This document shows positions 1 through 57,841 of a DNA stretch of 57,841 nt, piece by piece. The notes under the pieces are model-generated. The model saw nothing but the letters and a program-made list of their open reading frames with translations. It had not been told where the DNA came from and made no database searches. This DNA is from a virus (taxonomy: Duplodnaviria; Caudoviricetes): positions 1-57,841 of IMG/VR virus record IMGVR_UViG_3300030329_003145; one strand, written 5' to 3'. The translations under genes were made by a program, and so were the position numbers. Numbering within the stretch: the stretch's first letter is position 1; each line of letters begins with the position of its first letter.

Positions 1-83
1 TCGCCGCAGTGGTCGCCGCGAGCAAGGCGCATTGCCTGGCTCTCAAGATGGACAAACTTCTCAAGCCCCAACCGACCAAATAA

Positions 84-305
84 ATGAAACTCGTCCACGA
101 ATTCGAGAACTACCATGATTATGAAGGGCATACCCCCGATGCTAAAGGGGGTGGGGGAGCTACCGTCCGCATAACATTAGACGACAACTCGGACGCTTGC
201 CCCGTGACCGTGCTCTTCAATCTACCGGATGGCGAAGAATTGTTTGAACTTTCAAGCACCATGCCCCGCTCCACAGCCGAGAAGATCCTGAACCTGAAAA
301 AGTAA
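84..305 (+). CDS. hypothetical early protein
   Basis: 73-aa ORF in a tightly packed + strand run; no recognisable motif. Confidence 0.65.
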   Translation: MKLVHEFENYHDYEGHTPDAKGGGGATVRITLDDNSDACPVTVLFNLPDGEELFELSSTMPRSTAEKILNLKK

Positions 306-306
306 G

Positions 307-582
307 ATGCCATACCTTAACAAAAAGCACCCGCTGATGCGGATGGAACCGGACAAAGGATTCAATGCCCTCTCCCGTGAGGATGTTGCCCTGCTCAACC
401 CCGTCGAGTTCATGGGACTCTACATATGGATGGCACTGGTTGCCCCTGATACGGAGAAGCTACGGATGGCACTTGGGGAAGCTGAACGAATTGCCAAGGG
501 ACTGACTGAAAACGAAGTGCGCCGAGGCAAAGTAATTGCTCTCGATATGCACGAACATCACGGGATTGATACCCTAGACTGA
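307..582 (+). CDS. hypothetical early protein
   Basis: 91-aa ORF starting 1 nt after the previous stop. Confidence 0.7.
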   Translation: MPYLNKKHPLMRMEPDKGFNALSREDVALLNPVEFMGLYIWMALVAPDTEKLRMALGEAERIAKGLTENEVRRGKVIALDMHEHHGIDTLD

Positions 583-592
583 AGAAACCACA

Positions 593-862
593 ATGGAAAA
601 ACTAGTAGCCCCAACGGACCCCACCCTGACACTGGAGTTGATTAACAATGCCCTGGCTGTTGTTAGTTTGCTCAGAATTGACTCGGTGCGGGTAGACAAT
701 CACGATGCAACGATTGGCGTTGTGCGGGGGGTTTGCCCCGACTCAGCCCATCCTGGCTATGAAGTCGTCATGGCAATGGGCGAGGATTTATTACGCCCCG
801 AATGGAACATCATGGAGATCAGGGAATACTGGTCGGACGATGAAACCCTGCCTGAATTTTAA
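593..862 (+). CDS. hypothetical early protein
   Basis: 89-aa ORF with operon-like spacing. Confidence 0.7.
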   Translation: MEKLVAPTDPTLTLELINNALAVVSLLRIDSVRVDNHDATIGVVRGVCPDSAHPGYEVVMAMGEDLLRPEWNIMEIREYWSDDETLPEF

Positions 863-874
863 CCCCCGAACCTC

Positions 875-1708
875 ATGCCGTTAACACAATCAATTCAAGA
901 TCGCTTCGTGCAGTGGCGCAAGTCATGCCGGTGCCTCTCGCCCCAAGACTATCTCATCGAGACAGGACAGACGATGGAAGAACTCTGCGGGTTACAGGAA
1001 GACTGTTGCCCCTACGACGAGATCTTCGTCTACGACGGGGGAGTATTTATCCTGGGAAAGTCGCCCCCGACTAATCGATACAATCTGATACTGGACCGTG
1101 ACGAATACGAGTCGGGTAAGATATCGGACCTTGAGCCTATCCTGTTCGAGTGGTCCCGCGAAGACGGGTACCGAATACCTGCTGAGTTTATGAACACCGA
1201 TGCCATCCATGAGATCCACAAGTGGGAAGACTGGATGACCGACGAGTATTCGGACCCGTGCTTCCTCTACTTCCCCCACTACCACAGGCTTGAGGCGTAT
1301 CGCTACACCGAGGACCGGATGGAAGCAGTGCGCTCTCTCAACGAACGGACCCGAATCAAACTGGTCGATCACATTGGTGAACTCAAACCGGAACTGGCGG
1401 GCAACAAGGTGGGTCGCAGGCCGTTGGGGTCGTGCGTCTGGATTGCAATGAACGCGGATCTCTTTGGGGGTTATGGACTCACTGCGACCGGCTGGACGAA
1501 AGAGGAGGCGCGGAACGCATTCTGGGACGAGTATTGCCGGAAGAGTCCTGTCTGGAACCGTGACGGTCAACGGGGGTGCGAATGCCCGGCTGACCTTGAG
1601 GAGAAGTGGGGGGTCCGATATCTCCAGTATGAGATCGGTCACGGGTATTTCGGGGACGACGATGTCTCCGATAAAATTAATGAAGTAAAACTTGTCACCC
1701 GCAAATGA
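875..1708 (+). CDS. hypothetical acidic/aromatic-rich early protein
   Basis: 277-aa ORF; ATGA overlap with the next gene. Confidence 0.8.
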   Translation: MPLTQSIQDRFVQWRKSCRCLSPQDYLIETGQTMEELCGLQEDCCPYDEIFVYDGGVFILGKSPPTNRYNLILDRDEYESGKISDLEPILFEWSREDGYRIPAEFMNTDAIHEIHKWEDWMTDEYSDPCFLYFPHYHRLEAYRYTEDRMEAVRSLNERTRIKLVDHIGELKPELAGNKVGRRPLGSCVWIAMNADLFGGYGLTATGWTKEEARNAFWDEYCRKSPVWNRDGQRGCECPADLEEKWGVRYLQYEIGHGYFGDDDVSDKINEVKLVTRK

Positions 1709-2031
1709 TTCCCGTAGCCTTGGTCATGCTCCTCACCTCCGTTCCCCCCGTTGCCGGTTACATTGACGGGCAACCAATCCGCCCCTGCCTCCGCTCGGGT
1801 ATGTGCTGCCTGAAGGCAACGTGTGCTGTTGGGGTGGGTCACGGTGCGGACCCAGAGGGCAGGTGCAAGTTTCTACGGGGCGACTCTGCGGGTAGTTATT
1901 CCTGCGGCCTCGTTGATGATGGCACTGTATCGAAGGACACAATTCATGCGGGGGCGGGATGCTGTTCCCCCCTTGGTAACACTGCACGGGACAACGTGCT
2001 TAAAATTCTCCAGAACAATGCCCGAGGATAA
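1705..2031 (+). CDS. Cys-cluster protein (YkgJ/CxxCxxCC-like) with hydrophobic N-terminus
   Basis: CLRSGMCC...C...CKFL...YSCGL...GAGCC pattern; signal-like N-terminus MIPVALVMLLTSVPPVAG. Confidence 0.55.
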   Translation: MIPVALVMLLTSVPPVAGYIDGQPIRPCLRSGMCCLKATCAVGVGHGADPEGRCKFLRGDSAGSYSCGLVDDGTVSKDTIHAGAGCCSPLGNTARDNVLKILQNNARG

Positions 2032-2302
2032 TCCAGACAAGTGCTACCTCTTCATGTCCGTAGCTCGCACCATCGTGGAGTACGAGAGTGAGGAAGATCG
2101 TGATGCGGATATCAGGGGATTCAATGGGCGGAACATACCGCACCAGAAGATGAAGACGCTGGACGAAGTTCCAGAGGAGGGGATCTACACCCTGTTCACC
2201 CTGTCCGGTAAGCACTATACCATCGCCCTGGTGAAGGAGAAGACCGACCCCGAGTCATTGGAGCAGGCCGCGATGAAAATAGAAGACTCAGAAAATTTCT
2301 AA
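2018..2302 (+). CDS. hypothetical protein
   Basis: Start moved to ATG 2018 (MPEDNPDKCY) to avoid a long overlap with the upstream gene. Confidence 0.65.
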   Translation: MPEDNPDKCYLFMSVARTIVEYESEEDRDADIRGFNGRNIPHQKMKTLDEVPEEGIYTLFTLSGKHYTIALVKEKTDPESLEQAAMKIEDSENF

Positions 2303-2304
2303 CT

Positions 2305-2589
2305 ATGAAAATATACGAAGTAAAACACGTTATTGTAAGCGAGTGGTTTGATAATAAAGCAGCAGCACTAGCCGCAGTTAAAGCCACTGAGACTGAAACT
2401 ACTGGAGGGCCAATCGCCCAGATGATAACCCGCGAGATTGGAAGCGGTCGAAAAGCCCTCGTCGAGTTTCTGAATGATATGGAGAAAGAAACTCTAAAGG
2501 AGGTAGCACAAGAGACGCTTTCGGAAACCCGCACCGTGATCCGTAAGACCGCGAACAAGCCCCCCGTGCCTGATCCTGCTTACGATTGA
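2305..2589 (+). CDS. hypothetical protein
   Basis: 94-aa ORF, 2 nt after the previous stop. Confidence 0.7.
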   Translation: MKIYEVKHVIVSEWFDNKAAALAAVKATETETTGGPIAQMITREIGSGRKALVEFLNDMEKETLKEVAQETLSETRTVIRKTANKPPVPDPAYD

Positions 2590-2634
2590 TAATAAAACAC
2601 TGGTCGATCAGACGATTCTTATATAATGTTTTTA

Positions 2635-2794
2635 ACTGTCCGAGCATGGTGTGCGGGGAGATCCCGTAACGGGTTTGTTCAACTTCCCATTGAAACACTC
2701 GGACAGTGCCACCCTTTTCGTCCTCCGCAGCATGGTGTGCAGGGAGACCCTGTGACAGGCTAGCTAGTGCCTTATGAAACACTGCGGAGGACGA
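2635..2794 (+). ncRNA. tandem pair of structured RNA motifs of unknown family
   Basis: Two copies with different perfect closing stems (ACTGTCCGAG/CTCGGACAGT and TCGTCCTCCGCAG/CTGCGGAGGACGA) enclosing the shared core CATGGTGTGC-RGGGAGA...TGAAACA; TATAAT at 2622-2627 just upstream. Confidence 0.75.
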
Positions 2795-2893
2795 CCTATT
2801 TGGCGCGTGATAATTGCTTTTGCCTGGGCATTCATCCTGACTTTTTTAGGCGGCGCGGCCTTTACTTCTTGGCTTGATACTCTCCTCCCATGA
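2774..2893 (+). CDS. 39-aa single-TM peptide coupled to the helicase gene
   Basis: Translated by hand: MKHCGGRPIWRVIIAFAWAFILTFLGGAAFTSWLDTLLP; ATGA overlap with the helicase start. Confidence 0.5.
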   Translation: MKHCGGRPIWRVIIAFAWAFILTFLGGAAFTSWLDTLLP

Positions 2894-4191
2894 AAACTTT
2901 GTTCCCGAAACAGGAGGAGGCTTTTGATTTCTTTGTTTACCGACAAACGGGGGATCAGAACACGCTCGACCAGTCGGACCCAGGCACGGGGAAGACGGTA
3001 GTTGCGGTCAAGATGGCAAAGAAACTAGGCCGACCGATTGCGATCATTTGCCCCAAGGCCGTGATACCGGCGTGGAGGAAGGAACTGGAGGAGGAGGGGT
3101 TGACTGCAACCTTTATCCTGAACCTTGAATCCCTGCGGACTGGCAAGTCGGGGTATGTAACGAAGGTGGGGAAGAAGACATTCAAGTGGCTCCTCGACCC
3201 TGAGACGTTGGTCTTCGTGGACGAGATCCACAAATGCAAAGGCCCATTCACCCAGAATGCGGGGCTCCTGATCGCCTTGGTGCAGCAGGGGTACCACATA
3301 CACGGCATGAGCGGGACGAGTTGCGAAGACCCAACCGAGATGCGCCCCCTCGGCCTGATGCTGGATCTCCACAGTGGCAATGAGCGCAAGCCTGGTTACC
3401 TGCGCTGGTGGCCGTGGATGAAGGAATACGGGTGCGCGAAGAACCGATACAACGCATGGGTCTTGGAAGACCCACAGCATTTGCCGAGGTTGCGGGAGAT
3501 CATGTATGCGACCAGCACCCACCGGTTGACGGTTGATGACTTCCCTGACTCATTCAAGTTGAACCGGATATTCGTCACCCCGATGCAATTCCGGTGCAAC
3601 GACCAGATCGTAAAAGCCTACGAGGAACTCAACCTGACCCCCCAGATCATCGAGGACTTCATTGAGAAGGGGACTGTGACCGACAGTGGTCATGTCCTTT
3701 CGGATATCACACGGGCCAGGCGACTGGCAGAGAGTTTAAAGGTTCCTGATATTGCGGAGATGGCCGAGGAGATCATGGCCGATGGCAATTCGGTTGTCCT
3801 GTTCGTCAACTACAGCGAGACGGTGGACGCGCTCCAAGCTCGATTAGGCTGCGACCGGATCGACGGGCGACAATCTGCGGACGAACGGCAACAGGTAATT
3901 GACGAGTTCCAGGCGGATCAAACGCATTGCGTAGTCGTGAACTCTGCGGCTGGAGGGACGGGGATCTCGTTACACGATACGCTAGGCAACCGGCCTCGCG
4001 TGACCCTGATCACCCCGTCATTCTCATTCAAGACATATATGCAGGTTCTCGGTCGCATCCACCGGAACGGCGGGAAGAGTGACGCGATCCAGTATGTTCT
4101 AGTTGCGGACGGGTCAATCGAGGAACAGGTTATGAAGTCGGTGACGAAGCGCATGGATAACTATAACGCCCTGCATCAAGTAAAGAGATGA
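2890..4191 (+). CDS. superfamily 2 (SNF2-like) DNA helicase
   Basis: Walker A PGTGKT, DEIH, SGT, GTGISLH and QVLGRIHR motifs. Confidence 0.9.
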   Translation: MKTLFPKQEEAFDFFVYRQTGDQNTLDQSDPGTGKTVVAVKMAKKLGRPIAIICPKAVIPAWRKELEEEGLTATFILNLESLRTGKSGYVTKVGKKTFKWLLDPETLVFVDEIHKCKGPFTQNAGLLIALVQQGYHIHGMSGTSCEDPTEMRPLGLMLDLHSGNERKPGYLRWWPWMKEYGCAKNRYNAWVLEDPQHLPRLREIMYATSTHRLTVDDFPDSFKLNRIFVTPMQFRCNDQIVKAYEELNLTPQIIEDFIEKGTVTDSGHVLSDITRARRLAESLKVPDIAEMAEEIMADGNSVVLFVNYSETVDALQARLGCDRIDGRQSADERQQVIDEFQADQTHCVVVNSAAGGTGISLHDTLGNRPRVTLITPSFSFKTYMQVLGRIHRNGGKSDAIQYVLVADGSIEEQVMKSVTKRMDNYNALHQVKR

Positions 4192-4433
4192 GACACATAG
4201 TAAGAGAGTATAAGCCAAGGGGTATGCCCTTGTTGATTCAGGGGGAAGTTAGGAAAGTGCCTTCAGAAACATTCATAGAAGTAGATATGAAGAGTCTCCG
4301 CGCTTACCCTATTCTGGGGGACAAGATCCTACCGGCGGCTGATTTTCTATTAGAAGACGAAGAAGCAAAATTAATGATTGCCCAAAGGCTAGTGTCTATA
4401 GTAAAGTTAGAAAACTTTGAAGAAAATGACTGA
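4188..4433 (+). CDS. hypothetical protein
   Basis: 81 aa; ATGA overlap with the helicase stop. Confidence 0.65.
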   Translation: MRHIVREYKPRGMPLLIQGEVRKVPSETFIEVDMKSLRAYPILGDKILPAADFLLEDEEAKLMIAQRLVSIVKLENFEEND

Positions 4434-4605
4434 GCAAGAACGACAGTTCCTTCAAGACCAATTAGTCCTTTTAAAAAATTCGATGGCGGATACTAGCAAC
4501 CGCATTAAGATCATGCAGGACAAGCGGAAAGACTTCAACAAAAGGTATAAAGGAATCCGCGCCCGTTTAGTCAGAGCCGAGGCAGAGGAAGTTGCCGACT
4601 GGTAA
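4426..4605 (+). CDS. hypothetical coiled-coil protein
   Basis: ATG at 4426; heptad-like sequence. Confidence 0.6.
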   Translation: MTEQERQFLQDQLVLLKNSMADTSNRIKIMQDKRKDFNKRYKGIRARLVRAEAEEVADW

Positions 4606-4612
4606 AACTATT

Positions 4613-4834
4613 ATGGACTACAAAGACTACAAAGAAGCCGGAAAGATCCTGGACCGCGTCCAGAAAAAGTTGATGGATATTAACAACGACCCGCTGCCAA
4701 GGACCGAAGTTCAACGGTGCAGGTCACTTAATTCGACCCGTAAAAATCTGGATAAGCTACGGGCGATACTCGACCGAGGGCTCTATGCAGACAATGAAGC
4801 CTGCTCGGAGCGTCCGAATACGGTTTTCTTTTAG
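4613..4834 (+). CDS. hypothetical protein
   Basis: ATG at 4613; converges on the stop of the giant gene. Confidence 0.6.
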   Translation: MDYKDYKEAGKILDRVQKKLMDINNDPLPRTEVQRCRSLNSTRKNLDKLRAILDRGLYADNEACSERPNTVFF

Positions 4835-7800
4835 TCGGGAAGCGGGATAAATTGTTCGTCTTTCTCGGCCTCTGCCAGCAGGGCGTCGAGGCGTTTCTTC
4901 CCTCTCTCGGTCTGCATCAACCGCTCTGTCAATACGGGGTTTGGTAGGTATCTCTCTCCGTATCCTGCAAAGGCAAGCTGGACTCGGCGGTCCCCGTACT
5001 TCGCACTCCGCAGGGCGCGATACATATCGCCATCAGACATAAACTTACGGAACCCTGTCAGTGTCCGGTGCAGCCTCCCGTTGAGTCTTAGCAGACTGTC
5101 CCGCGTATCGATGTAGAGATCAGCGGCTTCTGACGGGAGCATGGCATCGTTCTGGAGCAGTTCGTTATAGCGTTGCCTGGCTCGGGTGTATTCATCCCGC
5201 ATCGCGTAAATTGATCTCTCGAACTGGCGGGCGGGATCAACGACCCTCGGGACAACAGGTAGACCCTCACTCAGAATCATACCGAGTGGCGAGTCCAGCC
5301 CCCCACCGTGGCCTCCCTCGATTGCGGCCTTGGAGGCTTCGATAACTTTAGCAGGAGTTCGAGGTCCGTAAGCCTCTTTCAAAACATACATAAGCCGCTT
5401 GCCGGTCTTCAGGGCAAACGGGTCTGTATCCTCGACAATAGGCTTATCCGTAGCCGCGTCCCGATTTTCTTTCACATCGAAAACTGCTCCCGCGAAGATC
5501 TGATCCCCGAGATAAGGATCAAAGATCGCCGTAGTAACCAGCTTCTCGAATCCTTCAATCGGTTCGCCCCTGAACAGATGCTCAGTGAAACGCATGGTCG
5601 GATCAACGAGAACCGAGAACGGGTTCATGTAAGTCAGATCTAAGCTCCGCAGCTTGCCCCCTGCTTTGAAGTAGAAGAACGTATGATTCTTCAGGTAAGA
5701 CGGGAGCGACTCTCGGAGAGCTTCGTCTTCTTCTTCCCCAATTCCACTAACGACCGTCCGCAAGAGGGTTGGGACAACCATACTGAATACACCAACAACG
5801 GATGTGAATCCGACCAAGCGTTTTACCCCCCGACGTTTTATCACTGAGTTTGAATCCGCCAGTTCCTTTCGGATCTGCTTCATAGTATTCGCGGAAATCC
5901 TCGGGATGTCCGCAGTGAACCGGATGAACGGAGCGAGGAGGAGGCCGATCCCCCCACTTGTTATCTTCTTGATGATCGGAGGTGCGCGGTCATACGACTG
6001 AGCGGTTGCAGTCACGATGTCCGCAGCCAGTTTGTCCCGCTGTGATGCGGACATATTCCTGTATTTGCCCTCTTCTGGATCGGTTTCAGCCGCTTCCTCG
6101 ATAATGGCGCGTTCGTTCTCGAAGTAGCCTATCTTATAGAACGAGTCCATTGCCGAGGCTACCCGAGCCGCCATGTTCTTTGCTTCCCGCGCCACACTTG
6201 CGGGGGTCTTCTTGTCGTTGATTACCTTGGACAATTCGTTGAGCTTTTCCTGCACACTGGTCATTGTCTCTTCTCCGCGCATCAGGCGGATCATAAGCTC
6301 TGACCGGATCTCATTGCCGAATACTCCGAGCCCTTGCAGGAAGGACAAATAGGAGTCCGTCTCAGCCTTTGTTCCACTGATAGCCCGTTTCAACATACCC
6401 TTGGCTCCGTATTCCCCGCCTTGGTAGCCAGGAATCAGGATAGCTGCACTCCCTTTCAGGAGTTTGAATGAGTTATACCCTTGCGCGGGGCCAAAGAAGA
6501 GGACGTTGGAGAGCATATTTCGCACATAGAACCCAATCGACAGGAGCGTCTTGGCCCCCATAGAGTAACCGGTGAGCTTGTGCGCGTGTTCCATGATCTT
6601 GTTAAGCCCCTGAGTCGCGGCATCATTGCCTGAACGGGTCTTCTGTTGGAACACGATCTTGAGATCTTCATAGATCTCTGGCGAAGTATACATCCCCGCC
6701 AATGGGTTGAGCCCATCGTCGGCTTTGTCCGCAGCGATCTTCTTGTATTCCAGTTTCGGGTCGAAGTTCTCTTCGTTCCTTTTTCTATTATACTCTTTAG
6801 CACTGAAAAGCCATCCGCCCTCGACTCCTTGAGCCTTAACCGCGTTAAGGAATGACTGATGCGCTGCAATTCGCGCCACTAACCCGAACGAATACAAGAG
6901 GTTGTCGATACTATCCTGCTTGAGGTTATTGGCTCCCATCAGGTTCGCCAATGGCTCCGGTATTTCTGACCGGCCTTGCAGGTTTTCAACTAGCGCACTC
7001 AACCCATTCTGACCTCGGCCAACGATTGATGCAGGAGCATCCGCGAGTTCAAACGCATTACCGAAATCACTGGCTCCGGTAGCCGTGTCGAATGACCGCA
7101 GGAACTCGATCATCATTACCTCACCGAGCGACTGAGTCCCGACCGCTTGCGCGTTGTATTGAGCTTCAGCTTCAACACGGGCGGCGTCAGTGGAGATAGG
7201 CTCCCCTTCAGCCTCTGCTTTTGCTTGGATAGACTTCGCAGTCGTGCCGATGTAGAAGTCGCGCATATACTCGATTGCCGCCATGCGGATATTAATCGCT
7301 TCTTGGGTATCCGCTTCGAGGATCATTCCCACGTAGCTCGGATCACTGAACATCTCGTATCGACGGGTGATGTAGATCCCCATGTTGGTATCGAACTTCA
7401 CACCGATATCAGCCGCGTGTTGCCCGAATGCTTGCTTGGCCGCGTCGGACAGGGAGTCCGTAAGCGCCCTTACGTTGAGGACAACCTTGTAGATCTCGTT
7501 GTGGTTATCCTTGAGGTATTGGAGGCTTTGGTTCCGCTCAGTCTTGATTACCTCAACCGCAGCCATTCGGGCGGCGGTCATGCGGCTCTCGAACTCGTTA
7601 TTTATACGTTCGATCTCCGCTTCTTGTGCAAGTCCGTTCTCTATTTTCTGTTCCTCAGTGGCTCCTCGGTTGGCATTACGAAAGTCAATGTCGGCCTGTA
7701 TTTTAGCCGCGACTTTCTGCTGATGAAGCGACTCTACAAGCTCGGGGTCTACCTGGACATTGTCCGTGGTCCCTGTAGCCTTCTGCACGTATCTCCAGAA

Positions 7801-10800
7801 CTCATCGTCCTCGGGCGGAATGTCCTCCCCGAATTCTTTTGTCAGCGCGGCTCTGTAGTCTGCGTGGAAGTTATCCAACACATCGCCACTGGACTTGATA
7901 AAGTTATCCCGTTGGCGCATGAGCCGTAGGATGACGGGGTCAGTGTCCCCGACAAACATACTCATAAACTTACCGGCCCGTTTGTATGGACCTGCCTCGA
8001 CGACGGGGATTTCCAGCAACCTGATGTAGCGGTCGAAGTCCATCAAGTCGGGGCGGAACTCAACCGGTAAGTCAGACGGCTCCCCGAAGGGGGCGAGTTC
8101 GGGACCGAGCCCTGAACCCAACCCTGTTTCGGCTGTTGAAGCCTCAACGAGCCCTTTAGATTCAGGAATATAGACGACCGCCATGTTACCAATATTGGCG
8201 ACAACTGAGTCGTGGCCTTCGGCCACTAAATCGTCAGCAAACTTGTTTTTAGCTGCTTCGGTAAGATAATCCCACGACCCCAAGCTATCCAGCCACTCAG
8301 ATTGGCTAATATACTTAGGGTTTCTAAGGCTAGTTTTCCAAGCCGCAGTCGCCCCATAAGTACCCGCATAAGACTGGCTGCTGATAAAGAAGTCATGTTT
8401 TCCACTAAGCGCGTTTGGGTCTCCCCGCCTAGAGCCGCGATACAAAACGATATTATTAACGTCGCTAGGAGGCTCAACCGCCCCGAGCCCTGAAAGAATC
8501 CTAGCCGGTCCCTGTTCAGCCTTGAGCCCCCGAAAACTGGGCCTATAAGGAGCAACTTCTTGTTCGCGTAGAACACGCGCCTTGTCTCTTATGCGCGTCA
8601 TCAACCGATCCCACCCCTCCTTTTGGTCTAACCGCCAATGGTGCATGGCGATGGTGTTCGGGTCAGACCCCAAATCTTCGAGCATTATCTTATCGGCTTT
8701 TGTCAGCCTCGCCCCCACCATTTTTGTGGCGGCTATCCAATAGTCTGCTCCCTTTTGAGTTTGTTCCTTACGGGGGGCTAAAGAAAGATCTTCGATCTGT
8801 CCCAAGGCATCCCGAGGAATCCGCGCTCCCATGAGGCCAATGGCTTGGCCCATCTCGTAATCAGAGATCCATCGTTGGGAACGTCCGGCCATGAAGTCCG
8901 ACACACCGCGCCCGTAATCCTGCTGCCTGAACAGGGACTCACCAATTGAAAGAACTTCAGTAAGGGCCGTGTTTTTGCCTGGCTCGAATCCAAGTATACG
9001 TTGGATAATTTCTACGAAACTGTCCCACGCAGACCGGTCTCCCCGCTCAACTTTTATGGTTGCCAGTTCCCTTTGGAACTGCGGGTCCATGAACGCTTGA
9101 GCAATAAATTCATCTAGGTTACCGAGAGCGTAATTAAAGCCTGCACGGGCGGTCGGGTCTGGATTACGCCTCGATACTTTACCCCCGATGGTTTTTGCGG
9201 CTCCCCCTTGGTCGATAACATGGAGATAAAGATCAATTAATTCCCTGACAGGTTGCGAAACCGCGTCACCGCTAATACCCGCTTTGCCTGTTTTGGCAAT
9301 TTTCCTTAGTGACTTTAAATACAGTTCCCCTTTGGGATTTCGTATGTGCCTATGAACTTCAAGCCATAACTTCTTAGTGGACAACGCATGAACAATCTCA
9401 TGGGCAATTGTGGAAAGACTTTCTCCGTCACTTAGGTGAATTGCATCACCACCATAACTGTAATACGCCCGCTCCAGGCGTGGGTTTACAATTACGTCTA
9501 CTGTATCAAATGCCTCGGGGAAGTCTTTTTTGAACTTGGTGATTAAGTCTATATACGCCTCGCTATTAGCCCCCCCGTAACTACCGGTAAGCTCCGAAGG
9601 TCTCGTTGCCAACGTCCCTCCTCCTAACTTTTTGTCCGCAATAGCGTCCACCAACTCCCCTATCGTCATGCTCCCATGCGTACCCCGCAGCCGGTTAGCA
9701 AAATCGGGGTCCATATCAGCGAGTTTCCTGATCCTGCCGCTGTCTTTTTCATCGTACCCCCGACGCTTATATGTCCAGCGGTCTAACGCTGTGGCCCCGC
9801 GTCCTCCCACTCCCATCATCCTTTTGTGAGCCGCTTGCGCTTCTAAGCCACGCTCGGCTAGTGCTCCCCGCCATGCTTTTTCGATGATGTCCACAAACCG
9901 TCGTTCGTCTTCGATAAGGCGACCATCATCAAAGCGCACCCCGTCGTTGGTCAGTCCTTCTATCATCCGGTCGAATTCCATCCCGTTTCCGTCCCAGAAG
10001 CCAGCCTGAAGAAAACTCTCGTATTCTTCAAACTGCTCAACCTTGCGAATGTTATCTCTCCGGTTTATTATGTCCTGTTCAAGTATATCGAGGTGATCTG
10101 ATATCCTAACCAAGATAGCTTGTCCCATCCTACTGGTGGATTCGGACGGGTCAGCCCATACCTCTTTGAAATTCTGGTAATCTTTCGGGTCACCACGGTC
10201 CCAGCCGGACAATTCAAGAAGCGCGAGCCCCTTTACTTTAGCCACAACCGTTTCTCCAACCGGCATGAGCCCTGAACCCAGAGCCCTTGGGGGTTGGATG
10301 TCAGCGTATTGGCGATTTCCCTTTTTAGATATCGGGTAAGGATTGGGTTCCCTGACCACATCTGAAAGCACGTAGCCATACTTCTTCCCCTTAGTGTCAA
10401 ACTTACTGCCTTCTTTGACGAGGTGCTTGTCTTCGTCAGCCCTGAAAGATTCGATGTCGGGGTAGACGATTGGTTCGTCTCCAATAGTCGCGTAGCCAAC
10501 GACTACAACAGGGCTTTTACCAGACCGGATAATCCCGACACGCTGCCCCAAGAATGACTTGAGTGTATTCCTTGACCGCGTCTCGATGGTTTTTTCACCG
10601 TTGAGGATCTGTTCTGTAAACGATTGGGTTCCGTCGTTTATGTAGATGCCCTTAGTTACGGGACCGAGCCCTGAACCCAGAGCCGCGCCTCCTGTAAGCG
10701 GGGGGTTGTCCAGGGTAACGTCTTCGTTCTTGGTGATGACGATGGTCGTGCGACCCTTTTTCTGAATTTTGGACCCTGTAGGGATCGTGACCGTGAACCC

Positions 10801-13800
10801 TTCGCCAAGGGTCTCTTCAGCGTATGTCTTTAGTTCTTCTTTATTGAACCCTTTCTGGTAAGTGAGTTCGCCGCTTTTCTTTCGGATAACTTCTAGTTCT
10901 CCGAATTTAAGGAACGGGGCCGCACCGCCTGCAACATCTTTCCCCCTAGTAACGACCACGGCCTCGCCTCCCACTTCAAGGTGGTTGGCAATATCCTTGA
11001 GGATAAACTCACGGGTCTGCGGCTCGACTACATTAAGAACAAAAGTATTCAGGATGTTAGGATACTGCTTGTCTATCGAGTCCCCTTGCCCAGCCGCACG
11101 GTCTCCAGTGTATGTCGGGGTGAAGGTGTCAGGAGGGAATGGTTCAAATGAATCTGCTCCGAGCGCCTTGGACGCCCCACCTGTGCCGTCGCCGTATACC
11201 AGTCCACGACCATCTTCGTAGTCTTTTTTGGAGATGATTCCACTGATCTTGAGATCTTCGTGGATTGTTGTGTTTGGGTTTTGCGTTTTCCCAGCCCTGA
11301 TATCGATAGCAAGGAACAGGTCGCGGTTCATCGTAACGCCCTTCTCGTCGATCAGTTTCTGAGCAGCCTTCTGGTTCAGTTCCACGGACTTCTGATCCGC
11401 GCCGACCTCGGTCGCTTTCTTAACGGCGTCAACGAAGGACGATTCAGCAGGCCCGAGCCCTGAAGCCAGGCCCGCGCTCTTGAGCGTCGCGCCCCCTCTG
11501 GGAGGTCTCCAAAGTTGAAGACCGTCCAAGGCTACCCCATCAACAAGATCCGAATGCATCTGTCGGATTAAGTGCATGAGTTGGGGGTCAGTAATCCCTT
11601 CCACCTTATGTTCCTCCCATGTTCCGTCAGCCTTGCGCCAACTTATCTCTTCTTCCAGTTCGTCTTCTATTATCTCTTTCCACGATTCAAACTTTTCTTC
11701 AATCCACGCCTCGGGGTCTTCGATCATCACATCGTCGCTTATACGAAACTCAGTGAACCCTAACGCCCTGAAATAATTAATCTTATCCATCCCCTTTACA
11801 GACAAAACATAATCTCGTTCCTGTGCGAGGGCTTCCTTCGCTGGGCCGTAAGGGTCTAGCTTGCCCCCGGAGTCAGGAAACTGGATAGTAAGAGTGACTC
11901 CCGAATCGTCAGCCCGCTTTATAATTTCCTCCATCAGGGCTTGCCCTACACCCTGCCCCCTCAAATGTCTGGGGACAAAGATATTCGATATAATGATCTC
12001 AGCACGATAAGGAGAGGCACCGCGCTGGTATTTACCATTTACGATTTGTCGATCGGCGGACCCCTCATCGGGTCTCGCGGCGACAAACCGAACTAGCCCA
12101 TCCGTGAGGTAATCCTCGCCGGTCGCCGGGTCAAAGGTGCCGGTACCCCCGAGCATCGCTGGATCAACAGTAGTAACCCCAACAGTATCGGCTAGGGTAA
12201 GGGGTTCAGACATTGTACCTAACTCCCGTATATTTCGGAGTCCGTTTTCAACAATTGTATCTATGTCAAGGTCTACCCCAGCAGCAAACCCTGTCTGGTA
12301 ATCCCTAGGAAAATTAGTGGGGTCGTATGGTATATCAGCAGGACCGAGCCCTGAAGCAGCCGCCCTTCTGGGCTCTTCGTAGGGCTCAAGCGACTTGTTC
12401 ATGCCGAGTTGCTTCCGAAGCTGTTCCAACGTGGCCGTTGGGTTGTTCGGGTCGAATGCCATCATATTGGAGTGGTAGACATACCCTGCCTCCATCCCTC
12501 GGATCTCTGCGACTATCCTAGTAATCGCGGCCTGAAGCTGTGGAGAGAACTGTTTGCGGGTCTTGTTGGACCCCATCCTATTCAAGAGTGACTTGAAATA
12601 ACGTGTGACCATCGGCCTTGCGCCAGGATTCTTGGCAAGGAAGAGCACGCTCTCCTCGGTCGTGAACCCACGGATTACCCGCTGGGCGTGTTGCCGCAGC
12701 ATCTCTTCAACGATCTGCAACTTTACTGCGCGGTTATTATCTCGGAACCCGCGCCTCATTTTTTCCCTAGTCTCCTCAATCTTTTTCCCGCCGCCATAAT
12801 CATTGATAGTCCGCATGGCGTCTTCCTCAGTAAGCTGGTCGATCAATACATTGATCTCAGCTTCGGAGATAACCGCGACCGATGCCGCGTGTGCGTGTTC
12901 TTCATTAAGAACAACCCCGATGATTTCCGCGACGGGGACTGGTTCACCGCCATTATACAGCACTATAGATTCGATGAAGTTAAACATCGCCTCGGGGTTA
13001 ACTCTCATTACCCCCGATTCAGAATCTACTTCGGCCATGCCGTCGAGGGTCTCATCAACGACCACCTCAACTTCTGGCGGGGATAGCCGCCGTGCAACCT
13101 CGGCGTATCGTTCTTTAACCGCCTCCCGTCGTCTCTGCTGGGCAACATCCAGGCCGGTTGCACCCTGCAACGCGGATGCTAATCTTGCACCGTTGTTGCG
13201 GGAATTTGATACTTCTTCGGCAACCTTAGACGCAAGATTATCCGCCGTGAGGCGTCTCTTGGGAGAGGTGTTAACTATTACCGGTGCCGCTGGAAACACG
13301 GCGTTAGCAATAAACGATTTTGCGCGGGCGGGAATAGTCTTCAAGGCACTGAGCCCCTCTTCCTGCAAAGCAGCAAATTCATCAAAGGTCATATCAACCT
13401 CTCGTCGGGTTGAGGGCCGACCCGCAAATACAGCGGCGTGAGACAGGTCCAATACCGCAGAAAATGCTTTTCTGAACTGTGGGTATTGAGTCCTCTGGAT
13501 GTTAAACAGACCGAGGATCGCGTCTACGATCCTTTGGAACATACTCCTCGGCGTTCCAATAGCCCGTGCGGGGTCGGACAGAACTTTGACGGCCTGCTGG
13601 AATTCCGTTGAAGTCAGGAAGTGCGCTATAAACTCGTCTGTATTTTCGAGCGCCTCGTAGACACGCGGGTCGTGATTATCGAAGGCCGTGCTAACATATA
13701 TTCCGCCCGTGAAGCTAAGAGCATCGCTGGACTGGTATGCAAACTGATCTTTTACGCGGGCTATCAGCCCCTCCAGTGTCCTCAACGCTGACCGCTCTTG

Positions 13801-16800
13801 GCGCGTCAACTCAGCTTCTGGCTTACGGGTAATCCCCGACACATACGCATGGGTCAGTTCGTGGAGTAGCGTGTCTGCGACTCCGCGTGGGTTATACCCG
13901 TTGATATTGATCGAGATTGCGCGGGTGCCATCATCTTGAATGCGGAGTCTACCAGCATACTCTAGCCCCGTCTCATCAATCGTGAACGCAATGTCATTTA
14001 TGAAACTGGGGTTCTGGATAAGGAGTCGGGCGAGCGCAACAAGGTGGGCGTCGTAATCAGTTTCGGCGCGGTCAGACACACCAATGATTCTGCGAAGCGC
14101 CTCAAGAATAGAGTCAGGGTTTCCGGTTTCGAGGCCCAAGGCAGCAATCGCTGCAAGGTTCTCTGCTTGTACTTCCGCCCTCGTCATGCTCGTCGGCTGA
14201 GACCGGAGGTAAAGGTCGCCTGCTGCTTTTTGCACGGAAGATATGAACTCGTCTGTTTGCCCAGAGTCTGGCTCTTGACCGAGCAATTCGCGCAAACGGT
14301 CGTTTATTACCCCACGGTATACAGGGTCTGTCTTAGGGTCTCCCTCGATGGCCTGCGAAGACAGGGACATTATCTGAAGTGCCTGGCGAACCGCCGTCCC
14401 CATTTCGTATTTACCACTCTTCAAATCACGCTGGAAAGTCAGACTGGCAGAGTTGGCGCGGTTATTGCCCTGTGCCATCCACTGGACAAACAACCCCCAC
14501 GCTTCCTTGTTGGTCATCTTCGAGAAGTTGATCGAAGACGACGCATATACTTGTGACTGGATAATCTCCAAAACGTCTCTCCGCAGTGCAGGGTCTGCGG
14601 CCATCGCCGCGACGGCGTCCGACTGCATCTCCTTGATCATGTTGGAAATCTTCCTGACCGGAAGTTGTGGTAGAGCTTCCTGCGGGTAAGGCGTATACGG
14701 ATCAGAGATTTCCTCGGCGGCGGCGAAGTCGGGGTTGTTCTGCAAGTTCGACGCTTCGTCCAATGCAATAGTCGCCACATACGTCTCCTTCTGATGCTTG
14801 AGCCGCGTAGCCTGAATCTCCATATACTTCCCTGTTACTTCGCGCCCCACAGCAACGAGTGATACAGGCTCGCCCTTCATAAGGGACTCTTGTGCTCTGA
14901 GTTTCAGTTCGATCAGGGCCGTATCCCGCAGTGCGGGGGTGAGGTCACCACTGTCGAGGGTCGGGAGGAACGGGTTCAGTTCTTCGTCGGTGGATACCCG
15001 CGACATTGCTTCGTCATAAGTAATCTTCTCGTCGGGGTTGAACGGAGAAGTGATAAGCAGTTCCACCAATCCTTCTGGTGCATCCGGCTCCCCTTCTCTT
15101 GCTTCCCGAAGATCTGTAACCCTACGGATCAATGCGGACAAACCGGTGTGGTCTTCTCGCAGGTTGAGTGCGTGTTCGGCGGATGTGAGCGCGGATACAA
15201 GGCCACCGGATTCAGGGACCACGATGTCGGACACGACAAACTTGTTGCCAATCCTGGCGAACCGGAATGCAGGGTTCAGGGTGGGGGAGGTTAAAGCCTC
15301 CACCGGAACTTCAACCGGAGCCCCCTGCTCTATTAGTCCGAGCATACTAGCGGGGTCGTTATTAAACCGCCCCACGCCATTTGCGTCGATGACCGCCCTG
15401 ACCGGACCATACGAAGGCACTGAAGCTCCACCACTGGGGGTCTCTTGCGGGATGACGGGAAAACGGGCTGCAATCTGGTCGGCAATACGCTGGGTGCTCT
15501 CTTCGAGGAACTGGTCAGACAATGTCCGCACACTCACGGGTACCCCGAGTCTCCTCAACTTGGCGGCGGTAAGAATATGCGGGTAGCCACTTTCGATAAG
15601 CCGCTCGATGGCCGTTTCTTCGGCGGGTGCAACGGGCTCTTCTTCGACTTCGATTTCCTGTTTGACCCTGAATTCTTTTAAGGCCGTGATCCGGTCACGA
15701 AATGCCTGGCGTGTAAGAGCTTTAGCAGCCTCGGGGCTTACGGCGCGGCCTTCCTGCACGGCTTTATCCAATGCCTGTTGGACTGCGGGGACGGTCCCCG
15801 TGGCTGATTGCGCCTCTATGTCTCGGGACAGTTTCTGGTAGAACTCTCGTTTCTGGTTTATCTCCTTAACCTGCTCCCTGAACCGTGCTTCGACTGCCTT
15901 CGCCTCTTCGGTTCGTTCGGGGTCAATGATAATGCGGACCTTGGGGTCAGCCAGCGGCTCCAGCTTGGCTTCGACGGATTCTCCTTTCTGACCAGTAGCG
16001 AGTTCACGAACGGCTTGGTGGTCTGAATTTTCGACAGAACTGGATTCAATCGGGTTCAGCCCAAGCCCACTCATCAACGCGCCCTTGATTCTTACGGTCG
16101 CTGGGTCCGCGCCGGATACCACGGGGGTTTCTTCCGCGAGAACTTGGCTCATGGCCGACTTAATGGAAGTCGGGTTGACTGTGTCTTCGGGGAAAAGATC
16201 CAGTTGAGCTGACTCAGGAGGATTAGCTGGGCGAGAGGCGCGGAACATAGGGGGGATCGTGAGGGTTCCTGGCGCTGCTTCTTTTGCTAGGCGCTTGATC
16301 TCGGCTTTAACTTTTTGTCCGTGGACCCTGACTGCTGAGAGGGGCATCCCCGTAGTGTTGGCTACGAAACTTAAATAGTCTTGGTCACGGGTTGAACGAG
16401 TCCTCTGGGCCGTGATGTAAGCGGCTCTATCAATGTCGCTCTCAAAAAAGAGTTCAAACCTCTTTTGACCATAAGAATACCTTGGTTTAGCTCCTGCCAA
16501 ATCCCGTGGAAGTTTTGGCTCTCGCCATGTTACCGTGTCAGCATCCCACACAAATCCAGCGGGGGGTTCTGCAACCGGCTCCTCCGTAGGTTCTGCAACC
16601 GGCTCCTCCGTAGGTTCTGCAACCGGCTCCTCCGTAGGTTCTGCAACAGGTTCAGCCGCAGGTTCTGCAACAGGTTCAGCCGCAGGTTCAGCCGCAGGTT
16701 CAGCGGCAGGTTCAGCCGCAGGTTCAGCGGCAGGTTCTGCAACAGGTTCTGCAACAGGTTCAGCCCCCAACGCCTCTCTGAAATCAATAGCCGCTTTCTG

Positions 16801-19731
16801 GGTCTCAGTCAGGACTCCGTCTTCGGGGACCGCGTCCGCTGCCTTTGCCTCATTGAGAATCTGCGGGACCGCCATTCCTGCCAGAGGGCCAGAAGTTGGC
16901 TCCACGGGTTCAGCCACAGTTTCAGCGGCGATAGCGGGGGGCGCTGCTGCTGCCGCCTCTCTAGCGGTATCCTTGCGCCCCCGTTCTGCCAAAGCATCAC
17001 GGATAGCTTGAGCCGCCTTCGGTGCATCACTTTTCTCCAGATCGCTGACAGTCTCATTAATCACAGCGTCAATAAATGACGCCTGTCGCTGCATCTGGTA
17101 AGGGTCGGCACGAAGAATACGGGCAGTCCCCCTGATAAGCGGCACCGACCCACCCATGACGCCCCCCAAGGCGGCTGCGCGGAACGTCTGCTCCATGCGC
17201 TCGATCATTGGGGTATGCTCATGTAGCGCGGCGTCGGTAAACAGCACGTTGACGAACTCATCGATGCCTTCTTCAAATCCTTCGTGGGCTATTGATTTGG
17301 CCACGCCTGTGATTGGCCCCGCAACCGTGGAATGTTTTTTCATCAAGGTTGCTAATGACTCTTTAACCTTGTCAAACAGAGGCACCTCCGTTTGTGCGGC
17401 CCCGACCTTGACTTTATCGGGCATATGCCGAAGCCGTCCTTTTAAAACTTCAGCGACAGCCTTCATTTTCTTATATGAAAGCCCGCGCATGAGCGCACTT
17501 TCCAGGCCCCCCATCCCAATCTTGGAAAAACTAGCCGTAAGCAACCCCGTAAAAGTAGCCGCTTGAAGCCCTGCCCCGAGGGCGCGGTCGTGTGCGTCTT
17601 CTTTGGATACGCCTTGCTCAAGGAGTTGGTTGTATACCACGCCGTAGGTAGACCCTCCCGATCTCATACCGGAAGTGATAAAGATGCCTCTAGTGGGGCC
17701 AATCTTTAATACGTTTGCCAGCTTACCATTGTAAGCATTAAGAAGATCCACGACGCTATCAACGCCCGCTTCGCCATCCACCGCTTTGACAAGCTGTTTT
17801 TTCAAGTCTGGTTTGGCAGTCCCCTTAGCCGCACCGACACCTAGTATTTTTTTGGCCTGCTCGCGCACCCCGCCAGCAGTAGATGTCCTGAACAGATTGG
17901 TCGTCAGGGCTTTGCCGAGCCCTCTCACGGTAAACTTAGCAGTGGCCGAAGCTCCCCCTGTAACTGCGGACTTGGCCCCGAGGTAGGCAACACCACCTAC
18001 CCCGCCTGCTGGGGCAGTTGCTACAGTCAGTAGAGCGGTAGCCGCAATGTCAGTTAGCAGGGGGAATGTGGTTTCCATAGCCTCCTGCCAAAACCCAAAT
18101 TCGTCCCCGAATAGTTTGGCCATTTCCCTCTGCTTGGCCTTTCGTTTTGGGATCGTGGCGAGATAATCCATAGCCACCTCATTTTCAAACCCAATTGCGG
18201 GGATTGCGGCGATTAACGTGCCACCTGCATCGACAAGAGACATCCCGATTCCTTTGGTCCTCTCCCAAGTCTCCTTCCAGTTGTCCTCGTCAGTAAGAAA
18301 TTCTTCGAGGATTTCGTAGTTTTCCATCCCCGCAGCGTGGCCCGCCATCAACGCTTGTTGCCATTCATCAGTCAAATGAGTTTGCCTGAGAAAATCATTC
18401 GCGGATTGGAATCGGGATTTGAGTTGATATACGCGCTGTTTAGACAATCGGTCCTTTGCGCTGTCGCTAAGGTCGGGTCGCTGATCCAGCGCGGCTTCAA
18501 ACAAGTCCTTATTTAAATAAAGCTGAGTAGGCATATGTGGGAGGCCATACCCACCGGTTCGTATATTTTTGCCCAGCTCTTCTTCGTCTTTATGATACTT
18601 ATAAATCCCCTTATCGACGCCCTCTTCAAGCACTACTTGGCGAAGCGCGGGGAGAACATCTGATGCGTTGTAGCCCAACTCAGCCGCGTAACGTGCGGCG
18701 AGTTCATTAATGTCCGTCCCCCTGGCCCCTCTTACGGCGGCTTCACGCTGGTCAGCTTTATCTCCCTCTTCGAGTCTTTTTACAACGTCGCTAGAACTAA
18801 TCTCGTCCAGAGACTTGCCCCGAATCTTGCCACCCCAATAAGCGAGACTGCCTATAGCCACATCTGTCACCCCTTTAAAAATTCTCCCAAGTGTTGACAT
18901 TGCCCCCCGCTCCAACCTGTCTCCAAGATCAAGCTCAGTTCCTGCCTCGCGCATGGCTAGCCCTTCAGTCAGAATCTGAAATTCATTGTTAAGCCTAACT
19001 TCCTCTCGAAGCTGGGCATGAATTTCCATCACCCGCTCAAGTTTATAGCGGGGAACGCGAAACCCATCAGGAATCTCCATGAGTTGTTGAACTCGTAGAG
19101 CATCCCGCATCGTGACTCCTGCACCCGCAGAACTCTTGACTGCATCACTGAGCCCCATCGTCTCAATTGAGTCTCCGATGACGAGTTCACCTGAAGACAG
19201 TTTGGCTATGGGGATCTCTCCCGAAAGAACGCGGTCTTCCAGAAGGCGGTCGTGATTTTTCGATAAGACTTGTTCAGCATCTGATTTGAGCCGCTGAACA
19301 GTTTTTAAGTATTCTTCAGTCGGGTCCGCTACTTTAGCTGCTGCCAGGTAATCTGTAAGTGTCTGCCATTCGGGGTCTTCATAACTCAAGGAGTCCCTGA
19401 GATACTTCGCCTGCTGATCGAAAGTGCCACGGCCATCGAACGCTGCTGATCTCGCGTTGATCTCGTCTATATTAGACCCATCTTCCAGAAGCAGCCCATC
19501 GTCTCGAAGAGAAGTAGCAAACCCCATGCTAATCTCCTGTTCAACTTCAGGGGTATACGAGTCAGCATTGATGTATTGCTCCCTGATATAGTCCCCAAAC
19601 CTTACTCGGCTCTCCAATGGGTCTTCGTAAACATTTTCTGTTGACCATTCAGAATACGGTTTCGGAGCGACAAGTTCCGATTGCCCTTCGAGGGCTTCAA
19701 CACGGTCGATGAAATTAAGTAGCTCTGACAT
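4831..19731 (-). CDS. giant (4,966 aa) polyvalent internal-virion/ejection protein with zincin, GNAT, SAM-MTase, ASCH and ART-like domains
   Basis: Uninterrupted 14.9-kb ORF at the end of a late operon. Motifs: zincin HELTH (13849-13863) and HEIVH (9388-9402); GNAT IFVPRHLRGQGVGQALM; MTase VYGDGTG...NTFVLNVV; ASCH ILNGEKTIETR; ART-like LYRG...FFISSQSYAGTYG...GHDSV. Confidence 0.85.
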   Translation of the reverse strand: MSELLNFIDRVEALEGQSELVAPKPYSEWSTENVYEDPLESRVRFGDYIREQYINADSYTPEVEQEISMGFATSLRDDGLLLEDGSNIDEINARSAAFDGRGTFDQQAKYLRDSLSYEDPEWQTLTDYLAAAKVADPTEEYLKTVQRLKSDAEQVLSKNHDRLLEDRVLSGEIPIAKLSSGELVIGDSIETMGLSDAVKSSAGAGVTMRDALRVQQLMEIPDGFRVPRYKLERVMEIHAQLREEVRLNNEFQILTEGLAMREAGTELDLGDRLERGAMSTLGRIFKGVTDVAIGSLAYWGGKIRGKSLDEISSSDVVKRLEEGDKADQREAAVRGARGTDINELAARYAAELGYNASDVLPALRQVVLEEGVDKGIYKYHKDEEELGKNIRTGGYGLPHMPTQLYLNKDLFEAALDQRPDLSDSAKDRLSKQRVYQLKSRFQSANDFLRQTHLTDEWQQALMAGHAAGMENYEILEEFLTDEDNWKETWERTKGIGMSLVDAGGTLIAAIPAIGFENEVAMDYLATIPKRKAKQREMAKLFGDEFGFWQEAMETTFPLLTDIAATALLTVATAPAGGVGGVAYLGAKSAVTGGASATAKFTVRGLGKALTTNLFRTSTAGGVREQAKKILGVGAAKGTAKPDLKKQLVKAVDGEAGVDSVVDLLNAYNGKLANVLKIGPTRGIFITSGMRSGGSTYGVVYNQLLEQGVSKEDAHDRALGAGLQAATFTGLLTASFSKIGMGGLESALMRGLSYKKMKAVAEVLKGRLRHMPDKVKVGAAQTEVPLFDKVKESLATLMKKHSTVAGPITGVAKSIAHEGFEEGIDEFVNVLFTDAALHEHTPMIERMEQTFRAAALGGVMGGSVPLIRGTARILRADPYQMQRQASFIDAVINETVSDLEKSDAPKAAQAIRDALAERGRKDTAREAAAAAPPAIAAETVAEPVEPTSGPLAGMAVPQILNEAKAADAVPEDGVLTETQKAAIDFREALGAEPVAEPVAEPAAEPAAEPAAEPAAEPAAEPVAEPAAEPVAEPTEEPVAEPTEEPVAEPTEEPVAEPPAGFVWDADTVTWREPKLPRDLAGAKPRYSYGQKRFELFFESDIDRAAYITAQRTRSTRDQDYLSFVANTTGMPLSAVRVHGQKVKAEIKRLAKEAAPGTLTIPPMFRASRPANPPESAQLDLFPEDTVNPTSIKSAMSQVLAEETPVVSGADPATVRIKGALMSGLGLNPIESSSVENSDHQAVRELATGQKGESVEAKLEPLADPKVRIIIDPERTEEAKAVEARFREQVKEINQKREFYQKLSRDIEAQSATGTVPAVQQALDKAVQEGRAVSPEAAKALTRQAFRDRITALKEFRVKQEIEVEEEPVAPAEETAIERLIESGYPHILTAAKLRRLGVPVSVRTLSDQFLEESTQRIADQIAARFPVIPQETPSGGASVPSYGPVRAVIDANGVGRFNNDPASMLGLIEQGAPVEVPVEALTSPTLNPAFRFARIGNKFVVSDIVVPESGGLVSALTSAEHALNLREDHTGLSALIRRVTDLREAREGEPDAPEGLVELLITSPFNPDEKITYDEAMSRVSTDEELNPFLPTLDSGDLTPALRDTALIELKLRAQESLMKGEPVSLVAVGREVTGKYMEIQATRLKHQKETYVATIALDEASNLQNNPDFAAAEEISDPYTPYPQEALPQLPVRKISNMIKEMQSDAVAAMAADPALRRDVLEIIQSQVYASSSINFSKMTNKEAWGLFVQWMAQGNNRANSASLTFQRDLKSGKYEMGTAVRQALQIMSLSSQAIEGDPKTDPVYRGVINDRLRELLGQEPDSGQTDEFISSVQKAAGDLYLRSQPTSMTRAEVQAENLAAIAALGLETGNPDSILEALRRIIGVSDRAETDYDAHLVALARLLIQNPSFINDIAFTIDETGLEYAGRLRIQDDGTRAISININGYNPRGVADTLLHELTHAYVSGITRKPEAELTRQERSALRTLEGLIARVKDQFAYQSSDALSFTGGIYVSTAFDNHDPRVYEALENTDEFIAHFLTSTEFQQAVKVLSDPARAIGTPRSMFQRIVDAILGLFNIQRTQYPQFRKAFSAVLDLSHAAVFAGRPSTRREVDMTFDEFAALQEEGLSALKTIPARAKSFIANAVFPAAPVIVNTSPKRRLTADNLASKVAEEVSNSRNNGARLASALQGATGLDVAQQRRREAVKERYAEVARRLSPPEVEVVVDETLDGMAEVDSESGVMRVNPEAMFNFIESIVLYNGGEPVPVAEIIGVVLNEEHAHAASVAVISEAEINVLIDQLTEEDAMRTINDYGGGKKIEETREKMRRGFRDNNRAVKLQIVEEMLRQHAQRVIRGFTTEESVLFLAKNPGARPMVTRYFKSLLNRMGSNKTRKQFSPQLQAAITRIVAEIRGMEAGYVYHSNMMAFDPNNPTATLEQLRKQLGMNKSLEPYEEPRRAAASGLGPADIPYDPTNFPRDYQTGFAAGVDLDIDTIVENGLRNIRELGTMSEPLTLADTVGVTTVDPAMLGGTGTFDPATGEDYLTDGLVRFVAARPDEGSADRQIVNGKYQRGASPYRAEIIISNIFVPRHLRGQGVGQALMEEIIKRADDSGVTLTIQFPDSGGKLDPYGPAKEALAQERDYVLSVKGMDKINYFRALGFTEFRISDDVMIEDPEAWIEEKFESWKEIIEDELEEEISWRKADGTWEEHKVEGITDPQLMHLIRQMHSDLVDGVALDGLQLWRPPRGGATLKSAGLASGLGPAESSFVDAVKKATEVGADQKSVELNQKAAQKLIDEKGVTMNRDLFLAIDIRAGKTQNPNTTIHEDLKISGIISKKDYEDGRGLVYGDGTGGASKALGADSFEPFPPDTFTPTYTGDRAAGQGDSIDKQYPNILNTFVLNVVEPQTREFILKDIANHLEVGGEAVVVTRGKDVAGGAAPFLKFGELEVIRKKSGELTYQKGFNKEELKTYAEETLGEGFTVTIPTGSKIQKKGRTTIVITKNEDVTLDNPPLTGGAALGSGLGPVTKGIYINDGTQSFTEQILNGEKTIETRSRNTLKSFLGQRVGIIRSGKSPVVVVGYATIGDEPIVYPDIESFRADEDKHLVKEGSKFDTKGKKYGYVLSDVVREPNPYPISKKGNRQYADIQPPRALGSGLMPVGETVVAKVKGLALLELSGWDRGDPKDYQNFKEVWADPSESTSRMGQAILVRISDHLDILEQDIINRRDNIRKVEQFEEYESFLQAGFWDGNGMEFDRMIEGLTNDGVRFDDGRLIEDERRFVDIIEKAWRGALAERGLEAQAAHKRMMGVGGRGATALDRWTYKRRGYDEKDSGRIRKLADMDPDFANRLRGTHGSMTIGELVDAIADKKLGGGTLATRPSELTGSYGGANSEAYIDLITKFKKDFPEAFDTVDVIVNPRLERAYYSYGGDAIHLSDGESLSTIAHEIVHALSTKKLWLEVHRHIRNPKGELYLKSLRKIAKTGKAGISGDAVSQPVRELIDLYLHVIDQGGAAKTIGGKVSRRNPDPTARAGFNYALGNLDEFIAQAFMDPQFQRELATIKVERGDRSAWDSFVEIIQRILGFEPGKNTALTEVLSIGESLFRQQDYGRGVSDFMAGRSQRWISDYEMGQAIGLMGARIPRDALGQIEDLSLAPRKEQTQKGADYWIAATKMVGARLTKADKIMLEDLGSDPNTIAMHHWRLDQKEGWDRLMTRIRDKARVLREQEVAPYRPSFRGLKAEQGPARILSGLGAVEPPSDVNNIVLYRGSRRGDPNALSGKHDFFISSQSYAGTYGATAAWKTSLRNPKYISQSEWLDSLGSWDYLTEAAKNKFADDLVAEGHDSVVANIGNMAVVYIPESKGLVEASTAETGLGSGLGPELAPFGEPSDLPVEFRPDLMDFDRYIRLLEIPVVEAGPYKRAGKFMSMFVGDTDPVILRLMRQRDNFIKSSGDVLDNFHADYRAALTKEFGEDIPPEDDEFWRYVQKATGTTDNVQVDPELVESLHQQKVAAKIQADIDFRNANRGATEEQKIENGLAQEAEIERINNEFESRMTAARMAAVEVIKTERNQSLQYLKDNHNEIYKVVLNVRALTDSLSDAAKQAFGQHAADIGVKFDTNMGIYITRRYEMFSDPSYVGMILEADTQEAINIRMAAIEYMRDFYIGTTAKSIQAKAEAEGEPISTDAARVEAEAQYNAQAVGTQSLGEVMMIEFLRSFDTATGASDFGNAFELADAPASIVGRGQNGLSALVENLQGRSEIPEPLANLMGANNLKQDSIDNLLYSFGLVARIAAHQSFLNAVKAQGVEGGWLFSAKEYNRKRNEENFDPKLEYKKIAADKADDGLNPLAGMYTSPEIYEDLKIVFQQKTRSGNDAATQGLNKIMEHAHKLTGYSMGAKTLLSIGFYVRNMLSNVLFFGPAQGYNSFKLLKGSAAILIPGYQGGEYGAKGMLKRAISGTKAETDSYLSFLQGLGVFGNEIRSELMIRLMRGEETMTSVQEKLNELSKVINDKKTPASVAREAKNMAARVASAMDSFYKIGYFENERAIIEEAAETDPEEGKYRNMSASQRDKLAADIVTATAQSYDRAPPIIKKITSGGIGLLLAPFIRFTADIPRISANTMKQIRKELADSNSVIKRRGVKRLVGFTSVVGVFSMVVPTLLRTVVSGIGEEEDEALRESLPSYLKNHTFFYFKAGGKLRSLDLTYMNPFSVLVDPTMRFTEHLFRGEPIEGFEKLVTTAIFDPYLGDQIFAGAVFDVKENRDAATDKPIVEDTDPFALKTGKRLMYVLKEAYGPRTPAKVIEASKAAIEGGHGGGLDSPLGMILSEGLPVVPRVVDPARQFERSIYAMRDEYTRARQRYNELLQNDAMLPSEAADLYIDTRDSLLRLNGRLHRTLTGFRKFMSDGDMYRALRSAKYGDRRVQLAFAGYGERYLPNPVLTERLMQTERGKKRLDALLAEAEKDEQFIPLPD
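8101..12357 (-). repeat. six dispersed in-frame direct repeats (core GAGCCCTGAA, encoding SGL[G]P) bounding domain cassettes
   Basis: Core at 8107, 8485, 10267, 10666, 11455 and 12346; spacings 378, 1782, 399, 789 and 891 nt. Confidence 0.9.
16562..16765 (-). repeat. 12/24-nt tandem repeat encoding a (PAAE/PVAE/PTEE)n linker
   Basis: GGTTCTGCAACCGGCTCCTCCGTA-type 24-mer x3 followed by AGGTTCAGCCGC-type 12-mers. Confidence 0.9.
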
Positions 19732-19772
19732 AGCAGTAGCGTGGTTTGGGGTATGTAGGTTAGGGAGAGTCT

Positions 19773-20753
19773 TTATTTATGAAACGGGTCGCCCGCTGAT
19801 TTTTTGGGGGCGGCGGAAGCAGTGATAGAAAGTTCTTTCTGGCGCTTGCGGATTTTGGTCAGCAACGTGCCTTTGATAACGTCGCCGTCATCCTGGTTCA
19901 GGATGGCCCTCAAGGCAGAGGGCTCGTCTCTGTAGAGAATACGGGCGTATGACTTCAACATCTCAATGTCATTCGCAGCAAAGACTTTAGGGGCTTCGGC
20001 TTTCCCCGCACGAATAGACGCTAAAAGATCGTCGGGAGTGTCTTCAGGGGGCGCGACAGGCTTCGTTTTGTTGATGCCCTTAACGTCGGTCACAATCTTG
20101 TCGAGGTAAGACATTTCAGATTTGCTGGCCGCAGCTAGTGCGTCTTTCTGTTCCCCCAGCCTGTCTGCCTCTGCCTTTTGGGTGCGTCGGGTTTCATTGA
20201 GTTCAGAGAAGCGGATCAAGTCCTCTTCTTCGGGAGAGATAGTTCCGTCTTTCAGGGCCATATCAAGAGCAAGCCCCGTCTCGCCATATTGGGCCACGTT
20301 ATACATCAACCCACTGGGCTTTGCTTGTTTGGCTTGTGCGTCAACCGCACCAAATGCGCCTTGGAACAAAGAACTAGTGGCGGCTCCTCGGGGCGGGACT
20401 CGCATCCTCATGCGGTTGAGTTCCTGACTCTTCTCGAACGGGGTCTTGTTGGGGTCGTCTACAATGCCTTGTAGCGTCTCAGACAAACCACCCAATTGTT
20501 CGATCTCTTCCCGCTCCCGCTTTGCTCGCTCTTTGGCTTGGTCAAATTCAAACATGGACCGTGCGTAAGCAAGGTCAGCCGCCCGCATCCTGAACCGTTC
20601 ACCCTCTAGCTTGGCGATGTTGTTCTGAAGCTCGGTGATCTGAGGCCCGTATTGCTTCTGAAGGGACATCCGCTCCCGAGATGAGAGCGGGCCAGTATTA
20701 AAGAAGTCACCCCTCATCGGAGCGATATCGTCTGCGTATGAGAACTCAGCCAT
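19773..20753 (-). CDS. putative internal virion protein
   Basis: 326-aa helical/coiled-coil ORF directly upstream of the giant protein, where podovirus ejection proteins usually sit. Confidence 0.55.
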   Translation of the reverse strand: MAEFSYADDIAPMRGDFFNTGPLSSRERMSLQKQYGPQITELQNNIAKLEGERFRMRAADLAYARSMFEFDQAKERAKREREEIEQLGGLSETLQGIVDDPNKTPFEKSQELNRMRMRVPPRGAATSSLFQGAFGAVDAQAKQAKPSGLMYNVAQYGETGLALDMALKDGTISPEEEDLIRFSELNETRRTQKAEADRLGEQKDALAAASKSEMSYLDKIVTDVKGINKTKPVAPPEDTPDDLLASIRAGKAEAPKVFAANDIEMLKSYARILYRDEPSALRAILNQDDGDVIKGTLLTKIRKRQKELSITASAAPKKSAGDPFHK

Positions 20754-20755
20754 TG

Positions 20756-22123
20756 TTACTGTTTAATAGGGGTACCGTATCCCGCACCCGGCGAAGCGTT
20801 CGGGTTCACTGTGGGCCGGTTGTTATTACGTCGGGCGGCTGCTTCCTGATTAGCAATATGAGCTTCAATTAAGCGTTTTTGAAGATCCGCAATTTCTTTC
20901 GCTGCTGCCCGTTGCCCTTCTCGGTAAGCAGGAGTAGAAATGCCTGGCTCACCGGTAAGGGCTGCGGCTCCTCTAAGTTGTGCGGCACCGGAACGATAAC
21001 CGCGCCTTTCCATTGCCCGTGCTTCTTTCCGCAGCCGTCCTCTTTCAGTTCCAAGCGAGCGGGGGGCGTCACCAAGTCGTCCTACAGATCCGCGCAACGC
21101 GGTGCTCGTCCCGAACGCTCTGCCTTGCATTTCTTTAAGTCTGTCTATTCCCGGCGCAGATACAGTGCCTCCTTGGGGGCTTCGCAAGAAATCTATCTTC
21201 GCCCTTGTTCTTTCATCTTCAATGTCCTTCAGCATCTTGCGCCCGACACGATTGAAATTCTCTGCCGTAGTGAGTCCCTGTCCGACCATCTCATCTCGGA
21301 GAGCCCTGACATTTGCTTGGCGGGCTTCGCCAGTGAGGGTCTCCAGTCCAGTTCTTAAAGCCTTGCCAAAGTCCTTGCTTAGTTTGGTCCTCTTTTCCTT
21401 GCCCTCCAGAAGGGCTCCAGCGATACCCGCGCCAGCCGCGAGAGTTGACGGAACAATAGTAGCCTTAGTGGGATTCTCCCACCGAGGGCGTCCGGTCTCC
21501 TCGTCGATTGTTCGGGTAAGTTCACCCACTTCCGAACCTATTTCAAATTCTCCACCACCTAAAGCTCCTGCGACACCTCCTGCATCAGGAATCAACCCCG
21601 TTGTCATGGGAACAGGGGCGTCGGGGCCAAACCTGTGGGTCTCACCACCTACCGTGATGTCAAATCCTTCCTCTTTGGGGGTTGCGGCGGCTATGGCTTT
21701 TGCCTGTGTGTCCTGAATGAACTTAACTAGGTCATCTTTTTCAGCAGTCCCCATCTTTGCTTTAGCAAACCCTTTAGCCAGCGGTGAATCTAAATCCGCA
21801 GGGGGTGCTGCGGCAAGAGCGTCTTGGAATTCTTTAAGTTTACGTTGTTTCTCGACTTCGGCCTTTACTTCGACCCGCGCCATTTCTGCGTCAAATTTAG
21901 CTTTTTTTGCACCAACTAGGGGGTCTCTCGATTCTCTTGCACGTTCTGCTTCTCTTGCGATACGCTTGTTTATTTCGGCTGTACTTTCCTTCTTCTTTGC
22001 CCCCTTTTCGCGGTTTTCGCGGTTTTCCAACGAAGCCCGTAAAGCAAGGGCAGGGATGCCAGCATATTCCTGTAATACTTGAGCCGCCGCTTCGCCGATT
22101 TTTGGGCCTTCGTCCTTTGCCAT
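20756..22123 (-). CDS. putative internal virion protein
   Basis: 455-aa Ala/Gly/Arg/Lys-rich ORF between terL and the giant gene. Confidence 0.5.
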   Translation of the reverse strand: MAKDEGPKIGEAAAQVLQEYAGIPALALRASLENRENREKGAKKKESTAEINKRIAREAERARESRDPLVGAKKAKFDAEMARVEVKAEVEKQRKLKEFQDALAAAPPADLDSPLAKGFAKAKMGTAEKDDLVKFIQDTQAKAIAAATPKEEGFDITVGGETHRFGPDAPVPMTTGLIPDAGGVAGALGGGEFEIGSEVGELTRTIDEETGRPRWENPTKATIVPSTLAAGAGIAGALLEGKEKRTKLSKDFGKALRTGLETLTGEARQANVRALRDEMVGQGLTTAENFNRVGRKMLKDIEDERTRAKIDFLRSPQGGTVSAPGIDRLKEMQGRAFGTSTALRGSVGRLGDAPRSLGTERGRLRKEARAMERRGYRSGAAQLRGAAALTGEPGISTPAYREGQRAAAKEIADLQKRLIEAHIANQEAAARRNNNRPTVNPNASPGAGYGTPIKQ

Positions 22124-22203
22124 AGCCTTATAGAATAGATTAAGAATATACTAGAATCACCAAGATCCAGCCGCCCCAAGTCTCTAATTTTAACGGCAAA
22201 AAG

Positions 22204-23991
22204 TCAATCAAGCAAAACGGCATCGGCATTCTGGAGTGCCTCGCCCAGCTTTTTGATCGTCGTCCTTTGGTATGGGCGTTTTGAAGACCCCGCTTCAGGC
22301 GGGTCAACTGCGACTAACCCGAGCCTTTGGCGAGCGCAATCCAAGGCAAGAAACGCAGCGTCTGCCAAATCGGGGCTACGCCCGAATCGAGCCTTAAATT
22401 CAGGCTTAGACTCAATTTTTACCCGTAATGAGCCACTCTTCACCATGTCATAATTCCGGCTGGTAATCTCTTGGGCGAGATCGCTACTGACCCCAAAGAC
22501 TTGACGAGTACGCATGAGTTCCTTGCCTACAAACCAAAGCTCAGAAACGCGGTTAACATAAAGTTCTTCGGCCAATGATTTGCTGTTTGCGCTGACTCGT
22601 TTATCGCTAGCCCTGCCCCCAAAACTGACTCTCAGAAAAGTGCTCGCCCACTCTCCTGCCAGGACATCGCAGAAGGGAGCCCCCGCGCCGGTCGCATCCA
22701 CCGCCACATTTTCAGGGAGAATATTGCGCTTCACACAATGCTCCTTGATCTGCCTGACGATCTGATACGTCCTCGGGACAGCCTTGTTGGTGGCGTCGTC
22801 GTTCAGGTGAATGGCGTCCCCAAATTCAATAACGTATTGACCACTGTCATCATACCCCACCGCCGCAGTGTATAAGATCGTCCTATCACCCCCATTGGTA
22901 AAGGCAGGGTCGATCCCCGCGACGTAGGTAGGAGTCCCGCGCCACGACACCTTGTGCATCGCTTTACTTAACGTGATCTCATTTTCCCCATAGATTCCTT
23001 GGGTTTCGTCGCTATCAAAAAAGACCGCCCGAACCATCCGCATATACCCGCGTGATTCTTGTCCAAGGAGAGCTTTGTCCTCGTTAATTTTTTCTTCGGT
23101 AGGAAGCCACGGATACAAAACCTCCCCAGCGGTTATGTTCGGAGAACGCTCTCCATCTAAACGAATGTAATCCCCACCCCATTTAGTAGGCCAACCATCA
23201 GCAATATTTGTGTCAACCGAATCCCACCCGTTGATCGGCTCAGACCATACACCAAATGCGTCAAACCTAGAATTCGGGTTGGACATCCCGATCATTTGAA
23301 ATTCGGGGTTTTTAGATAGGTTTGATAGCCCCGCTTGCAAAATAGCTTCTGACAGTTCGGAAAGCTCATCCCCCACCAAAATAACACGCTTTTGCTTAAT
23401 CCCGATAAACTTACCCACGGCCTCTCGCGTCTTACTTTTTTCCGCCGCAATCAACGAGATACCCGCCCGCTCAATCAAAGTTCCTTTCTCATCAATGTAA
23501 GCGGCATTACCAATCGAATCCCGAATCTTAATCGGGGCACCATCGATCACAGACAGCAAAGACATTACCGACCCCCAGATACGCTTGCGGGCTTCGCGCA
23601 ATGTGGTCGAGGTCATCAATACAAGTGTGTCCTTGGGCTTGGAAAGCCAGTTGATTATTCCCCACGCGGCCATCGTGTGGCTTTTACCAGAAGAAGCGGA
23701 ACCGCCTATCGCCAGATATTTGCTGTTTATAGCCGACCATATCATTTGTTCAGCCCACGGATGGCGCACCATTAATTTTTCAGGGAGGTCATCGTGGTTC
23801 CATAACTCATCGCACAATCTCCAAAAATAATATTCCCTGGCCCGCAAATGTTCATGGTTGGCAAACCCATACAGAAGCGCGGTTAGCACACTCGTAGGAG
23901 GAATCAAAAGACCACCCACATCCATGCGTTTTGTTTTAGGGTCAATCCGTGGCTCTAGTATCTTCTTGATGCTGGATCTCTTTGCCGCCAT
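22204..23991 (-). CDS. terL: terminase large subunit
   Basis: Walker A GGSASSGKS, Walker B ILVGDE, coupling motif MSNP, RNase H-like AGIDPA, VAVDATG and SPDLADA. Confidence 0.9.
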   Translation of the reverse strand: MAAKRSSIKKILEPRIDPKTKRMDVGGLLIPPTSVLTALLYGFANHEHLRAREYYFWRLCDELWNHDDLPEKLMVRHPWAEQMIWSAINSKYLAIGGSASSGKSHTMAAWGIINWLSKPKDTLVLMTSTTLREARKRIWGSVMSLLSVIDGAPIKIRDSIGNAAYIDEKGTLIERAGISLIAAEKSKTREAVGKFIGIKQKRVILVGDELSELSEAILQAGLSNLSKNPEFQMIGMSNPNSRFDAFGVWSEPINGWDSVDTNIADGWPTKWGGDYIRLDGERSPNITAGEVLYPWLPTEEKINEDKALLGQESRGYMRMVRAVFFDSDETQGIYGENEITLSKAMHKVSWRGTPTYVAGIDPAFTNGGDRTILYTAAVGYDDSGQYVIEFGDAIHLNDDATNKAVPRTYQIVRQIKEHCVKRNILPENVAVDATGAGAPFCDVLAGEWASTFLRVSFGGRASDKRVSANSKSLAEELYVNRVSELWFVGKELMRTRQVFGVSSDLAQEITSRNYDMVKSGSLRVKIESKPEFKARFGRSPDLADAAFLALDCARQRLGLVAVDPPEAGSSKRPYQRTTIKKLGEALQNADAVLLD

Positions 23992-24032
23992 AATCCGTTA
24001 CACAGCTTACGCCCCAAAGAATTGTCTGACAA
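23966..24032. promoter_or_regulatory. overlapping face-to-face sigma70-type promoters for terL (-) and terS-like (+)
   Basis: + strand TTGATG(23966)-N17-CATAAT(23989); - strand TTGTCA(24032)-N17-TAAGCT(24009). Confidence 0.55.
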
Positions 24033-24597
24033 ATCTAAAGACTCCCTACAAAACCGAGCCTTGGCGCTCTATAAAGCGGACTGGAAAATGGTTTCCATAG
24101 CCAAAGAACTGGGGGTTCATCCAGGAACCGTTAGGCGGTGGTTTAAGAAAATGGGTATTCCGGCGAAGAAAAACGGGCTGCACCCCAACCAAGCTCCAGA
24201 CGCCGAGGAACCTCCTTCGGACGAACTGGCAGGAGCAATAGAAAACCATTTACAAGAAACAACCGACGAAGCGATCCGTCGTGCGAGCCACGACGCTCGT
24301 CAGGAAGAGGACGCTACCATCTTGGAAATCGCGGAGCGCCAAGCGAGCCCCGCAGAGCAATACCAGCATTATGCAGCCGCAACGGGCATAAAACTTATGC
24401 GCGATGGGGTTAAAAATCTTCGCCCTCCAAAGACCGTCCGAGAATTATCTGAACTAGACCAATTGGTCAGAAGGAACTTGGGACTCAATTCAAAAACCGG
24501 TGGCACCGGTAAAATGCAGATTGATATATCCATCCTAAACAACACAAAAGCGGACAGGGGTAATGGCGCGGTGAAACCCATTATTGATGTAGAGTAG
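24022..24597 (+). CDS. HTH DNA-binding protein, probable terminase small subunit
   Basis: N-terminal HTH (MVSIAKELGVHPGTVRRW), helical middle and beta-like C-terminal tail; adjacent to terL; TTG start. Confidence 0.55.
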   Translation: MSDKSKDSLQNRALALYKADWKMVSIAKELGVHPGTVRRWFKKMGIPAKKNGLHPNQAPDAEEPPSDELAGAIENHLQETTDEAIRRASHDARQEEDATILEIAERQASPAEQYQHYAAATGIKLMRDGVKNLRPPKTVRELSELDQLVRRNLGLNSKTGGTGKMQIDISILNNTKADRGNGAVKPIIDVE

Positions 24598-24600
24598 GCG

Positions 24601-24987
24601 ATGATCTTCGATTTAGATTCGGGAGCGCCTGAATTTGATGGGGCGCATTATGAACCCTCGGAAGACCCGTATTTTTACCGGCAACTAGACCCCACTACTT
24701 ACTGGGGGTTCTCGGAAGAAGTAAAAAACAAGCCCCCATACATAAAAGGGAAAGGCCCAAAAGGGGTGATGCTTTTTGCTGAATTACAAGACGCTTACCT
24801 CGGCGTAGTAGAACACGTTCGGAACGTGCCAGTCGCCTGCTATTCAGTGGTAGGAACAATCTCGATATTAACAACAAAACACGGTCTTAATGCCGCCGAA
24901 GCAAAATTAGCTTTGGAGCAATTAAAAACCTGCAATTTGGGGCCAAATACTCCATGTTTCCTGGATTCCAGCCCGATCCAAGAATGA
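24601..24987 (+). CDS. hypothetical protein
   Basis: 128-aa ORF in the replication operon. Confidence 0.7.
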   Translation: MIFDLDSGAPEFDGAHYEPSEDPYFYRQLDPTTYWGFSEEVKNKPPYIKGKGPKGVMLFAELQDAYLGVVEHVRNVPVACYSVVGTISILTTKHGLNAAEAKLALEQLKTCNLGPNTPCFLDSSPIQE

Positions 24988-25232
24988 CCAGACTGTTCAA
25001 GAACAGATCTGTAGAAGTAAACCCTACAGTTTTGATCCGCGAAGACCACCCGGCGAGGAACGAATTTTCGTTTTCTAAGAAAAAACTAGTCGGAGTATTT
25101 TTCAGGGTCATTCCCCAGACTGCCAAAGAAGTGTTTTTTATCCAAGGGCTCCCAAAAAATTCTGTGGTGTATACTCCTGATGAAGGAGACGGGTTAATCA
25201 TATCACCATCATGCCTGAAAGGGATGGGATAA
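24984..25232 (+). CDS. hypothetical protein
   Basis: ATGA overlap at 24984 (MTRLFKN...). Confidence 0.65.
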   Translation: MTRLFKNRSVEVNPTVLIREDHPARNEFSFSKKKLVGVFFRVIPQTAKEVFFIQGLPKNSVVYTPDEGDGLIISPSCLKGMG

Positions 25233-25720
25233 TAGTCGGGGTGGATAACGGCCTCGACGGAGGGCTGTGTGCAATAGCGTCGTTTGATGGAGGCATTGTA
25301 GACAAAATAGCCATGCCGACCCTCAATAGGTCTAAAAAAAGAGAAATCTCCATCGCCACAATAAGCAAGTGGTTGACAGACCTCAACACGCCGTTTGTCT
25401 TGGCAATAGAGGAGCCGCTGGCCCACGCGAAAAGCTCCCAAGCAGTGAGGTCAATGGCCCTTAGTTTTGGCAAACTTCTCGGGATGGCCGAAGTCAAAGG
25501 GTGGGACCACGACAGGATTTCTGTCCACAAGTGGCAAAAAAATATGCTGGGGCGAACCACAAAAGGAGCCACAAAAATAGCCGCTTTGGAAACGGCAGAG
25601 CGCCTAGCACCCCAAGAAAACTGGCTTAAAAACAAACGATGCCGGACTCCGCACGACGGCATGATAGACGCATTTCTTATTGCTCAATATTATTTGACAT
25701 CGTGTCGAAGCGCACTATAA
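25211..25720 (+). CDS. RuvC-like Holliday junction resolvase
   Basis: IVGVDNGLDGG, AIEE, WQK and HDGMIDAFLIA catalytic pattern. Confidence 0.85.
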   Translation: MPERDGIIVGVDNGLDGGLCAIASFDGGIVDKIAMPTLNRSKKREISIATISKWLTDLNTPFVLAIEEPLAHAKSSQAVRSMALSFGKLLGMAEVKGWDHDRISVHKWQKNMLGRTTKGATKIAALETAERLAPQENWLKNKRCRTPHDGMIDAFLIAQYYLTSCRSAL

Positions 25721-25721
25721 C
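25694..25721 (+). promoter_or_regulatory. sigma70-type promoter, leaderless geometry
   Basis: TTGACA-N16-TATAAC with ATG 7 nt downstream (25729). Confidence 0.7.
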
Positions 25722-25728
25722 ACGCGCT

Positions 25729-26859
25729 ATGCCTGATAGTCACTCTGACCGCGATCACGCGGAATTCAGCCCCTCCTCTTTGAAATATGTAGCGGGTTGT
25801 GCGGGGTTCCAAGGCCGCAGTGGAACTAGCGCGGCGGCGGAAAAGGGAACCCGGATTCACGAAGCTCTGGAGATAGGCGACCCCTCAAACTTGGAGAGTG
25901 AAGAAGAAGTCAGCATCTTCCATGAGATCGTAGCCGAGGAGGAAAGTTTTCTGCAAAACTTTATTAATTCGTCTTCCGTATCGGGGTTGGAAGTTAAGGA
26001 AGATTTCAAAGAGATACAGCTTACAGTCGAACTGGACGGGACATCTACCTGGGGAACGTGCGACCGTATGGTTGTATTTAATAACAAAACAGGGGTTCTA
26101 ATCGACTATAAGACGGGGATTTCAGTAATCGACCCACCTGAAAAGAACCAGCAAGCGCGGGCCTATACTGTGGGGGCGTTTCAGAAATACAAAGACTTGG
26201 ATGAGATAGTTTTTCTATTCATCGTCCCCGTGCGTAACGAGACTCTTTTTCACACTTTTCACAGGTCAGATGTCCAGACAATGGTTTCTGACCTTTCTGG
26301 GATTATCAAACGGGGGGAAGTCACCCGCCCAAAATGGGAGGCTGGAGCCCCCGCGCTTGAGGAGTTAACCCCGACAGTGAATTGCAGGTTCTGCAAACAC
26401 GAAGATAAATGCCCCGCGCTTGGGGGATTGGTGATTGAGGTAGCTAAGAAAGTTAACCCACAACTCCCTGACGTAGACCTCGAAGAAACGGAAGACCCTG
26501 AGATTGTTGAACAACTGTGGGTGATCGCTAAGATTGTTTCAAATTGGTCACAACGATTAAAACAGCGGGCCGTTTCTATGGCCCTAGAAGGAGTTGAGTT
26601 CCCATCGCTGCGCTTAAAAAACATGGGGGCGACTAGAAAGATTACAGACAACAAAACACTGGTGTCTATAGCAGAAACCTACGGTCTAAGTTTGGACGAA
26701 GTATTAAATCTGTCCAGTATTCCCCTGGCAAAATTGGCCAAGGAAGCAGGGCAACTGGCTGAAAAAGGTAGTAAGAAGAAAATTTCTGAAGAATTCCTTG
26801 ACGCCTGTGAGGATGCAGGTATCCTCCGCAAATCTGAGCCGAGATTCACTCTCAGCTAA
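25729..26859 (+). CDS. Cas4-like PD-(D/E)XK exonuclease (DUF2800-like)
   Basis: HAEFSPSS, AAEKGTRIH, WGTCD...IDYKTG, QARAY and CRFCKHEDKCP; start moved to ATG 25729. Confidence 0.85.
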   Translation: MPDSHSDRDHAEFSPSSLKYVAGCAGFQGRSGTSAAAEKGTRIHEALEIGDPSNLESEEEVSIFHEIVAEEESFLQNFINSSSVSGLEVKEDFKEIQLTVELDGTSTWGTCDRMVVFNNKTGVLIDYKTGISVIDPPEKNQQARAYTVGAFQKYKDLDEIVFLFIVPVRNETLFHTFHRSDVQTMVSDLSGIIKRGEVTRPKWEAGAPALEELTPTVNCRFCKHEDKCPALGGLVIEVAKKVNPQLPDVDLEETEDPEIVEQLWVIAKIVSNWSQRLKQRAVSMALEGVEFPSLRLKNMGATRKITDNKTLVSIAETYGLSLDEVLNLSSIPLAKLAKEAGQLAEKGSKKKISEEFLDACEDAGILRKSEPRFTLS

Positions 26860-26889
26860 ACCAAAACAGAAACAACGAAACAACGAAAC

Positions 26890-27528
26890 ATGGCTGCAAA
26901 AGCAACCCAACAACCAAATGCGATCATCGCCGCACAAGCTGCGAGCATGATGATCGAGAGCACTGATATCGAGATCCCGCGTCTCAATATCATCCAGAAA
27001 ACATCTGAAATCGACGCGCCGTTTGGGTCCGTCGTTTTGGATAAACAATACGTCATTGCAGAGCCGGAAGAGAAAATCCGCTGCATTCCTGTTAGTGTAA
27101 TGAAAGCATGGCGCGAGGACATTCCGTTTGACGAGGATGTGTCGGCTAGGATCGCCTACACCAAGGAGGAGAGAGACGAGATTGGCAAAGACAGCAAATG
27201 GAATATGCTGGAGTTTGCGGACCTCATCCTGATGTTTTTTAAGCCCGACGATACTGATTCGGAGGACGCTTATCCTTTTGTCGTTGGCGACAAGCAGTAT
27301 GCTCTTGGCAAGATTAATGTAGCCAAAGATGGCTACAGGCAGACCTTTAAGAGGCTTGCCACCTTCTCGCTCCTGAACCCCGACGTTCCGCTTCCTTCTA
27401 GGGTGTGGACATTCAGTTCCTCAATTATCCAGAGGGGCAAGTATTCTTGGTATGCTCCAGGGTTGTCTATTACTTCTGAGGAAACCCCCGAGGAAGTGCA
27501 GAAATTCACAGCCAACTTTTTGACCTAA
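26890..27528 (+). CDS. putative single-stranded DNA-binding protein
   Basis: 212 aa between the exonuclease and PolA; DIEIPRLNIIQ motif, aromatic beta strands; call is positional. Confidence 0.5.
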   Translation: MAAKATQQPNAIIAAQAASMMIESTDIEIPRLNIIQKTSEIDAPFGSVVLDKQYVIAEPEEKIRCIPVSVMKAWREDIPFDEDVSARIAYTKEERDEIGKDSKWNMLEFADLILMFFKPDDTDSEDAYPFVVGDKQYALGKINVAKDGYRQTFKRLATFSLLNPDVPLPSRVWTFSSSIIQRGKYSWYAPGLSITSEETPEEVQKFTANFLT

Positions 27529-27761
27529 TGTCTGGAGACTTTGACCCGCAAGTAATCAAAGACGAGATTGAAATGCTCGGCGGGATGATTACAGAGGCGA
27601 ACGAAAAAATCGTTCTGATGCAGAACCAAGTGCATTGCCTTAAAAATGTACGCTTGGCTTTAGCCGAGGCCCTTGGAGTCGAGTTGGCGACTGAAGACAA
27701 AAGTCAACTCGTTCTTTCCCTGGCCGTCGATGGCAAAGATGCCGAGGTCAGTGGGGAATAA
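27528..27761 (+). CDS. small coiled-coil protein
   Basis: 77 aa; TAATG overlap. Confidence 0.65.
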   Translation: MSGDFDPQVIKDEIEMLGGMITEANEKIVLMQNQVHCLKNVRLALAEALGVELATEDKSQLVLSLAVDGKDAEVSGE

Positions 27762-27769
27762 TCAGGTAT

Positions 27770-27853
27770 TGTGGCGGGGTGGTTAGAGTTTCTCTTTGTT
27801 ACTTAACTATTCTGGTTAAAGCATCGCCCGACCGTAACCACATAAAAGCGGTC
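27770..27853 (+). ncRNA. putative H-type pseudoknot element
   Basis: TGTGG(27770)/CCACA(27838) interlocks with GACCGT(27830)/GCGGTC(27848); loop 3 is A-rich; loop 1 holds a nested hairpin. Confidence 0.45.
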
Positions 27854-27860
27854 ACTTATA

Positions 27861-27905
27861 GCCCCTCACTGGTTTTCACTTTTTCCAGTGGGGGGCTTTC
27901 TTTTT
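27861..27905 (+). terminator. intrinsic terminator/attenuator before polA
   Basis: GCCCCTCACTGG/CCAGTGGGGGGC stem followed by TTTCTTTTT. Confidence 0.75.
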
Positions 27906-27912
27906 GAAAGCT

Positions 27913-29688
27913 ATGCATACTTACGCAATCGATTTTGAGACTTACTACGACAAGAAGTGCAGCATAAAGACCCTCGGGCCGCTCGGGTATTTTTCTCATC
28001 CAGACTTTGACGCCTACATGGTTACCGTCAAGGGGACTGATGGGACCGAATTTGTTGGACACCCTAAAGACTTCAATTGGCTTCTTCTTAACGGTAATAT
28101 AGCACTGAGCCACAACGCCGCGTTTGATGAAACCCTATATCTATATGGAATTAAACAGGGATGGTGGCCTGAAGCAAAGCCACAGGCGTGGTATTGCACG
28201 GCGGATATGGCGGCTTATTGCAGACTGCCTCGGTCGCTTAAAGGCGCGTCTAAGGCGGCTTTTAAAATAGAGGTGGATAAAACTACTCGGGACAATATGA
28301 GTGGTAAGCGGTGGGAGACCATGTCCGAGGAGTTTAAGGAAGAAGTGAGCCAATACGCACTCCAAGATGCGGAACTCTGCTTGGAACTATGGGAGGCGTT
28401 TAACGAACTATGGCCAGAGAACGAGCGGGTTATAAGCACATTGAACAGGAGGATTTGCCAGGGGGGCATCCCCATTGATACGGCGCTTCTCAAGAAGCAG
28501 CTTGAAGTGATCAATGAAAATCTTTTTGAAGCTGAAACCGCGATTCCGTGGATGGGGGAGAGGCCACTTTTGAGTAGGGCCGCGTTTGATGACGAATGTT
28601 TGAAGCAAGGTTTAGAGCCTCCTAAGAGCCTCGCGGCGGATAACCCTGAGAGCCGCAAGTGGGTTGATTACAATAGTAAGAAACACGCATGGATTAATGC
28701 GGTCCAGAACTGGAGGCGCATCAATGCCATCAAGAAAAAGGTCGAGTCGTTTGATGTGGCTACCATGCCAGATCAAAGATATTACGGGGGGTTTATGTAT
28801 TTTGGAGCACATACAGGTAGATTTAGTGGCAGTGGGGGGAACCTTAACCTTCAGAATTTACCCCGAGACGAAATGTTCGGGGTAAATTTAAGGCACCTGA
28901 TAGCTACTAAACCCGACAAAAAATTGGTGGTGGCCGATCTATCGCAGATTGAAGTTAGAACTCTATGTTGGCTTGCAAAAGACCAGGCAATGCTGAAGGA
29001 GATTGAAGAATGCGAAGACATTTACGAGGCGTTCGCAATTAGGTTTGGAAGCTGGAAAAAAGAACAGGGGGCGCTGAAGCAAGACCCAAAAATAAGGCAT
29101 CGAGTAAAGGCTATGGTGCTGGGCTGCGGTTACGGAGCAGGCAAACAAAGGTTTGCCGATATGTCAGGCATGACCCAGAAAGAGGCCGACGATGCCGTAG
29201 ACCTGTATCGGGGGTCTATGGAGGCGGTCACTAAGTTGTGGCGGGAATACAACGTGGATATAACCGGAGCATATAACCTCACCCAACAAAATATCCCAAC
29301 CCCGTTTAAAGTAGACCTGCCAAGTGGCAGGACGCTCAACTACGGGTATATTGAAGCCAATAAAGTCGAGGGGGGTCATGTGCAGTATACCTCGTATTTT
29401 CCTAAAGGCGCTAAAATGATCCCAGTCAAACTCTGGGGAGGCTTTATAGCAGAGAATGCTTCCCAGGCTTTAGCGCGGGACATTTTTAGCGATATGCTCG
29501 TCAGGATATCGGAAGCGGGGCACACGATTATTATGCACGTACACGACGAGGTCGTTGTCGAGGCAGACGCAGACAAAGCAGAGGAAGCCTTGAAAGAGAT
29601 TCTCAAGATTATGTCTACTCCCCCAGAGTGGATATCAGATATTCCTTTAGATGCAGAAGGAACAATTCTAACGCGGTATACAAAGTGA
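27913..29688 (+). CDS. polA: family A DNA polymerase with 3'-5' exonuclease, Leu762 type
   Basis: Exo I AIDFET, Exo II HNAAFD, HTGRFSG, motif A ADLSQIEVR, motif B RVKAMVLGCGYG, motif C HVHDEV. Confidence 0.93.
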   Translation: MHTYAIDFETYYDKKCSIKTLGPLGYFSHPDFDAYMVTVKGTDGTEFVGHPKDFNWLLLNGNIALSHNAAFDETLYLYGIKQGWWPEAKPQAWYCTADMAAYCRLPRSLKGASKAAFKIEVDKTTRDNMSGKRWETMSEEFKEEVSQYALQDAELCLELWEAFNELWPENERVISTLNRRICQGGIPIDTALLKKQLEVINENLFEAETAIPWMGERPLLSRAAFDDECLKQGLEPPKSLAADNPESRKWVDYNSKKHAWINAVQNWRRINAIKKKVESFDVATMPDQRYYGGFMYFGAHTGRFSGSGGNLNLQNLPRDEMFGVNLRHLIATKPDKKLVVADLSQIEVRTLCWLAKDQAMLKEIEECEDIYEAFAIRFGSWKKEQGALKQDPKIRHRVKAMVLGCGYGAGKQRFADMSGMTQKEADDAVDLYRGSMEAVTKLWREYNVDITGAYNLTQQNIPTPFKVDLPSGRTLNYGYIEANKVEGGHVQYTSYFPKGAKMIPVKLWGGFIAENASQALARDIFSDMLVRISEAGHTIIMHVHDEVVVEADADKAEEALKEILKIMSTPPEWISDIPLDAEGTILTRYTK

Positions 29689-31847
29689 CTTATAGATATA
29701 TTAAAAACCTACGAGACTCGTCGGCCCACAAATCATCCGGCGTATCCAGATCAACTAAATCGGTTCCTAGTTTCGACACAAAGGCGGCATATCGTGCTTG
29801 GTGTGCTGACGAAAAAACGGACCACATATTTTATTCTACCGCCGAGGGGAGGGCTCCATCTAAAAGGATCTCATCTGATAACCCCGTCAATCGCGTCTAC
29901 GGAATAGTTGCGGACTACGACGCACCGGTAGACTGGAACTTGGTGGACTTTAAAATTGGGACGGTTTGTAAAAACAATATGCCTACATGGCGTACGAAGA
30001 CATACTCGGGGTATATAAGACTGGTTTGGGAATTCGAGGACTCGGTCCCTATTTCGCCCGATATGTTCTCGGCGTTTTTTAAGGAGTTAAAAAATGCGCT
30101 CAACATCCATAAAGTATTCGCGGGGTTTGACGCAACATCGCTTAACGCGGCTCAATACTTTGAGCTAGGGTCTGAGTGGCACCAGACAGGGGATAAATTA
30201 TCAAGTGCTGTCGTCCAGACGGCTCTGTTAAAGGCAGCGTCAGTCTGTCCCCCTCAATCTAATGATACTGCGATCCCCATTGAGGTAGTGGCAGAAAAGG
30301 TTGGGGCGGTATACGGACACCGATGGACCGGAGATTTTGATGTGGGGTGCCGTGGGCCTTTGTTCTGGATAGATGACGGCATCGATAGGGAGGGGTGCCA
30401 GGTAGCTGAAGACGGTATGATTTGCTACAGCGACCGTGCAGGAAAGGGGTTTGCTAGTTGGCGGGATATTTTTGGAGCCGATTTTGTATCAGATTATGAG
30501 CAAAAGAAGATGGGGAGTCTCCTAGACGAGTATTGGTTTAACGGGAAGACCTTTTTTAAGCTGCTGAACAACATTGCGGTTCAGATACCGAGGGACCAGA
30601 TCCTTCTTGAACTTCGACAGATGGGGTTTAACCCGAAACAGAAAAAGGGGTCTCCATTGTCAGAGGTGGAGTCGGCGCTCCTCGTAATAAGCAATCAGAA
30701 CCGGATACACGAAATCGCCCCTGTGGTTTTCTCTAAGGACCGCATAGTAGAATGTAGCGGTAACCGAATTTTAAACACATCTACAATCGAACCCGTAGAA
30801 CCGGCGGAAGACGGTGACCCTAAGCACTGGCCTTTTCTATACGAGTGGATGCATCAACTTTTTGAGAACTCCACAGATCGGCCAACGATTGAATACTTCT
30901 TTGCGTGGCTGAAGCGGTTTTATGAAGCGGTCCTTGAACGGGAGCCGCGCCAAGGGCAGGCACTTATTCTTGTAGGGCCTACAAATAAAGGTAAAAGCCT
31001 CCTGTCAAACAGGGTAATCTCTGGGCTTGTAGGAGGGTTTTCCGATGCTTCTGATTACCTTAGTGGGCATACTAAATTCAACAAAGACCTCGGCAGGGTA
31101 GCTACCTGGGTAATTGATGACACGACAAGTGCCAGTTCTTTCCAAGACCAACGCAAAGCAACAGAATTGATAAAAAGGGCCGTGGCAAACCCTCGGATTG
31201 AGTATATGGCTAAATATGCGGACGCGCTATCTATCCCGTGGACAGGTCGCGTAGTCATGTCACTTAACATGGATGCAAACAGTTTGTCAGTGATACCGGC
31301 CCTCGATAGTAGCAACAGGGATAAGTTGATGGCGTTAAAAATACGCGATGAAGCAACCAGCAAATTTCCTCCGAATAATACACTAGAAGAAACCATATGG
31401 AGAGAGCTTCCACATTTTGGAAAATGGCTAACTGATTGGGAGGTTCCGCAGGAGATCGAGTCTTACGGACGCTTTGGAGTGGCGAGCTTTATTGACATCG
31501 CGGTCTCTTCCGCAGCTTACGACAACTCCAGTAGATCGTCAGTGGCCGAGCTTGTGGAATTTTTCTCCAAGAAATGCCGCCACCTTAATGAAGAAATGAC
31601 CCAATGGGAGGGGACGCTCACAGAATTTCAAGTTACTCTGCACGACTTTAACAGTGGGAGAAACGTAGGAATGTCCAACAACTTGGAGTTTGTAAGGCGG
31701 GGAATGTCGGCCTTGGAAGAAGCGGGCAAGGCAAACCCAAATGTCAGGCCCGTTAAATCCGTGGGGCACGGGGGAGGTAAAGTCTGGTCAATCAACATCG
31801 ATTCGCAATTCGATATTACCCCAGCGGTCGTTTCAACGGAGGGATAG
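29685..31847 (+). CDS. primase-helicase (AEP-like N-terminus, SF3/DUF5906-like P-loop C-terminus)
   Basis: GTGA overlap with polA; N-terminal ADYD and TYSGYIR; C-terminal LVGPTNKGKS, VIDD and SLN. Confidence 0.75.
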   Translation: MTYRYIKNLRDSSAHKSSGVSRSTKSVPSFDTKAAYRAWCADEKTDHIFYSTAEGRAPSKRISSDNPVNRVYGIVADYDAPVDWNLVDFKIGTVCKNNMPTWRTKTYSGYIRLVWEFEDSVPISPDMFSAFFKELKNALNIHKVFAGFDATSLNAAQYFELGSEWHQTGDKLSSAVVQTALLKAASVCPPQSNDTAIPIEVVAEKVGAVYGHRWTGDFDVGCRGPLFWIDDGIDREGCQVAEDGMICYSDRAGKGFASWRDIFGADFVSDYEQKKMGSLLDEYWFNGKTFFKLLNNIAVQIPRDQILLELRQMGFNPKQKKGSPLSEVESALLVISNQNRIHEIAPVVFSKDRIVECSGNRILNTSTIEPVEPAEDGDPKHWPFLYEWMHQLFENSTDRPTIEYFFAWLKRFYEAVLEREPRQGQALILVGPTNKGKSLLSNRVISGLVGGFSDASDYLSGHTKFNKDLGRVATWVIDDTTSASSFQDQRKATELIKRAVANPRIEYMAKYADALSIPWTGRVVMSLNMDANSLSVIPALDSSNRDKLMALKIRDEATSKFPPNNTLEETIWRELPHFGKWLTDWEVPQEIESYGRFGVASFIDIAVSSAAYDNSSRSSVAELVEFFSKKCRHLNEEMTQWEGTLTEFQVTLHDFNSGRNVGMSNNLEFVRRGMSALEEAGKANPNVRPVKSVGHGGGKVWSINIDSQFDITPAVVSTEG

Positions 31848-32372
31848 CGGCGTTTTTAAATCACTTATGGGTAAGTGATACCCACTTACTTTGTATTTAA
31901 AGCCCGACTCATCTTCAGCGCCGCGTCTTTTATATTCGCCAAGCTCAATTAACTTTTCCTGGCTAATCCAGCCAAGGAGCCACGCGCAACTGAGATCCTT
32001 TTTTACCCGCACAAAATAATAGTAATCTGCTTTGGGGGGCCGCGTTTTAGAGCAATTAACAGACGCAATATAATGAGGTAAGGGTTTGCCCCCGCAAGTC
32101 TTTGCTTTTACATCGATCTTCTTTCGTCCAAGAACATAGTCATGGCTTAGTATGCGCCCTCCGACATACTTAGATTTTGTATAGAGTAGTTCAAACGCGA
32201 TCTCCCCAAGAAAGCCAGTCATCCGGCCTGCTCCATAAGTAAACGAGTTACTTAAAACGCCTAGCTTTTGGCTGCGTTCAAATGCTTGTTTTACATTTTC
32301 AGAATTAGGGGTGAACTGAATAAATTTGCACCCCTGTTCTTTTGTGAACTGACGGGGCAGTTTTTTTCTCAT
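31833..32372 (-). CDS. PD-(D/E)XK-fold nuclease
   Basis: GFLGEIAF...HDY...IDVKAK...ADYYYFV...LLGW pattern. Confidence 0.65.
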   Translation of the reverse strand: MRKKLPRQFTKEQGCKFIQFTPNSENVKQAFERSQKLGVLSNSFTYGAGRMTGFLGEIAFELLYTKSKYVGGRILSHDYVLGRKKIDVKAKTCGGKPLPHYIASVNCSKTRPPKADYYYFVRVKKDLSCAWLLGWISQEKLIELGEYKRRGAEDESGFKYKVSGYHLPISDLKTPLSLR

Positions 32373-32396
32373 TTCAGGATTACTATGGCATTTTGA

Positions 32397-32699
32397 CTAG
32401 GGCTTAGTTTGTAATCGTTTTGCGAATCTTTCCCAGGCAGGGAAATAAATTTCATCCATACAGCGAACTATGCTCTCCTCTTCATAAGACTCAGAGAAGC
32501 TCAACCCAGCAATGGCTAGAGCGGCATGAAGCATCTCATGCCGAATAGTGTCGTGGAGTTCTTTTCCTTTAAGGGTCTTGTCGATCTCAATTAACTTTCG
32601 CCTATGGGAATACATCCCGTAGCAATCATCGTCTCCCAAATCTCTCAACCGAATTCGGACCCGAACCCCGCCGATAGTTATGCTTTTTGGGATGCTCAT
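32397..32699 (-). CDS. small zincin-like (HExxH) metalloprotein
   Basis: YGMY...IEID...TIRHEMLHA...EE. Confidence 0.7.
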   Translation of the reverse strand: MSIPKSITIGGVRVRIRLRDLGDDDCYGMYSHRRKLIEIDKTLKGKELHDTIRHEMLHAALAIAGLSFSESYEEESIVRCMDEIYFPAWERFAKRLQTKP

Positions 32700-33271
32700 C
32701 CTTCCGCATAGTTGGTAATCGCACGGGCATACACGCCCGCGAGCTTCCCGCGATTACTGTTAATCATCTTCCACTCTTCGGCGTTACTCCCAAAAAACGG
32801 CTCTGCTATTACCGCTACAGGACGCACTTTGCGGAGTAGATATGATCCGCGCTGGTTACGGCCCCGTGGTTTTGCCCCCCTAACTTTCATGTCGGGAAAA
32901 GCCGTGGCCATCTCGTCACTTAAAATAGACGCAAATTTCTTGCCTCCTTTGCTAGTATGCCAATACAACCACTCATGCCCAGAAGCAGAGGGGCTAGCAG
33001 AATTAAAATGTAGCTCAATGACGGCGTCGATATTGTCTTCAATTAGCTTGCGGGCTAAATAATTAATGCCGCCGGTATAACTTTTATAGGGGTATTGGTC
33101 ATAGATAACGTAATCGCCCCCACTGGCCCATCCGTGGTTATTGCTCAACAAATGACCAATCCGGCGAACAAGGTCGCGGTTAAAATCCCACTCGGACAAA
33201 GTGTGGTCTCCAGTAGTATACGCTCCCTGGTCGCCTAAGCGGGAATGCCCGACTGCTAACCCGACCCTCAT
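32696..33271 (-). CDS. endolysin, N-acetylmuramoyl-L-alanine amidase (Amidase_3)
   Basis: Zn ligands and catalytic residues: AVGHS, SEWDFN, IELHFNS, VIAEPFF. Confidence 0.88.
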   Translation of the reverse strand: MRVGLAVGHSRLGDQGAYTTGDHTLSEWDFNRDLVRRIGHLLSNNHGWASGGDYVIYDQYPYKSYTGGINYLARKLIEDNIDAVIELHFNSASPSASGHEWLYWHTSKGGKKFASILSDEMATAFPDMKVRGAKPRGRNQRGSYLLRKVRPVAVIAEPFFGSNAEEWKMINSNRGKLAGVYARAITNYAEG

Positions 33272-33435
33272 TTTTTAATGACGCGGTAAAGAGATACGAG
33301 GCCGACTGAAATTCCAACAATAAGAGACCCTACTCTTAGCCAGTATTCAAACTGTTCCTGCATACTGGTGATGAGGCCCAGCATCGGAGCCGCCATGCCA
33401 ACTAGAGAGTCGATAACCTTGGAGTAGTTAATCAT
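33268..33435 (-). CDS. holin-like 55-aa membrane protein
   Basis: Translated by hand: MINYSKVIDSLVGMAAPMLGLITSMQEQFEYWLRVGSLIVGISVGLVSLYRVIKK; two hydrophobic segments and a basic tail; ATGA-coupled to the amidase. Confidence 0.65.
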   Translation of the reverse strand: MINYSKVIDSLVGMAAPMLGLITSMQEQFEYWLRVGSLIVGISVGLVSLYRVIKK

Positions 33436-34124
33436 TTTTTGCGGTCTTTATCCCGTTTAGCCTTTTTCAGCAAGGCCCGTTTATTGGGGAGCAAACTTGG
33501 GTCGATAGTCCCCTTTCCTTTAGGCAGGGGGGTAGCCCTTTCTGGGGTTGGCGAAGCAGAAGAAGGAAGAGGAATCTTTCCCCGTTTAATCTGTTTGAGG
33601 GATTTGTCTGATAAACCTCTTTCTTTTTGAGGTCCGCGATAGTCTTCATCAGAAAGCCCACTATCGAGAAAGTTCCCGAACTTGTCATACTCTTCCTTAG
33701 TTGGAGCGAATCGGTCTAGCTCAGACAATACACGCCTAGTTTCTTTTTTTCTTTCGCTCTTCTTAATGGCCAAATAGTTTTGTCGTTTTTTCAATGCCTC
33801 CTTATAGGCCCTATCATCTGGAGATACGGGCTTGGGTTCCCCATACTTATTGGGTCTTCCCAATTTCTCCCACTCAAGATAATCTCGCTTATACTCTTTC
33901 CAAAATAGCTGAGATTCTGGCGAACGACGTTCTGCCGCTATGTATTCCGCCTTCTCTTCTGGGGAAGATATTCGGCTGGTAATTTCATTCAGTGCGCGTC
34001 GCCGACGAATAGCTTCTTCTAAATTCCGTCTATGTTTTATCCCAGCCGCTATCTGCTCTTTCCTGTAAGAGTCACCAATATACGGATTGAGAGCACGTTC
34101 AACGCTTCTTAAAAAATCTGACAT
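33432..34124 (-). CDS. hypothetical basic protein
   Basis: 230-aa Lys/Arg-rich ORF inside the lysis cluster. Confidence 0.65.
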   Translation of the reverse strand: MSDFLRSVERALNPYIGDSYRKEQIAAGIKHRRNLEEAIRRRRALNEITSRISSPEEKAEYIAAERRSPESQLFWKEYKRDYLEWEKLGRPNKYGEPKPVSPDDRAYKEALKKRQNYLAIKKSERKKETRRVLSELDRFAPTKEEYDKFGNFLDSGLSDEDYRGPQKERGLSDKSLKQIKRGKIPLPSSASPTPERATPLPKGKGTIDPSLLPNKRALLKKAKRDKDRKK

Positions 34125-34128
34125 CGTA

Positions 34129-34350
34129 TTATTTTTCTCCTATTATGATTGCACGGCGGTATGAGTAATCACTGTGAAACTTGTGGTCTTCTCGCCCTAC
34201 CAAACTCCCCTCGCAGAACTCATACGTTTTCCCCTCGATCAGAGTGATCGTCGGAGGATCGTACAAGGCGCTTGCGTTCGCGGTCGATGCGTTGGGCAAC
34301 TCGTTCCATGAGCAACTTGCTAGCGGGATCACCAATAGATGCGAGAGCAT
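34129..34350 (-). CDS. o-spanin-like lipoprotein (Rz1-like)
   Basis: MLSHLLVIPLASC with lipobox LASC; overlaps the upstream ORF in another frame. Confidence 0.6.
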   Translation of the reverse strand: MLSHLLVIPLASCSWNELPNASTANASALYDPPTITLIEGKTYEFCEGSLVGREDHKFHSDYSYRRAIIIGEK

Positions 34351-34453
34351 CAAGACGATCTTCCAAGGCGTCGAGATGTCTGTCTCTTTGCAGGCGCACG
34401 AATTCGACATAAGCCTCTAAAGCAGCAGTTAGAAGACGCAGGAAAGCCTTCAC
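34220..34453 (-). CDS. i-spanin-like protein (Rz-like)
   Basis: Weakly hydrophobic N-terminus followed by coiled coil; GTGA overlap with the holin; overlapped by the lipoprotein gene. Confidence 0.5.
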   Translation of the reverse strand: MKAFLRLLTAALEAYVEFVRLQRDRHLDALEDRLDALASIGDPASKLLMERVAQRIDRERKRLVRSSDDHSDRGENV

Positions 34454-34629
34454 TTAGACTTAGCCTTGCCCACATTGAGGGCGAGCCAGCTAATGACGCC
34501 TGAGATTCTTTGCACCCATTTGTTATCCGATTCATTCGGAGTCATGGTTGCGACTAGTGAGGCCACCGCAATAACGCTGGCTGCAATTTGCAGAAGTTGC
34601 TCTGCATTCTCTGTGATGTATTGAATCAT
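34450..34629 (-). CDS. holin-like 59-aa membrane protein
   Basis: Translated by hand: MIQYITENAEQLLQIAASVIAVASLVATMTPNESDNKWVQRISGVISWLALNVGKAKSK; TM segment, TP..D.. turn, amphipathic helix. Confidence 0.65.
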   Translation of the reverse strand: MIQYITENAEQLLQIAASVIAVASLVATMTPNESDNKWVQRISGVISWLALNVGKAKSK

Positions 34630-34637
34630 GGTGGGGG

Positions 34638-35645
34638 TTACATTACGTTTGGTATAGCGCCCCCAATACCATCAGGGGCAAAATGGACAGCAGGTTTAGC
34701 AGCGCCTCGATAAGAATCGAGTTGCTCCTCTAAAAGACTACGGCAAATGGCCCAATGATAATTTGCACGTTCCAGGTCCGCGTTCTCATCAGCCGTGTTT
34801 CCCAACATAGCGTGTTTGATGGCGTTCAAACTAGACACATAAACAACATCCGTAGTGTCGAGCAGCTTTTTGAACTTCCGTTTGAGGAGCGCCCTGATCT
34901 GCATCGTGTCGGAATTATCATTAGAGATACGGTAGCGGCGATAGCGAGTTACTTGATTGGCCTGACGAAGGTCGGTTGCGGCTACAAGCGAGGCTGAAGA
35001 TCCTGTCTCCTCCCAAGTGAGCTTGACAGGAGCAGACAGTTCATCAGTTCCTACACGAATCTCACTGATGCTGGTAATGCTCGTAGTGCTGGTTGTAAGG
35101 CTGGCCTGTCCCCCACAATTAAACCGACCTCCCATAGATACTGAATGATCTGCGGTTGGTGAGGAAATGCCCGTCCCATCAGAAAAAGTTACATGGACTT
35201 TTCCTGATGCGGGAATCGTTGTGGCGGGGCTGATCGGTTGCAGCTTTAAGGAATAAGTCTTACCCGCCACAGGCTCCTCGACGGTGGCTGAGTAGCCGTC
35301 GTCCACAATGCCATACGCGGCCAGAGTGTCGTCGTCGTCGTCACGGCCAGTAAGCCGGTAATCGTGGAATTGCGAACGGATGACCCTCGGGTAAGAATGG
35401 TCGGTCGAGGTAGAATCCGTATCAACAACGGCTGAAATAATTGATTCTGCGTCGTCGGGGATAGTGAACGTGCTCCCCGAAGTAGTGATAACGTGCTCAA
35501 ATAACAGGTCGCGCCACATTCCCATATTGTAGAGGCGAGGAAGAGCCAGATTCAATTCTTTCAGGAACTGAGCAGAATTAGCTCCCCTGGACCCGCATAC
35601 TTCCAGCAGGGCATCTTCCACGCCTTGGACGGTCAATGTGGCCAT
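34638..35645 (-). CDS. putative head-tail adaptor / tail tubular protein
   Basis: 335 aa; helical N- and C-termini flanking a beta-rich insert; late-gene context. Confidence 0.45.
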   Translation of the reverse strand: MATLTVQGVEDALLEVCGSRGANSAQFLKELNLALPRLYNMGMWRDLLFEHVITTSGSTFTIPDDAESIISAVVDTDSTSTDHSYPRVIRSQFHDYRLTGRDDDDDTLAAYGIVDDGYSATVEEPVAGKTYSLKLQPISPATTIPASGKVHVTFSDGTGISSPTADHSVSMGGRFNCGGQASLTTSTTSITSISEIRVGTDELSAPVKLTWEETGSSASLVAATDLRQANQVTRYRRYRISNDNSDTMQIRALLKRKFKKLLDTTDVVYVSSLNAIKHAMLGNTADENADLERANYHWAICRSLLEEQLDSYRGAAKPAVHFAPDGIGGAIPNVM

Positions 35646-35650
35646 GATGA

Positions 35651-35722
35651 AAGCTAACAGATAGTGGGTTAAGGGTCAAGAGAGAGCCCCCGAGTTGCTT
35701 TTTGATCCTAAGTGTTTAATAT
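35651..35722. promoter_or_regulatory. divergent leaderless-type promoters
   Basis: - strand TTGACC(35679)-N17-TAGCTT, 5 nt to ATG 35645; + strand TTGCTT(35695)-N16-TAATAT, 6 nt to ATG 35729. Confidence 0.6.
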
Positions 35723-35728
35723 AGTGAA

Positions 35729-36754
35729 ATGGCGAATGGGCTGACTAAAATATTAGGGCTCTTGGCGTCTTCATTTATTGCGGCTGCGCCCGCGCAGGAA
35801 ACGGTAACCCCGTTGTTTGGATTTCACACTGAACTGGTAGAAGCTAACACGGCTACACCGATCAGCGTTAATGTTACACGAACAAGGGACGGGATTCATA
35901 GCCAGACAATTGCTCAAACTTTTGGGCCGTATAACGAGTCAGGGCTACAGGAAGGTAGTGCCGAAGATAGAGTAGCCGACATTGTCTGGGTCAAGGAAGG
36001 TAACAGGTGGCTCCAGTTCTACTTTAATAACGGCTGGAAAGCCGTGGGGTATCGGAACGCCGATATGTCAGGGTATGCCATCCCACATGATAGAGGGTTC
36101 TTTATCGAATCTCGCGCTGATAACGACTGGCTAATTGCTTTCGGCGGGTATGTTCGCCAAGACCCAATGGTCTATTATGTTACTCAGGGGTTTAACATAT
36201 TGAACAGGGGGTTTCCGATTCCTATCCCTTTGCATCATTCAGGAATCGAAAGATCACACGGGTTCGGTCCAGACGACATTGTGTGGCTCTACGACGAGGG
36301 GGGTGTGTATAACAGATACTATTACGAAGGGGGCTGGAAAAAGATCGGCTCCAGTGGGGACTATGGCGAAGTAGTTATTCCATCTACACTTGTGATCCAG
36401 ACAATGGGTAAAGGAGGAAGGGTAGTGCTATTTCCGCCGCAGGGCCTTCAGAAATCCAAGACCCTGCCGAACAAAACACTGGTCCCGCCGCCGCCAATGC
36501 CGCAAGTGGGCATGGCTTTTACCCAGAACGAACGAGGCACTGAACTGTTCCAGATTTCATGGAACGCCTGGGGGCCGAAGGTTCTCTACCGGACAGAGGT
36601 GTTTGAAGAGAACTGGTTTGAAATCTCGGCCAAGTCGGGCCACCCACAACAGACACTTTTTGACGAGGCGATCATGGTGACCGCCGCAGGTCGTATCAGG
36701 CTACGTTGGGGGATCGCAAGAGTGAGAGCCGAGTGGGGCGGGAAAACGGATTGA
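35729..36754 (+). CDS. secreted protein resembling the Verrucomicrobia TIGR02597 family
   Basis: Signal peptide ending APA-Q; TPLFGF; TIAQTFGPYNESGL; duplicated DIVW....Y....GWK.VG units; IPHDRGFFI; GFNILNRGFP. Confidence 0.55.
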   Translation: MANGLTKILGLLASSFIAAAPAQETVTPLFGFHTELVEANTATPISVNVTRTRDGIHSQTIAQTFGPYNESGLQEGSAEDRVADIVWVKEGNRWLQFYFNNGWKAVGYRNADMSGYAIPHDRGFFIESRADNDWLIAFGGYVRQDPMVYYVTQGFNILNRGFPIPIPLHHSGIERSHGFGPDDIVWLYDEGGVYNRYYYEGGWKKIGSSGDYGEVVIPSTLVIQTMGKGGRVVLFPPQGLQKSKTLPNKTLVPPPPMPQVGMAFTQNERGTELFQISWNAWGPKVLYRTEVFEENWFEISAKSGHPQQTLFDEAIMVTAAGRIRLRWGIARVRAEWGGKTD

Positions 36755-37126
36755 GTAATCGGGGTCTTTTGCGTTTTCCTGTGCTTTTATGTAGTCAGGA
36801 AAATCTTTGTTTTTAACGGAAAAAATCCTGACAGGCATAGTTGTGTAACCATTATCCAGCAAGACCGTGGCCCTGTGTCGGCCCGCGTGTTCTGTGACCC
36901 TGCCGTCTTGTATGACTAGGTGTGGGAGAAGAAAAAAGGGGAGTCCTGCATTAAAAGCATTTCTCGCGTGGGGTCTTTCTTCTTTGGCTAAGAACCTAGA
37001 AAGGCTCAAAAAGTCTTGGATATTAAATTCAAACAAAGACCATTCAAACCCACTGTAACCCACAGGGGCTTCTTCAAAGATACCCTTTGCAAAACAAGCA
37101 GTCGCGCATTTAGCTGCCAGTGTCAT
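36701..37126 (-). CDS. ParB/Srx-like domain protein
   Basis: LPHLVI...VTEHAGRHRATV...MPV resembles the G-H/R-H-R motif of ParB-N folds. Confidence 0.5.
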   Translation of the reverse strand: MTLAAKCATACFAKGIFEEAPVGYSGFEWSLFEFNIQDFLSLSRFLAKEERPHARNAFNAGLPFFLLPHLVIQDGRVTEHAGRHRATVLLDNGYTTMPVRIFSVKNKDFPDYIKAQENAKDPDYSIRFPAPLGSHSCDPPT

Positions 37127-37865
37127 TCACTCTACCAAGGAGGAAGATCGACCAATGGACATCACTAGATATGTCTTGGGTCACTTGTGCATCTTCGTTC
37201 ACAGACCCTAATTTTACACGGTATGTTCCTACTTCAATAGTGCCGTCTCCAGTGGTCTGTCTGTCAAGGGCGCTATGGCCAATAGCAACAGCAGGTATGT
37301 CTGACTGAGCCGTCGTCCCGTCTACTGTCACCCAGCACTTGGTGACCTTATCGGCATGGTCAAGGTCAACTTTCCAATAGAGGTAAACGTCACCATACCC
37401 GTCCAGTTGATGATATTTTGTGTCGTTGTCGTTAAAGTTAATCCCCGAAGTCATTGATGCGCCGTCTTCCGTGTCTATTGTAGGGACTTTTGCGTTTAGA
37501 CCGTCTACAACATTTTGTCCTGAGCGACCGTGATTGTGGGCTGCGTTTGTTTGGGCTGTAACCCCTCCATGCGTGGGGAAACTTTCTCCGTCCTGCTGCG
37601 TCCCTGACGGCCATGTATCAGTATCAATATCCTCCGCTAACAAAGTGCCGTCACCGTTTATCCCATAGTAAAGATTGATCTGGTCAATCCTCCAAAGCAA
37701 CTGCCCATAAGCAACCTTCGCCCCGCCCTCACCGTGCATCAGCGCAAACGCATGGGGGCGGTGCAGGATCTCAGGGTCTTCGGGAGGGTTTGTTCCGGCA
37801 TCAAAGCTACCGATAACAGACCCATCAGGGTAGGTGGTAGGGGGGATATCTTCTAATTCGGCCAT
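37110..37865 (-). CDS. putative tail protein
   Basis: 251-aa acidic beta-rich ORF in the tail cluster. Confidence 0.5.
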   Translation of the reverse strand: MAELEDIPPTTYPDGSVIGSFDAGTNPPEDPEILHRPHAFALMHGEGGAKVAYGQLLWRIDQINLYYGINGDGTLLAEDIDTDTWPSGTQQDGESFPTHGGVTAQTNAAHNHGRSGQNVVDGLNAKVPTIDTEDGASMTSGINFNDNDTKYHQLDGYGDVYLYWKVDLDHADKVTKCWVTVDGTTAQSDIPAVAIGHSALDRQTTGDGTIEVGTYRVKLGSVNEDAQVTQDISSDVHWSIFLLGRVNDTGS

Positions 37866-39487
37866 CAGGAAGGAGGATGAACTGAAACAACTTCAAGTAG
37901 ATACCCGCCACGGAAAGGCTTCTGGCTAACCGCTCCAGTAAACGCGCTAGACGGCCAGTCAGTCGGGTCAGATGCCCTACACCAAGGTTTAGGGAATGCA
38001 TATTCGCCCAGCTTGTATGTAGGGTGTTCCGTGCCAATAAAGTCAATCAAGGTAATAGCCTGGGTGAGAACATTAGAAACGCTCACGTTGTATTGAACGC
38101 CTCGGTAAACGGCACTAGACGTTTTGAAAACAGTAGGGTCAGGTATGCTGTCAGACGAAGTGAACTTCGTTTTTTTCCACACCTGCTTCACAGTCATCTT
38201 AGTCGGGCCGCTAAAACCGTCCTTGCCCTCCTTCATTCGTACAGTCACCGTGGTCTGGCTGGCTCCGTCTTTTCTGTTGGCCGTGTTAAAGTGCAGGCTG
38301 TCAACAACAGAGGGCCATGTGAAGTTCTGCCAAGTGTCGTAACTACGTATAACTTTTCCGTTATACTCATCCGAAAGACCCTGCGGGATTACATCTTGGA
38401 TAGTTACCTGCCACCAGTCCTTGCTGAGTTGCTGGGTTTCAAAGTTTTGGCCCGCAGTGCTCAACCCCCAATTAGCTTCAGCCTCGTAAGCGGTAGTTCC
38501 GGCTTCTCTGGCCCCTGCGGGGGTCGTAAAGTTTTCACCCCGATGAACTAGCTTCACAACTGTTTTTAAGATCCCCCCAGTCGCGGGGTCTAACGACTGC
38601 GAAACAATATCAATGCGAAGAAAATAAACCCGCTGTTCGACAACAAACAAAGCATCTAGTTCCTGATCTCCGATGCGCTTTTGCTGGCGCGTCATCAGGA
38701 TGTAATCAGTGGAAACTAATTCTTCGTCGGTTGTGGACCCCGCACCGTCGTGGTATTCCACTAAGTTTTGCGCCCTAAACACATTGCCTGGATCAGGCAT
38801 CAGGTCGCCCGCATTGTAATTAGCGTCGGGGTCTACAAAGTCTGAGCGGAGATTAACGTAGGTGCGGACAACGGTATTGTATTTATTACCCCCTAAGTCG
38901 GCCTGGCTATACTCGAAGTTGTAGTCATCTTGGTGCTGGCGGTCGGCGGCATAGTAATACTGGAAAAACAAACCATTCGCATCCGCTTGCTTTACATGGC
39001 ATAACTTATGGTTTGGGAATTTTTCTGTATCGGGGTGAGCCGTCCCATACTGAGGATGGGTCTTGTAGACGAGGGTGTTGGCAGCCGTTACATCAGATGC
39101 TGTCCACGAACTGGTGGAGCCGGTGCCACGCACAAAATACTTAAATGTATTTGTATCCTCCTCCCTTATTTCAAACGTCCCGTTTGCGCTAAGGCCATTA
39201 CTGCCAGCAGGGGCATTTTCAACCGTGACTACATCTCCGACAGCATAACCGTGGGATGCAGAAGTTACCTGAACAAGGAACCCTACTTCATGGTAGTCAG
39301 AGTCAGTAACAGACCCAGCCGTGTTTGACTGAGTCGCAGACGAAATAGCCGTTACCGTTTTACCTCCCCCAGCCCCAATGGTCTTTGCATCAACCGTTTC
39401 GTAGAACAGCAGGTCCGCAACGCTTGGTGATACAAACGAGAGGACACTCTGACGTTCTGGCGAAGGTTGGTTGCGTTGGATGGGCAT
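37865..39487 (-). CDS. putative tail protein with FCCH-like beta domain
   Basis: VTSASHGYAVGDVVTV...NGTFEI...NTFKY motif seen in phage tail proteins. Confidence 0.6.
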   Translation of the reverse strand: MPIQRNQPSPERQSVLSFVSPSVADLLFYETVDAKTIGAGGGKTVTAISSATQSNTAGSVTDSDYHEVGFLVQVTSASHGYAVGDVVTVENAPAGSNGLSANGTFEIREEDTNTFKYFVRGTGSTSSWTASDVTAANTLVYKTHPQYGTAHPDTEKFPNHKLCHVKQADANGLFFQYYYAADRQHQDDYNFEYSQADLGGNKYNTVVRTYVNLRSDFVDPDANYNAGDLMPDPGNVFRAQNLVEYHDGAGSTTDEELVSTDYILMTRQQKRIGDQELDALFVVEQRVYFLRIDIVSQSLDPATGGILKTVVKLVHRGENFTTPAGAREAGTTAYEAEANWGLSTAGQNFETQQLSKDWWQVTIQDVIPQGLSDEYNGKVIRSYDTWQNFTWPSVVDSLHFNTANRKDGASQTTVTVRMKEGKDGFSGPTKMTVKQVWKKTKFTSSDSIPDPTVFKTSSAVYRGVQYNVSVSNVLTQAITLIDFIGTEHPTYKLGEYAFPKPWCRASDPTDWPSSAFTGAVSQKPFRGGYLLEVVSVHPPS

Positions 39488-39493
39488 GGTTCA

Positions 39494-39730
39494 CTATTCG
39501 GGGGGATCAACGGGTTCTGTCCATTCTTCAGTCTGCAAGATGGCCAGCATCTCAGAATGAGTATTGGTCGTCTTGCCCACCAGAAAATCTGGAGTGTCCC
39601 CTTCAAATTTAACAAAGGTTTTATCTCCGTTTAATGAAAACCGAAGAGTTTCGGCAGAATCCTCAATGACTTCGTTGAAGTTGATATTCACAACCTCGTC
39701 AGCATCCAGTATGACAAATGTTCTACTCAT
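39494..39730 (-). CDS. small acidic tail-associated protein
   Basis: 78 aa (SAETLRFSLNGDKTFVKFEGDTP) directly after the LamG gene. Confidence 0.65.
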   Translation of the reverse strand: MSRTFVILDADEVVNINFNEVIEDSAETLRFSLNGDKTFVKFEGDTPDFLVGKTTNTHSEMLAILQTEEWTEPVDPPE

Positions 39731-39732
39731 GG

Positions 39733-40500
39733 TTAGCTTGGGACATCACTAGCAAAGGCAGACCCACCTGCAAGGGTGCCATCATTACTTCCGCTTCCTT
39801 GGTCGGTTATGGTGCTTCCGGTTCCACTGTCATTATCTCCGCATCTCCAGTAAGCCCACAGCGTGTCTGAGTTATCGTAATTTCCTGCGTCAACAGTCAA
39901 ATCGGTAGGTTCTCCTGAATTATAAATCGCAGTGATTGCATCAGCATCCAAGGCTTCTGTCCAGATACCTACCTCATCAACATGACCGTCAATGGTGTTG
40001 GTTAGCGTGATGCCGCCACTGGCGTGGGAGTTCGTCCCACCCAAAAAGAAATTGGAAGGTGGGTTCTTGGACGACCCCGGAACGTAGCTATGGCTAGAGC
40101 ATTCGGCTGCATTAACATATGTTTTCAGTGTGCCTCCAGAAGTTCCGGTCAACACCATGTGATACCAGTTACCAGTGGACATAGCACCAGCACTGATGCT
40201 CCCGTAGGAAGACCCTGCCTGATAACCAGCGTATGTATAGGCCCCTCCGTAAGTTCCCATATAGAACTGCTTGCCTGAAGTGCTAACCCCAATCGCATTG
40301 ATGCCGCCCGTGATTACATCGAACTTGGCCCAATATGCGAGTGACCCTCCGTTGTGGAGGAAGTCAATGTCTGTTCCCGTAGCACAACTAACGTAATCGT
40401 CAGACCCGTCCGTGTCGATGGAGTAGGTGTTACTCCACGAAGCAGGAGGGGCGTGCCGCTTCTGGTGCGCGGCCAGACCGAGTGACTGTCCTAGACGCAT
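39733..40500 (-). CDS. LamG/concanavalin A-like lectin domain virion protein
   Basis: DGSDDYV, WYHMVLT, KTYVN, GHVDEVGIW and IYNSG motifs; start ATG 40500 by TAATG overlap. Confidence 0.85.
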   Translation of the reverse strand: MRLGQSLGLAAHQKRHAPPASWSNTYSIDTDGSDDYVSCATGTDIDFLHNGGSLAYWAKFDVITGGINAIGVSTSGKQFYMGTYGGAYTYAGYQAGSSYGSISAGAMSTGNWYHMVLTGTSGGTLKTYVNAAECSSHSYVPGSSKNPPSNFFLGGTNSHASGGITLTNTIDGHVDEVGIWTEALDADAITAIYNSGEPTDLTVDAGNYDNSDTLWAYWRCGDNDSGTGSTITDQGSGSNDGTLAGGSAFASDVPS

Positions 40501-40832
40501 TAGACTGCGTGGTAACAAAGGACGGTTCCAGAGCGGAGCTTTACGGCTTCAAACTGACCGTAGATAGTTACTCCCACAGGAATCTCAAGGCCAGCCGCAT
40601 CACTCGTTCTCTTGAACTGCTTGGCTGCGGTAGACGAATCAACGAGACCGCGCCAGATGGTGCAGTCCCCGTCAGCGGCGGCGTCACTGTCATTATCGTT
40701 GCCGTCAAATACTGCGGCTTCAAGAATGAGAATCGCGCAATAGCCACCAGCCCGATTAGCTCCTTCAGTTCCAGTGAGCATAGTTGCCCCTGCCTGGCCG
40801 AATGATTGTTTGTCGATATTGGATGTTGCCAT
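40500..40832 (-). CDS. small virion structural protein
   Basis: 110 aa; C-terminal IPVGVTIYGQFEAVKLRSGTVLCY beta motif. Confidence 0.6.
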   Translation of the reverse strand: MATSNIDKQSFGQAGATMLTGTEGANRAGGYCAILILEAAVFDGNDNDSDAAADGDCTIWRGLVDSSTAAKQFKRTSDAAGLEIPVGVTIYGQFEAVKLRSGTVLCYHAV

Positions 40833-40849
40833 GATTGGTTGTTGTTAAA

Positions 40850-41464
40850 TTATGCTTCTGTGAGGGTGTAGCGGTATTTGACGAAGTAGGTCAAAGTAAC
40901 CTGTGTGTCACTGTCATACCCACTCGACCCAGCTACTGATAGATCTTTTTTAGTAACGCCGTCTAACTCATAAACTGTTCCCGTGGTGGTTGTGTCTAAT
41001 TCCAAGATATAGGTGCCGGAATCATCGCCCGCAGTCGAAGCCACCATATACGCTGTTCCAACAGTGGCCGCATCATCGAGAACAATAGCGCCTGCTGACG
41101 ACGCGCTAGTTATCCCTTTTCCAGATATAGTGGCGGTAGGGCATTTCACATTGACGGGGTGATCTGGGCCTACAGATATAAGATTAGCCACCCCTGCGGG
41201 AATACTAATGTCGTAGGCACTTGTGTCCATGCTAACACTCAAAGCCCCATAGTTGTTGTTATTTTTAATGAGTAACAAACCTTCAGCCCCATCAATAGTC
41301 CCCACATCAAGGGCCGCACCAGCCACTAGCGCAACGGCGGCTCCCGCAGAATACTCATGTGATTTATGAGAATAGGTGAGCGTAGAGGCTGTTGTGTTAA
41401 AAGACTCGTTGTGAGTATGCGCCCCGTAGGTCAGGGAAACAGATCCTGATATGTTAGTGGACAT
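40850..41464 (-). CDS. Ser/Thr/Ala-rich beta structural protein
   Basis: 204 aa; own promoter TTGCAC(41502)-N16-TAGACT. Confidence 0.6.
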   Translation of the reverse strand: MSTNISGSVSLTYGAHTHNESFNTTASTLTYSHKSHEYSAGAAVALVAGAALDVGTIDGAEGLLLIKNNNNYGALSVSMDTSAYDISIPAGVANLISVGPDHPVNVKCPTATISGKGITSASSAGAIVLDDAATVGTAYMVASTAGDDSGTYILELDTTTTGTVYELDGVTKKDLSVAGSSGYDSDTQVTLTYFVKYRYTLTEA

Positions 41465-41507
41465 ACGTTAAAACAGTCTACGATTTCTAACTAAAAGTGC
41501 AAGGCTA

Positions 41508-41849
41508 CTAAGGCATCCGCTTTTCTACCATTACCATGAACCCACCGGTAACTGGATCGGGCTCATCACGGCCATGTTTACCGTGACTGCTCATAACGTA
41601 GTCGCGGACAGAATCGAGATAGTCGGTTGCCAGGATGATCTTTTTTTTAACCCATTCCTCTTCCAGATGGGGGGTAGAACACTTGGAAAAATGTTCCAAC
41701 AACTCACACGCATTCTGATGGGCGTTGGTCAACTGGTGGATGACCATCTTATGGGCGTCGTCAACGTGACCCCCGTGCGGGTGCTCCTTTTTATGGGGAG
41801 CACCCGCCTCGGGAGAATCCACGGAAACCATGCCCTCGTCTTTATACAT
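41508..41849 (-). CDS. hypothetical helical-hairpin protein
   Basis: M..HQL......A.EL...LEEEWVKKKIILATDYLDSVRDY motif. Confidence 0.65.
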   Translation of the reverse strand: MYKDEGMVSVDSPEAGAPHKKEHPHGGHVDDAHKMVIHQLTNAHQNACELLEHFSKCSTPHLEEEWVKKKIILATDYLDSVRDYVMSSHGKHGRDEPDPVTGGFMVMVEKRMP

Positions 41850-43017
41850 AGTCGAACCGACGATAAAGTTTCAGGGCAAATTGATTATCCGTCATGTCGC
41901 CTTGGCCACCTTGCTCGGCAAGAAGTTGCTCGATCTCCCCCATTTTCCTGCGGTCCATACTAGACTTAGGGTCAAAAGGACCGCCGTGGGCAACTTTAAA
42001 AAGCTCTTCTAGACTACTCGAAGATGGTTGAGGCGAAGCAGTAGGAACTTCAGCAGAAGATACGGCGTCCTCCATTCCTTCGGGAAGATCTTGGTCAAAA
42101 GCCGTGTCATACTCTTCTCCTGTAGGATCTTCTAAAGCGGTCGGAGACCCTTCTTTGATGCCCGCGAGCATACGGTCTTTAGCGGTAGTGCGAGGCAGTT
42201 GTTTAGGGGTGGGCTTCTCAGCGGGAGTCTCAGCGGGAGTCTCAGCGGGAGTCTCAGCGGCAAGGTCAGCGGTAGTCTCAGCGGTTGTTTTCGCCGCAGA
42301 GGCAGCAGCTTTTCGGGCGGCTTCACGATCCGCCTTCATCTTCTCGCCCGCAGCTTTGGTCTCAGCCAACATCTTGTCGGCCTTGATGCGCTCGGCTACT
42401 TGGGCATCCGATTCAGGAGGATCAACTGTGAAGTCTTCGTCGTCGTCAACTTCAATACCCGTTGCGTCAGTAAACTCTCGGCGTTTCTGAGCCATCCGCT
42501 TGTCTGCGTTGTAATAATCATCAGCAGAAACCGCCTCGGTGTATTTAGCAGCAGGGTCGGGTTTAACATCGGCTAAGGCTTTTTCGCGTTCGGCCTCCAT
42601 CTCAGGAGAATCCAAGCGAGCAAGAAGCTCCGCAGTCGTCTCAGGCGCTTCCCCGCTCTCAGGGAATTGCCGCTGCTCAGTCAAGAGGGCTTGGATGTCG
42701 CGGAGGTTCTTCAAGGCTTGTACTTCCGGTGAAAGTCCAGCGGGAGTGTCTTTAGTAGCCATCGCGTCCCCCAATTTGCCCTGCTGAAATCTAATGAAAT
42801 CATCAATAATCTTTGGGTCTTTCTGCACTTGGGCAAGAAAGGATTCCATCATCGACCGCATTTTACTGACGGCATCGCGCCTCGCGGGGCCGGTTACGCC
42901 AGTTGCCGCTTTGTTAGCGGCTTTATACAGGTCCGTTGAGCTTTGTCCGCTCCGCAAATAATCTTCTACGGCTTCAATAAAACTGGGTGAGTACTCACCA
43001 TATTCTCCTACAGGCAT
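41842..43017 (-). CDS. hypothetical acidic late protein with AETP repeats
   Basis: 391 aa; 12-nt repeat CTCAGCGGGAGT x3 at about 42217-42252. Confidence 0.75.
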   Translation of the reverse strand: MPVGEYGEYSPSFIEAVEDYLRSGQSSTDLYKAANKAATGVTGPARRDAVSKMRSMMESFLAQVQKDPKIIDDFIRFQQGKLGDAMATKDTPAGLSPEVQALKNLRDIQALLTEQRQFPESGEAPETTAELLARLDSPEMEAEREKALADVKPDPAAKYTEAVSADDYYNADKRMAQKRREFTDATGIEVDDDEDFTVDPPESDAQVAERIKADKMLAETKAAGEKMKADREAARKAAASAAKTTAETTADLAAETPAETPAETPAEKPTPKQLPRTTAKDRMLAGIKEGSPTALEDPTGEEYDTAFDQDLPEGMEDAVSSAEVPTASPQPSSSSLEELFKVAHGGPFDPKSSMDRRKMGEIEQLLAEQGGQGDMTDNQFALKLYRRFDYV

Positions 43018-43031
43018 GATAAAAAGTGGTT

Positions 43032-43075
43032 AAAAGAAATCCCGAACCCCGAAGGGTGATCCAGGGTTCGGGATT
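43032..43075 (-). terminator. intrinsic terminator after the capsid operon
   Basis: AATCCCGAACCC/GGGTTCGGGATT 12-bp stem followed by TCTTTT on the - strand. Confidence 0.8.
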
Positions 43076-43100
43076 AATGGTTAAGGTTGAGGGGGTGGGA

Positions 43101-43670
43101 TTACTGTGCGGGAATCAGATCAACGTAGTCGTTAATGTCGATGACATTAACAAGAAGGACAAGCTGGCCTGTAGTTGCAGTGCTAAGGTTTTGGCTACCT
43201 CCGTTAGTAAACGTAACACGTAGCAAGTCTGCGTCTGTAGGATCGCTCACGGCTGAAGCGGCATCTTCCGCAGGAGTTTCAATGGCGTCACCACTATTCT
43301 TGGTGATCCCCACAGTTTTCATATCCAGATTATCAATGTAGTCGTCAAGGTCTTCATCCTGAATTCCGACATCAATAACCGCCGTTCCACTAGGGTTAAA
43401 CGCTTTTGTCACAACAACAGCAGCTTTATCAACACGATGAGTAGATGAAAAGGTGAGTAGATCAACAGTAGTAGAGGTAGCATCAACAGCGTATGACGCG
43501 CTATCGAAGTTAAACAACCAAGCGTGGCTATATCCTCCCAAAATCTGGGCAGCGGGAACCTGTTGAATCAGGCTGCTCGCACCAGAATCTTTGTTAGAAA
43601 TAACAAGGCTATCGTTAGCTGCAATGGCTACGTTTTTAACGAGCGTGGTGGTATCATCTAGAGTAGGCAT
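43101..43670 (-). CDS. putative capsid decoration/cement protein
   Basis: Follows the MCP gene; VVTKAFN..GTAVIDVG...DLDDY jelly-roll-like pattern. Confidence 0.6.
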   Translation of the reverse strand: MPTLDDTTTLVKNVAIAANDSLVISNKDSGASSLIQQVPAAQILGGYSHAWLFNFDSASYAVDATSTTVDLLTFSSTHRVDKAAVVVTKAFNPSGTAVIDVGIQDEDLDDYIDNLDMKTVGITKNSGDAIETPAEDAASAVSDPTDADLLRVTFTNGGSQNLSTATTGQLVLLVNVIDINDYVDLIPAQ

Positions 43671-43690
43671 AGTCGTAGAGTGGGTTATGC

Positions 43691-43721
43691 GCGGGGTAGC
43701 AGTGTTAAGCCGCTACCCCGC
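43691..43721 (-). other. strong hairpin after the MCP stop, no U tract
   Basis: GCGGGGTAGC/GCTACCCCGC perfect 10-bp stem. Confidence 0.65.
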
Positions 43722-43734
43722 ACAAGTTATGAAC

Positions 43735-45099
43735 CTACGCAGCAGGGGTGCTGCTGGTGCGCTTGAAGAGGATGACGTAACCGAGGTCAGTCTTGATCGG
43801 CTTGGAAGCGGAAGCAAGAACACCACGGAAGAACCCGAGAGTCCCATCTGGATTTGCGTGTTCGTGCAAAATATTTTTCCATTTCCACTCTCCCTTATAT
43901 GAGACGGGATCGAACTTGATTGCACCAGCGCCAGACAGAGGAGCAGGAATCTGGGACTCCATAACCTCGGGGTGGATGATGTAAGCAGCTTCGTAGTCAG
44001 CCGTGTCGTAAGACCCGTTCATGGTCACCACGCCCGCGCTCGAAATCGAGTAAGGCGAGACGGCAGTGGCAAGGCCCGTATCCGCAACAGTGAAGCGGGG
44101 GGCCATGTCGTCAACCAAGTGGTAGAATCCACGGAACGACTTCTCGACACCAAGAGGTGCGATCAGGTCGCTGACCTTCGCATTGTTATAGCGAACGTCG
44201 TCGCGGAATCCTGCCTCAGTCTGAAGCTGGTAAGAAGCCTCGGAAGAGAGAACAAGTCCGAAGACCGGACGACCATTCTCGCGGCCATAGGCATTAGACC
44301 CGCCGCCCTTGCGGACCAGGCTGTAGTAAACCTTGTCCATAATGGCGTTGGAGATGTTAGCCAATGACTCACTGACGTTGGTAGTCTCGGAGGCGTTCGT
44401 GGTGTTCTCGATATTAACAGCACTCGCAGCAGTCCCGTGAGCGAGCATGAGCCCCTCAAAGTTCTCGTCTGCGGTAGTGCTGCCGTCACCGGAATCAATA
44501 GTAGAACTCTTGATCGTGGTTCCAGTGGTCTCGCAAAGAACGAGGTTGGCAGCAAGACGCTCAAACTCGTCGCGGTAACGCTGCTCCCAAGTGAAACGGG
44601 TAGCCTCGGTCATGGTGTCCATGACGGCGCGGAGTTGATCCTGACGATGGGTGGCAAACCGAAGGTCTTCCAGCGAGATGCGGGGAGATTCGATGATGGC
44701 CCTACTCAGGCTGTATTCCTTGAGTTCCTTGGTGATGGTAAGGAAAGAGCGGTTGCTCCCGCCGACGCCAGCAGTTTCAGTCAGCGTGTCCTTCAAGGAG
44801 TCGCCGCCTTCAGTAACAGTGTTGAAGGCGTTAGCCGAGCCTTGCTGAGTTCCAACAGCGGCCCAGTTAGTGCCTGCGGCCCCACCGTCAGAGACAGTCG
44901 GGATAGCGCGGTCGTAAACCAGAGTCGCGAGTTGGTAACCAAGCCCGTCAGGGAAGGTTGTTTGTTTAACAAGATTGATCCAGGGAGAAGTGTGGAGAAC
45001 ACGCTTGTGGATGTCGTTTCCAATGCGGTTCGCCTCTTCGGCCAAGATCGTATTGATGGCAGCGGTTCCATCCGTGCCAAGAGTAAAGTCAGAAGCCAT
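43735..45099 (-). CDS. major capsid protein
   Basis: 454 aa in portal-scaffold-capsid order; strongest-looking promoter in the window; biased codon usage. Confidence 0.8.
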   Translation of the reverse strand: MASDFTLGTDGTAAINTILAEEANRIGNDIHKRVLHTSPWINLVKQTTFPDGLGYQLATLVYDRAIPTVSDGGAAGTNWAAVGTQQGSANAFNTVTEGGDSLKDTLTETAGVGGSNRSFLTITKELKEYSLSRAIIESPRISLEDLRFATHRQDQLRAVMDTMTEATRFTWEQRYRDEFERLAANLVLCETTGTTIKSSTIDSGDGSTTADENFEGLMLAHGTAASAVNIENTTNASETTNVSESLANISNAIMDKVYYSLVRKGGGSNAYGRENGRPVFGLVLSSEASYQLQTEAGFRDDVRYNNAKVSDLIAPLGVEKSFRGFYHLVDDMAPRFTVADTGLATAVSPYSISSAGVVTMNGSYDTADYEAAYIIHPEVMESQIPAPLSGAGAIKFDPVSYKGEWKWKNILHEHANPDGTLGFFRGVLASASKPIKTDLGYVILFKRTSSTPAA

Positions 45100-45157
45100 G
45101 ATAAAAAGAAAGGTTGTGCCTCCGCTACGAGCGGGGCGATTAAAGGAGGGTTCGGGT

Positions 45158-45274
45158 GACTGTCCCTTCTGTAGAACTAATTATGTGGCTAGAGCAACCA
45201 GGCAGTCTGTAAATGTTTGGAACGCAGCCCAAGGCAACTTGTAGAACTATTTATGGCTAGAGCAACCAGTCGCC
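45158..45274 (-). promoter_or_regulatory. tandem structured motif in the MCP 5' leader
   Basis: Two copies of CUGGUUGCUCUAGCCA(CA)UAAWUAGUUCUACA, each closed by a different stem. Confidence 0.7.
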
Positions 45275-45283
45275 GTATTTGAA

Positions 45284-45314
45284 AGCATTCTATTAAAGAA
45301 TGCTAAATTGTCAA
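45284..45314 (-). promoter_or_regulatory. MCP promoter with overlapping palindrome
   Basis: TTGACA(45314)-N16-TAGAAT(45292); AGCATTCT-N5-AGAATGCT at 45284-45304 covers the -10 element. Confidence 0.7.
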
Positions 45315-45322
45315 CAGGGGAA

Positions 45323-45631
45323 TTACTCGCCTGCGGTCCCCTTCAAAGTGTAGAGATCCTCGGTCAGCTTGCTGACCTGCTTCTGTAGTTCTGAGATATG
45401 AAGATCCTGCCGTGTATCCGAGGGGAGTTCGCCACTGCCCCATTTGCCACTTGGCCATTTTTCCACAAAATCCGAGTTTTTAGCCACATCACGGCCCATC
45501 ATCTGGATTTGAAAGTCGTTATGCTGAACCTGAGAATTGAGGGTGGAGGCCCACCAGACGATCCCAGCCGCTTGAACGGCGAGTCCCGCGTAAAGAGCTA
45601 TCTTGGAATCCGGTTTAGAGTCGGTAGCCAT
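45323..45631 (-). CDS. membrane-anchored coiled-coil protein
   Basis: Start at ATG 45631 (MATDSK); TM segment IALYAGLAVQAAGIVWWA; upstream TTGACC-N17-GAAAAT. Confidence 0.65.
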   Translation of the reverse strand: MATDSKPDSKIALYAGLAVQAAGIVWWASTLNSQVQHNDFQIQMMGRDVAKNSDFVEKWPSGKWGSGELPSDTRQDLHISELQKQVSKLTEDLYTLKGTAGE

Positions 45632-45676
45632 TGCGGGACCATTTTCCCACATGGCCCGTCAAGGGTCAAGGTGGGG

Positions 45677-46885
45677 CTAACTGCTCAAACCCCGCGCAGA
45701 AAAGGCCGCGTCTACCTTTTCCGCAAAGGAAAGGCCGTCGTCAGCCGCTCCAGCAACACTGCCAGAAGAAGGACTAGAACCAGACATCGTCGGTTCCGCA
45801 CTCTCGTATTCCGCCAGCCGGTCAGTCAATGTGGCATTCTCAGCCCGCATCGACATATACTCGCGCACAACCGCAGGGAGCAATTGGGCCGAAACAGAAT
45901 TAAATGAAGAATCTACAGGGTGCATGACCGAAGGGTCCACCGAGGCCGCTTTTTCCTGTATTGCGCCTAGATCAAGCCCTTCAATCCCAGAAAGGAACGG
46001 TAGCTTCTGCTGGACACGCTCGACAACATTCCTGGCCACATTCTGACGCACGGCCAGCCTCTCAGCCGCTTCCTGCTGCTCCCGCTGTTCATCCAACAAG
46101 GCCGCTTCTTTTAAGGCTGCATCCGCGTTTTCTACCAAAGAATTCCGCTTTTCGAGGATCGGGTCGATCTGGTCGATCAATCGGTAAATCTTGGCTCGGT
46201 CCCTGTCCGTGGCGTCTTGAAGAAGATCGCCAAGTTGTGTGTCCTGCTCGTCTTGGTCGGCCAAAGAGATCACTTCGACCAAGGATTCTGTGTCAACAGA
46301 GTATTTTTCCGCAATTTGTTGAGCTTCTTCAACTATTTTGCCCAGGGGCTCGGCAACAGCGGTCTTGTATGCCTCCGTGTTCTCCAGATTATTAAACATC
46401 TGAGTTTGCTCGTAAGCCGCAATTTTTTCTCGGAGCGCCTCTACATCCGCGCTGTCCGCTGCTCCGGTCAATTCCTTGATCTGTTGCTCGTATTCTTGGT
46501 GCTTCTGGCGCAAATTATGAAGCTCCGAAGAGGTCTCTTTCAACTCAGACTTCAACTGCTTGAAACGAGACGCCGCCTTGGGAGTCCAGTCGTCCCCAAT
46601 ATTCTCAGTCAATGGGTCCGTAGGGTCAAAGGGGTCTTCCTCAACCGCGACCGGTTCGGGCGCAGACTCCGGTTCAGGCGCAGACTCCGCTTCAGGCGCA
46701 GACTCCGGTTCAGGCGCAGGGGCTTCGCCAGACTCCAAATTAGCAAACGCCTGGTCAATCGCGCTAGCAAATGAATCCGCCGTCTCAGGGGCAGCGTCAG
46801 GAATTTCCGAGGTTGCCTCGGCTACAGGGTCTGCGGCGGGAGCTTCAGCTTCAGCCGGTGCTTCACTCGATGTGGGTCCACTCAT
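45677..46885 (-). CDS. capsid scaffolding protein
   Basis: Acidic coiled coil with a Pro/Ala/Glu-rich N-terminus (18-nt APEPES repeats), upstream of MCP. Confidence 0.7.
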   Translation of the reverse strand: MSGPTSSEAPAEAEAPAADPVAEATSEIPDAAPETADSFASAIDQAFANLESGEAPAPEPESAPEAESAPEPESAPEPVAVEEDPFDPTDPLTENIGDDWTPKAASRFKQLKSELKETSSELHNLRQKHQEYEQQIKELTGAADSADVEALREKIAAYEQTQMFNNLENTEAYKTAVAEPLGKIVEEAQQIAEKYSVDTESLVEVISLADQDEQDTQLGDLLQDATDRDRAKIYRLIDQIDPILEKRNSLVENADAALKEAALLDEQREQQEAAERLAVRQNVARNVVERVQQKLPFLSGIEGLDLGAIQEKAASVDPSVMHPVDSSFNSVSAQLLPAVVREYMSMRAENATLTDRLAEYESAEPTMSGSSPSSGSVAGAADDGLSFAEKVDAAFSARGLSS

Positions 46886-47162
46886 CTACAGTAATATTAG
46901 GTTGTTTCTCTGAAGGGATCTTCGTCAGTTTATGCAAATCATTGATAGCATCACGGTAGCCTGCATACCAAGCATGGCGCATCCCATTGCTTTCAGTATT
47001 CTGCAAAGTATTAAACGACGGTCCAGCTAATTCTTTAAGCGTAGCCGCCGCCTTCTGAAAAGCCCCCGATTCCAATATCTCCTTCAACTCCTCAACAGAA
47101 GCACGGTCTTGATACCACCGGTCCAGAGGAACAGGGGGAGTAATAGGTTTTTGTTTAGGCAT
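46863..47162 (-). CDS. small head-module protein
   Basis: 99 aa between portal and scaffold; AWYAGYRDAINDL helix. Confidence 0.65.
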   Translation of the reverse strand: MPKQKPITPPVPLDRWYQDRASVEELKEILESGAFQKAAATLKELAGPSFNTLQNTESNGMRHAWYAGYRDAINDLHKLTKIPSEKQPNITVDEWTHIE

Positions 47163-48040
47163 TATTTATGTAGTTCTCGGAATAATTGGGTGAAGGCTTC
47201 GGCAACCATCGATGGGACACATCCGTTACCTAAGAGTCGGAGCCGGTCGGTTCGATTAGCCAAGGCGCACATAGCTGAGTCCACCCCACCCACGGTAGCC
47301 CCATCAACTGCTCCACCCAAGACGGATTCAGTTTCGCTGACGACTCTAGGCTCTTCCCACTCGCGCTGTGGTTCTCCAGGCAAACTTGGCCAACATACTT
47401 GTGGACTTCCCGACCCAAGAGACAGTTCGACGGGACATTCCGGCAACTGTCCGCTGTCCCGTCCTTCCAGTCGCGACTCGTTGGCGTGGGCCAGGATAAA
47501 GACGCGCTTTCTCTGGTGGGGTGCGCCGACTTCGCTCGCTGTAAACAGCCCGAACGCACAAGTATAATCTTCTCGTTCCAACTCTCTAAGGACATGGAGC
47601 AATACCGGCGTTCCCGCTGGGTCTGCCCAGTTGTCGGATTTGAGGAAACTTGTGATGATCCCCTCGACGTTTTCGAGGAAAACGTACCTTGGCCGAATAA
47701 CTCTAATTGCATTTTTTATGTAGGGGAACAAGTTTCGGGGGTCGTCGTCGGCCTCGCGACCCCCGGCAACAGAGAATGGGGTGCAGGGAAACCCTCCACT
47801 GATAATCTCAAGGTTGATCGGAAATGATCCCAATGGCAGGGTCTTAATGTCCGTCCACAAAGGTGCCGCATCCAAACCTCCCGCTTCCATCTGGCCAACC
47901 AAAGTCGCGACGGCGAAGGCTTCGATCTCCACATAAGCGACTGTTCGGCAATTCGGGAGAACTCTTCGGAGTCCGAGGTCAATTCCTCCGTATCCTGAAC
48001 AGAGCGATAAGTGTCTAATAACTGGCGGGGTAGAATCCAC
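47162..48040 (-). CDS. DNA (cytosine-5) methyltransferase
   Basis: Motif I LSLCSGYGG, IV GGFPC, VI FLENV, VIII PHQRKRVF, X RLRLLGNG. Confidence 0.9.
   Translation of the reverse strand: MDSTPPVIRHLSLCSGYGGIDLGLRRVLPNCRTVAYVEIEAFAVATLVGQMEAGGLDAAPLWTDIKTLPLGSFPINLEIISGGFPCTPFSVAGGREADDDPRNLFPYIKNAIRVIRPRYVFLENVEGIITSFLKSDNWADPAGTPVLLHVLRELEREDYTCAFGLFTASEVGAPHQRKRVFILAHANESRLEGRDSGQLPECPVELSLGSGSPQVCWPSLPGEPQREWEEPRVVSETESVLGGAVDGATVGGVDSAMCALANRTDRLRLLGNGCVPSMVAEAFTQLFRELHK
47230..47712 (-). CDS. possible overprinted alternative-frame ORF within the methyltransferase gene
   Basis: WPTPTSRDWKD and LNPSWVEQLMGLP.GWT motifs; same frame as the 47716-48042 ORF, separated by one TAA. Confidence 0.4.
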   Translation of the reverse strand: MQLELFGQGTFSSKTSRGSSQVSSNPTTGQTQRERRYCSMSLESWNEKIILVRSGCLQRAKSAHPTRESASLSWPTPTSRDWKDGTADSCRNVPSNCLLGREVHKYVGQVCLENHSASGKSLESSAKLNPSWVEQLMGLPWVGWTQLCAPWLIEPTGSDS

Positions 48041-48094
48041 ACGGCAGGACGCTAAAGTAGATTATTCTTTTCTTCAAGGAATTTAAGATAAAAA

Positions 48095-48334
48095 ATGCGC
48101 CCCATGAGTGCTGTGATCGATGTCGGAGACTACTGGCCGCAGATTAAAAAAATAGCGTTGCAAGAAGTCGCCAGGAGAAATCTAGAGGAAGTCCAATCCA
48201 GACTAAGCCAGATGCCCCGAGACAAGGAATACGAAGAACTATATAGCCTCCTTCAGGAAACCATCGGCATCATTCCACTTCTCGGGAAGCACGTTCCTCC
48301 AATAACATTGCCTTCGCCAAAATCGCGTAGTTGA
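48095..48334 (+). CDS. hypothetical protein
   Basis: 79-aa ORF filling the gap; tail-to-tail overlap with the DUF1599-like gene. Confidence 0.45.
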   Translation: MRPMSAVIDVGDYWPQIKKIALQEVARRNLEEVQSRLSQMPRDKEYEELYSLLQETIGIIPLLGKHVPPITLPSPKSRS

Positions 48335-48602
48335 TTATGTCGTGGCAGGCGTCTTCAACACTCTCATCGGGGACTTGAAGCTCATCGTCGTTAACAAAGG
48401 AGCGTATGCGCTGGATTTTGTCGAGAACGCGCATCAACAACCCGTGGACCGGATGAATGCCAATCACCGTGCTGCTTTTAAAATTAGCAAACGGGTCGGT
48501 CGCGTCCTTGCCCCCAGTGTAGTCGGAGTTTTTCGTCCGCATGATGTCCTTGCAAAGTTTGCAGGTCTCATCGTGCAGGGTAAGTAGTTCTTTAGAATTC
48601 AC
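48270..48602 (-). CDS. nucleotide-modification-associated domain protein (DUF1599-like)
   Basis: KNSDY...DPFANF...RVLDKIQRI...ESVEDACHDIINYAIL signature. Confidence 0.75.
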   Translation of the reverse strand: MNSKELLTLHDETCKLCKDIMRTKNSDYTGGKDATDPFANFKSSTVIGIHPVHGLLMRVLDKIQRIRSFVNDDELQVPDESVEDACHDIINYAILAKAMLLEERASREVE

Positions 48603-50811
48603 TGTCTTCGCGGAACTCTAGCGCAGCCTTGGCGTCTCGTATAGCCATTTCCTGATCATGTTTCTTCTGCTTTAACGCCATGTCCAACTCGGCCTTCTCT
48701 TGGGCAATCTGCATCTTAACCTGATGGTCAGCCATACGCGCATCAACCTGCCCCTGCTCCGGTTCGCCACCGCCCTGCTCTTCCGCCATCTGAGCTTGAT
48801 CGCGTTGTAGCTTCTGGGCAGCTTTCATTGTGTTGTTGATCGCTTCTTCAGCGAATTGGAGAACCTGCTTCGTCTGCCCAACCAGACTTTCGAGCGCGGG
48901 GTCGCCCGCCGCCAATTGCACCGTCTGGCTGATGTGCTCGTAGAATGCCTGCAAGATGGGCAACGCTTGCATCGGGTCTGCTTCTCCGACATTTAGTTGT
49001 TCGATTAGCTGGTTAAGTGCGGGGACATGGACTTCCAAGTGAGTCCCGTGAAGTTCATTGCCCACAACGGGAACCGGCTGTCCCGCCATAAGTTGCTGGT
49101 TCTCGAAGTAGGCAATTTTAAGATCAACAGTCGGACGCTTCTCAACTTCCGCAGGAACATACCGGTCAGCCAGGTCATGGCCCACTCGGGTCGATACAAT
49201 GTCGCGGGTCAGGTTGCGGCGACCAACGTCGTCAAACTGACCACTGATTCCCTGCAACTCGCGCAACGCAACCATCCGGTTCGCATGGCTCCCGTTCCCT
49301 ATGGAACGAACAGCCTTCGTGCGGTCAACATCCAACGTCTTGATAAAATCCTTCGGGATACCACGGGCCTCGCAACGATCATAGAAATCCTTGATCGCGG
49401 TGTCGGGCTTCTTCGTAGTAACAACCCGCCGCACGACCTCACGCAACAGTCGGTTCCAGCTAGCATAGAACAAATTCAGGCTGGCCCCAGACAGACGGGT
49501 CGATACGTCCATGTCTGCCACGACCTGCATCTGATTCCGGTATGGTGAGCCCTGTTGCGGCCCATACGTGCTCACCGTGTCCGTGTTCAACTGCAACTGC
49601 TGCGTGAGATCTTGCAAGGCCGGTTGAACAGCAGTGCCAAGATTCGGGATAGCCTTCTCAACAATCTTCACGTTAGGCGACATAACCGCGTATGCGCCGT
49701 AATACGTGAACTGTAATTCGTCCAATGACCGCTGGTTCTCAGGCTGGATCATCACCGCCGAGGCCAACATCGCCCCGTCGATCTGCTGACACCGCAACCG
49801 GTTGCTCGTCTGGACATGAGAAAAGATGCGCTGACCAAGGCCACGGATGGAATGATATGTCCCATTACTGCCAACACCGTAAGTAAACATCACGTATGCC
49901 TGCTCGGCCTTGGCGTAGCGGGATACCTTCTTGTAAAGGAAATCCTTCGGGGTGTCCTCCGCGCAGATATAATGACTCACACTACCATCCATCTCCTTGA
50001 CCCAGAAATGAAGGACCGACACAGAAGGGTTCTGGACCCCCATGTGTAAGTCGTTGTTCTTCATCTCTGCCTGGATCGTCTCGTAGTTGTCATACTCAGT
50101 GCGCTGGTTCGTGCGGACGTTCTTCTTAATCACACGCTTCACCTCCTCAACATTCCAGCCCACCTTCTTGGCAGCCGCAGGATTCTTGATGTAGCCATGC
50201 AATTCATGCAGCAGGTAGTTCCGGCGACCAATAGCAACGTCAATCGCTTCCTCGCTGGAGGGTGTCTGTCGAGGAATCAGGATGTCGGTGAAACCGCCAA
50301 CCCGAAAACGCCAGTCGTCAGGCGAATCAAAATAAGCCACTGCCACGCCGTGCTTAATGAAGGTCGTGCAAAGACGAAGGTAGGCGCTATGAAACTCAGG
50401 CCACCCACGCATCAGGTGCGTCAGTTCTTCCGCAACGATTTCTTCCGCCGGTTGTACTTCGCTCGCTTGGCCCTGAGTTCCCTTAACTTCAACAAGTCTT
50501 TCCAGTGAAGAATAAAGGTCAACGTAAGCACTAAGACTAATATCCAAAAGTCGTTGGGCATCTCCAAAATTCAGGTTGGTTTTGAGCCCCTGCCCGCTAA
50601 TAGCCAGATTTGAAGCGTTATACGGAGCGGCTCCGTCGAACATCGCATCAATCCTGGCGCGGTTAACCGCAGACTTCTCATCGGCCCCGCGAAGAGTGGC
50701 AAAAATTGCCAACGCACTCTTCACATCCTTTAGCCGCGTCTCCACAGGCTTCCCTTTGTCGTCAAGGGAGCCCAAATCCAAATTGTCAATATCAAGCGGG
50801 CGGTCGCTCAT
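48592..50811 (-). CDS. portal protein
   Basis: About 740 aa heading the head module, with a Gln-rich C-terminal coiled coil; start moved to ATG 50811, 7 nt after TTGACT-N17-TATCAA. Confidence 0.75.
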   Translation of the reverse strand: MSDRPLDIDNLDLGSLDDKGKPVETRLKDVKSALAIFATLRGADEKSAVNRARIDAMFDGAAPYNASNLAISGQGLKTNLNFGDAQRLLDISLSAYVDLYSSLERLVEVKGTQGQASEVQPAEEIVAEELTHLMRGWPEFHSAYLRLCTTFIKHGVAVAYFDSPDDWRFRVGGFTDILIPRQTPSSEEAIDVAIGRRNYLLHELHGYIKNPAAAKKVGWNVEEVKRVIKKNVRTNQRTEYDNYETIQAEMKNNDLHMGVQNPSVSVLHFWVKEMDGSVSHYICAEDTPKDFLYKKVSRYAKAEQAYVMFTYGVGSNGTYHSIRGLGQRIFSHVQTSNRLRCQQIDGAMLASAVMIQPENQRSLDELQFTYYGAYAVMSPNVKIVEKAIPNLGTAVQPALQDLTQQLQLNTDTVSTYGPQQGSPYRNQMQVVADMDVSTRLSGASLNLFYASWNRLLREVVRRVVTTKKPDTAIKDFYDRCEARGIPKDFIKTLDVDRTKAVRSIGNGSHANRMVALRELQGISGQFDDVGRRNLTRDIVSTRVGHDLADRYVPAEVEKRPTVDLKIAYFENQQLMAGQPVPVVGNELHGTHLEVHVPALNQLIEQLNVGEADPMQALPILQAFYEHISQTVQLAAGDPALESLVGQTKQVLQFAEEAINNTMKAAQKLQRDQAQMAEEQGGGEPEQGQVDARMADHQVKMQIAQEKAELDMALKQKKHDQEMAIRDAKAALEFREDSEF

Positions 50812-50899
50812 TGTCAAGTTGATACCTTTTTGAAGGGAATTAGTCAATTATGTATATTTATCTGGACACACAACAACGCCCCCATTACAAGGGACGCCT

Positions 50900-51109
50900 A
50901 TGAAATGGAACCTCATCGCAGTAAGTGTATCCTGCATCCTGTTCGGTGTGTCGTGCTCCACGGCTGATCTGGGAGGTCAAGTACCCCTCCCATTCACATC
51001 ACCGTCTACTTCAGCCAAACTAGACCTCGAACTTCGGCCCATGCCGCCAAAGTTCTGCATAGGCTTAGATTTGGTGCCCACCGAAGAGGAACCCACTACC
51101 GAGAAGTAA
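50900..51109 (+). CDS. small lipoprotein
   Basis: MKWNLIAVSVSCILFGVSC lipoprotein-type signal; promoter TGGACA-N17-TACAAG 8 nt upstream. Confidence 0.65.
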   Translation: MKWNLIAVSVSCILFGVSCSTADLGGQVPLPFTSPSTSAKLDLELRPMPPKFCIGLDLVPTEEEPTTEK

Positions 51110-51114
51110 TTCTC

Positions 51115-51174
51115 ATGGCTTACGGTAAACCAAAGCCAACAAAACCTACCAAGCCTAAACCAAAAGGCAGGTAA
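51115..51174 (+). CDS. 19-aa Lys/Pro-rich peptide
   Basis: MAYGKPKPTKPTKPKPKGR; repeated amino acids use varied synonymous codons. Confidence 0.5.
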   Translation: MAYGKPKPTKPTKPKPKGR

Positions 51175-51179
51175 TCCTT

Positions 51180-51256
51180 AACCCGCTCCAGGACGTAGCC
51201 CGTAGCCCAATTAAGGGCCTAGCAAGGACGGTAGCAAATCTTGGAGCGGGTTTTTT
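51180..51256 (+). terminator. terminator-like multi-stem hairpin
   Basis: AACCCGCTCCAGGA/TCTTGGAGCGGGTT stem followed by a T run; inner CCGT/ACGG and GCCC/GGGC stems. Confidence 0.65.
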
Positions 51257-51295
51257 GTGTCGATTAAGCCGACATATACACAATACGTGTCGATT

Positions 51296-51760
51296 CTACC
51301 CCCAAACATCGACACGTAGCTTGTCCACCCGAACGCGAACCTGCTTGCCCTCGTTGTTCCGAAGCCTAGCCGTATCGTGGCCTTGATGCTCACGTGTATT
51401 TACAACGTGTATACGGCCTGCGTTTGGCCCCCGCTCAAAGGGCTCAATGCAATATATCAGGCCGTAGTGAGTCACCGCATACCGGCTGAACTCAGGGATG
51501 ATCCGCGCACCCTCATTCCCCAACACGAAATCAAGAGTCAGTTCCAGGGGTGCAGGAGTAGCGATTCGATCATGGCGAAACATGAATCGGGTGCCATCGG
51601 TGCGGGTTACGGGGGTCCGTATAGCCCCGCCGACCCACTGCGGAGCCAGCGCACGGCCTGATTTCAGGTTCATAACGAGACCGGTTGACTCGCACAGGGC
51701 GTAGTGGTCCGTCTCGGGAATTAACACGAAACCATCGGGAATTTGCAAATCGCTACTCAA
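51296..51760 (-). CDS. tandem NUMOD4-like protein without an HNH domain
   Basis: Two IP....Y.....G.(V/I) units (LIPETDHYALCESTGLV and IIPEFSRYAVTHYGLI). Confidence 0.5.
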   Translation of the reverse strand: MSSDLQIPDGFVLIPETDHYALCESTGLVMNLKSGRALAPQWVGGAIRTPVTRTDGTRFMFRHDRIATPAPLELTLDFVLGNEGARIIPEFSRYAVTHYGLIYCIEPFERGPNAGRIHVVNTREHQGHDTARLRNNEGKQVRVRVDKLRVDVWG

Positions 51761-51865
51761 AAAGTATTTCCTATACTATATGCCTTTTATTTCGAAATAC
51801 AAGTCATACTTATATTAGAATACTTTTCATTTTGGGTTTTGCATAAACACGCACCTACCGTAACC

Positions 51866-52138
51866 CTACGCTTGTTCAACGCCTTTGTTTTCCTCGGCTT
51901 CTTTACGCTCCCGCTCCTCCTTGATCTTCTGATACCGCTCGGCCCGTCGCTTGAGTAGCCGCGCACGATTCTTGAGGTAGTAGGCGCGGTTGTATGCCAG
52001 GCGTTTCTCTATTTTTTCTGGGTCAACCGCTTCATCTATCTGCCTCTTCCGGTTGATCCGGTCTTTGTTTTTCTTGTAATATTCGCGCTGATACCTGCAT
52101 CGCGCTTCCTTGTTCCTTGCGTAATAAGTTTCGTCCAT
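51866..52138 (-). CDS. basic helical protein with YY.KN(K/R) repeats
   Basis: Start at ATG 52138, 7 nt after TTGACA-N16-AATAAT. Confidence 0.65.
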   Translation of the reverse strand: MDETYYARNKEARCRYQREYYKKNKDRINRKRQIDEAVDPEKIEKRLAYNRAYYLKNRARLLKRRAERYQKIKEERERKEAEENKGVEQA

Positions 52139-52253
52139 CAGCGCAATTATTGACCGCAGTGGTATTTTGTCAAATTTTTTCTCACGCACCGATATATACA
52201 TACTGAGAAAGAGAGAAAAAGTGGCCACCCTACGGGTGGCGTCTATTTTAATA

Positions 52254-52330
52254 CGCTCCGCGCTCCGCGCTCCGCGCTCCGCGCTCCGCGCCCCGCGCCC
52301 CGCGCCCCGAATCCCGAATCCCGCGCCCCG
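52254..52330 (+). repeat. array of 11 heptamers ending in CCG
   Basis: CGCTCCG x5, CGCCCCG x3, AATCCCG x2, CGCCCCG x1. Confidence 0.9.
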
Positions 52331-52538
52331 CTCCGCTGTTCAAGTGAACACCTAACCCTGCGCCCTGTTCACTTGAACACTGCACCCTTGAACAGGAAAC
52401 CGGATGCAGGATGCGGGGGGCCGGAATCGGGGGGCGGGGCCGGGGTTGCTGTCACCCCGTATTGACAATGTGAATACGAAAGATAGTTCAATTCTTTTCT
52501 CGACTCGAACGGGGGTTTGCCCTTATATTGGGGGCGCT

Positions 52539-52958
52539 ATGAAAGCAGCATATATTAGACTAGTCGGCCGCAATCGCGGAGTTGAAAGAGTGTGGCTAGA
52601 GGGCGAGATGCTCCTCGCCAACGGATGGAACAACGGGGACCGCTTCAACGTTGAGTTCATCCCCCACGATGGTTACACGGGGTATGGAGCTCTTGTGTAT
52701 ACAAAGCACCCCGAGGGGAAGCGCAAGGTTGCGGGGACCGTTGACCGTCCCATTCTGGATACGAACACCGCCAAACTGTCCAAGGTTTGCGGGTTCTCCA
52801 CGGGGGACCGGTTGCCCGTTGTAGTTTCCCCTGAGCGGGTAGTTGTTGGGGAAGGGGTGAACGTCGAAAACGTCGAGCGGGTAGCTGAGATAGTGAAGGA
52901 TAGCGGGAAAACTCAGATATGGGAGCTCACCGAAACCGAATCGGTTAGAATACGGTAA
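52539..52958 (+). CDS. AbrB/SymE-like swapped-hairpin protein resembling the N-terminal domain of plasmid/ICE C5 methyltransferases
   Basis: GRNRGVERVWLEG..L..NGW..GDRF...GKRKVAG...RPILD; start at ATG 52539 after TCGACT-N18-TATATT. Confidence 0.5.
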   Translation: MKAAYIRLVGRNRGVERVWLEGEMLLANGWNNGDRFNVEFIPHDGYTGYGALVYTKHPEGKRKVAGTVDRPILDTNTAKLSKVCGFSTGDRLPVVVSPERVVVGEGVNVENVERVAEIVKDSGKTQIWELTETESVRIR

Positions 52959-52984
52959 CCCGCACCCCTCACCCCTTACCCTTC

Positions 52985-53021
52985 ACCCCGCTTCCCTTAA
53001 CAGGGGGCGGGGTTTTCTTTT
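52985..53021 (+). terminator. intrinsic terminator
   Basis: ACCCCGCTTCCCT/AGGGGGCGGGGT hairpin followed by TTTCTTTT. Confidence 0.75.
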
Positions 53022-53562
53022 GCCCCTATCCTGTCCGGTTTGCCTGGCGCATTTGCCTGGCAACCTGCGGGGGTGTTCAGCAGAACAAGTGTTCACTTGC
53101 GCCCGTGTTCAAGTGAACAGCGGATTGAAAAAAGCGGGGAAACTGGCGGAAAGATATTGACAAATCCCCCCGCTTGTGAGCGGAAACAAATTTCCCCGCA
53201 TTGGCCCATATTCGCCCGCTACAGGGCGGGGATTCTTTCGCAGGGTGGTATTCAATAATTTCCTGCAAAGCTCACACGGGCAATCCTCAGAGGCTGTTTT
53301 TTCCTGGTCCCTGCACCCTTTTGCCTGGCTCCTGATTTGTGAACAAAAACCCTCGAAATAGATTGACGAAAGGCCAAACCTTTGCTCCGGCCCACATCCG
53401 CCCCCTACGGGGCCGGACCCCCTTTCCCTAGTACCGAGGGGCGATTTCCTTTCGGACGCAATAGAGCGTTTCGCCCCTAAAAAATAGGGGTTTGCGGGGG
53501 TTGTGGAATAATTCAATTATTTCTCGACAGGGGCGGGGGGTTTCCCCTATTATAAGGGCGAT

Positions 53563-54453
53563 ATGAAACAAAGCGTGTATGAAAAGTTGAATGCCGGACT
53601 TCTGGCAGAATTAGAAAAGGCAATTGAATCCGATACCGTCGCCCCGTGGGAAAAGCCTTGGCAGGGAGGAAGGCTCCCGACAAGGTTTGCAACCGGCACC
53701 CCGTACCGTGCTTTCAATGCCATTTATCTTTCCCTTCGCATAGGGGCGGAAGGTTGGCAAAGCTCCACCTTCATTACGTACAAGGCAGCCCAACAAGCGG
53801 GGGGTAATGTCAGGAAGGGGGAAAAGGGTTCCACCGTGGAAGTCTGGCGCCCCGCCCGTCGCAATCGCAAAGCAGTAGCGGAAGGGGAAGAGAGGAAACC
53901 CGCCAGAATGTTTATGGGTTGCCATACCGTTTTTAATCTAGACCAGTGTGACGGGGTGCAAGATCCCTGGAAAACGGGGGAAGAGCGGGAGCATTCCCCG
54001 ATTGAAGAAGCGGAAAAGATTCTTGCCGGTATGGTGAACCCTCCCGCCCTTACCCACGGGGAACCCCGTGCATACTACGCACCAGTAGAGGACAGGGTGA
54101 ACATGCCCCGCCCCGAGCTTTTCGACTCTGGCGAGGCTTACTACGCAACCCGATTCCATGAGGAAATCCACGGGACCGGTCATGCTTCCCGCCTCAATCG
54201 CGATTCCCTCACCCGTCTGACAGGATTCGGGTCGCATGAATATTCCAAGGAAGAATTGGTAGCGGAGTTTGGCGCTTCCCTGCTTTGTGGAATCACGGGG
54301 ATTGAAACCCGCAAGACCCGAGAGAATTCCCTAGCATATCTTAAAAATTGGCTTGGCCGGTTGCGGAAGGATACTTCCCTGGCTGTCGAGGCAAGCCGCC
54401 TGGCGCAGAAAGCGGTTGACCATATCCTTGGCACAACTTTCGAGAGTGAATAG
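53563..54453 (+). CDS. ardC: ArdC-family antirestriction protein (ssDNA-binding domain + zincin)
   Basis: PWEKPW, TYKAAQQAGGNVRKGEKG, VFNLDQ, YY.P.EDRVNMP, FHEEIHGTGH, FGSHEYSKEELVAE. Confidence 0.9.
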   Translation: MKQSVYEKLNAGLLAELEKAIESDTVAPWEKPWQGGRLPTRFATGTPYRAFNAIYLSLRIGAEGWQSSTFITYKAAQQAGGNVRKGEKGSTVEVWRPARRNRKAVAEGEERKPARMFMGCHTVFNLDQCDGVQDPWKTGEEREHSPIEEAEKILAGMVNPPALTHGEPRAYYAPVEDRVNMPRPELFDSGEAYYATRFHEEIHGTGHASRLNRDSLTRLTGFGSHEYSKEELVAEFGASLLCGITGIETRKTRENSLAYLKNWLGRLRKDTSLAVEASRLAQKAVDHILGTTFESE

Positions 54454-54527
54454 AGAGAACAGGGGGCGGGGGAAATGTCTTGAACAAATCCCCCGCCCCT
54501 GTCACAATACCTAACGATTAAAACAGC

Positions 54528-54779
54528 ATGAACTACAACGGAATCTTTGGATACTATAACCCCACCACAAGGACAGGGGAGATATATGACGGGCGAAAAG
54601 CAAAGCGGGACAGGCAAGCGGGATTGCCCTGTTTAGTCCTTCCCGCCCCCCTTGTCACTTTGTCAGGGGTGACACAAGCGGAATTTGAAACCCGCTTGCA
54701 ATCGGAAATCAGTCTGGCGGGAGTAGAACAGGAAGCGGAATTTGAAACCCGCCTGAAAGAGGAAAGGGGGGATGCATGA
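54528..54779 (+). CDS. hypothetical protein with an internal duplication
   Basis: AEFETRL occurs twice; 20-bp direct repeat at 54676 and 54733. Confidence 0.6.
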   Translation: MNYNGIFGYYNPTTRTGEIYDGRKAKRDRQAGLPCLVLPAPLVTLSGVTQAEFETRLQSEISLAGVEQEAEFETRLKEERGDA

Positions 54780-55663
54780 CCGTCACGAAAAAGCTCGCCT
54801 TGAAAGCGGCCCGCGAACTCATCGCGGGCGAAACTAAAACCGCTCGCAAGATTGTGGCAGCGCACCCCACGGGCGGGGTGCAATCTTGGGCCGGAGTCTT
54901 TCGCAAGCTAATAGCGCAAGCGGAAGCAATCGAATCCGGCACCCTGTCCCGCGCTTCCTTTTCCATTTTCGCCCGTGGGAATTCCAAGCTCCCATTTTGG
55001 AGCTTTTCCAGTATGGCAATTCTGGACTGCCCCGGAAGAGGCGAGTGCGCTGCCTGGTGCTACAGCCTGAAAAGCTGGCGCAATCCGAATGCCCTTGGCC
55101 GACAGGTTTCCAATTCCATGCTGTTAAGAGCACAAGCGGGGAGGGATTTGATTGCGGCGGAATTCTCCCGCCTGAAAACGGAAACCGTCAGGCTGTACGT
55201 CGATGGGGATTTCCACAGTAAAGAAAACTTAAAGTTCTGGATGGATTTAATTAAGACCCGTCCCGACATTCAAGTCTACGGGTATTCTAAAAGCTGGGTT
55301 GAATTTGTAGCCCTCCACCTGTCCGGTTATGCCTGGCCAGACAATTACCTTTTGAACCTGTCGGGGGGTTCCCGATTTGCAAAGCAGGAAGGATTGCGGC
55401 AGGCAATGGCAACCCTGCCAATCGTGCGGGGTGAATTCCTCGCCGTGCCAGTGGACCGGCACCACCTTAAAAATCATTCCTACCAGTCCCGCCGGAATGC
55501 AGGATTCAAGGACTACGCAAAGCAGGTCCGCGCTAACGCGGGGCAACGGGTATTTGTTTGCAGTGGGGATTGTGGAGATTGCATTGTTATTGGCGGAAAG
55601 CTCCAAGCTGCGTGTGGATCTGAAGCGATGCGCGGGGTGACAATCGCAATTGGAACCCATTAA
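54776..55663 (+). CDS. GP88-like Cys-cluster (radical-SAM-like) protein
   Basis: GNSKLP..SFS, CPGRGECAAWCY, VRLYVDGDF, YGYSKS, LNLS and C-terminal CSGDCGDC...C. Confidence 0.7.
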   Translation: MTVTKKLALKAARELIAGETKTARKIVAAHPTGGVQSWAGVFRKLIAQAEAIESGTLSRASFSIFARGNSKLPFWSFSSMAILDCPGRGECAAWCYSLKSWRNPNALGRQVSNSMLLRAQAGRDLIAAEFSRLKTETVRLYVDGDFHSKENLKFWMDLIKTRPDIQVYGYSKSWVEFVALHLSGYAWPDNYLLNLSGGSRFAKQEGLRQAMATLPIVRGEFLAVPVDRHHLKNHSYQSRRNAGFKDYAKQVRANAGQRVFVCSGDCGDCIVIGGKLQAACGSEAMRGVTIAIGTH

Positions 55664-55677
55664 CCCTCATTAACAAT

Positions 55678-55770
55678 ATGAAATTATCAACCTTTCTTTT
55701 AGCCGTATTCTTCACCGTGTTCGCAATTCATATTGCCGTCAATCTCCTCGCCTGGCTCCTGTCCCGATGA
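55678..55770 (+). CDS. 30-aa single-TM peptide
   Basis: MKLSTFLLAVFFTVFAIHIAVNLLAWLLSR; ATGA overlap with the next gene. Confidence 0.55.
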   Translation: MKLSTFLLAVFFTVFAIHIAVNLLAWLLSR

Positions 55771-56108
55771 ATATAAGCGATATTTTAGCCCGTGACGGTA
55801 TCCATTGCGAGGATACCGTGCGCGTTTATATAGGCCCACGGGAATACTATCATGCGGAATTGTGGATTCCCGATGCCGAGTGGATAGCGGACCCGCCGGA
55901 AGAGTGGGATGGTGAAACGCCAGAGGACCCGATGGGGGATCACCCCGTGGACGAGATGGTGATGGTTTCGAGGACAGGACAGGCGGGGACATGGGAGCCT
56001 GTTCATTTCCGCGCTTTGGAGCGGGAGCGGGAAGAGAGATGGACAAGGGAAGACTGGGAAGACTGGCGGGCGGACGACCACCGGAACGATGGGGAGGACT
56101 ACCCGTGA
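55767..56108 (+). CDS. highly acidic hypothetical protein
   Basis: 113 aa, Asp/Glu/Trp-rich. Confidence 0.7.
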   Translation: MNISDILARDGIHCEDTVRVYIGPREYYHAELWIPDAEWIADPPEEWDGETPEDPMGDHPVDEMVMVSRTGQAGTWEPVHFRALEREREERWTREDWEDWRADDHRNDGEDYP

Positions 56109-56142
56109 ACCCCTACCGGTTGCCTGGCTGCGGGTGCAGAGC

Positions 56143-56254
56143 ACCTGCGGACCTGCGGACCTGCGGACGAAAACCTGCGGGCGAAACCTGCGGACCTGCG
56201 GACGAAAACCTGCGGGCGAAAAAAAAGATAAGAAATTGATTGAACAACCTGCGG
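56143..56254 (+). repeat. ACCTGCGG octamer array (8 copies) running into a promoter
   Basis: Copies at 56143, 56151, 56159, 56173, 56186, 56194, 56208 and 56247; TTGAAC(56240)-N17-TAGCTT, 6 nt to ATG 56275. Confidence 0.9.
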
Positions 56255-56274
56255 ATCTGAGGTAGCTTTGAACC

Positions 56275-56577
56275 ATGCCAATACTAGCAGCAACCGAGAA
56301 ACGGTGGAACGACCAGTCTGATCTGGTTCTGTCCTCGCCCGTATTGTGGGAGTTCAATCGCAAGCACTTCATAATTGAGGTGCGGGGTCTGGAGACTACA
56401 GAATTGACCTGCATCTACGTCACGATAGGCACCCTGTGGGGGTGCGGAACGATCTGGAAGAACAGTTGTTCAGTGAGTGATTTGTGCGCCTGTCTGAAGA
56501 AGACATTTGAGACGATTGATGCCAATAACGATGAGCCTGTCGCGGCCCCTGATGGGTGGGAAGTTTGGGAAGACTAA
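56275..56577 (+). CDS. hypothetical protein
   Basis: 100 aa; leaderless-type promoter upstream. Confidence 0.7.
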   Translation: MPILAATEKRWNDQSDLVLSSPVLWEFNRKHFIIEVRGLETTELTCIYVTIGTLWGCGTIWKNSCSVSDLCACLKKTFETIDANNDEPVAAPDGWEVWED

Positions 56578-56582
56578 GAGAT

Positions 56583-56801
56583 ATGGATACGACCACACAT
56601 CATTACGAACCCTACGTCAGGAATCTCATTGTCGAGATCAACGGGACCGCATACGGGGATATCATCCGAAAGGTTTCGCCTGGCAAACATCATACGGCGA
56701 CCGTCAATGGTCGCAGGACAATTGTAAAAGATCCGCATGGTGCGGCGACCGTGGAAGTTCTTTCCCTTCCGCGTGATTTAGATAGACAAGGATACGAATA
56801 A
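56583..56801 (+). CDS. hypothetical protein
   Basis: ATG at 56583; TAATG overlap with the next gene. Confidence 0.6.
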   Translation: MDTTTHHYEPYVRNLIVEINGTAYGDIIRKVSPGKHHTATVNGRRTIVKDPHGAATVEVLSLPRDLDRQGYE

Positions 56802-57094
56802 TGAAAACAGCAGAACACGAATTCCCCATGCCGTTGATCCACATGAACGGCAATTCACGGGAGACACTTACCGAGCAGTACGAGAAAGCGGAATACGTTT
56901 TGCGGTGCTTGCAGCAGGAGTTCAATCAAATCGATTTTCATCCACGGGACTACTATCCGTTGGACGATGATCCATACAGCAACGAGTCATTCAACAAGGC
57001 ACTTGCTGAGAGGCACAAGATTCTGGAGGCACTCGATGTCGTACGGAATTACTTGGAGAAACACATCGAACACCTTCACGAAGATGACCACTGA
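56801..57094 (+). CDS. hypothetical phage protein
   Basis: PLIHMNGNS...FHPRDYYP motif; 97 aa. Confidence 0.75.
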   Translation: MKTAEHEFPMPLIHMNGNSRETLTEQYEKAEYVLRCLQQEFNQIDFHPRDYYPLDDDPYSNESFNKALAERHKILEALDVVRNYLEKHIEHLHEDDH

Positions 57095-57281
57095 AGATAT
57101 CAAGAAACAGATCAATCACTACCGGTATCGTCGCGCCGAGTTGGAGGACGAGATGGTCGATCTGGAGAAGAAGGACGGGTGGGCTTGTCACCCCGAGCAG
57201 ACCCAATGGACCCAAGACAAACTGGATGCCGTGAACACCATCCTCAGAAACCTCAACGAAGATCTGGAATGCCTGAACTAG
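57084..57281 (+). CDS. small coiled-coil protein
   Basis: ATG at 57084. Confidence 0.6.
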   Translation: MTTEDIKKQINHYRYRRAELEDEMVDLEKKDGWACHPEQTQWTQDKLDAVNTILRNLNEDLECLN

Positions 57282-57841
57282 AACAGATCCCCGTCCTTGG
57301 GGACGACAATACTGAGCTACAGGTTTGCAGCTATTTGAAGTGGTTGTGGCGTAGTCCCTTCCGCTATCACCTTGACGATGACCTGAAGGATATCGTGTGG
57401 AGTGGGCTGGACAAGCATCCGAGTGACGAGATCCTTGATCGCCTGGCTACCAATTTGGAGAGTGCCTACCAGTTTGCGGAGGCTACATACCCCAATGACA
57501 AGGATTGGGTGTGGGATCGCTACGCCCTCACCCTTGACCCTGCGACCTTCAGCCTTGGAGACAAACCGGACTGTATTGTCTTGAGCGGGTATCACGATCC
57601 GACCGTGCGGTGGAACGGATGGCACTGTCCGTACTTTACGAAGGAGGTTGCGGACAAGATCGTCGATCACTTTGCGGACCCTGCCATTCTCCGGTACGAC
57701 GAGGGCAACGATGTCTACGTCTACTACAACGAAAACATGGATGAGACCGACTACTATGAGCCTGTCGAGATCATCGCACCTGATGGCATCAGGAAGGTCT
57801 ACCCAATCGGATCATGGTTCTGGACCTGGGAGGAAGTACGC
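57269..57841 (+). CDS. hypothetical protein, open at the window end
   Basis: Translated by hand: 191 codons from MPELEQ to WFWTWEEVR with no stop; contains RWNGWHCPYFT. Confidence 0.7.
   Translation, partial: MPELEQIPVLGDDNTELQVCSYLKWLWRSPFRYHLDDDLKDIVWSGLDKHPSDEILDRLATNLESAYQFAEATYPNDKDWVWDRYALTLDPATFSLGDKPDCIVLSGYHDPTVRWNGWHCPYFTKEVADKIVDHFADPAILRYDEGNDVYVYYNENMDETDYYEPVEIIAPDGIRKVYPIGSWFWTWEEVR

What the first reader, a model, noticed from the sequence alone, without database searches (positions are those of the whole stretch)
2622..2893. Tandem covarying structured RNA in front of the helicase that sequesters a uORF start
Seen: two copies of about 75 nt (2635-2707 and 2718-2794). Their closing stems differ in sequence but are both perfect (10 and 13 bp), while the junction strands CATGGTGTGC and TGAAACA are identical. 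The inner stem covaries (GCGGGG-AGA-TCCCGT vs GCAGGG-AGA-CCCTGT) and a third stem follows (GGG..CCC vs AGGC..GCCT). A mutually exclusive hairpin also covaries (CCCGT-A-ACGGG vs CCTGT-G-ACAGG). G-U pairs favour the + strand, and a perfect TATAAT sits 7 nt before copy 1. The ATG (2774) of a 39-aa ORF coupled to the helicase lies inside copy 2, and its first codons form the 3' stem arm. Inference: an undescribed three-way-junction RNA acting as a tandem riboswitch, protein-binding operator or ribozyme. It does not match the hammerhead, glycine or TPP cores as I know them.
Basis: partly seen in the sequence, partly recalled or inferred. Interest (0 to 1): 0.85.

Follow-up and report, generated by a model that had tools for sequence, protein, structure and literature searches.

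The report
Widespread new three-stem phage RNA
The two neighbouring 75-base elements are copies of a small, precisely folded RNA that is shared by hundreds of uncultivated phages and prophages from many bacterial phyla and matches no catalogued RNA family, so it is a strong candidate for a new functional RNA class whose job is still open.

Summary
Copies at 2635-2707 and 2718-2794 each fold as P1 / CAUG / P2 (8 bp, bulged G, GAGAN loop) / P3 / (N)NUGAAACA / P1'. Rfam 15 gives no match. Pattern scans and a covariance model found the same motif in at least 186 viral contigs, in 23 contigs of bacterial genomes from about 10 phyla, and in three further Acidobacteriaceae genomes. Covariation is very strong: 93.5% of cells paired against 68.5% in shuffles, and 0 of 500 shuffles reach the observed score. 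In P1 there are 95 G-U pairs against 3 A-C mismatches, so the folding strand is the + strand. The motif is intergenic and usually starts right after an upstream stop codon, often ahead of helicase, ERF or primase genes. In 7 of 96 variants it sits inside or beside tRNA arrays. Tandem copies are rare: the window, one Terriglobus prophage and one other contig. The function is unresolved. My best single guess is a self-contained transcript-processing module, a candidate new self-cleaving ribozyme (about 0.3). The rivals are a riboswitch-like attenuator and a stand-alone small RNA.

The parts
2635..2707 (+). Motif copy 1, the extra copy. Its P3 is unlike that of the single copy in relatives.
   Evidence: CM R1 scores 81.2 bits. 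Fold. Sequence.
2635..2644 (+). Copy 1, P1 5' strand. Pairs with 2698-2707 (10 bp).
2645..2648 (+). Copy 1, J1/2 (CAUG). AUG is present in all 116 parsed unique cores.
2649..2670 (+). Copy 1, P2 hairpin: 8 bp, bulged G2651, G2653-U2667 wobble, loop GAGAU at 2658-2662.
2671..2688 (+). Copy 1, P3 hairpin. Variable in sequence and length across the family.
2689..2697 (+). Copy 1, J3/1 (AUUGAAACA).
2698..2707 (+). Copy 1, P1 3' strand.
2708..2717 (+). 10-nt spacer between the copies, containing a UUUU run. It varies between strains at 2709, 2711, 2713 and 2714.
2718..2794 (+). Motif copy 2, orthologous to the single copy of relatives (shared AGCTAGT in the P3 loop). P1 2718-2730/2782-2794 (13 bp), CAUG 2731-2734, P2 2735-2756 (loop GAGAC 2744-2748), P3 2757-2772, J3/1 2773-2781.
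   Evidence: CM R1 scores 76.6 bits.. Strain variants A2741G, C2760T and G2754A keep the pairs.
2774..2893 (+). 39-codon ORF that starts at the AUG of copy 2's J3/1 and ends in ATGA over the helicase start. The peptide is hydrophobic. It is local to this phage and not part of the family.
2890..4191 (+). SF2/SNF2-like DNA helicase gene downstream.
   Evidence: Helicase_C E 4.7e-13. phrog_62 DNA helicase E 1.9e-42.
2305..2589 (+). Upstream co-directional 94-codon ORF with no family match. Its stop lies 45 nt before copy 1.
2622..2627 (+). Isolated TATAAT hexamer. Not conserved and without a -35 partner, so probably chance.

Best explanation
WHAT IT IS (confidence about 0.95). The element consists of two copies of a previously uncatalogued, widespread phage and prophage RNA family. 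The RNA is a 55-60-nt core closed by a free-sequence P1 helix of 2-19 bp. The order is P1, then (C/U/A)AUG, then P2 (8 bp with a bulged G and a GNRA-like GAGAN pentaloop), then P3 directly with no linker (variable, 13-56 nt), then (N)N-U-GAAACA(-AA), then P1'. It is made from the + strand as part of polycistronic early or replication-module transcripts.

HOW IT WORKS (inferred; about 0.3 for this specific mechanism). The RNA is a self-contained, context-independent transcript-processing module, most likely a new class of small self-cleaving ribozyme. Once P2, P3 and P1 have folded, the conserved junction strands and the GAGAN loop would form an active site that cuts the transcript in or beside the junction. 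This would separate the upstream early cistron from the downstream replication/recombination genes or tRNAs. The stable P1-closed structure would remain on one product. In the window the two copies would cut twice ahead of the 39-codon ORF and helicase message.

SHOWN: the structure, the strand, the distribution and the gene contexts.
NOT SHOWN: any cleavage, its site, or any effect on expression.
For: Structure and strand:
- On 103 CM hits from 100 diverse loci, 93.5% of cells pair against 68.5% in shuffles. The covariation score is 0.563 against 0.160 (0 of 500 shuffles reach it), and the slid controls give 0.07-0.13. Changes on both sides occur in 10 of 10 P1 pairs, 4 of 8 P2 pairs and 3 of 3 P3 pairs.
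- The pair at positions 21:42 is GC 106, CG 5, AU 4, GU 1 in 116 cores, with 0 unpaired.
- P1 has 95 G-U pairs against 3 A-C mismatches among 889 pairs in 96 variants.
- Natural strain variants keep the pairs through G-U.

Ribozyme-like traits:
- The size, the multi-stem junction, the many near-invariant junction bases and the significant covariation are the criteria Eckert et al. quote for ribozyme candidates (section 17 of PMC10085705).
- P1 and P3 are free in sequence and length. P1 reaches 10 or more pairs in 47 of 96 variants, which is too stable to be a switching helix.
- No protein family accompanies the motif in more than 11 of 100 loci. Upstream genes are heterogeneous.
- The distribution is sporadic. 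It covers 23 genome contigs from about 10 phyla, 4 of 151 Acidobacteriaceae genomes, and 5 of 16 helicase-homologous loci, with the other 11 lacking it.
- The Terriglobus copy lies in a prophage beside an integrase.
- The motif works in unrelated contexts. It sits between co-directional ORFs (nearest upstream ORF on the same strand in 81 of 97 loci). It also sits in tRNA arrays; in L041 the order is tRNA, 2 nt, the CM hit, 5 nt, tRNA.

Precedent: passages of Perreault et al. 2011 (PMC3088659) report hammerheads in prophages near integrases, several hammerheads flanking genes, and one variant 13 nt upstream of an early helicase gene with a mapped transcript 5' end at the cleavage site.
Against: - No cleavage data exist, and the argument is by analogy.
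- The motif has none of the defining cores of known ribozymes: no Rfam hit at E<=10 and no CUGAnGA box.
- No pseudoknot or loop-loop contact is evident. L3 is not conserved.
- New ribozyme classes are rare. Ten motifs chosen by the same criteria did not cleave in vitro.
- No known ribozyme lies near the motif in 0 of 52 diverse loci (only 13 tRNAs were found).
- No circularly permuted form appeared among the 5 matches of the scan made for one.
- A T-rich run follows P1 in 26 of 96 variants against 2 of 96 at a control site. The next start codon lies within 14 nt of P1 in 17 of 96. Both point to termination or SD occlusion, which a ribozyme does not predict.
- Beside a tRNA, RNase P would cut anyway.
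Confidence: 0.3

Rival explanations
1. Riboswitch-like or factor-responsive attenuator. Binding of a ubiquitous ligand or conserved host factor to the junction pre-organises the three-way junction so that P1 closes. P1 itself is the expression platform: a terminator stem where a U tract follows, or an SD/start-occluding helix where the next gene abuts. Tandem copies would sharpen the response.
For: - A T-rich tail follows directly after P1 in 26 of 96 variants against 2 of 96 at the +40 control.
- The next start codon lies within 14 nt of the P1 end in 17 of 96.
- In the L077/L075 class the P1 3' strand carries AAGG 6-8 nt before the ATG of a 547-aa SF2 helicase, and an intrinsic terminator lies about 25 nt upstream.
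- Downstream and neighbouring genes lean towards replication and recombination: helicases in 7 of 74 downstream ORFs, DUF3310 in 5, ERF in 2, DnaB in 1, plus exonuclease VIII-like, Cas4-like exonuclease and primase/helicase clusters.
- Tandem copies occur in three loci.
- The junction is highly conserved, as in aptamers.
Against: - 52 of 96 variants have neither a U tract, a nearby start nor a tRNA.
- P1 is often 10-19 bp, which is hard to switch.
- The motif occurs between and before tRNAs.
- Downstream genes have no common metabolic theme.
- The claimed alternative hairpin does not covary.
- The motif hugs the upstream stop codon (within 10 nt in 45 of 89 variants) more than the downstream start (median about 41 nt).
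- 11 of 16 homologous helicase genes do without it.
Confidence: 0.25
2. Stand-alone stable small RNA. The P1-closed three-way junction is released from the operon or tRNA-array transcript, either by tRNA-processing enzymes or RNase E, or ended by its own P1 plus U tract. It then acts in trans by binding a conserved host macromolecule or small molecule, as a decoy or sponge.
For: - In tRNA arrays it fills a tRNA-sized slot. In L041 the order is tRNA 2469-2542, the CM hit 2545-2636 (its 17-bp P1 a few nt inside each end), tRNA 2642-2714. L112 and L035 are similar.
- A long closing stem brings the two ends together.
- A U tract follows P1 in 26 of 96 variants.
- It is independent of neighbouring gene identity.
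- The core is almost the same in phages of about 10 phyla, which fits a universal partner.
- It usually begins right after a stop codon, as 3'-UTR-derived small RNAs do.
Against: - There is no consistent promoter.
- In 17 of 96 variants the next gene starts within 14 nt of P1, or inside it.
- No partner is known.
- The tested idea of mimicry of, or complementarity to, 16S rRNA failed.
- No expression data exist.
Confidence: 0.22
3. Processive antitermination element of the nut/put kind. The nascent RNA, with P2 as a 5-bp stem capped by a GNRA-like pentaloop, binds the elongating host RNA polymerase, alone or with a small phage protein, so that it reads through terminators into the replication genes.
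For: - It lies in early operons, after a small ORF and ahead of replication genes. In the Terriglobus prophage it lies about 3 kb downstream of an HTH repressor-like gene next to the integrase.
- A universal partner (RNA polymerase) would explain the conservation across phyla.
- The resemblance of P2 to boxB-type hairpins is recalled from my own knowledge and was not tested.
Against: - The one apparent nutL/nutR-like divergent pair (L233) is a 1.4-kb perfect inverted repeat, probably an assembly artefact.
- There is no boxA-like conserved flank.
- The U tract directly after P1 is not what put or nut sites show.
- Its placement between tRNAs is odd for this role.
- No N-like gene is conserved nearby.
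Confidence: 0.07
4. Structure of single-stranded DNA: a replication-origin or priming signal, or a hairpin promoter for a virion RNA polymerase, rather than an RNA.
For: - It sits next to helicase and primase genes.
- G-T wobbles are also tolerated in folded DNA.
- The window encodes a 4,966-aa protein of unknown function next door.
Against: - In 81 of 97 loci it points the same way as the nearest upstream ORF.
- It occurs in tRNA arrays and after stop codons.
- P1 overlaps an SD in some classes.
- No Rep/HUH or conserved initiator gene accompanies it.
- The giant ORF has no polymerase domain match.
- The covarying P1 and P3 go far beyond a small hairpin promoter.
Confidence: 0.04

Closest known systems
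Hammerhead ribozymes of prophages and phages (Perreault et al. 2011, PMC3088659; passages read)
   Same: Both are three-stem junctions of 50-80 nt with conserved junction bases and free stems. Both are sporadic in prophages near integrases and intergenic in polycistronic transcripts. Both sometimes occur as several copies close together. One hammerhead variant lies 13 nt upstream of an early helicase gene.
   Different: This motif has no CUGAnGA box. Its junction strands are 4 / 0 / 8-11 nt rather than about 7 / 3-4 / 1-2. It gives no Rfam hammerhead hit at E<=10. Cleavage is untested.
Three-way-junction riboswitch aptamers (purine type) and tandem riboswitches (glycine type). The comparison is from my own knowledge plus the Rfam scans.
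   Same: Both are P1-closed junctions with conserved junction strands. In some members the P1 3' strand carries the SD or is followed by a U tract. Tandem copies occur occasionally.
   Different: There is no Rfam match. L3 is not conserved, so no loop-loop lock is evident. There is no J2/3 strand. P1 is often 10-19 bp. The motif is found in tRNA arrays. Downstream genes share no metabolic theme.
Lambda nut (boxB) and HK022 put antitermination RNAs (recalled; no model was on hand to test)
   Same: Both lie in early operons after a small ORF and before replication genes. P2 is a short stem capped by a GNRA-like pentaloop. Such RNAs act in cis on a universal enzyme.
   Different: Here the hairpin is embedded in a covarying three-way junction. 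The motif occurs in about 10 phyla. It has no boxA. No paired left and right copies were found.
Orphan phage-associated structured RNAs such as GOLLD and ROOL (abstracts seen), and the 8,495 IMG/VR 'csRNAs' of Fremin et al. 2023 (PMC10690425; passages read)
   Same: All are found by covariation in phage and prophage DNA, often beside tRNAs, with function unknown. The present motif may be one of the unnamed csRNAs.
   Different: GOLLD and ROOL are several hundred nucleotides long, while this motif is about 75 nt. The csRNA lists are in supplements that I could not open, so identity with one of them is neither shown nor excluded.

Membership tests
Any Rfam 15 family (4,227 models) | Covariance-model score at or above the gathering cut-off, or at least E<=10 | tested here: not met
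   The window gave 0 hits at gathering. Region 2550-2950 at E<=10 gave only two chance snoRNA hits (E 4.2 and 7.6), one reaching 2884-2920 in the ORF and one on the minus strand over the spacer. In 52 homologous loci the only hits were 13 tRNAs, none on the motif.
Hammerhead ribozyme | CUGAnGA box between stems I and II, GAAA between stems II and III, cleavage-site strand of 1-2 nt | tested here: not met
   The sequence shows CAUG (4 nt), no linker between P2 and P3, and NNUGAAACA. There is no CUGAnGA anywhere in either copy. The blocks are defined.
Small self-cleaving ribozymes in general (candidate criteria quoted in PMC10085705, section 17) | 50-80 nt, multi-stem junction or pseudoknot, highly conserved positions, significant covariation | tested here: met
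Small self-cleaving ribozymes in general | Site-specific self-cleavage giving 2',3'-cyclic phosphate and 5'-OH ends | not testable with these tools
   Needs in vitro transcription or cyPhyRNA-seq. The one RNA-library run available is held as contigs, which cannot show ends.
Riboswitch | Conserved aptamer joined to an expression platform (terminator or SD-sequestering helix) upstream of functionally related genes | tested here: inconclusive
   A U tract after P1 occurs in 26 of 96 variants, and a start codon within 14 nt in 17 of 96. But 52 of 96 have neither these nor a tRNA, 7 of 96 are followed by a tRNA, and the downstream genes are heterogeneous.
Riboswitch | Selective ligand binding | not testable with these tools
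   Needs in-line probing or ITC.
Tandem (cooperative) riboswitch, glycine type | Two aptamers regularly side by side in most members | tested here: not met
   0 of 182 other viral loci have two copies. Tandem pairs occur only in the window, L215 and L258.
tRNA / tRNA-like | Cloverleaf recognised by ARAGORN or the Rfam tRNA model | tested here: not met
   ARAGORN finds 0 tRNAs in the window. The Rfam tRNA model hits the neighbours but never the motif.
Intrinsic terminator | G+C-rich stem followed at once by a U run | tested here: inconclusive
   Met in 26 of 96 variants. Not met for the window copies: copy 1 has UUUU 7 nt after P1 and copy 2 has none. The scan called no terminator there.

The most novel reading that the evidence does not exclude
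The motif is a stand-alone, P1-closed phage RNA that is cut out of early operons and tRNA arrays. It acts in trans as an anti-defence decoy or small-molecule sponge, for instance for a conserved host nuclease or an immune signalling nucleotide. That would explain why almost the same core is kept by phages of some ten bacterial phyla, whatever the neighbouring genes.
Probability: 0.1. Interest if true: 0.95.

Novelty: new member of a known kind. Interest (0 to 1): 0.78.

Why it matters
If the family is what the covariation says, it is one of the more widespread small structured RNAs of phages still missing from Rfam. It occurs in marine, freshwater and soil viral contigs and in prophages of Acidobacteriota, Actinomycetota, Verrucomicrobiota, Planctomycetota, Nitrospirota, Bacteroidota, Patescibacteria, Pseudomonadota, Omnitrophota and Myxococcota.

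Motifs with this profile have in the past turned out to be new ribozyme or riboswitch classes. The profile is a small multi-stem junction, about 30 near-invariant bases, free stems and a sporadic phage distribution. Either outcome would add a new catalytic or sensing fold. It would also add a new handle on how phages time or process the transcripts of their replication genes and tRNAs.

The motif is directly testable because it occurs in cultured strains: Terriglobus albidus DSM 26559 (a tandem pair in a prophage), Acidobacteriaceae KBS 83 and Nocardia suismassiliense S-137.

Tried and rejected
1. Known families. Rfam at gathering and at E<=10 found nothing. ARAGORN found nothing.

2. Alternative hairpin (P2 3' strand with P3 5' strand). 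It shows no covariation.

3. Promoter at the TATAAT. It has no -35 partner. The region is replaced in a related strain. Across 96 variants, -10-like hexamers within 2-14 nt of P1 are seen in 13, which is weak and confounded by A+T-rich stop-codon regions.

4. J3/1 xUG as a conserved start codon.
- The median open frame is 15.5 codons.
- An ATGA overlap with the next gene occurs in about 14-15 lineage clusters, against 7 for a control frame, which is too weak.
- The peptides are unrelated.
- The window's own 39-codon frame stays open in a strain with 13 base and 8 residue changes, and the peptide is 62% hydrophobic. It may be a real local gene.

5. nutL/nutR-like divergent pair in L233. It lies inside a 1.4-kb 97-100% inverted repeat, most likely a fold-back assembly artefact. 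None of the 10 ORFs there has a Pfam match.

6. Mimicry of, or complementarity to, 16S rRNA. The best local scores are reached by 219-496 of 500 shuffles, and the 8-9-nt complement of the J1/2 word is absent from both 16S genes tested.

7. Circularly permuted forms. 0 of the 5 matches of the scan are permuted, and 1 is a further tandem pair.

8. A partner protein gene. No cluster occurs in more than 11 of 100 loci.

9. GenBank phages.
- megablast of window 1-12000 found nothing.
- blastn of one 84-nt copy found one 23-nt match, which the CM did not confirm.

10. Convergent-gene count. In 24 of 100 loci the nearest downstream ORF is on the other strand. I do not trust this count, because spurious antisense ORFs are common in G+C-rich loci.

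11. Expression.
- Run X20, an RNA library of a viral metagenome held as contigs, has contigs over 2761-2913 and 3095-3266 only.
- Run X21 has none.
- Contigs cannot show transcription, ends or strand, and DNA may be present in such libraries, so I draw nothing from either run.

12. Sampling limits.
- All homologues were first found with exact patterns taken from the window, so invariance of the pattern letters is partly forced.
- Each scan left another part free: the P2 stem and loop, J1/2, J3/1.
- L258's first copy, with P2 CUGGG/CCCAG, shows the family is wider than sampled.
- 30 of the 72 loci were judged chance matches by script and were left out of the CM searches.
- For one search I gave 100 of 136 loci with distinct hits, dropping 36 near-duplicates.

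13. Literature.
- Searches found no description of this motif.
- The 16-19-nt core strings occur in 0 papers. An 11-mer occurs by chance in 19.
- The supplements of PMC10690425, which list 8,495 IMG/VR candidate RNAs, were closed and may hold this motif.

Full report
THE OBSERVATION

The window is a 57,841-bp, roughly 95%-complete linear IMG/VR virus record. Close relatives occur in marine metagenomes of several studies.

At 2635-2707 and 2718-2794 lie two elements with the same architecture:
- a closing helix P1 of unrelated sequence (10 and 13 perfect base pairs);
- the strand CAUG;
- an 8-bp hairpin P2 with one bulged G and the loop GAGAU or GAGAC;
- directly after P2, a hairpin P3 of unrelated sequence;
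- the strand A-UUGAAACA or U-AUGAAACA;
- the 3' half of P1.

The 10-mer CATGGTGTGC occurs nowhere else in the record. Both strands fold well, so the strand had to be decided from homologues. Rfam 15 has no match at the gathering scores or at E<=10. ARAGORN finds no tRNA.

HOMOLOGUES

I first scanned viral contigs with a pattern that fixed only the two junction words. It gave 72 loci. Of the 76 matches (4 of them the window itself), 44 also had the unforced GAGA loop, a P2 helix and complementary flanks of unrelated sequence. The other 32 had 0-2 bp of flank pairing and served as a built-in chance control.

I then built a covariance model from 38 distinct copies.
- It found one copy in each of the 42 retained loci and two in the window.
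All 140 new loci held exactly one CM hit.
- One scan of GTDB species genomes gave 23 contigs, all confirmed by the CM (25 hits). They include isolates (Terriglobus albidus DSM 26559, Acidobacteriaceae KBS 83, Nocardia suismassiliense S-137). They also include MAGs labelled Verrucomicrobia, Nitrospira, Planctomycetota, Phycisphaerales, Chryseobacterium, Sediminibacterium, Saccharibacteria, Gammaproteobacteria, Parvibaculum, Omnitrophota, Bryobacteraceae and Kofleriaceae.
- In a sample of the Terriglobus family, 4 of 151 genomes carry the motif.
- GenBank phages gave nothing confirmed.

STRUCTURE AND STRAND

The numbers below come from 103 hits in 100 diverse loci, counted.
- 93.5% of cells form standard pairs, against 68.5% after shuffling.
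- 502 cells carry changes on both sides, against 167 after shuffling.
- The covariation score is 0.563 against 0.160, and 0 of 500 shuffles reach it.
- Sliding the partners by 1-3 columns gives 0.07-0.13.
- Changes on both sides occur in all 10 P1 pairs, 4 of 8 P2 pairs and all 3 modelled P3 pairs.

The base pair that closes P2 at the junction is GC in 106 cores, CG in 5, AU in 4 and GU in 1, of 116 cores; it is never unpaired. L258 shows a P2 of quite different sequence (CUGGG/CCCAG). The near-invariance of P2 in my sample is therefore partly a product of the search patterns.

In 96 distinct P1 helices there are 889 pairs. Of these, 95 are G-U, and only 3 of the 25 tolerated mismatches are A-C. 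On the other strand these numbers would be reversed, so the + strand is the folding strand.

Strain variants recovered from metagenome contigs keep the fold:
- A2741G gives a G-U pair.
- C2760T gives a U-G pair.
- G2754A turns a U-G pair into U-A.
- C2748T falls on the free loop position.

Two junction types exist. In one, P1 is followed by C and then AUG, and GAAACA runs straight into P1 (57 of 144 unique contexts). In the other, P1 is followed by G-N and then AUG, and GAAACA is followed by AA before P1 (77 of 144).

CONTEXT

Flanking genes:
- The nearest upstream ORF is on the motif's strand in 81 of 97 loci.
- The upstream stop codon lies within 10 nt of P1 in 45 of 89 variants. The next start codon is a median of about 41 nt away.
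- Upstream proteins have nothing in common.
- Downstream and neighbouring genes lean towards replication and recombination: SF2/SNF2 helicases, DUF3310 nucleotide kinase-like proteins, ERF, a DnaA_C-type HTH, exonuclease VIII-like and Cas4-like nucleases, and primase/helicase. No family is present in more than 11 of 100 loci.

Other features:
- 17 of 146 unique contexts have a tRNA within 1.5 kb.
- In 7 of 96 variants a tRNA follows within 40 nt.
- In L041 the motif fills the slot between two tRNAs, with a few nucleotides on either side.
- A T-rich run follows P1 in 26 of 96 variants, against 2 of 96 at a control site.
- In 17 of 96 the next start codon is within 14 nt of the P1 end. In the large L077/L075 class the P1 3' strand carries the AAGG that precedes the helicase ATG.
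- 52 of 96 variants have none of these features.

Presence and absence: among 16 loci encoding relatives of the window's helicase, the five closest (69-74% identity) have one copy of the motif. The 11 at 56-57% identity have none, and in the one I read (L243) the intergenic gap is only 45 nt. The Terriglobus copy sits in a prophage with an integrase and a LexA-type HTH gene.

TANDEM COPIES

Tandem copies were found only in the window, in Terriglobus (L215, where the second copy is diverged) and in L258. By its P3 loop, copy 2 of the window is the orthologue of the single copy in relatives, and copy 1 is the extra one. A pair of divergent copies in L233 lies in a 1.4-kb perfect inverted repeat and is most likely an assembly artefact.

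- The proposed mutually exclusive hairpin pairs no better than shuffled columns.
- The TATAAT has no -35 partner. It lies in a stretch that a related strain replaces with 131 other bases, with homology resuming exactly at the first base of P1.
- The xUG of J3/1 is a possible start codon in 118 of 146 contexts. But its frame is short, its peptides are unrelated, and its ATGA coupling to the next gene is only about twice as frequent as for a control frame.
- In this phage the 39-codon frame encodes a hydrophobic peptide and stays open in a variant strain. It may be a real small gene that happens to start inside the motif.

WHAT IT DOES

The function is not settled. Any explanation must hold in three settings: between ORFs, in front of replication genes, and inside tRNA arrays. 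It must not depend on a conserved neighbouring protein, and it must hold in phages of about ten phyla. That points to an intrinsic activity (catalysis or ligand binding) or to a universal partner.

I rank the readings as follows.

(a) Self-contained transcript-processing module, a candidate new self-cleaving ribozyme (about 0.3).
- For: it has the size, junction, conservation and covariation profile used to pick ribozyme candidates.
- For: its P1 helices are too long to switch.
- For: its sporadic prophage distribution, intergenic position, occasional multiple copies and placement before an early helicase gene are just what was reported for phage hammerheads.
- Against: there are no data on cleavage.
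- Against: no tertiary contact is recognisable.
- Against: no known ribozyme lies nearby in 52 loci.
- Against: no permuted form was found.
- Against: ten comparable candidates failed to cleave in vitro.

(b) Riboswitch-like or factor-responsive attenuator in which P1 is the platform (about 0.25).
- For: the U-tract and SD findings.
- Against: the long P1, the tRNA contexts and the 52 of 96 variants without any platform feature.

(c) Stand-alone small RNA released from the transcript and acting in trans (about 0.22).
- For: it fits all contexts, and best fits the tRNA-array slots.
- Against: it has no known partner and no expression evidence.

(d) A put/nut-like antiterminator (about 0.07) and (e) a single-stranded DNA signal (about 0.04) are less likely.

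NOVELTY

No Rfam family matches. The core strings occur in no paper of the searchable library, and four topical searches found no description. The motif may be among the 8,495 unnamed IMG/VR candidates of Fremin et al. 2023 (passages read); those lists are in supplements I could not open.

I file it as a new member of a known kind: a new family of structured phage RNA, and possibly a new ribozyme or riboswitch class. It is not a member of any known family.

Noticed in passing
window 4831-19731 (- strand): A single 4,966-codon ORF lies next to the early operon. It has no PHROG hit at 1e-5. In Pfam it has only a PT repeat and a marginal GNAT stretch, and no polymerase domain. Its function is unknown.
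   Followed up: partly
window 2774-2893: The 39-residue product is 62% hydrophobic, with a likely membrane-spanning stretch. Its frame stays open in a related strain despite 13 base changes. It may be a real small membrane protein translationally coupled to the helicase.
   Followed up: partly
window 2584-2634: In a related marine strain (run X16) these 51 bases are replaced by 131 other bases, and homology resumes exactly at the first base of copy 1. This is an indel hotspot at the motif's 5' edge.
   Followed up: no
L215 1122-1284 (- strand), Terriglobus albidus DSM 26559: A tandem pair of the motif lies in a prophage (integrase 4662-6032, LexA-type HTH 4078-4632, HNH, GNAT). The upstream copy is diverged, with a changed loop and J1/2. 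This offers a culturable system for experiments.
   Followed up: partly
L233 5-3069: A 1.4-kb arm, 97-100% inverted repeat in a long-read MAG contig duplicates the motif in opposite orientation. It is probably a fold-back assembly artefact.
   Followed up: yes
L041 2469-2714; L035 1353-1838; L112 5767-6001: The motif is embedded in phage tRNA arrays on the tRNA strand. Only a few nucleotides separate it from the neighbouring tRNAs, as if it were one more small RNA gene.
   Followed up: partly
L075/L077 class, about 25-45 nt upstream of the motif: A canonical G+C-rich hairpin with a T run (an intrinsic terminator) precedes the motif. The motif in turn carries the ribosome-binding site of a 547-aa SF2 helicase in its P1 3' strand. 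Two subclasses differ by a 2-nt indel between P1 and the ATG.
   Followed up: no
L258 1-134 (- strand): This is a third tandem pair. Its first copy has a P2 stem of quite different sequence with full compensation, which shows the family is broader than the pattern-based sample.
   Followed up: partly
L014 and L026, L020, L063 and L067, just after the motif: A second, separate G+C-rich hairpin follows P1 within about 5-10 nt in some lineages. It might be a terminator or part of an expression platform.
   Followed up: no

Follow-up and report, generated by a model that had tools for sequence, protein, structure and literature searches.

Short peptides such as VENN or DPxGL mark the module boundary in polymorphic toxins (CdiA, Rhs and MuF), and in Rhs this boundary peptide doubles as the self-cleavage site. 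MARTX toxins are cut between their effectors by an internal protease, and the MARTX CPD cleaves after Leu; a joint between MARTX effectors that is invariant as DNA is not known to us from any report. Integrons and shufflons gain, lose and reorder cassettes at a short repeated site, a process that depends on a dedicated tyrosine recombinase and on sites that are structured or inverted. In the portions available, PMC3482391 describes variable modules of polymorphic toxins exchanged by recombination with cassettes, and PMC5218395 and PMC5555677 describe MARTX effector sets that vary between strains via gene exchange. The effectors of polyvalent proteins include ART-PolyVal, methyltransferase, GNAT and zincin domains (Iyer, Burroughs, Anand, de Souza, Aravind 2017, PMC5512222). 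That paper contains 'linker' 0 times and 'shuffl' 0 times, and its accessible part describes no conserved inter-domain joint.

Here we describe a phage locus that resembles the polyvalent proteins of PMC5512222, as characterized in that accessible part, in being a giant multi-domain polypeptide with unrelated effectors and virion-associated regions. It resembles the MARTX toxins of Vibrio and relatives in that conserved N- and C-terminal regions surround a row of modular effectors. It differs from MARTX in that Pfam detected neither RTX repeats nor a cysteine protease domain in the giant ORF; the candidate protease here is a zincin, the carrier would be a phage particle, and the target a bacterium. 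Polymorphic toxin systems exchange a single C-terminal module, which comes with an immunity gene; here there are several internal cassettes, each with a joint on both sides, and no immunity genes.

Results

The window, i.e., the whole 57,841-nucleotide stretch analysed, comes from a Caudoviricetes virus record (IMGVR_UViG_3300030329_003145). Its minus strand carries an ORF of 4966 aa (4831..19731), which on sequence evidence is a polyvalent protein of a marine phage and probably an internal virion (ejected) protein. The C-terminal part matches gp123 of Cellulophaga phage phi18:3, whose annotation as a virion protein derives from MS/MS; this is remote homology (22% identity, E 4e-14), and packaging of the giant protein in the virion is proposed because of it. 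Cassettes of relatives match PF18760 (ART-PolyVal).

By blastp, two scaffolds are kept in relatives, all of which are metagenome assemblies. The N-terminal scaffold (residues 1–2459; 12355..19731, minus strand) is 93–98% identical in P0003 and P0006 and about 40% in a sister lineage named below for its S-G-I joint. The C-terminal scaffold (residues 3876–4966; 4834..8106, minus strand) is 96% identical in P0003 and P0006, 82–83% in L112–L116, and 43–46% in the S-G-I lineage. Homology halts at the first of the joints described below (query residues 2442–2531) and restarts, in most relatives, at the last (3862–3906). We consider it likely that the 4.2-kb stretch in between is a hypervariable payload region, in which unrelated enzyme cassettes are joined in frame between the two conserved scaffolds.

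The sequence GAGCCCTGAA is found on the plus strand at 8107, 8485, 10267, 10666, 11455 and 12346, and at no other site in the window. Six matches to this 10-mer compare with 0.14 expected, and at least six were reached in 0 of 100 shuffles. All six copies lie in frame within the giant ORF, where they encode the peptides SGLGP, SGLGP, SGLGP, SGLMP, SGLGA and SGLGP at residues 2460, 2757, 3020, 3153, 3747 and 3873. As the sequence-only reading had claimed, the S-G-L codons are TCA GGG CTC each time; from the ORF's own codon usage, a single common spelling in six S-G-L triplets, whichever it is, has a probability of about 3.5e-10. In order of translation on the minus strand, joint 1 (S2460-G-L, 12346..12354) leads from the scaffold to the first cassette, and joints 2 (11455..11463), 3 (10666..10674), 4 (10267..10275, followed by M-P) and 5 (8485..8493, followed by G-A) come next. 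Joint 6 (8107..8115) leads from the last cassette to the C-terminal scaffold and has an orthologous S-G-[LIV] in relatives. Each is spelled TCAGGGCTC. The joint-to-joint intervals of 297, 263, 133, 594 and 126 codons are also as claimed.

Other sites of this kind serve as internal controls. A seventh SGL, at residue 1221, is spelled AGT GGG CTT and is unconserved in relatives, and SGV and SGI sites within cassettes are spelled TCG GGA GTC and AGT GGA ATC, respectively. The joints are all direct repeats on one strand, and the 9-mer core, read by hand, is not self-complementary. Identical bases common to the window joints number only 9–24; their flanks show a patchwork of pairwise identity, and the three longer pairwise identities reported earlier can be seen in the sequences. 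A further copy of the 9-mer at 21301 is out of frame in another ORF (the frame was worked out by hand).

One recognizable domain had been assigned to each interval from the sequence alone, and this was borne out for the GNAT and zincin intervals; the other three labels have weak matches or leads. Cassette 1 (11464..12345, minus strand, as are all cassettes; 297 codons including the joint) is GNAT acetyltransferase-like, with a match to PF00583 at E 1.4e-4 (22.6 bits, cut-off 20.7). It is missing from the arrays of L114, P0003 and P0006, and is covered by contigs of run X15. Cassette 2 (10675..11454) is SAM methyltransferase-like (TehB-like), from weak matches to TehB in Pfam (E 0.02) and of profile A5 to PDB 3m70, a TehB homologue (E 0.005); it is also present in L114 (twice), L126 (once), P0003, P0004, P0005 and P0007. 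Cassette 3 (10276..10665) may be ASCH-like (Pfam E 0.08, below the cut-off). It has GEKTxETR invariant in four homologues and no match among PDB sequences, and occurs also in P0003, P0006 and P0008–P0012. Cassette 4 (8494..10266), with HEIVH at residue 3444, is a zincin module and a paralogue of the scaffold zincin described below, with which it aligns by hhalign at 92% probability (E 5e-7). It also matches PDB 9sfn_G, 'Internal virion protein' (E 3e-6), and L114 holds a copy that is 78% identical. Cassette 5 (8116..8484) is a possible ADP-ribosyltransferase (ART-PolyVal-like), a lead from language-model features that score 0.92 to clusters carrying PF18760. It had no Pfam match, hhalign against the ART cassettes of relatives found nothing, and its single-sequence fold (pLDDT 41) was unusable.

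The N-terminal scaffold has a zincin-like region (13342..14214, minus strand) with HELTH at residue 1957. The HExxH motif is kept in 16 of the 18 listed relatives, with EExxH in L007 and L008. An AF2 model of this region from 13 sequences (pLDDT 77) has its best structural match in the zincin domain of anthrax lethal factor (Z 7.2), followed by the PhiM1 ejectosome protein (Z 5.7) and several zinc peptidases (Z 4.4–5.5). The top score is below the structure-comparison tool's own caution line of 8 and gives modest support, and Foldseek on the model returned no match at E<=1e-3. A separate plus-strand gene (53563..54453) with ArdC-N (PF08401, E 8.4e-24) and MPTase-PolyVal zincin (PF18818, E 3.6e-30) domains is a possible trans-acting protease, and no other peptidase family was found among the 45 ORFs searched. 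Array-less relatives retain the scaffold HExxH too, so this domain is not solely for array processing. Arrays of the S-G-I lineage, such as that of L001, have no zincin cassette.

The sequence-only reading had proposed a comparison of homologous giant genes from related contigs, and in it domain number and order vary, with breakpoints at the repeat. The span between the scaffolds ranges from 17–43 aa in nine array-less loci (L010, L011, L132–L134, L138, L139, L142 and L144) to about 2035 aa in L005. The window has the order GNAT, MTase, ASCH, zincin, ART-like; P0003 (scaffold identity 93% and 96.5%) has ART, MTase, ASCH; and P0006 (98% and 96%) has ASCH, ART. The C-terminal scaffolds of L113–L116 are 98–99.8% identical with 99–100% the same codons and yet the adjoining cassettes differ, so turnover outpaces point mutation. 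L004 and L126 are 94–97% identical, and L126 has one extra MTase cassette of 249 codons, bounded by two copies of GGCTCTGG(C/G)TTCAGGGATCAC. This cassette is 69–73% identical to the MTase of the window, as against 43–46% for the scaffolds. An ART cassette of P0006 aligns with L005 over 310 residues, of which 269 match (scaffolds about 45%), and the identity stops at S-G; the cassettes common to the window and L114 have a same-codon fraction of 0.88–0.92 versus 0.63 in the scaffold. Cassette identity so far above scaffold identity argues for lateral transfer of cassettes. One tail meets different heads and one head follows different tails, always across S-G-L/I. These comparisons show that phages gain, lose, duplicate and reorder cassettes and that cassettes also cross between diverged phage lineages, the breakpoints being at the joint.

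It is conceivable that this variation comes from assembly, as chimeric contigs joined at repeats of co-occurring strains, since the tails of ART cassettes share about 110 nt at 85–98% identity, long enough to mislead short-read assemblers. However, the 9–24 identical bases of the window joints are shorter than usual assembly k-mers, and the window arrangement is present at 0.97–1.00 of sampled words in 8 runs from 3 studies (7 of them maybe source samples). Arrays of the L004/L126 type and of the L001/L005 type recur in separate collections, the clusters of P0003, P0006 and P0009 comprise 5, 6 and 17 sequences, and each array is open and in frame over 2900–5000 codons. We therefore regard an assembly artefact as highly improbable, and take the cassette turnover to be real.

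Spelling of the joint differs between lineages. In the closest lineage (window, L113, L114, L115 and L116), 18 of 18 joints are identical in DNA to those of the window, and non-joint SG[LIV] sites have other codons. In the sister lineage the joint is S-G-I, often TCAGGGATC, with drifting codons; the peptide is kept despite wobble changes, e.g., TCCGGCATC, TCGGGTATC and TCAGGAATC. A third lineage has L-E-T-R-F-G, which in L147 and L148 is P-x-L-E-T-[RKQ]-[FIV]-G with free codons, and further lineages have D-I-R-F-Q-P or I-R-F-[MS]-P. The claim that the repeat is conserved as DNA thus stands for the closest lineage and fails for the S-G-I and L-E-T-R-F-G joints. Retention of the peptide with drifting or free codons indicates that it is selected in its own right, and since the L-E-T-R-F-G lineage varies its cassettes all the same, DNA identity is not needed for turnover.

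These facts, together with homology boundaries found away from joints, would suit a joint that is a peptide feature only, serving as a protease site or as a flexible linker. The uniform DNA spelling would then be a passive leftover of joints of recent common origin with no role in recombination, and viable recombinants must simply keep domains whole. We think this unlikely for several reasons. The window cassettes are mutually unrelated, which means that no joint was duplicated together with its cassette, and yet the three wobble bases are the same in all 18 joints of the lineage. All three codons are kept in just 39 of 99 conserved triplets between the scaffolds of the window and L114. Over the 10 codons that precede the joint, third-position identity rises to 0.80, versus about 0.4 across the MTase cassette, and the patchwork in the flanks and the divergence of contigs at the exact 9-mer edge point the same way. 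We infer that the DNA identity of the joint, specific to this lineage, both reflects homology-guided exchange and assists it.

HSP ends fall within 5 aa of a joint in 140 of 374 cases; in 1000 randomisations the mean was 18 and the highest count 32. A further 139 of the 374 are over 15 aa away from a joint, and many of these fall within ART cassettes having conserved heads and tails; one variant breakpoint is 28 nt before joint 1. Homology boundaries are not confined to joints, and the proposal that the repeat is a recombination joint needs that qualification. Runs X15 and X18, which belong to two other studies, have contigs that track the window to exactly 8115 and continue into the tail of an ART cassette. 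An X15 contig tracks it from exactly 10267, with the head of an ART cassette on the other side (reverse complements were read by hand). Both positions are edges of the 9-mer core, with other cassettes beyond. Together with the variation among relatives and the L004/L126 indel, these edges uphold the proposal that the repeat marks in-frame gain, loss and reordering of payload domains. The data are compatible with either a repeat that promotes recombination or survival of only those recombinants that are joined at the repeat.

An invariant short core at each boundary, a clean one-cassette indel between two cores and divergence starting exactly at core edges could also be produced by a dedicated site-specific system, integron- or shufflon-like in one ORF, whose recombinase recognises the 9-base core and cuts cassettes out or puts them in. 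That analogy was not supported by the search of the 45 ORFs of at least 100 aa, which at E<=1e-3 yielded no catalytic domain of an integrase, resolvase, invertase or transposase, the sole recombinase-related match being an HTH. No structured or inverted arrangement like that of integron and shufflon sites was found for the cores, and integron cassettes are whole genes, whereas those here are in-frame protein domains. Moreover, sister lineages swap cassettes despite non-identical joints, and the conserved tails of 30–110 nt beside the core fit homology-guided exchange. We give a site-specific system very little credence.

Discussion

The giant protein would probably be carried in the capsid and be ejected along with the DNA into the host. 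A flexible tail closes each cassette, and the joint comes after it. Exchange probably proceeds by ordinary homology-guided or microhomology-guided recombination, through unequal crossing-over between co-infecting relatives or inside one genome, and would use the 9-base core with 10–100 bases of conserved tail. Repeated exchange would keep the joints identical (concerted evolution), and this identity would in turn favour in-frame exchange.

The joint peptide is most likely a cleavage site for a zincin peptidase, which would free the individual effectors and would accord with the conservation of the peptide; the scaffold HExxH domain, the cassette zincin and the separate ArdC-like MPTase are the candidates. 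The same double role, boundary and cleavage, that is found in Rhs is proposed here for the joint. Processing of polyvalent proteins by zincin MPTases is a prediction of Iyer et al. (2017, PMC5512222), in the part of their work that is available. What this locus would add to the polyvalent proteins is a joint peptide, particular to the lineage, at each cassette boundary, an invariant DNA spelling of that joint in one lineage, and cassette exchange at the joint.

The giant protein and its genome

The window covers all or a large part of a phage genome. Among its genes are those for a terminase large subunit, a family A DNA polymerase, a primase, a helicase, a PD-(D/E)XK/DUF2800 exonuclease, a C-5 cytosine methylase and an amidase. 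Its largest gene is an ORF of 4966 aa on the minus strand (4831–19731), which combines a GNAT domain, a TehB-like methyltransferase (MTase) and two HExxH zincin regions in one phage polypeptide. Iyer et al. (2017, PMC5512222) describe polyvalent proteins, very large single polypeptides of phages or conjugative elements with several unrelated effector or enzymatic domains; the giant protein has this organization, and we group it with them. Pfam searches of the whole ORF and of eight pieces of it gave no PolyVal model at threshold, and the leads to such domains in the window's protein come from a language model.

Packaging of the giant protein in the virion is suggested by remote homology. A distant match of the conserved C-terminal scaffold, with 22% identity and E 4e-14, is gp123 of Cellulophaga phage phi18:3, annotated in its record as a virion protein from MS/MS; the 594-codon zincin cassette matches PDB chain 9sfn_G, named 'Internal virion protein' (E 3e-6), and a model of the scaffold zincin matches a PhiM1 ejectosome protein (Z 5.7). 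PHROGs searches with the eight pieces gave weak matches alone (among them 'virion RNA polymerase', E 6e-4, and 'virion structural protein', E 0.005), and these are given no weight as evidence. For phage phi24B, a preprint (10.64898/2026.04.10.717836) describes a large polyvalent protein of 2811 aa in the virion proteome and proposes its ejection.

Two other genes of the window deserve mention. The C-5 cytosine DNA methylase (47162–48040, minus strand; PF00145, E 1.2e-31) is likely another anti-restriction function of the phage. An ArdC-like anti-restriction gene (53563–54453, plus strand) fuses ArdC-N (E 8.4e-24) to the zincin MPTase-PolyVal (PF18818, E 3.6e-30), and its product could act in trans on the giant protein. 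Within the N-terminal scaffold, a run of AEP[VA]/TEEPV repeats (residues 1019–1054; 16570–16677, minus strand) matches the PT disordered repeat (PF04886, E 1.2e-6); P0003, a relative from the protein database, has a different length in this region.

Identity of the cassettes

Five cassettes lie between the N- and C-terminal scaffolds, and the domain labels proposed for them by the sequence-only reading held unevenly: GNAT and zincin were supported, MTase was weak, ASCH fell below threshold and ART-like had a language-model lead alone. Cassette 1 is above the Pfam cut-off for GNAT (PF00583, E 1.4e-4). The MTase cassette gave two weak matches to the same family, Pfam TehB (E 0.02) and, with a six-sequence profile, PDB entry 3m70 (E 0.005). 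The ASCH cassette reached a Pfam E of 0.08, and the GEKTxETR motif, invariant across four homologues of the cassette, fits the ASCH signature. Neither the MTase nor the ASCH cassette had a phmmer match in the PDB, nor did the ASCH profile. The 594-codon cassette carries an HEIVH motif and is, judged by an hhalign alignment that includes NxDEF (92%, E 5e-7), a paralogue of the conserved HExxH region of the N-terminal scaffold. The last cassette, of 126 codons, scored 0.92 to ART-PolyVal clusters in the language model; hhalign against six ART cassettes of relatives gave a probability of 3.6%, and a single-sequence AF2 model (pLDDT 41) was unusable.

ART-PolyVal itself is present in relatives: PF18760 matches a cassette of locus L115 (E 4.4e-11; 44.1 bits vs a cut-off of 31.2) and is precomputed for P0007, P0009 and P0012. 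These cassettes (L114:959-1789, L115:869-1408, L005:4667-5527 and others; alignment A2) have a variable middle between near-invariant ends, a head of ~30 aa, AEVDANYMAAVEAGDMETAQRMVDEA, and a tail of ~34 aa, IKSADPITRDADGNVIPLSQRFDxTQxSILR, so exchange is possible inside ART cassettes too.

Joints between the cassettes

The cassettes are in-frame protein domains in one open frame, with no starts or stops of their own. Six repeat coordinates had been noted from the sequence, and they are right: the plus strand of the window has six copies of the 10-mer GAGCCCTGAA, vs 0.14 expected, and none of 100 shuffles gave six. All six joints are in frame and read TCA GGG CTC, S-G-L, at residues 2460, 2757, 3020, 3153, 3747 and 3873, followed in order by GP, GP, GP, MP, GA and GP. 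The constant spelling that had been claimed is equally real, the chance of one shared spelling at six sites being 3.5e-10 under the codon usage of the ORF; the longer identities between pairs of joints are also present. The core thus spelled has nine bases, lies in direct orientation on the same strand all six times and, as read from the sequence, is not self-complementary. Codons flanking it vary synonymously (Gly GGT/GGG; Pro CCT/CCC/CCG). Control tripeptides in the same ORF are spelled otherwise: S-G-L at residue 1221 is AGT GGG CTT, and S-G-V and S-G-I inside cassettes also differ.

Several other occurrences were considered and set aside. The S-G-L at residue 1221 was rejected as a seventh joint on its different codons and its lack of conservation in relatives. 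A copy of the 9-mer at window position 21301 is out of frame by hand arithmetic and was ascribed to chance. The same was done for TCAGGGCTC found 367–402 nt past the stop of the giant ORF in L112 and L114–L116; it is a single identical site with the same flanks in near-identical contigs, and no frame stays open through the stretch around it. When viral contigs were scanned for the extended joint TTCAGGGCTCGGNCC, 99 stretches came up, with a single match in each of those listed, which we read as chance. Outside the giant gene of L126, the 9-mer TCAGGGTTC occurs five times at 7-base spacing (L126:18450-18486).

Cassette turnover among relatives

Relatives' loci were collected with the C-terminal 1094 aa as query, taking up to 10 kb upstream; viral contigs yielded 11 loci and metagenome contigs another 34. 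After 12 contained loci, L124 and L141 were dropped, 31 loci and the window were kept; L111 is identical with the window. For most relatives the match to the window ends at query residues 2442–2531 and restarts at 3862–3906, positions that coincide with the first joint and the last. Between the two scaffolds lie 17–43 aa in nine loci without an array (L010, L011, L132–L134, L138, L139, L142, L144), ~630–650 aa in L007 and L008, and ~670 to ~2035 aa in the others. Because the payload space varies between conserved scaffolds, we conclude that the array occupies a single fixed site of insertion in a conserved giant protein. No joint motif was seen at the scaffold junction of the array-less relatives, and no repeated one in the inserts of L007 and L008.

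The prediction that cassettes of relatives would vary at the repeat was borne out, as content differs across L113–L116, P0003, P0006 and the pair L004/L126. In L113–L116, whose C-scaffolds are 82–83% identical to that of the window, every boundary is S-G-L, spelled TCAGGGCTC; with the window included, this holds at 18 of 18 joints. Their C-scaffolds share 98–99.8% identity and 99–100% identical codons, yet four different tails precede them. The array of L114 reads ...ART/MTase/ART/ART/MTase/zincin, that of L115 .../ART/ART and that of L113 .../ART. Two database proteins are closer to the window than these: P0003, with scaffold identities of 93% and 96.5%, carries ART/MTase/ASCH, and P0006 (98% and 96%) carries ASCH/ART. 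L004 and L126, from the sister lineage whose scaffolds are 43–46% identical to the window, are 94–97% identical to each other and differ by one MTase cassette of 249 codons, which in L126 sits between two copies of GGCTCTGG(C/G)TTCAGGGATCAC.

Tails and heads combine freely. The MTase tail DNPPLTGGAALG precedes five different heads, the MTase head follows three different tails and the C-scaffold head follows five. In a count made independently of the motif, among 20 proteins, 140 of 374 distinct HSP ends fell within 5 aa of a joint; 1000 randomizations averaged 18 and never exceeded 32. Another 139 lay more than 15 aa away, many of them inside ART cassettes and others at the edges of extracted scaffold pieces.

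Exchange between lineages and in independent samples

Judged by sequence identity, cassettes pass from one lineage to another and are of more recent origin than the scaffold. The L126 MTase is 69–73% identical to that of the window, vs 43–46% for the scaffolds. In this comparison DNA identity climbs toward the joint: over the last ten codons, nucleotide identity is 0.93 and third-position identity 0.80, vs ~0.4 over the cassette. ART cassettes of P0006 and L005 match at 269 of 310 aligned residues, with scaffolds ~45% identical, and the identity stops exactly at S-G, after which one protein continues with L-A-P and the other with I-T-V. Between the window and L114, the same-codon fraction, counted on conserved residues that have at least four synonymous codons, is 0.63 for the scaffold, 0.88 for the zincin cassette and 0.92 for MTase copy 1. 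At the DNA level, the 37-codon ART tails show 85–98% identity over the five comparisons made, with 95% between lineages.

Part or all of the array was found in 20 public sequencing runs from 6 studies, seven of them possibly source samples, and contigs were compared from four partial holders from four studies. These contigs prove the existence of variant forms, not their frequency. Contigs of runs X15 and X18 match the C-scaffold of the window up to position 8115, precisely where the core at 8107–8115 ends, and then run into the ART tail FDPTQESILR (read by hand). An X15 contig begins to match the window precisely at 10267, where the core at 10267–10275 starts, with the ART head GPVAEIDANY beyond it. 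A third divergence, at 12383, is 28 nt before joint 1 and leads to the tail variant YEEVEEPALA, also seen in P0006. Window 8302–10254 is left uncovered by the X15 and X18 contigs, a gap that carries no weight as evidence. In the head of the MTase cassette, 38 nt (11377–11414) are replaced by two other letters in the X15 and X18 contigs, a net difference of 12 codons; loose ends of X9 fall at the same place, where L114 and P0003 have a shorter MTase head. X9 and X12 otherwise hold short pieces at least 99% like the window, the indel in the MTase head of X9 being their sole variant information.

Joint peptide and joint DNA

Joints of the 43–46% sister lineage read S-G-I, mostly followed by T. 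Fifteen of these joint sites are spelled TCAGGGATC, one base from the core of the window, and many others keep the peptide with altered wobble bases (TCCGGCATC, TCCGGTATT, TCGGGTATC, TCAGGAATC, TCGGGCATA). More distant homologues repeat other boundary words: P-x-L-E-T-[RKQ]-[FIV]-G in P0008–P0010, D-I-R-F-Q-P in P0007 and I-R-F-[MS]-P in P0012. A search for ETRFG and IRFxP in the loci collected earlier gave a single non-joint match, and DNA of L147–L149 was then retrieved. In L147 and L148 the joint codons vary freely (GAA ACA AGA GTA GGT, GAG ACA CGC TTC GGT, GAA ACA AGG TTC GGT). Since lineages keep their joint peptides with changed or free codons, the boundary peptide is a general, selected feature of the protein family. 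The frozen joint DNA is peculiar to the lineage of the window and, in part, to its sister.

The change from Leu to Ile in the joint might be explained by restriction avoidance. The core of the window contains GGGCTC, a GRGCYC site, and the lineages of L005 and L006 spell the joint TCAGGGATC, which contains GATC. GRGCYC is absent from L006:1-23396 (~39 expected), occurs 8 times in L005:1-23393 (~33 expected) and 40 times in the window (64 expected); GATC is depleted nowhere.

Proposed mechanism of exchange and release

Catalytic domains of integrases, resolvases, invertases and transposases were not found in the 45 window ORFs of at least 100 aa at E<=1e-3. As no recombinase was found and the cores are direct repeats that are not self-complementary, general or microhomology-guided recombination is favored. 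In T7-type phages, direct repeats about as short as these are known to give rise to deletions. Cassettes would be gained and lost when co-infecting relatives or sister genomes cross over unequally, via the core together with the conserved tails, and repeated exchange would homogenize the joints. Alternatively, recombination could be random, with only those products surviving that are joined at the joint; the identical wobble bases and the breakpoints at the exact edges of the core argue that homology is used.

The joint peptide may have a function of its own, the best candidate being a site of proteolytic effector release. Such release at the joints is what we infer from the conserved joint peptides and the presence of zincin candidates, namely the scaffold HExxH region, the cassette zincin and the separate ArdC-N/MPTase-PolyVal gene product. 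The scaffold HExxH is kept in 16 of the 18 relatives listed, with EExxH in L007 and L008. A structural model of the scaffold zincin (pLDDT 77) resembles zincin peptidases with modest scores: its best match is the catalytic domain of anthrax lethal factor (Z 7.2), and after the PhiM1 ejectosome protein several zinc peptidases follow at Z 4.4–5.5. A Foldseek search of this model against the PDB gave nothing at E<=1e-3. Zincin-type processing is predicted for polyvalent proteins generally by Iyer et al. (2017, PMC5512222).

Comparison with known systems

In function the protein resembles MARTX toxins, in which conserved N- and C-terminal regions surround a variable central row of effectors, as they do in the window protein and its relatives, and a presumed internal protease is a further likeness. 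However, the RTX glycine-rich repeats and the inositol-phosphate-activated cysteine protease domain were not found here (Pfam, whole protein and eight pieces, E<=1), so the protein works like a MARTX array yet falls outside that family.

The sequence-only reading had likened the array to an integron or a shufflon, and this likeness failed on the defining features: there is no recombinase in the ORFs scanned, the cores are direct and no inversion was seen. Integrons have an IntI tyrosine recombinase, which was not found beside the array (45 ORFs of at least 100 aa, E<=1e-3), and their attC sites are imperfect inverted hairpin repeats that move whole promoterless genes, whereas here a 9-base direct core separates in-frame domains. 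In shufflons, Rci and inverted sfx repeats invert segments; the variants here differ by insertion, deletion and order.

In Rhs and CdiA polymorphic toxins, a boundary motif doubles as recombination landmark and cleavage site, and the double role proposed for the joint is a likeness to these. Polymorphic toxin systems swap their variable toxin modules through recombination with cassettes (PMC3482391). Unlike the single C-terminal toxin and cognate downstream immunity gene of those systems, the giant protein has several internal cassettes followed by a conserved scaffold of 1094 aa, and no small immunity-like ORFs lie inside the one-frame array. No prior description of a repeated joint, as DNA or as peptide, in phage polyvalent proteins was found in open-access full text; Iyer et al. 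(2017, PMC5512222) use neither 'linker' nor 'shuffl'.

We consider it rather doubtful that the joint is an evolved dual-purpose grammar, in which selection for evolvability keeps the nine bases identical as an in-frame recombination joint and the peptide they encode is cut after ejection to free each effector, with the lineage words (SGL-GP, SGI-T, LETRFG, DIRFQP, IRFMP) co-evolving with the protease. If this were true, this polyvalent family would be made of in-ORF cassette arrays, an integrase-free, protein-level counterpart of the integron.

Polyvalent proteins are thought to be a main route by which phages and plasmids bring ready-made counter-defense enzymes into cells. A defined joint gives a simple rule for dividing these giant proteins into functional units and lets the cassettes be catalogued as candidate anti-defense effectors. 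It also predicts exact cleavage sites and a natural point of in-frame exchange. Lineages with frozen joint DNA and lineages with free joint codons together provide a natural experiment on whether identity of boundary sequences speeds modular protein evolution.

Follow-up and report, generated by a model that had tools for sequence, protein, structure and literature searches.

Two arrays of palindromes matching lexA operators of Verrucomicrobiota bracket the first early gene of a marine phage

We identified two clusters of 14-bp palindromes on either side of the first early gene of a marine phage contig, and consider it about evenly balanced whether these are operator arrays for the host SOS repressor LexA in its Verrucomicrobiota form. 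The window (the whole stretch of DNA that was analysed, 57,841 bp) contains exactly four perfect matches to TGTTCNNNNGAACA, all within the two clusters, where 0.03 are expected; among 100 dinucleotide-preserving shuffles the maximum was one match, and none reached four. The whole virus record likewise yields four matches to the forward pattern and none to the pattern read backwards. Shuffles and genome comparisons indicate that the sites are non-random and identical to natural lexA operators of Verrucomicrobiota in both sequence and tandem geometry. That the host is verrucomicrobial, that LexA occupies the sites, and that this occupation matters are the parts of the proposal that we infer. The boxes and the gene between them are as follows.

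52337-52350, no strand assigned: box 1 of cluster 1, perfect, TGTTCAAGTGAACA (pattern search)
52366-52379, no strand assigned: box 2 of cluster 1, perfect, TGTTCACTTGAACA, the reverse complement of box 1
52381-52394, no strand assigned: degenerate box TGCACCCTTGAACA, two mismatches, 15 bp after box 2, left arm weak and right arm perfect
52539-52958, plus strand: first early ORF, 139 aa, bracketed by clusters 1 and 2, a possible tandem AbrB/MraZ/SymE-like DNA binder
53074-53087, no strand assigned: box 3 of cluster 2, perfect, TGTTCAGCAGAACA (pattern search)
53090-53103, no strand assigned: degenerate box TGTTCACTTGCGCC, three mismatches, 16 bp after box 3, left arm alone perfect
53106-53119, no strand assigned: box 4 of cluster 2, perfect, TGTTCAAGTGAACA, 16 bp after the degenerate box

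An earlier note, made from the letters of this DNA, had described four perfect TGTTC-N4-GAACA palindromes with none elsewhere in the window, arranged in two pairs 29 and 32 bp apart with adjacent degenerate sites, all of them intergenic. Our counts reproduce this description: the start-to-start distances of the perfect boxes are 29 bp in cluster 1 and 32 bp in cluster 2, the degenerate sites lie at 52381-52394 (two mismatches) and 53090-53103 (three mismatches), and both clusters are intergenic under the present gene calls. Because of the degenerate box at 53090, the period of cluster 2 is strictly 16 bp (starts at 53074, 53090 and 53106). When up to two mismatches are allowed, the whole window holds 37 sites compared with 24.8 expected, so that only the two clusters stand out.

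The motif TGTTC-N4-GAACA is reportedly the LexA operator of Verrucomicrobia, a definition said to come from Erill and colleagues in 2016. We examined the 250 nucleotides upstream of lexA at the best-scoring 30 of 51 places in 61 genomes, whose Verrucomicrobiota label was deduced from the G001 record. A perfect box is present at two of these 30 loci, and a site with at most one mismatch at nine. In contrast, the motif was found at none of 30 Planctomycetota lexA loci (the best 30 of 45 places in 41 genomes). The earlier note had equated the motif with the Verrucomicrobia LexA operator, and these upstream regions indicate that TGTTC-N4-GAACA is a genuine operator of the lexA promoter in part of the Verrucomicrobiota; since the perfect palindrome occurs at only two of the 30 best-scoring loci, many members of the phylum may not use it.

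Both perfect 14-mers found upstream of lexA are the 14-mers of boxes 1, 2 and 4. That of box 1 is the site 16 nucleotides before lexA in genome G026 (locus L132), whereas that of box 2 is the lexA-proximal site of G047 (L128) and also the radical-SAM gene site of G026. The 4.5-Mb genome G026 has only two perfect sites, one before lexA and the other at the start of the radical-SAM gene, and in G050 a perfect site lies 28 nucleotides before a RecA-fold gene that adjoins lexA. Tandem perfect pairs occur in two of 401 Verrucomicrobiota genomes (G150 and G231), compared with none for the reversed control, and both have a 16-bp period and immediately precede the ATG of lexA. The window shares no DNA similarity with G026, G047 or G050.

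Set against these genomes, the phage arrays are copies of lexA operators in their arms, in the extension of the arms to 6 bp and in the 16-bp tandem period. The resemblance to lexA of G026 and G047 covers the 14-bp palindrome down to its sixth arm base and AG/CT centre, and that to lexA of G150 and G231 the tandem period; in the phage, constraint falls on the arms and leaves the spacer free. The arrangement differs, however. Host operators lie about 10-40 nucleotides from the lexA start codon with one or two per promoter, whereas the phage boxes form two arrays 100-400 bp from promoter-like sites, and a host genome has about two to six perfect sites in all, compared with four perfect and two weak ones in the phage.

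Three close metagenomic contigs (L136-L138) retain the box arrays. In an alignment of the four close sequences (the window and these contigs; mean column identity 87%), the strong arms vary in 0 of 35 columns, compared with 65 of the 305 columns outside the boxes (P about 0.0002); for the spacers the count is 4 of 20 and for the weak arms 3 of 15. Box 2 is invariant throughout. The right arm of the degenerate box at 52381-52394 is the same in all four sequences whereas its left arm varies, and L138 retains both box 3 and, with one spacer change, the degenerate box at 53090-53103. The alignment shows box 1 to be the fusion left by deletion of a 31-bp unit, when compared with L136-L138, and in L137 box 4 is the sole remaining box of cluster 2 after a 32-bp unit deletion; such deletions of 31 and 32 bp alter the copy number and leave a perfect box each time. 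Cluster 1 of the relatives has a 15/16-bp period, and with weak boxes included the relatives carry seven or eight boxes, compared with four perfect and two weak in the phage. Population variants in contigs from four marine runs avoid the arms, and the only one within a box is 53079 A>G, in the spacer of box 3. We conclude from the alignment that the consensus arms are under purifying selection among close relatives, with the spacers drifting.

The surroundings of the clusters contain several further elements.

52146-52173, minus strand: leftward sigma-70-like site TTGACA-N16-AATAAT, matching at 11 of 12 positions, 7 nt before the ATG at 52138, leaderless-like
52224-52240, no strand assigned: conserved hairpin that terminates in GGTGGCGT (element at 52235-52243), a candidate pac signal or genome end
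52254-52335, no strand assigned: to the left of cluster 1, an array of C-rich 7-bp repeats (CGCTCCG / CGCCCCG / CCCGAAT), repeat families D2 and D6
52400-52450, no strand assigned: to the right of cluster 1, a G-rich mirror image of the C-rich array, largely conserved in L136-L138
52500-52529, plus strand: promoter-like TCGACT-N18-TATATT, 9 nt before the first early ATG, conserved in L136-L138
52985-53013, plus strand: terminator-like hairpin after the first early ORF, 11 pairs with a T-rich tail, conserved in L137 and L138
53563-54453, plus strand: ArdC-like anti-restriction gene, the next early gene past cluster 2 (phrog_7245, 1.7e-70; PF08401, PF18818)

Cluster 1 has the leftward promoter-like site (52173-52146) on its left and the first early ORF on its right, and cluster 2 is located between the terminator-like hairpin of that ORF, which is 61 bp away, and the ArdC-like gene. 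The promoter-like site at 52500-52529 is part of a 49-nt repeat that recurs at 53520-53568 (family D5), the two copies standing directly before the two ATGs. From these copies the boxes are indeed more than 100 bp distant, as had been claimed: the end of cluster 1 is 106 bp from the first -35 hexamer (52500), and the end of cluster 2 is 405 bp from the second (53524). At 38 bp beyond cluster 2 there is a bare TTGACA with no accompanying -10 hexamer. No promoter-like site overlapping any box was found in a simple consensus scan, which may pass over unrecognised promoters.

The contig is about 95% complete. Searches of 45 larger and 20 small ORFs against PHROGs and Pfam, in which many ORFs fell in no family, yielded no integrase, repressor or partition gene; the 95%-complete record also gave no LexA or LexA DNA-binding domain, and no tRNAs were found. 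The phage looks lytic from this gene content, and LexA repression in healthy cells would therefore be without obvious benefit. The proposal of the earlier note that LexA gates an SOS-coupled lytic decision in place of CI lacks its premises, as no box overlaps a promoter-like site and no temperate or plasmid sign was found in these searches.

If LexA binds, its dimers would line up next to one another every 15-16 bp along the two arrays flanking the first early transcription unit, which lies near the possible entering end of the genome. Simple occlusion is unlikely because no box overlaps a promoter-like site. LexA might instead act as a roadblock or architectural element that, for as long as LexA levels stay high, damps the flow from the first early unit into the remainder of the early region. 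Or the arrays might serve as a high-affinity sink for LexA while phage DNA replicates. We rank these two modes about equally. A stronger form, which we regard as unlikely, is that a virulent phage of Verrucomicrobia captures the LexA pool by means of promoter-free, consensus-strength arrays on the DNA that enters first. The host chromosome has only a handful of sites, so incoming and replicating phage DNA would capture the pool; the host SOS regulon might then be switched on without DNA damage, the DNA acting as a 'sponge' for a global repressor, or LexA occupancy might serve as a sensor that paces early gene flow. Were this true, the dozens of unrelated viral contigs with dense TGTTCA-NN-TGAACA arrays would mark a strategy common among Verrucomicrobia phages.

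Among mobile elements, the known users of host LexA are a small number of temperate phages and plasmids in Proteobacteria and Firmicutes. To our knowledge, no LexA use comparable to the present case has been described for phages of Verrucomicrobiota, a phylum for which we know of hardly any cultured phages. If bound by LexA, the arrays would represent a new form of LexA use by mobile elements, whatever their mode of action. LexA binding would provide a sequence-based host marker for an abundant, uncultured family of marine phages of about 60 kb, and would mean that a lytic-looking phage is wired to the SOS system. Promoter-distant operators that exceed the host's own sites might then be a roadblock, an architectural element or a repressor sink.

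The closest parallel is GIL01, a phage of Bacillus thuringiensis. Its lysogeny is reported to be kept by host LexA together with the phage protein gp7, and the LexA-gp7 complex binds tandem LexA boxes and controls early and late promoters (PMC6182141). GIL01 is similar in being a phage without a dedicated repressor that uses host LexA, which in our case is a candidate use. It differs in being temperate, with boxes inside its promoters P1 and P3, whereas we found no temperate or plasmid functions and the boxes here are promoter-free. It also has a LexA homologue, gp6, whereas the present record has no match to LexA or LexA_DNA_bind, and its host phylum and motif are different. Among the papers listed by a literature search for LexA decoys in lytic phages, only that on GIL01 bore on the subject.

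We infer a verrucomicrobial host, with binning pointing both to Opitutae and to Blastopirellula. An Opitutae metagenome-assembled genome (MAG) contains four contigs similar to the phage, binning being weak evidence, and the nearest relative is found in a MAG of Blastopirellula (Planctomycetota), with 96% identity over the C-terminal part of the portal and 87% DNA identity. The Blastopirellula MAG has no excess of the motif (two sites versus eight for the control). None of 50,697 isolated phage records contains a match to the portal, and the polymerase has matches only at less than 28% identity.

The protein encoded between the clusters provides a different candidate for the binding partner. 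PF08845 (SymE_toxin), which we take to be an AbrB-fold family, matches eight of the 12 members of its family with a best E of 0.0064, which does not reach the Pfam cut-off; a lead from the Atlas has a score of 0.82. The predicted model (pLDDT 63) has two beta-beta-alpha-beta-beta units; its best fold match is MraZ (Z 4.2, rmsd 2.9, 84 aligned), followed by AbrB, SpoVT, MazE and B3 DNA-binding domains, and a Foldseek search against the PDB returned nothing at E <= 0.001. With family and fold signals this weak, the model suggests that the gene may encode an AbrB/MraZ/SymE-like DNA binder. Used as a single query against viral contigs the protein found no relative; its homologues are those of L136-L138 (76-92% identity) and of L028 (53%). 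An N-terminally extended version of the ORF (52404-52958) was rejected because indels in L137 break the frame.

The boxes may thus be operators of this protein, acting as a tandem AbrB/MraZ-like oligomer that would shut off the early unit, for example by bridging the clusters 740 bp apart, with the likeness to LexA operators due to coincidence or mimicry. We consider this possible, though rather doubtful. The gene is bracketed by both clusters, its homologues occur only where there are arrays (TGTTC/GAACA in L136-L138, GTGGAAC in L028), and promoter-distant sites suit an oligomeric bridging binder better than LexA. Regulators of the MraZ/AbrB type (PDB 1n0e, 9sz7) bind short-repeat arrays adjoining their own gene, and the present case is similar in that a small, two-unit, swapped-hairpin-like protein is possibly encoded beside an array of three to five boxes. 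MraZ boxes, however, are direct repeats about one helical turn apart rather than 14-bp palindromes at 15-16 bp, and the fold assignment is weak at Z 4.2. More generally, all fold and family signals are below reliable thresholds, and binding by this protein would not account for the identity over 14-16 nucleotides with lexA operators, the 16-bp period or the association with Opitutae. The relation between box type and protein consists of a single contrast, that of L028 with its GTGGAAC repeats. Another relative, L041, has a perfect box and lacks the gene in the 22 kb examined, and in unrelated phages no such gene lies near the same arrays. In E. coli, symE belongs to the genes that LexA regulates, so a SymE-like gene behind LexA boxes would fit LexA binding too. 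If the phage protein does bind instead, the arrays would be a case of operator mimicry of a host global regulator, which is likewise of interest.

Binding by LexA also has to be weighed against the distribution of the boxes in the wider phage family. Only two of 68 portal relatives have any perfect box. At one mismatch or fewer there are 38 sites versus about 35 expected over 69 loci and 1.18 Mb, and conservation of a single box throughout the family was accordingly rejected except for L041; a looser search of 52 loci gave matches near chance. In favour of LexA, L041 has one perfect box at the homologous place, accompanied by a different palindrome of its own, although its 22 kb examined contain no counterpart of the first early gene. 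On the other side, in L028, the closest of the relatives that share the gene order, four direct repeats of GTGGAAC stand in the array's place, and many relatives bear other lineage-specific palindromes. Outside the family, a point in favour of LexA is that unrelated viral contigs also carry such arrays while their neighbouring genes have no protein family in common: three of 62 array-bearing viral loci have any protein similarity to the window, and none of 135 ORFs near these arrays matches the SymE, AbrB or LexA family. Tandem pairs of TGTTC-N4-GAACA are present in 40 viral contigs, compared with 30 and 17 for two control palindromes. With controls at this level, the possibility that a large scan yields a match by chance is not negligible.

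The boxes might also be this lineage's version of repeated palindromes that the family carries in its early region, matching LexA operators by chance and acting as strand-specific hairpins at the level of RNA or single-stranded DNA, or as recombination cassettes whose sequence differs from phage to phage. Relatives have four to 18 copies of their own palindromes in this region (for example AACAACTCAGTTGTT, TAACAAGAGCTTGTTA, GTATAGTTGGTTATAC and GTTAACGGGYGTTAAC), located at hairpin apices with covarying outer stems. These hairpins follow stop codons about 35-45 nucleotides before the next ATG, mostly in one orientation, and paired copies lie on both sides of the first early gene. In the window, boxes 1 and 2 can form a 14-bp stem (z = -3.96), and TGT-CTTGAACA is found at the apex of a hairpin that follows the ArdC gene. 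However, the window has only four copies, in mixed orientation and without extended outer stems, the pairing of boxes 1 and 2 is not conserved in L136-L138, and cluster 2 folds no better than shuffled sequences (z = -1.06). Constrained arms with free spacers are expected of a site for a dimeric protein, not of a stem-loop. L041 combines a perfect box with a different palindrome of its own, and the match to lexA operators plus the hints of a PVC host would be left as an unexplained double coincidence. We therefore regard this explanation as very unlikely. Phages of the T4 type carry repeated promoter/stem-loop cassettes (PeSL) and N4 has hairpin promoters; the relatives' hairpins, one per gene and conserved at the apex, resemble these elements, whereas the boxes of the window are few, unextended and of mixed orientation.

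The clusters could also be replication-origin iterons, an origin plus a second cis element as in the satellite phage P4, bound by the primase-helicase of the phage.

29628-31847: primase-helicase, DUF5906

Such a role is the least probable of those considered, and we would be surprised by it. The 'ori type 1 repeats' of P4 ori and crr (NC_001609), the octamer TGTTCACC/GGTGAACA, share a half-site with the boxes and occur in both orientations in two separate clusters outside promoters. The window encodes a family A polymerase in addition to the DUF5906 protein, and its clusters lie outside promoters at the divergence point of transcription. The P4 iterons, however, are 8-mers with a period of about 10-11 bp, whereas the boxes are 14-bp palindromes with a period of 15-16 bp. 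The initiators are unrelated, there being no significant similarity to P4 alpha (BLASTP best E 0.041 over 40 residues), and the host of P4 is E. coli. The flanks here are GC-rich rather than AT-rich, and 66 of 68 relatives are without boxes. TGTTCACC is absent from the papers searched.

Several minor observations concern the region as a whole. Rfam has no match at E <= 0.1 over 51000-57841. Relatives of the ArdC-like protein, found at 27 loci with identities of at most 43%, were uninformative. The idea that an ORF of 4966 aa might be an N4-like virion RNA polymerase reading hairpin promoters is not supported, since the ORF has no PHROG family and no RNA polymerase domain and its PDB matches are low-complexity repeats only. 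For the TTGTCAAATTTTTT motif of the leftward promoter-like site, the strict pattern matches 13 of 63 relatives. The C-rich array has two extra units (+14 bp) in three runs, and contigs break there; comparable arrays are present in L028, L041 and L096. Several contigs of relatives end 3 to 385 nucleotides past the hairpin with GGTGGCGT.

As the earlier note had described, the window holds four perfect TGTTC-N4-GAACA palindromes (boxes 1 to 4, at 52337, 52366, 53074 and 53106), where chance alone would give 0.03, and the rest of the window has none. Their arms are actually 6 bp long (TGTTCA-NN-TGAACA). Weaker sites at 52381 and 53090 fill out cluster 1 (52337-52394) and cluster 2 (53074-53119), respectively, and with the site at 53090 counted in, cluster 2 has a strict 16-bp period. 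The clusters lie on either side of the first early ORF (52539-52958, plus strand, 139 aa), and cluster 2 starts 61 bp past the terminator-like hairpin of this ORF. None of the boxes overlaps the 49-nt promoter-like repeat that lies immediately 5' of the ATGs of both the first early ORF and the ArdC-like gene (53563-54453, plus strand), and whose -10 hexamer ends 9 nt 5' of the ATG. The features surrounding the boxes are:

52138-52173, minus strand, promoter-like site
52254-52335, C-rich tract of GC-rich 7-bp repeats, flanking cluster 1 on the left
52400-52450, G-rich tract of 7-bp repeats, the mirror image of the former, flanking cluster 1 on the right
52500-52541, plus strand, promoter-like site
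53524-53565, plus strand, promoter-like site

In all three promoter-like sites the hexamers end 7-10 nt 5' of the start codon, and the same distance is seen in Opitutae-like lexA promoters (L099, L111-L118); this spacing suggests leaderless mRNAs in both the phage and its candidate host. The GC-rich tracts look prone to G-quadruplex formation. Two extra units of the 7-bp tract are present in three marine runs, and contigs break at the tract. Comparable GC-rich tracts with different units occur in the related loci L028, L041 and L096.

The window is one linear virus record in IMG/VR, 57,841 bp long and with an estimated completeness of about 95%; the phage is present in marine metagenomes from five studies. 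It encodes a large terminase, a family A DNA polymerase, a DUF5906 primase-helicase, an exonuclease, a RuvC-like resolvase, an amidase endolysin, a C5 methylase, an ArdC-like protein and a GP88 protein, in addition to:

4831-19731, minus strand, ORF of 4966 aa with only a PT-repeat match in Pfam
48592-50847, minus strand, portal-like protein

The 4966-aa ORF has no PHROG match and, among solved structures, only low-complexity matches. The box clusters sit where structural and early genes diverge: leftward genes begin at about 52140 and rightward ones at about 52540. Family searches of the window genes gave no match to an integrase, a repressor, a partition protein or a LexA-like domain.

A profile search with the first early protein recovered three metagenome contigs (L136-L138; 92, 72 and 69% protein identity) that share the layout of the window; their cluster 1 comprises five sites, whose starts are 15, 16, 29 and 15 bp apart. 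When the four sequences are aligned, none of the 35 columns in the seven consensus arms is variable, compared to 65 of 305 in the rest of the region; the spacers vary in 4 of 20 columns and the weak arms in 3 of 15. At one site all four spacer bases have changed while both arms are intact. Box 1 of the window is itself a fusion of two sites by a 31-bp deletion (two repeat units) that yields a perfect box, and L137 carries an analogous 32-bp deletion in cluster 2. Likewise, in contigs of four marine runs variants surround the arms and none falls inside them, the variant at 53079 being in a spacer. This pattern is the signature of sites that a dimeric protein would recognize through two 5-bp arms.

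Two MAGs contain relatives of the phage portal gene, and these served as centres of phylum-wide genome searches. The Opitutae MAG G001 (Verrucomicrobiota) has four contigs similar to the window in DNA sequence, two of which cover the same genes, and the Blastopirellula MAG G002 (Planctomycetota) has one contig with 87% DNA identity. Binning of this kind is weak evidence of host, although the two MAGs are both from the PVC group. At lexA, with 30 loci for each phylum, TGTTC-N4-GAACA is used in the phylum of G001 and not in that of G002. Among the 30 best-scoring of 51 places in 61 genomes of G001's phylum, the 250 nt upstream of lexA contain a perfect box in two cases and a box with at most one mismatch in nine, whereas such a box precedes none of the 30 lexA loci in G002's phylum. 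The genomes thus bear out, for part of the phylum, the earlier assignment of the motif as a lexA operator in Verrucomicrobia. The two perfect lexA boxes, TGTTCACTTGAACA and TGTTCAAGTGAACA, are identical to boxes 1, 2 and 4. Tandem perfect pairs occur in 2 of 401 genomes of this phylum, compared to zero for the reversed control; each pair has a 16-bp period and lies immediately 5' of the lexA start codon. The phage arrays therefore reproduce natural lexA operators in both sequence and tandem geometry.

Individual genomes agree with this use of the motif. In the 4.5 Mb of the Verrucomicrobiota genome G026 there are just two perfect sites. One precedes lexA and the other lies where a radical-SAM gene starts; PMC8565304 and PMC7739468 count such genes among SOS regulon members. 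In a second such genome, G050, a perfect site lies 5' of a RecA-fold gene adjoining lexA. In G001 itself the lexA promoter lacks the perfect palindrome and has a variant with one mismatch or a direct repeat instead. In one group of lexA promoters (L099, L111-L118) the second half-site is either TGTTCAC (direct, 16-bp period) or TGAACAG (inverted), set in otherwise alignable sequences. This flip fits lineage-specific direct-repeat recognition by LexA, which according to PMC7739468 has evolved in some lineages.

When many windows are scanned, some phage-specific operator could plausibly match one published motif by chance. Such a match is much less plausible here because three things coincide: the way in which relatives were binned independently indicates the same phylum, the identity reaches the sixth arm base and the centre, and the arrays share the tandem period of the lexA operators. 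We therefore judge the prospects that host LexA binds the boxes to be about evenly balanced, and consider a lineage element that only happens to resemble the LexA box improbable. As to mode of action, which we only infer, LexA might serve as a roadblock or architectural element around the first early unit, or the arrays might act as a sink for LexA; these roles are favoured because the boxes avoid promoters, and classical promoter occlusion seems unlikely. Interest would be higher if a sink or sensor reading were true. The SOS-coupled lytic decision without CI proposed earlier is unsupported, since there is no sign of a temperate lifestyle. Functionally, the nearest known case is phage GIL01, where according to PMC6182141 host LexA acts with gp7 on tandem boxes in phage promoters. 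The window differs from it in candidate host phylum, motif and apparent lifestyle, and its sites are outside promoters.

The boxes might instead be bound by the first early protein itself, acting as an AbrB-like factor, which we regard as possible although doubtful. Its AbrB/MraZ/SymE-like signals are weak but consistent: PF08845 matches 8 of 12 family members (best E 0.0064), and the predicted structure (pLDDT 63) has two beta-beta-alpha-beta-beta units, with MraZ as the best fold match (Z 4.2), followed by AbrB, SpoVT, MazE and B3 domains. However, the model has no Foldseek match in the PDB at E <= 0.001. A bridging oligomer would explain why boxes lie on either side of the gene and at a distance from the promoter. 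The relative L028 also fits a protein that co-varies with its sites: it has the same gene order, a first early gene of 53% identity and four GTGGAAC direct repeats at the position of cluster 1.

A portal search recovered 68 related viral loci (64-96% identity, contigs mostly 50-65 kb). Only two of these have a perfect box, in L041 at the homologous place, and one-mismatch sites are at chance level. Many relatives (early regions of L028-L095; for example L090, L063, L036, L087, L076 and L066) have a lineage palindrome of their own in 4-18 copies. It forms the apex of hairpins with covarying outer stems, one per early gene and nearly always in one orientation, located directly 3' of stop codons and about 35-45 nt 5' of the next ATG. 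These hairpins may act as signals on one strand, for example in RNA processing, as hairpin promoters or as recombination cassettes. A purely structural hairpin element suits these relatives but does not suit the window. The variety of repeats among relatives shows that the early region readily acquires elements specific to a lineage, and it makes the presence of an array, taken alone, a weaker argument. Boxes that serve as origin iterons are highly improbable: those of the P4 origin share the half-site TGTTCACC, but differ in unit and spacing, and the P4 initiator is unrelated to the primase-helicase of the window.

Across all viral contigs in IMG/VR, tandem perfect boxes occur at 62 loci in 40 contigs (L179-L240), a modest excess over two control palindromes of similar composition (31 loci in 30 contigs and 18 loci in 17 contigs). 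Only three of the 62 loci have protein similarity to the window, and none of 135 ORFs near these arrays belongs to the SymE, AbrB or LexA families. Individual cases include a 179-kb contig with dozens of boxes between small ORFs, an 81.8-kb contig with eight box pairs at a 17-bp period, and L199, with three boxes at the start of an HTH_3 gene.

Several other elements were observed in the early region. A module of about 75 nt that is conserved across the family (52160-52243; TTGTCAAATTTTTTC...ATATATA...AAAAA...C(C/G)GTGGCGT) is found in 13 of 63 loci by a strict pattern, and the contigs of several relatives stop 3-385 nt past it. It may mark a genome terminus or serve in packaging, in which case the boxes would lie no more than 100-150 bp into the DNA. 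TTGCCTGGC repeats are located at 53040-53062 (paired, just 5' of cluster 2), 53321 and 56120, and in L137 and L138 also just 5' of an early promoter-like site. The 440 nt at 53120-53560, retained in L137 and L138, contain no convincing ORF and have no match in Rfam; they carry two TTGAC(A/G) motifs, with a hairpin and a T-rich tail after each one, and may encode small RNAs. A long GC-rich hairpin 3' of the ArdC-like gene (54455-54500) has the apex TGT-CTTGAACA, which resembles a box minus 3 nt. Finally, about ten ACCTGCGG units at 56142-56262, including a perfect 35-nt tandem duplication, lie just 5' of the ORF at 56275 and may represent a second binding-site array or an origin.
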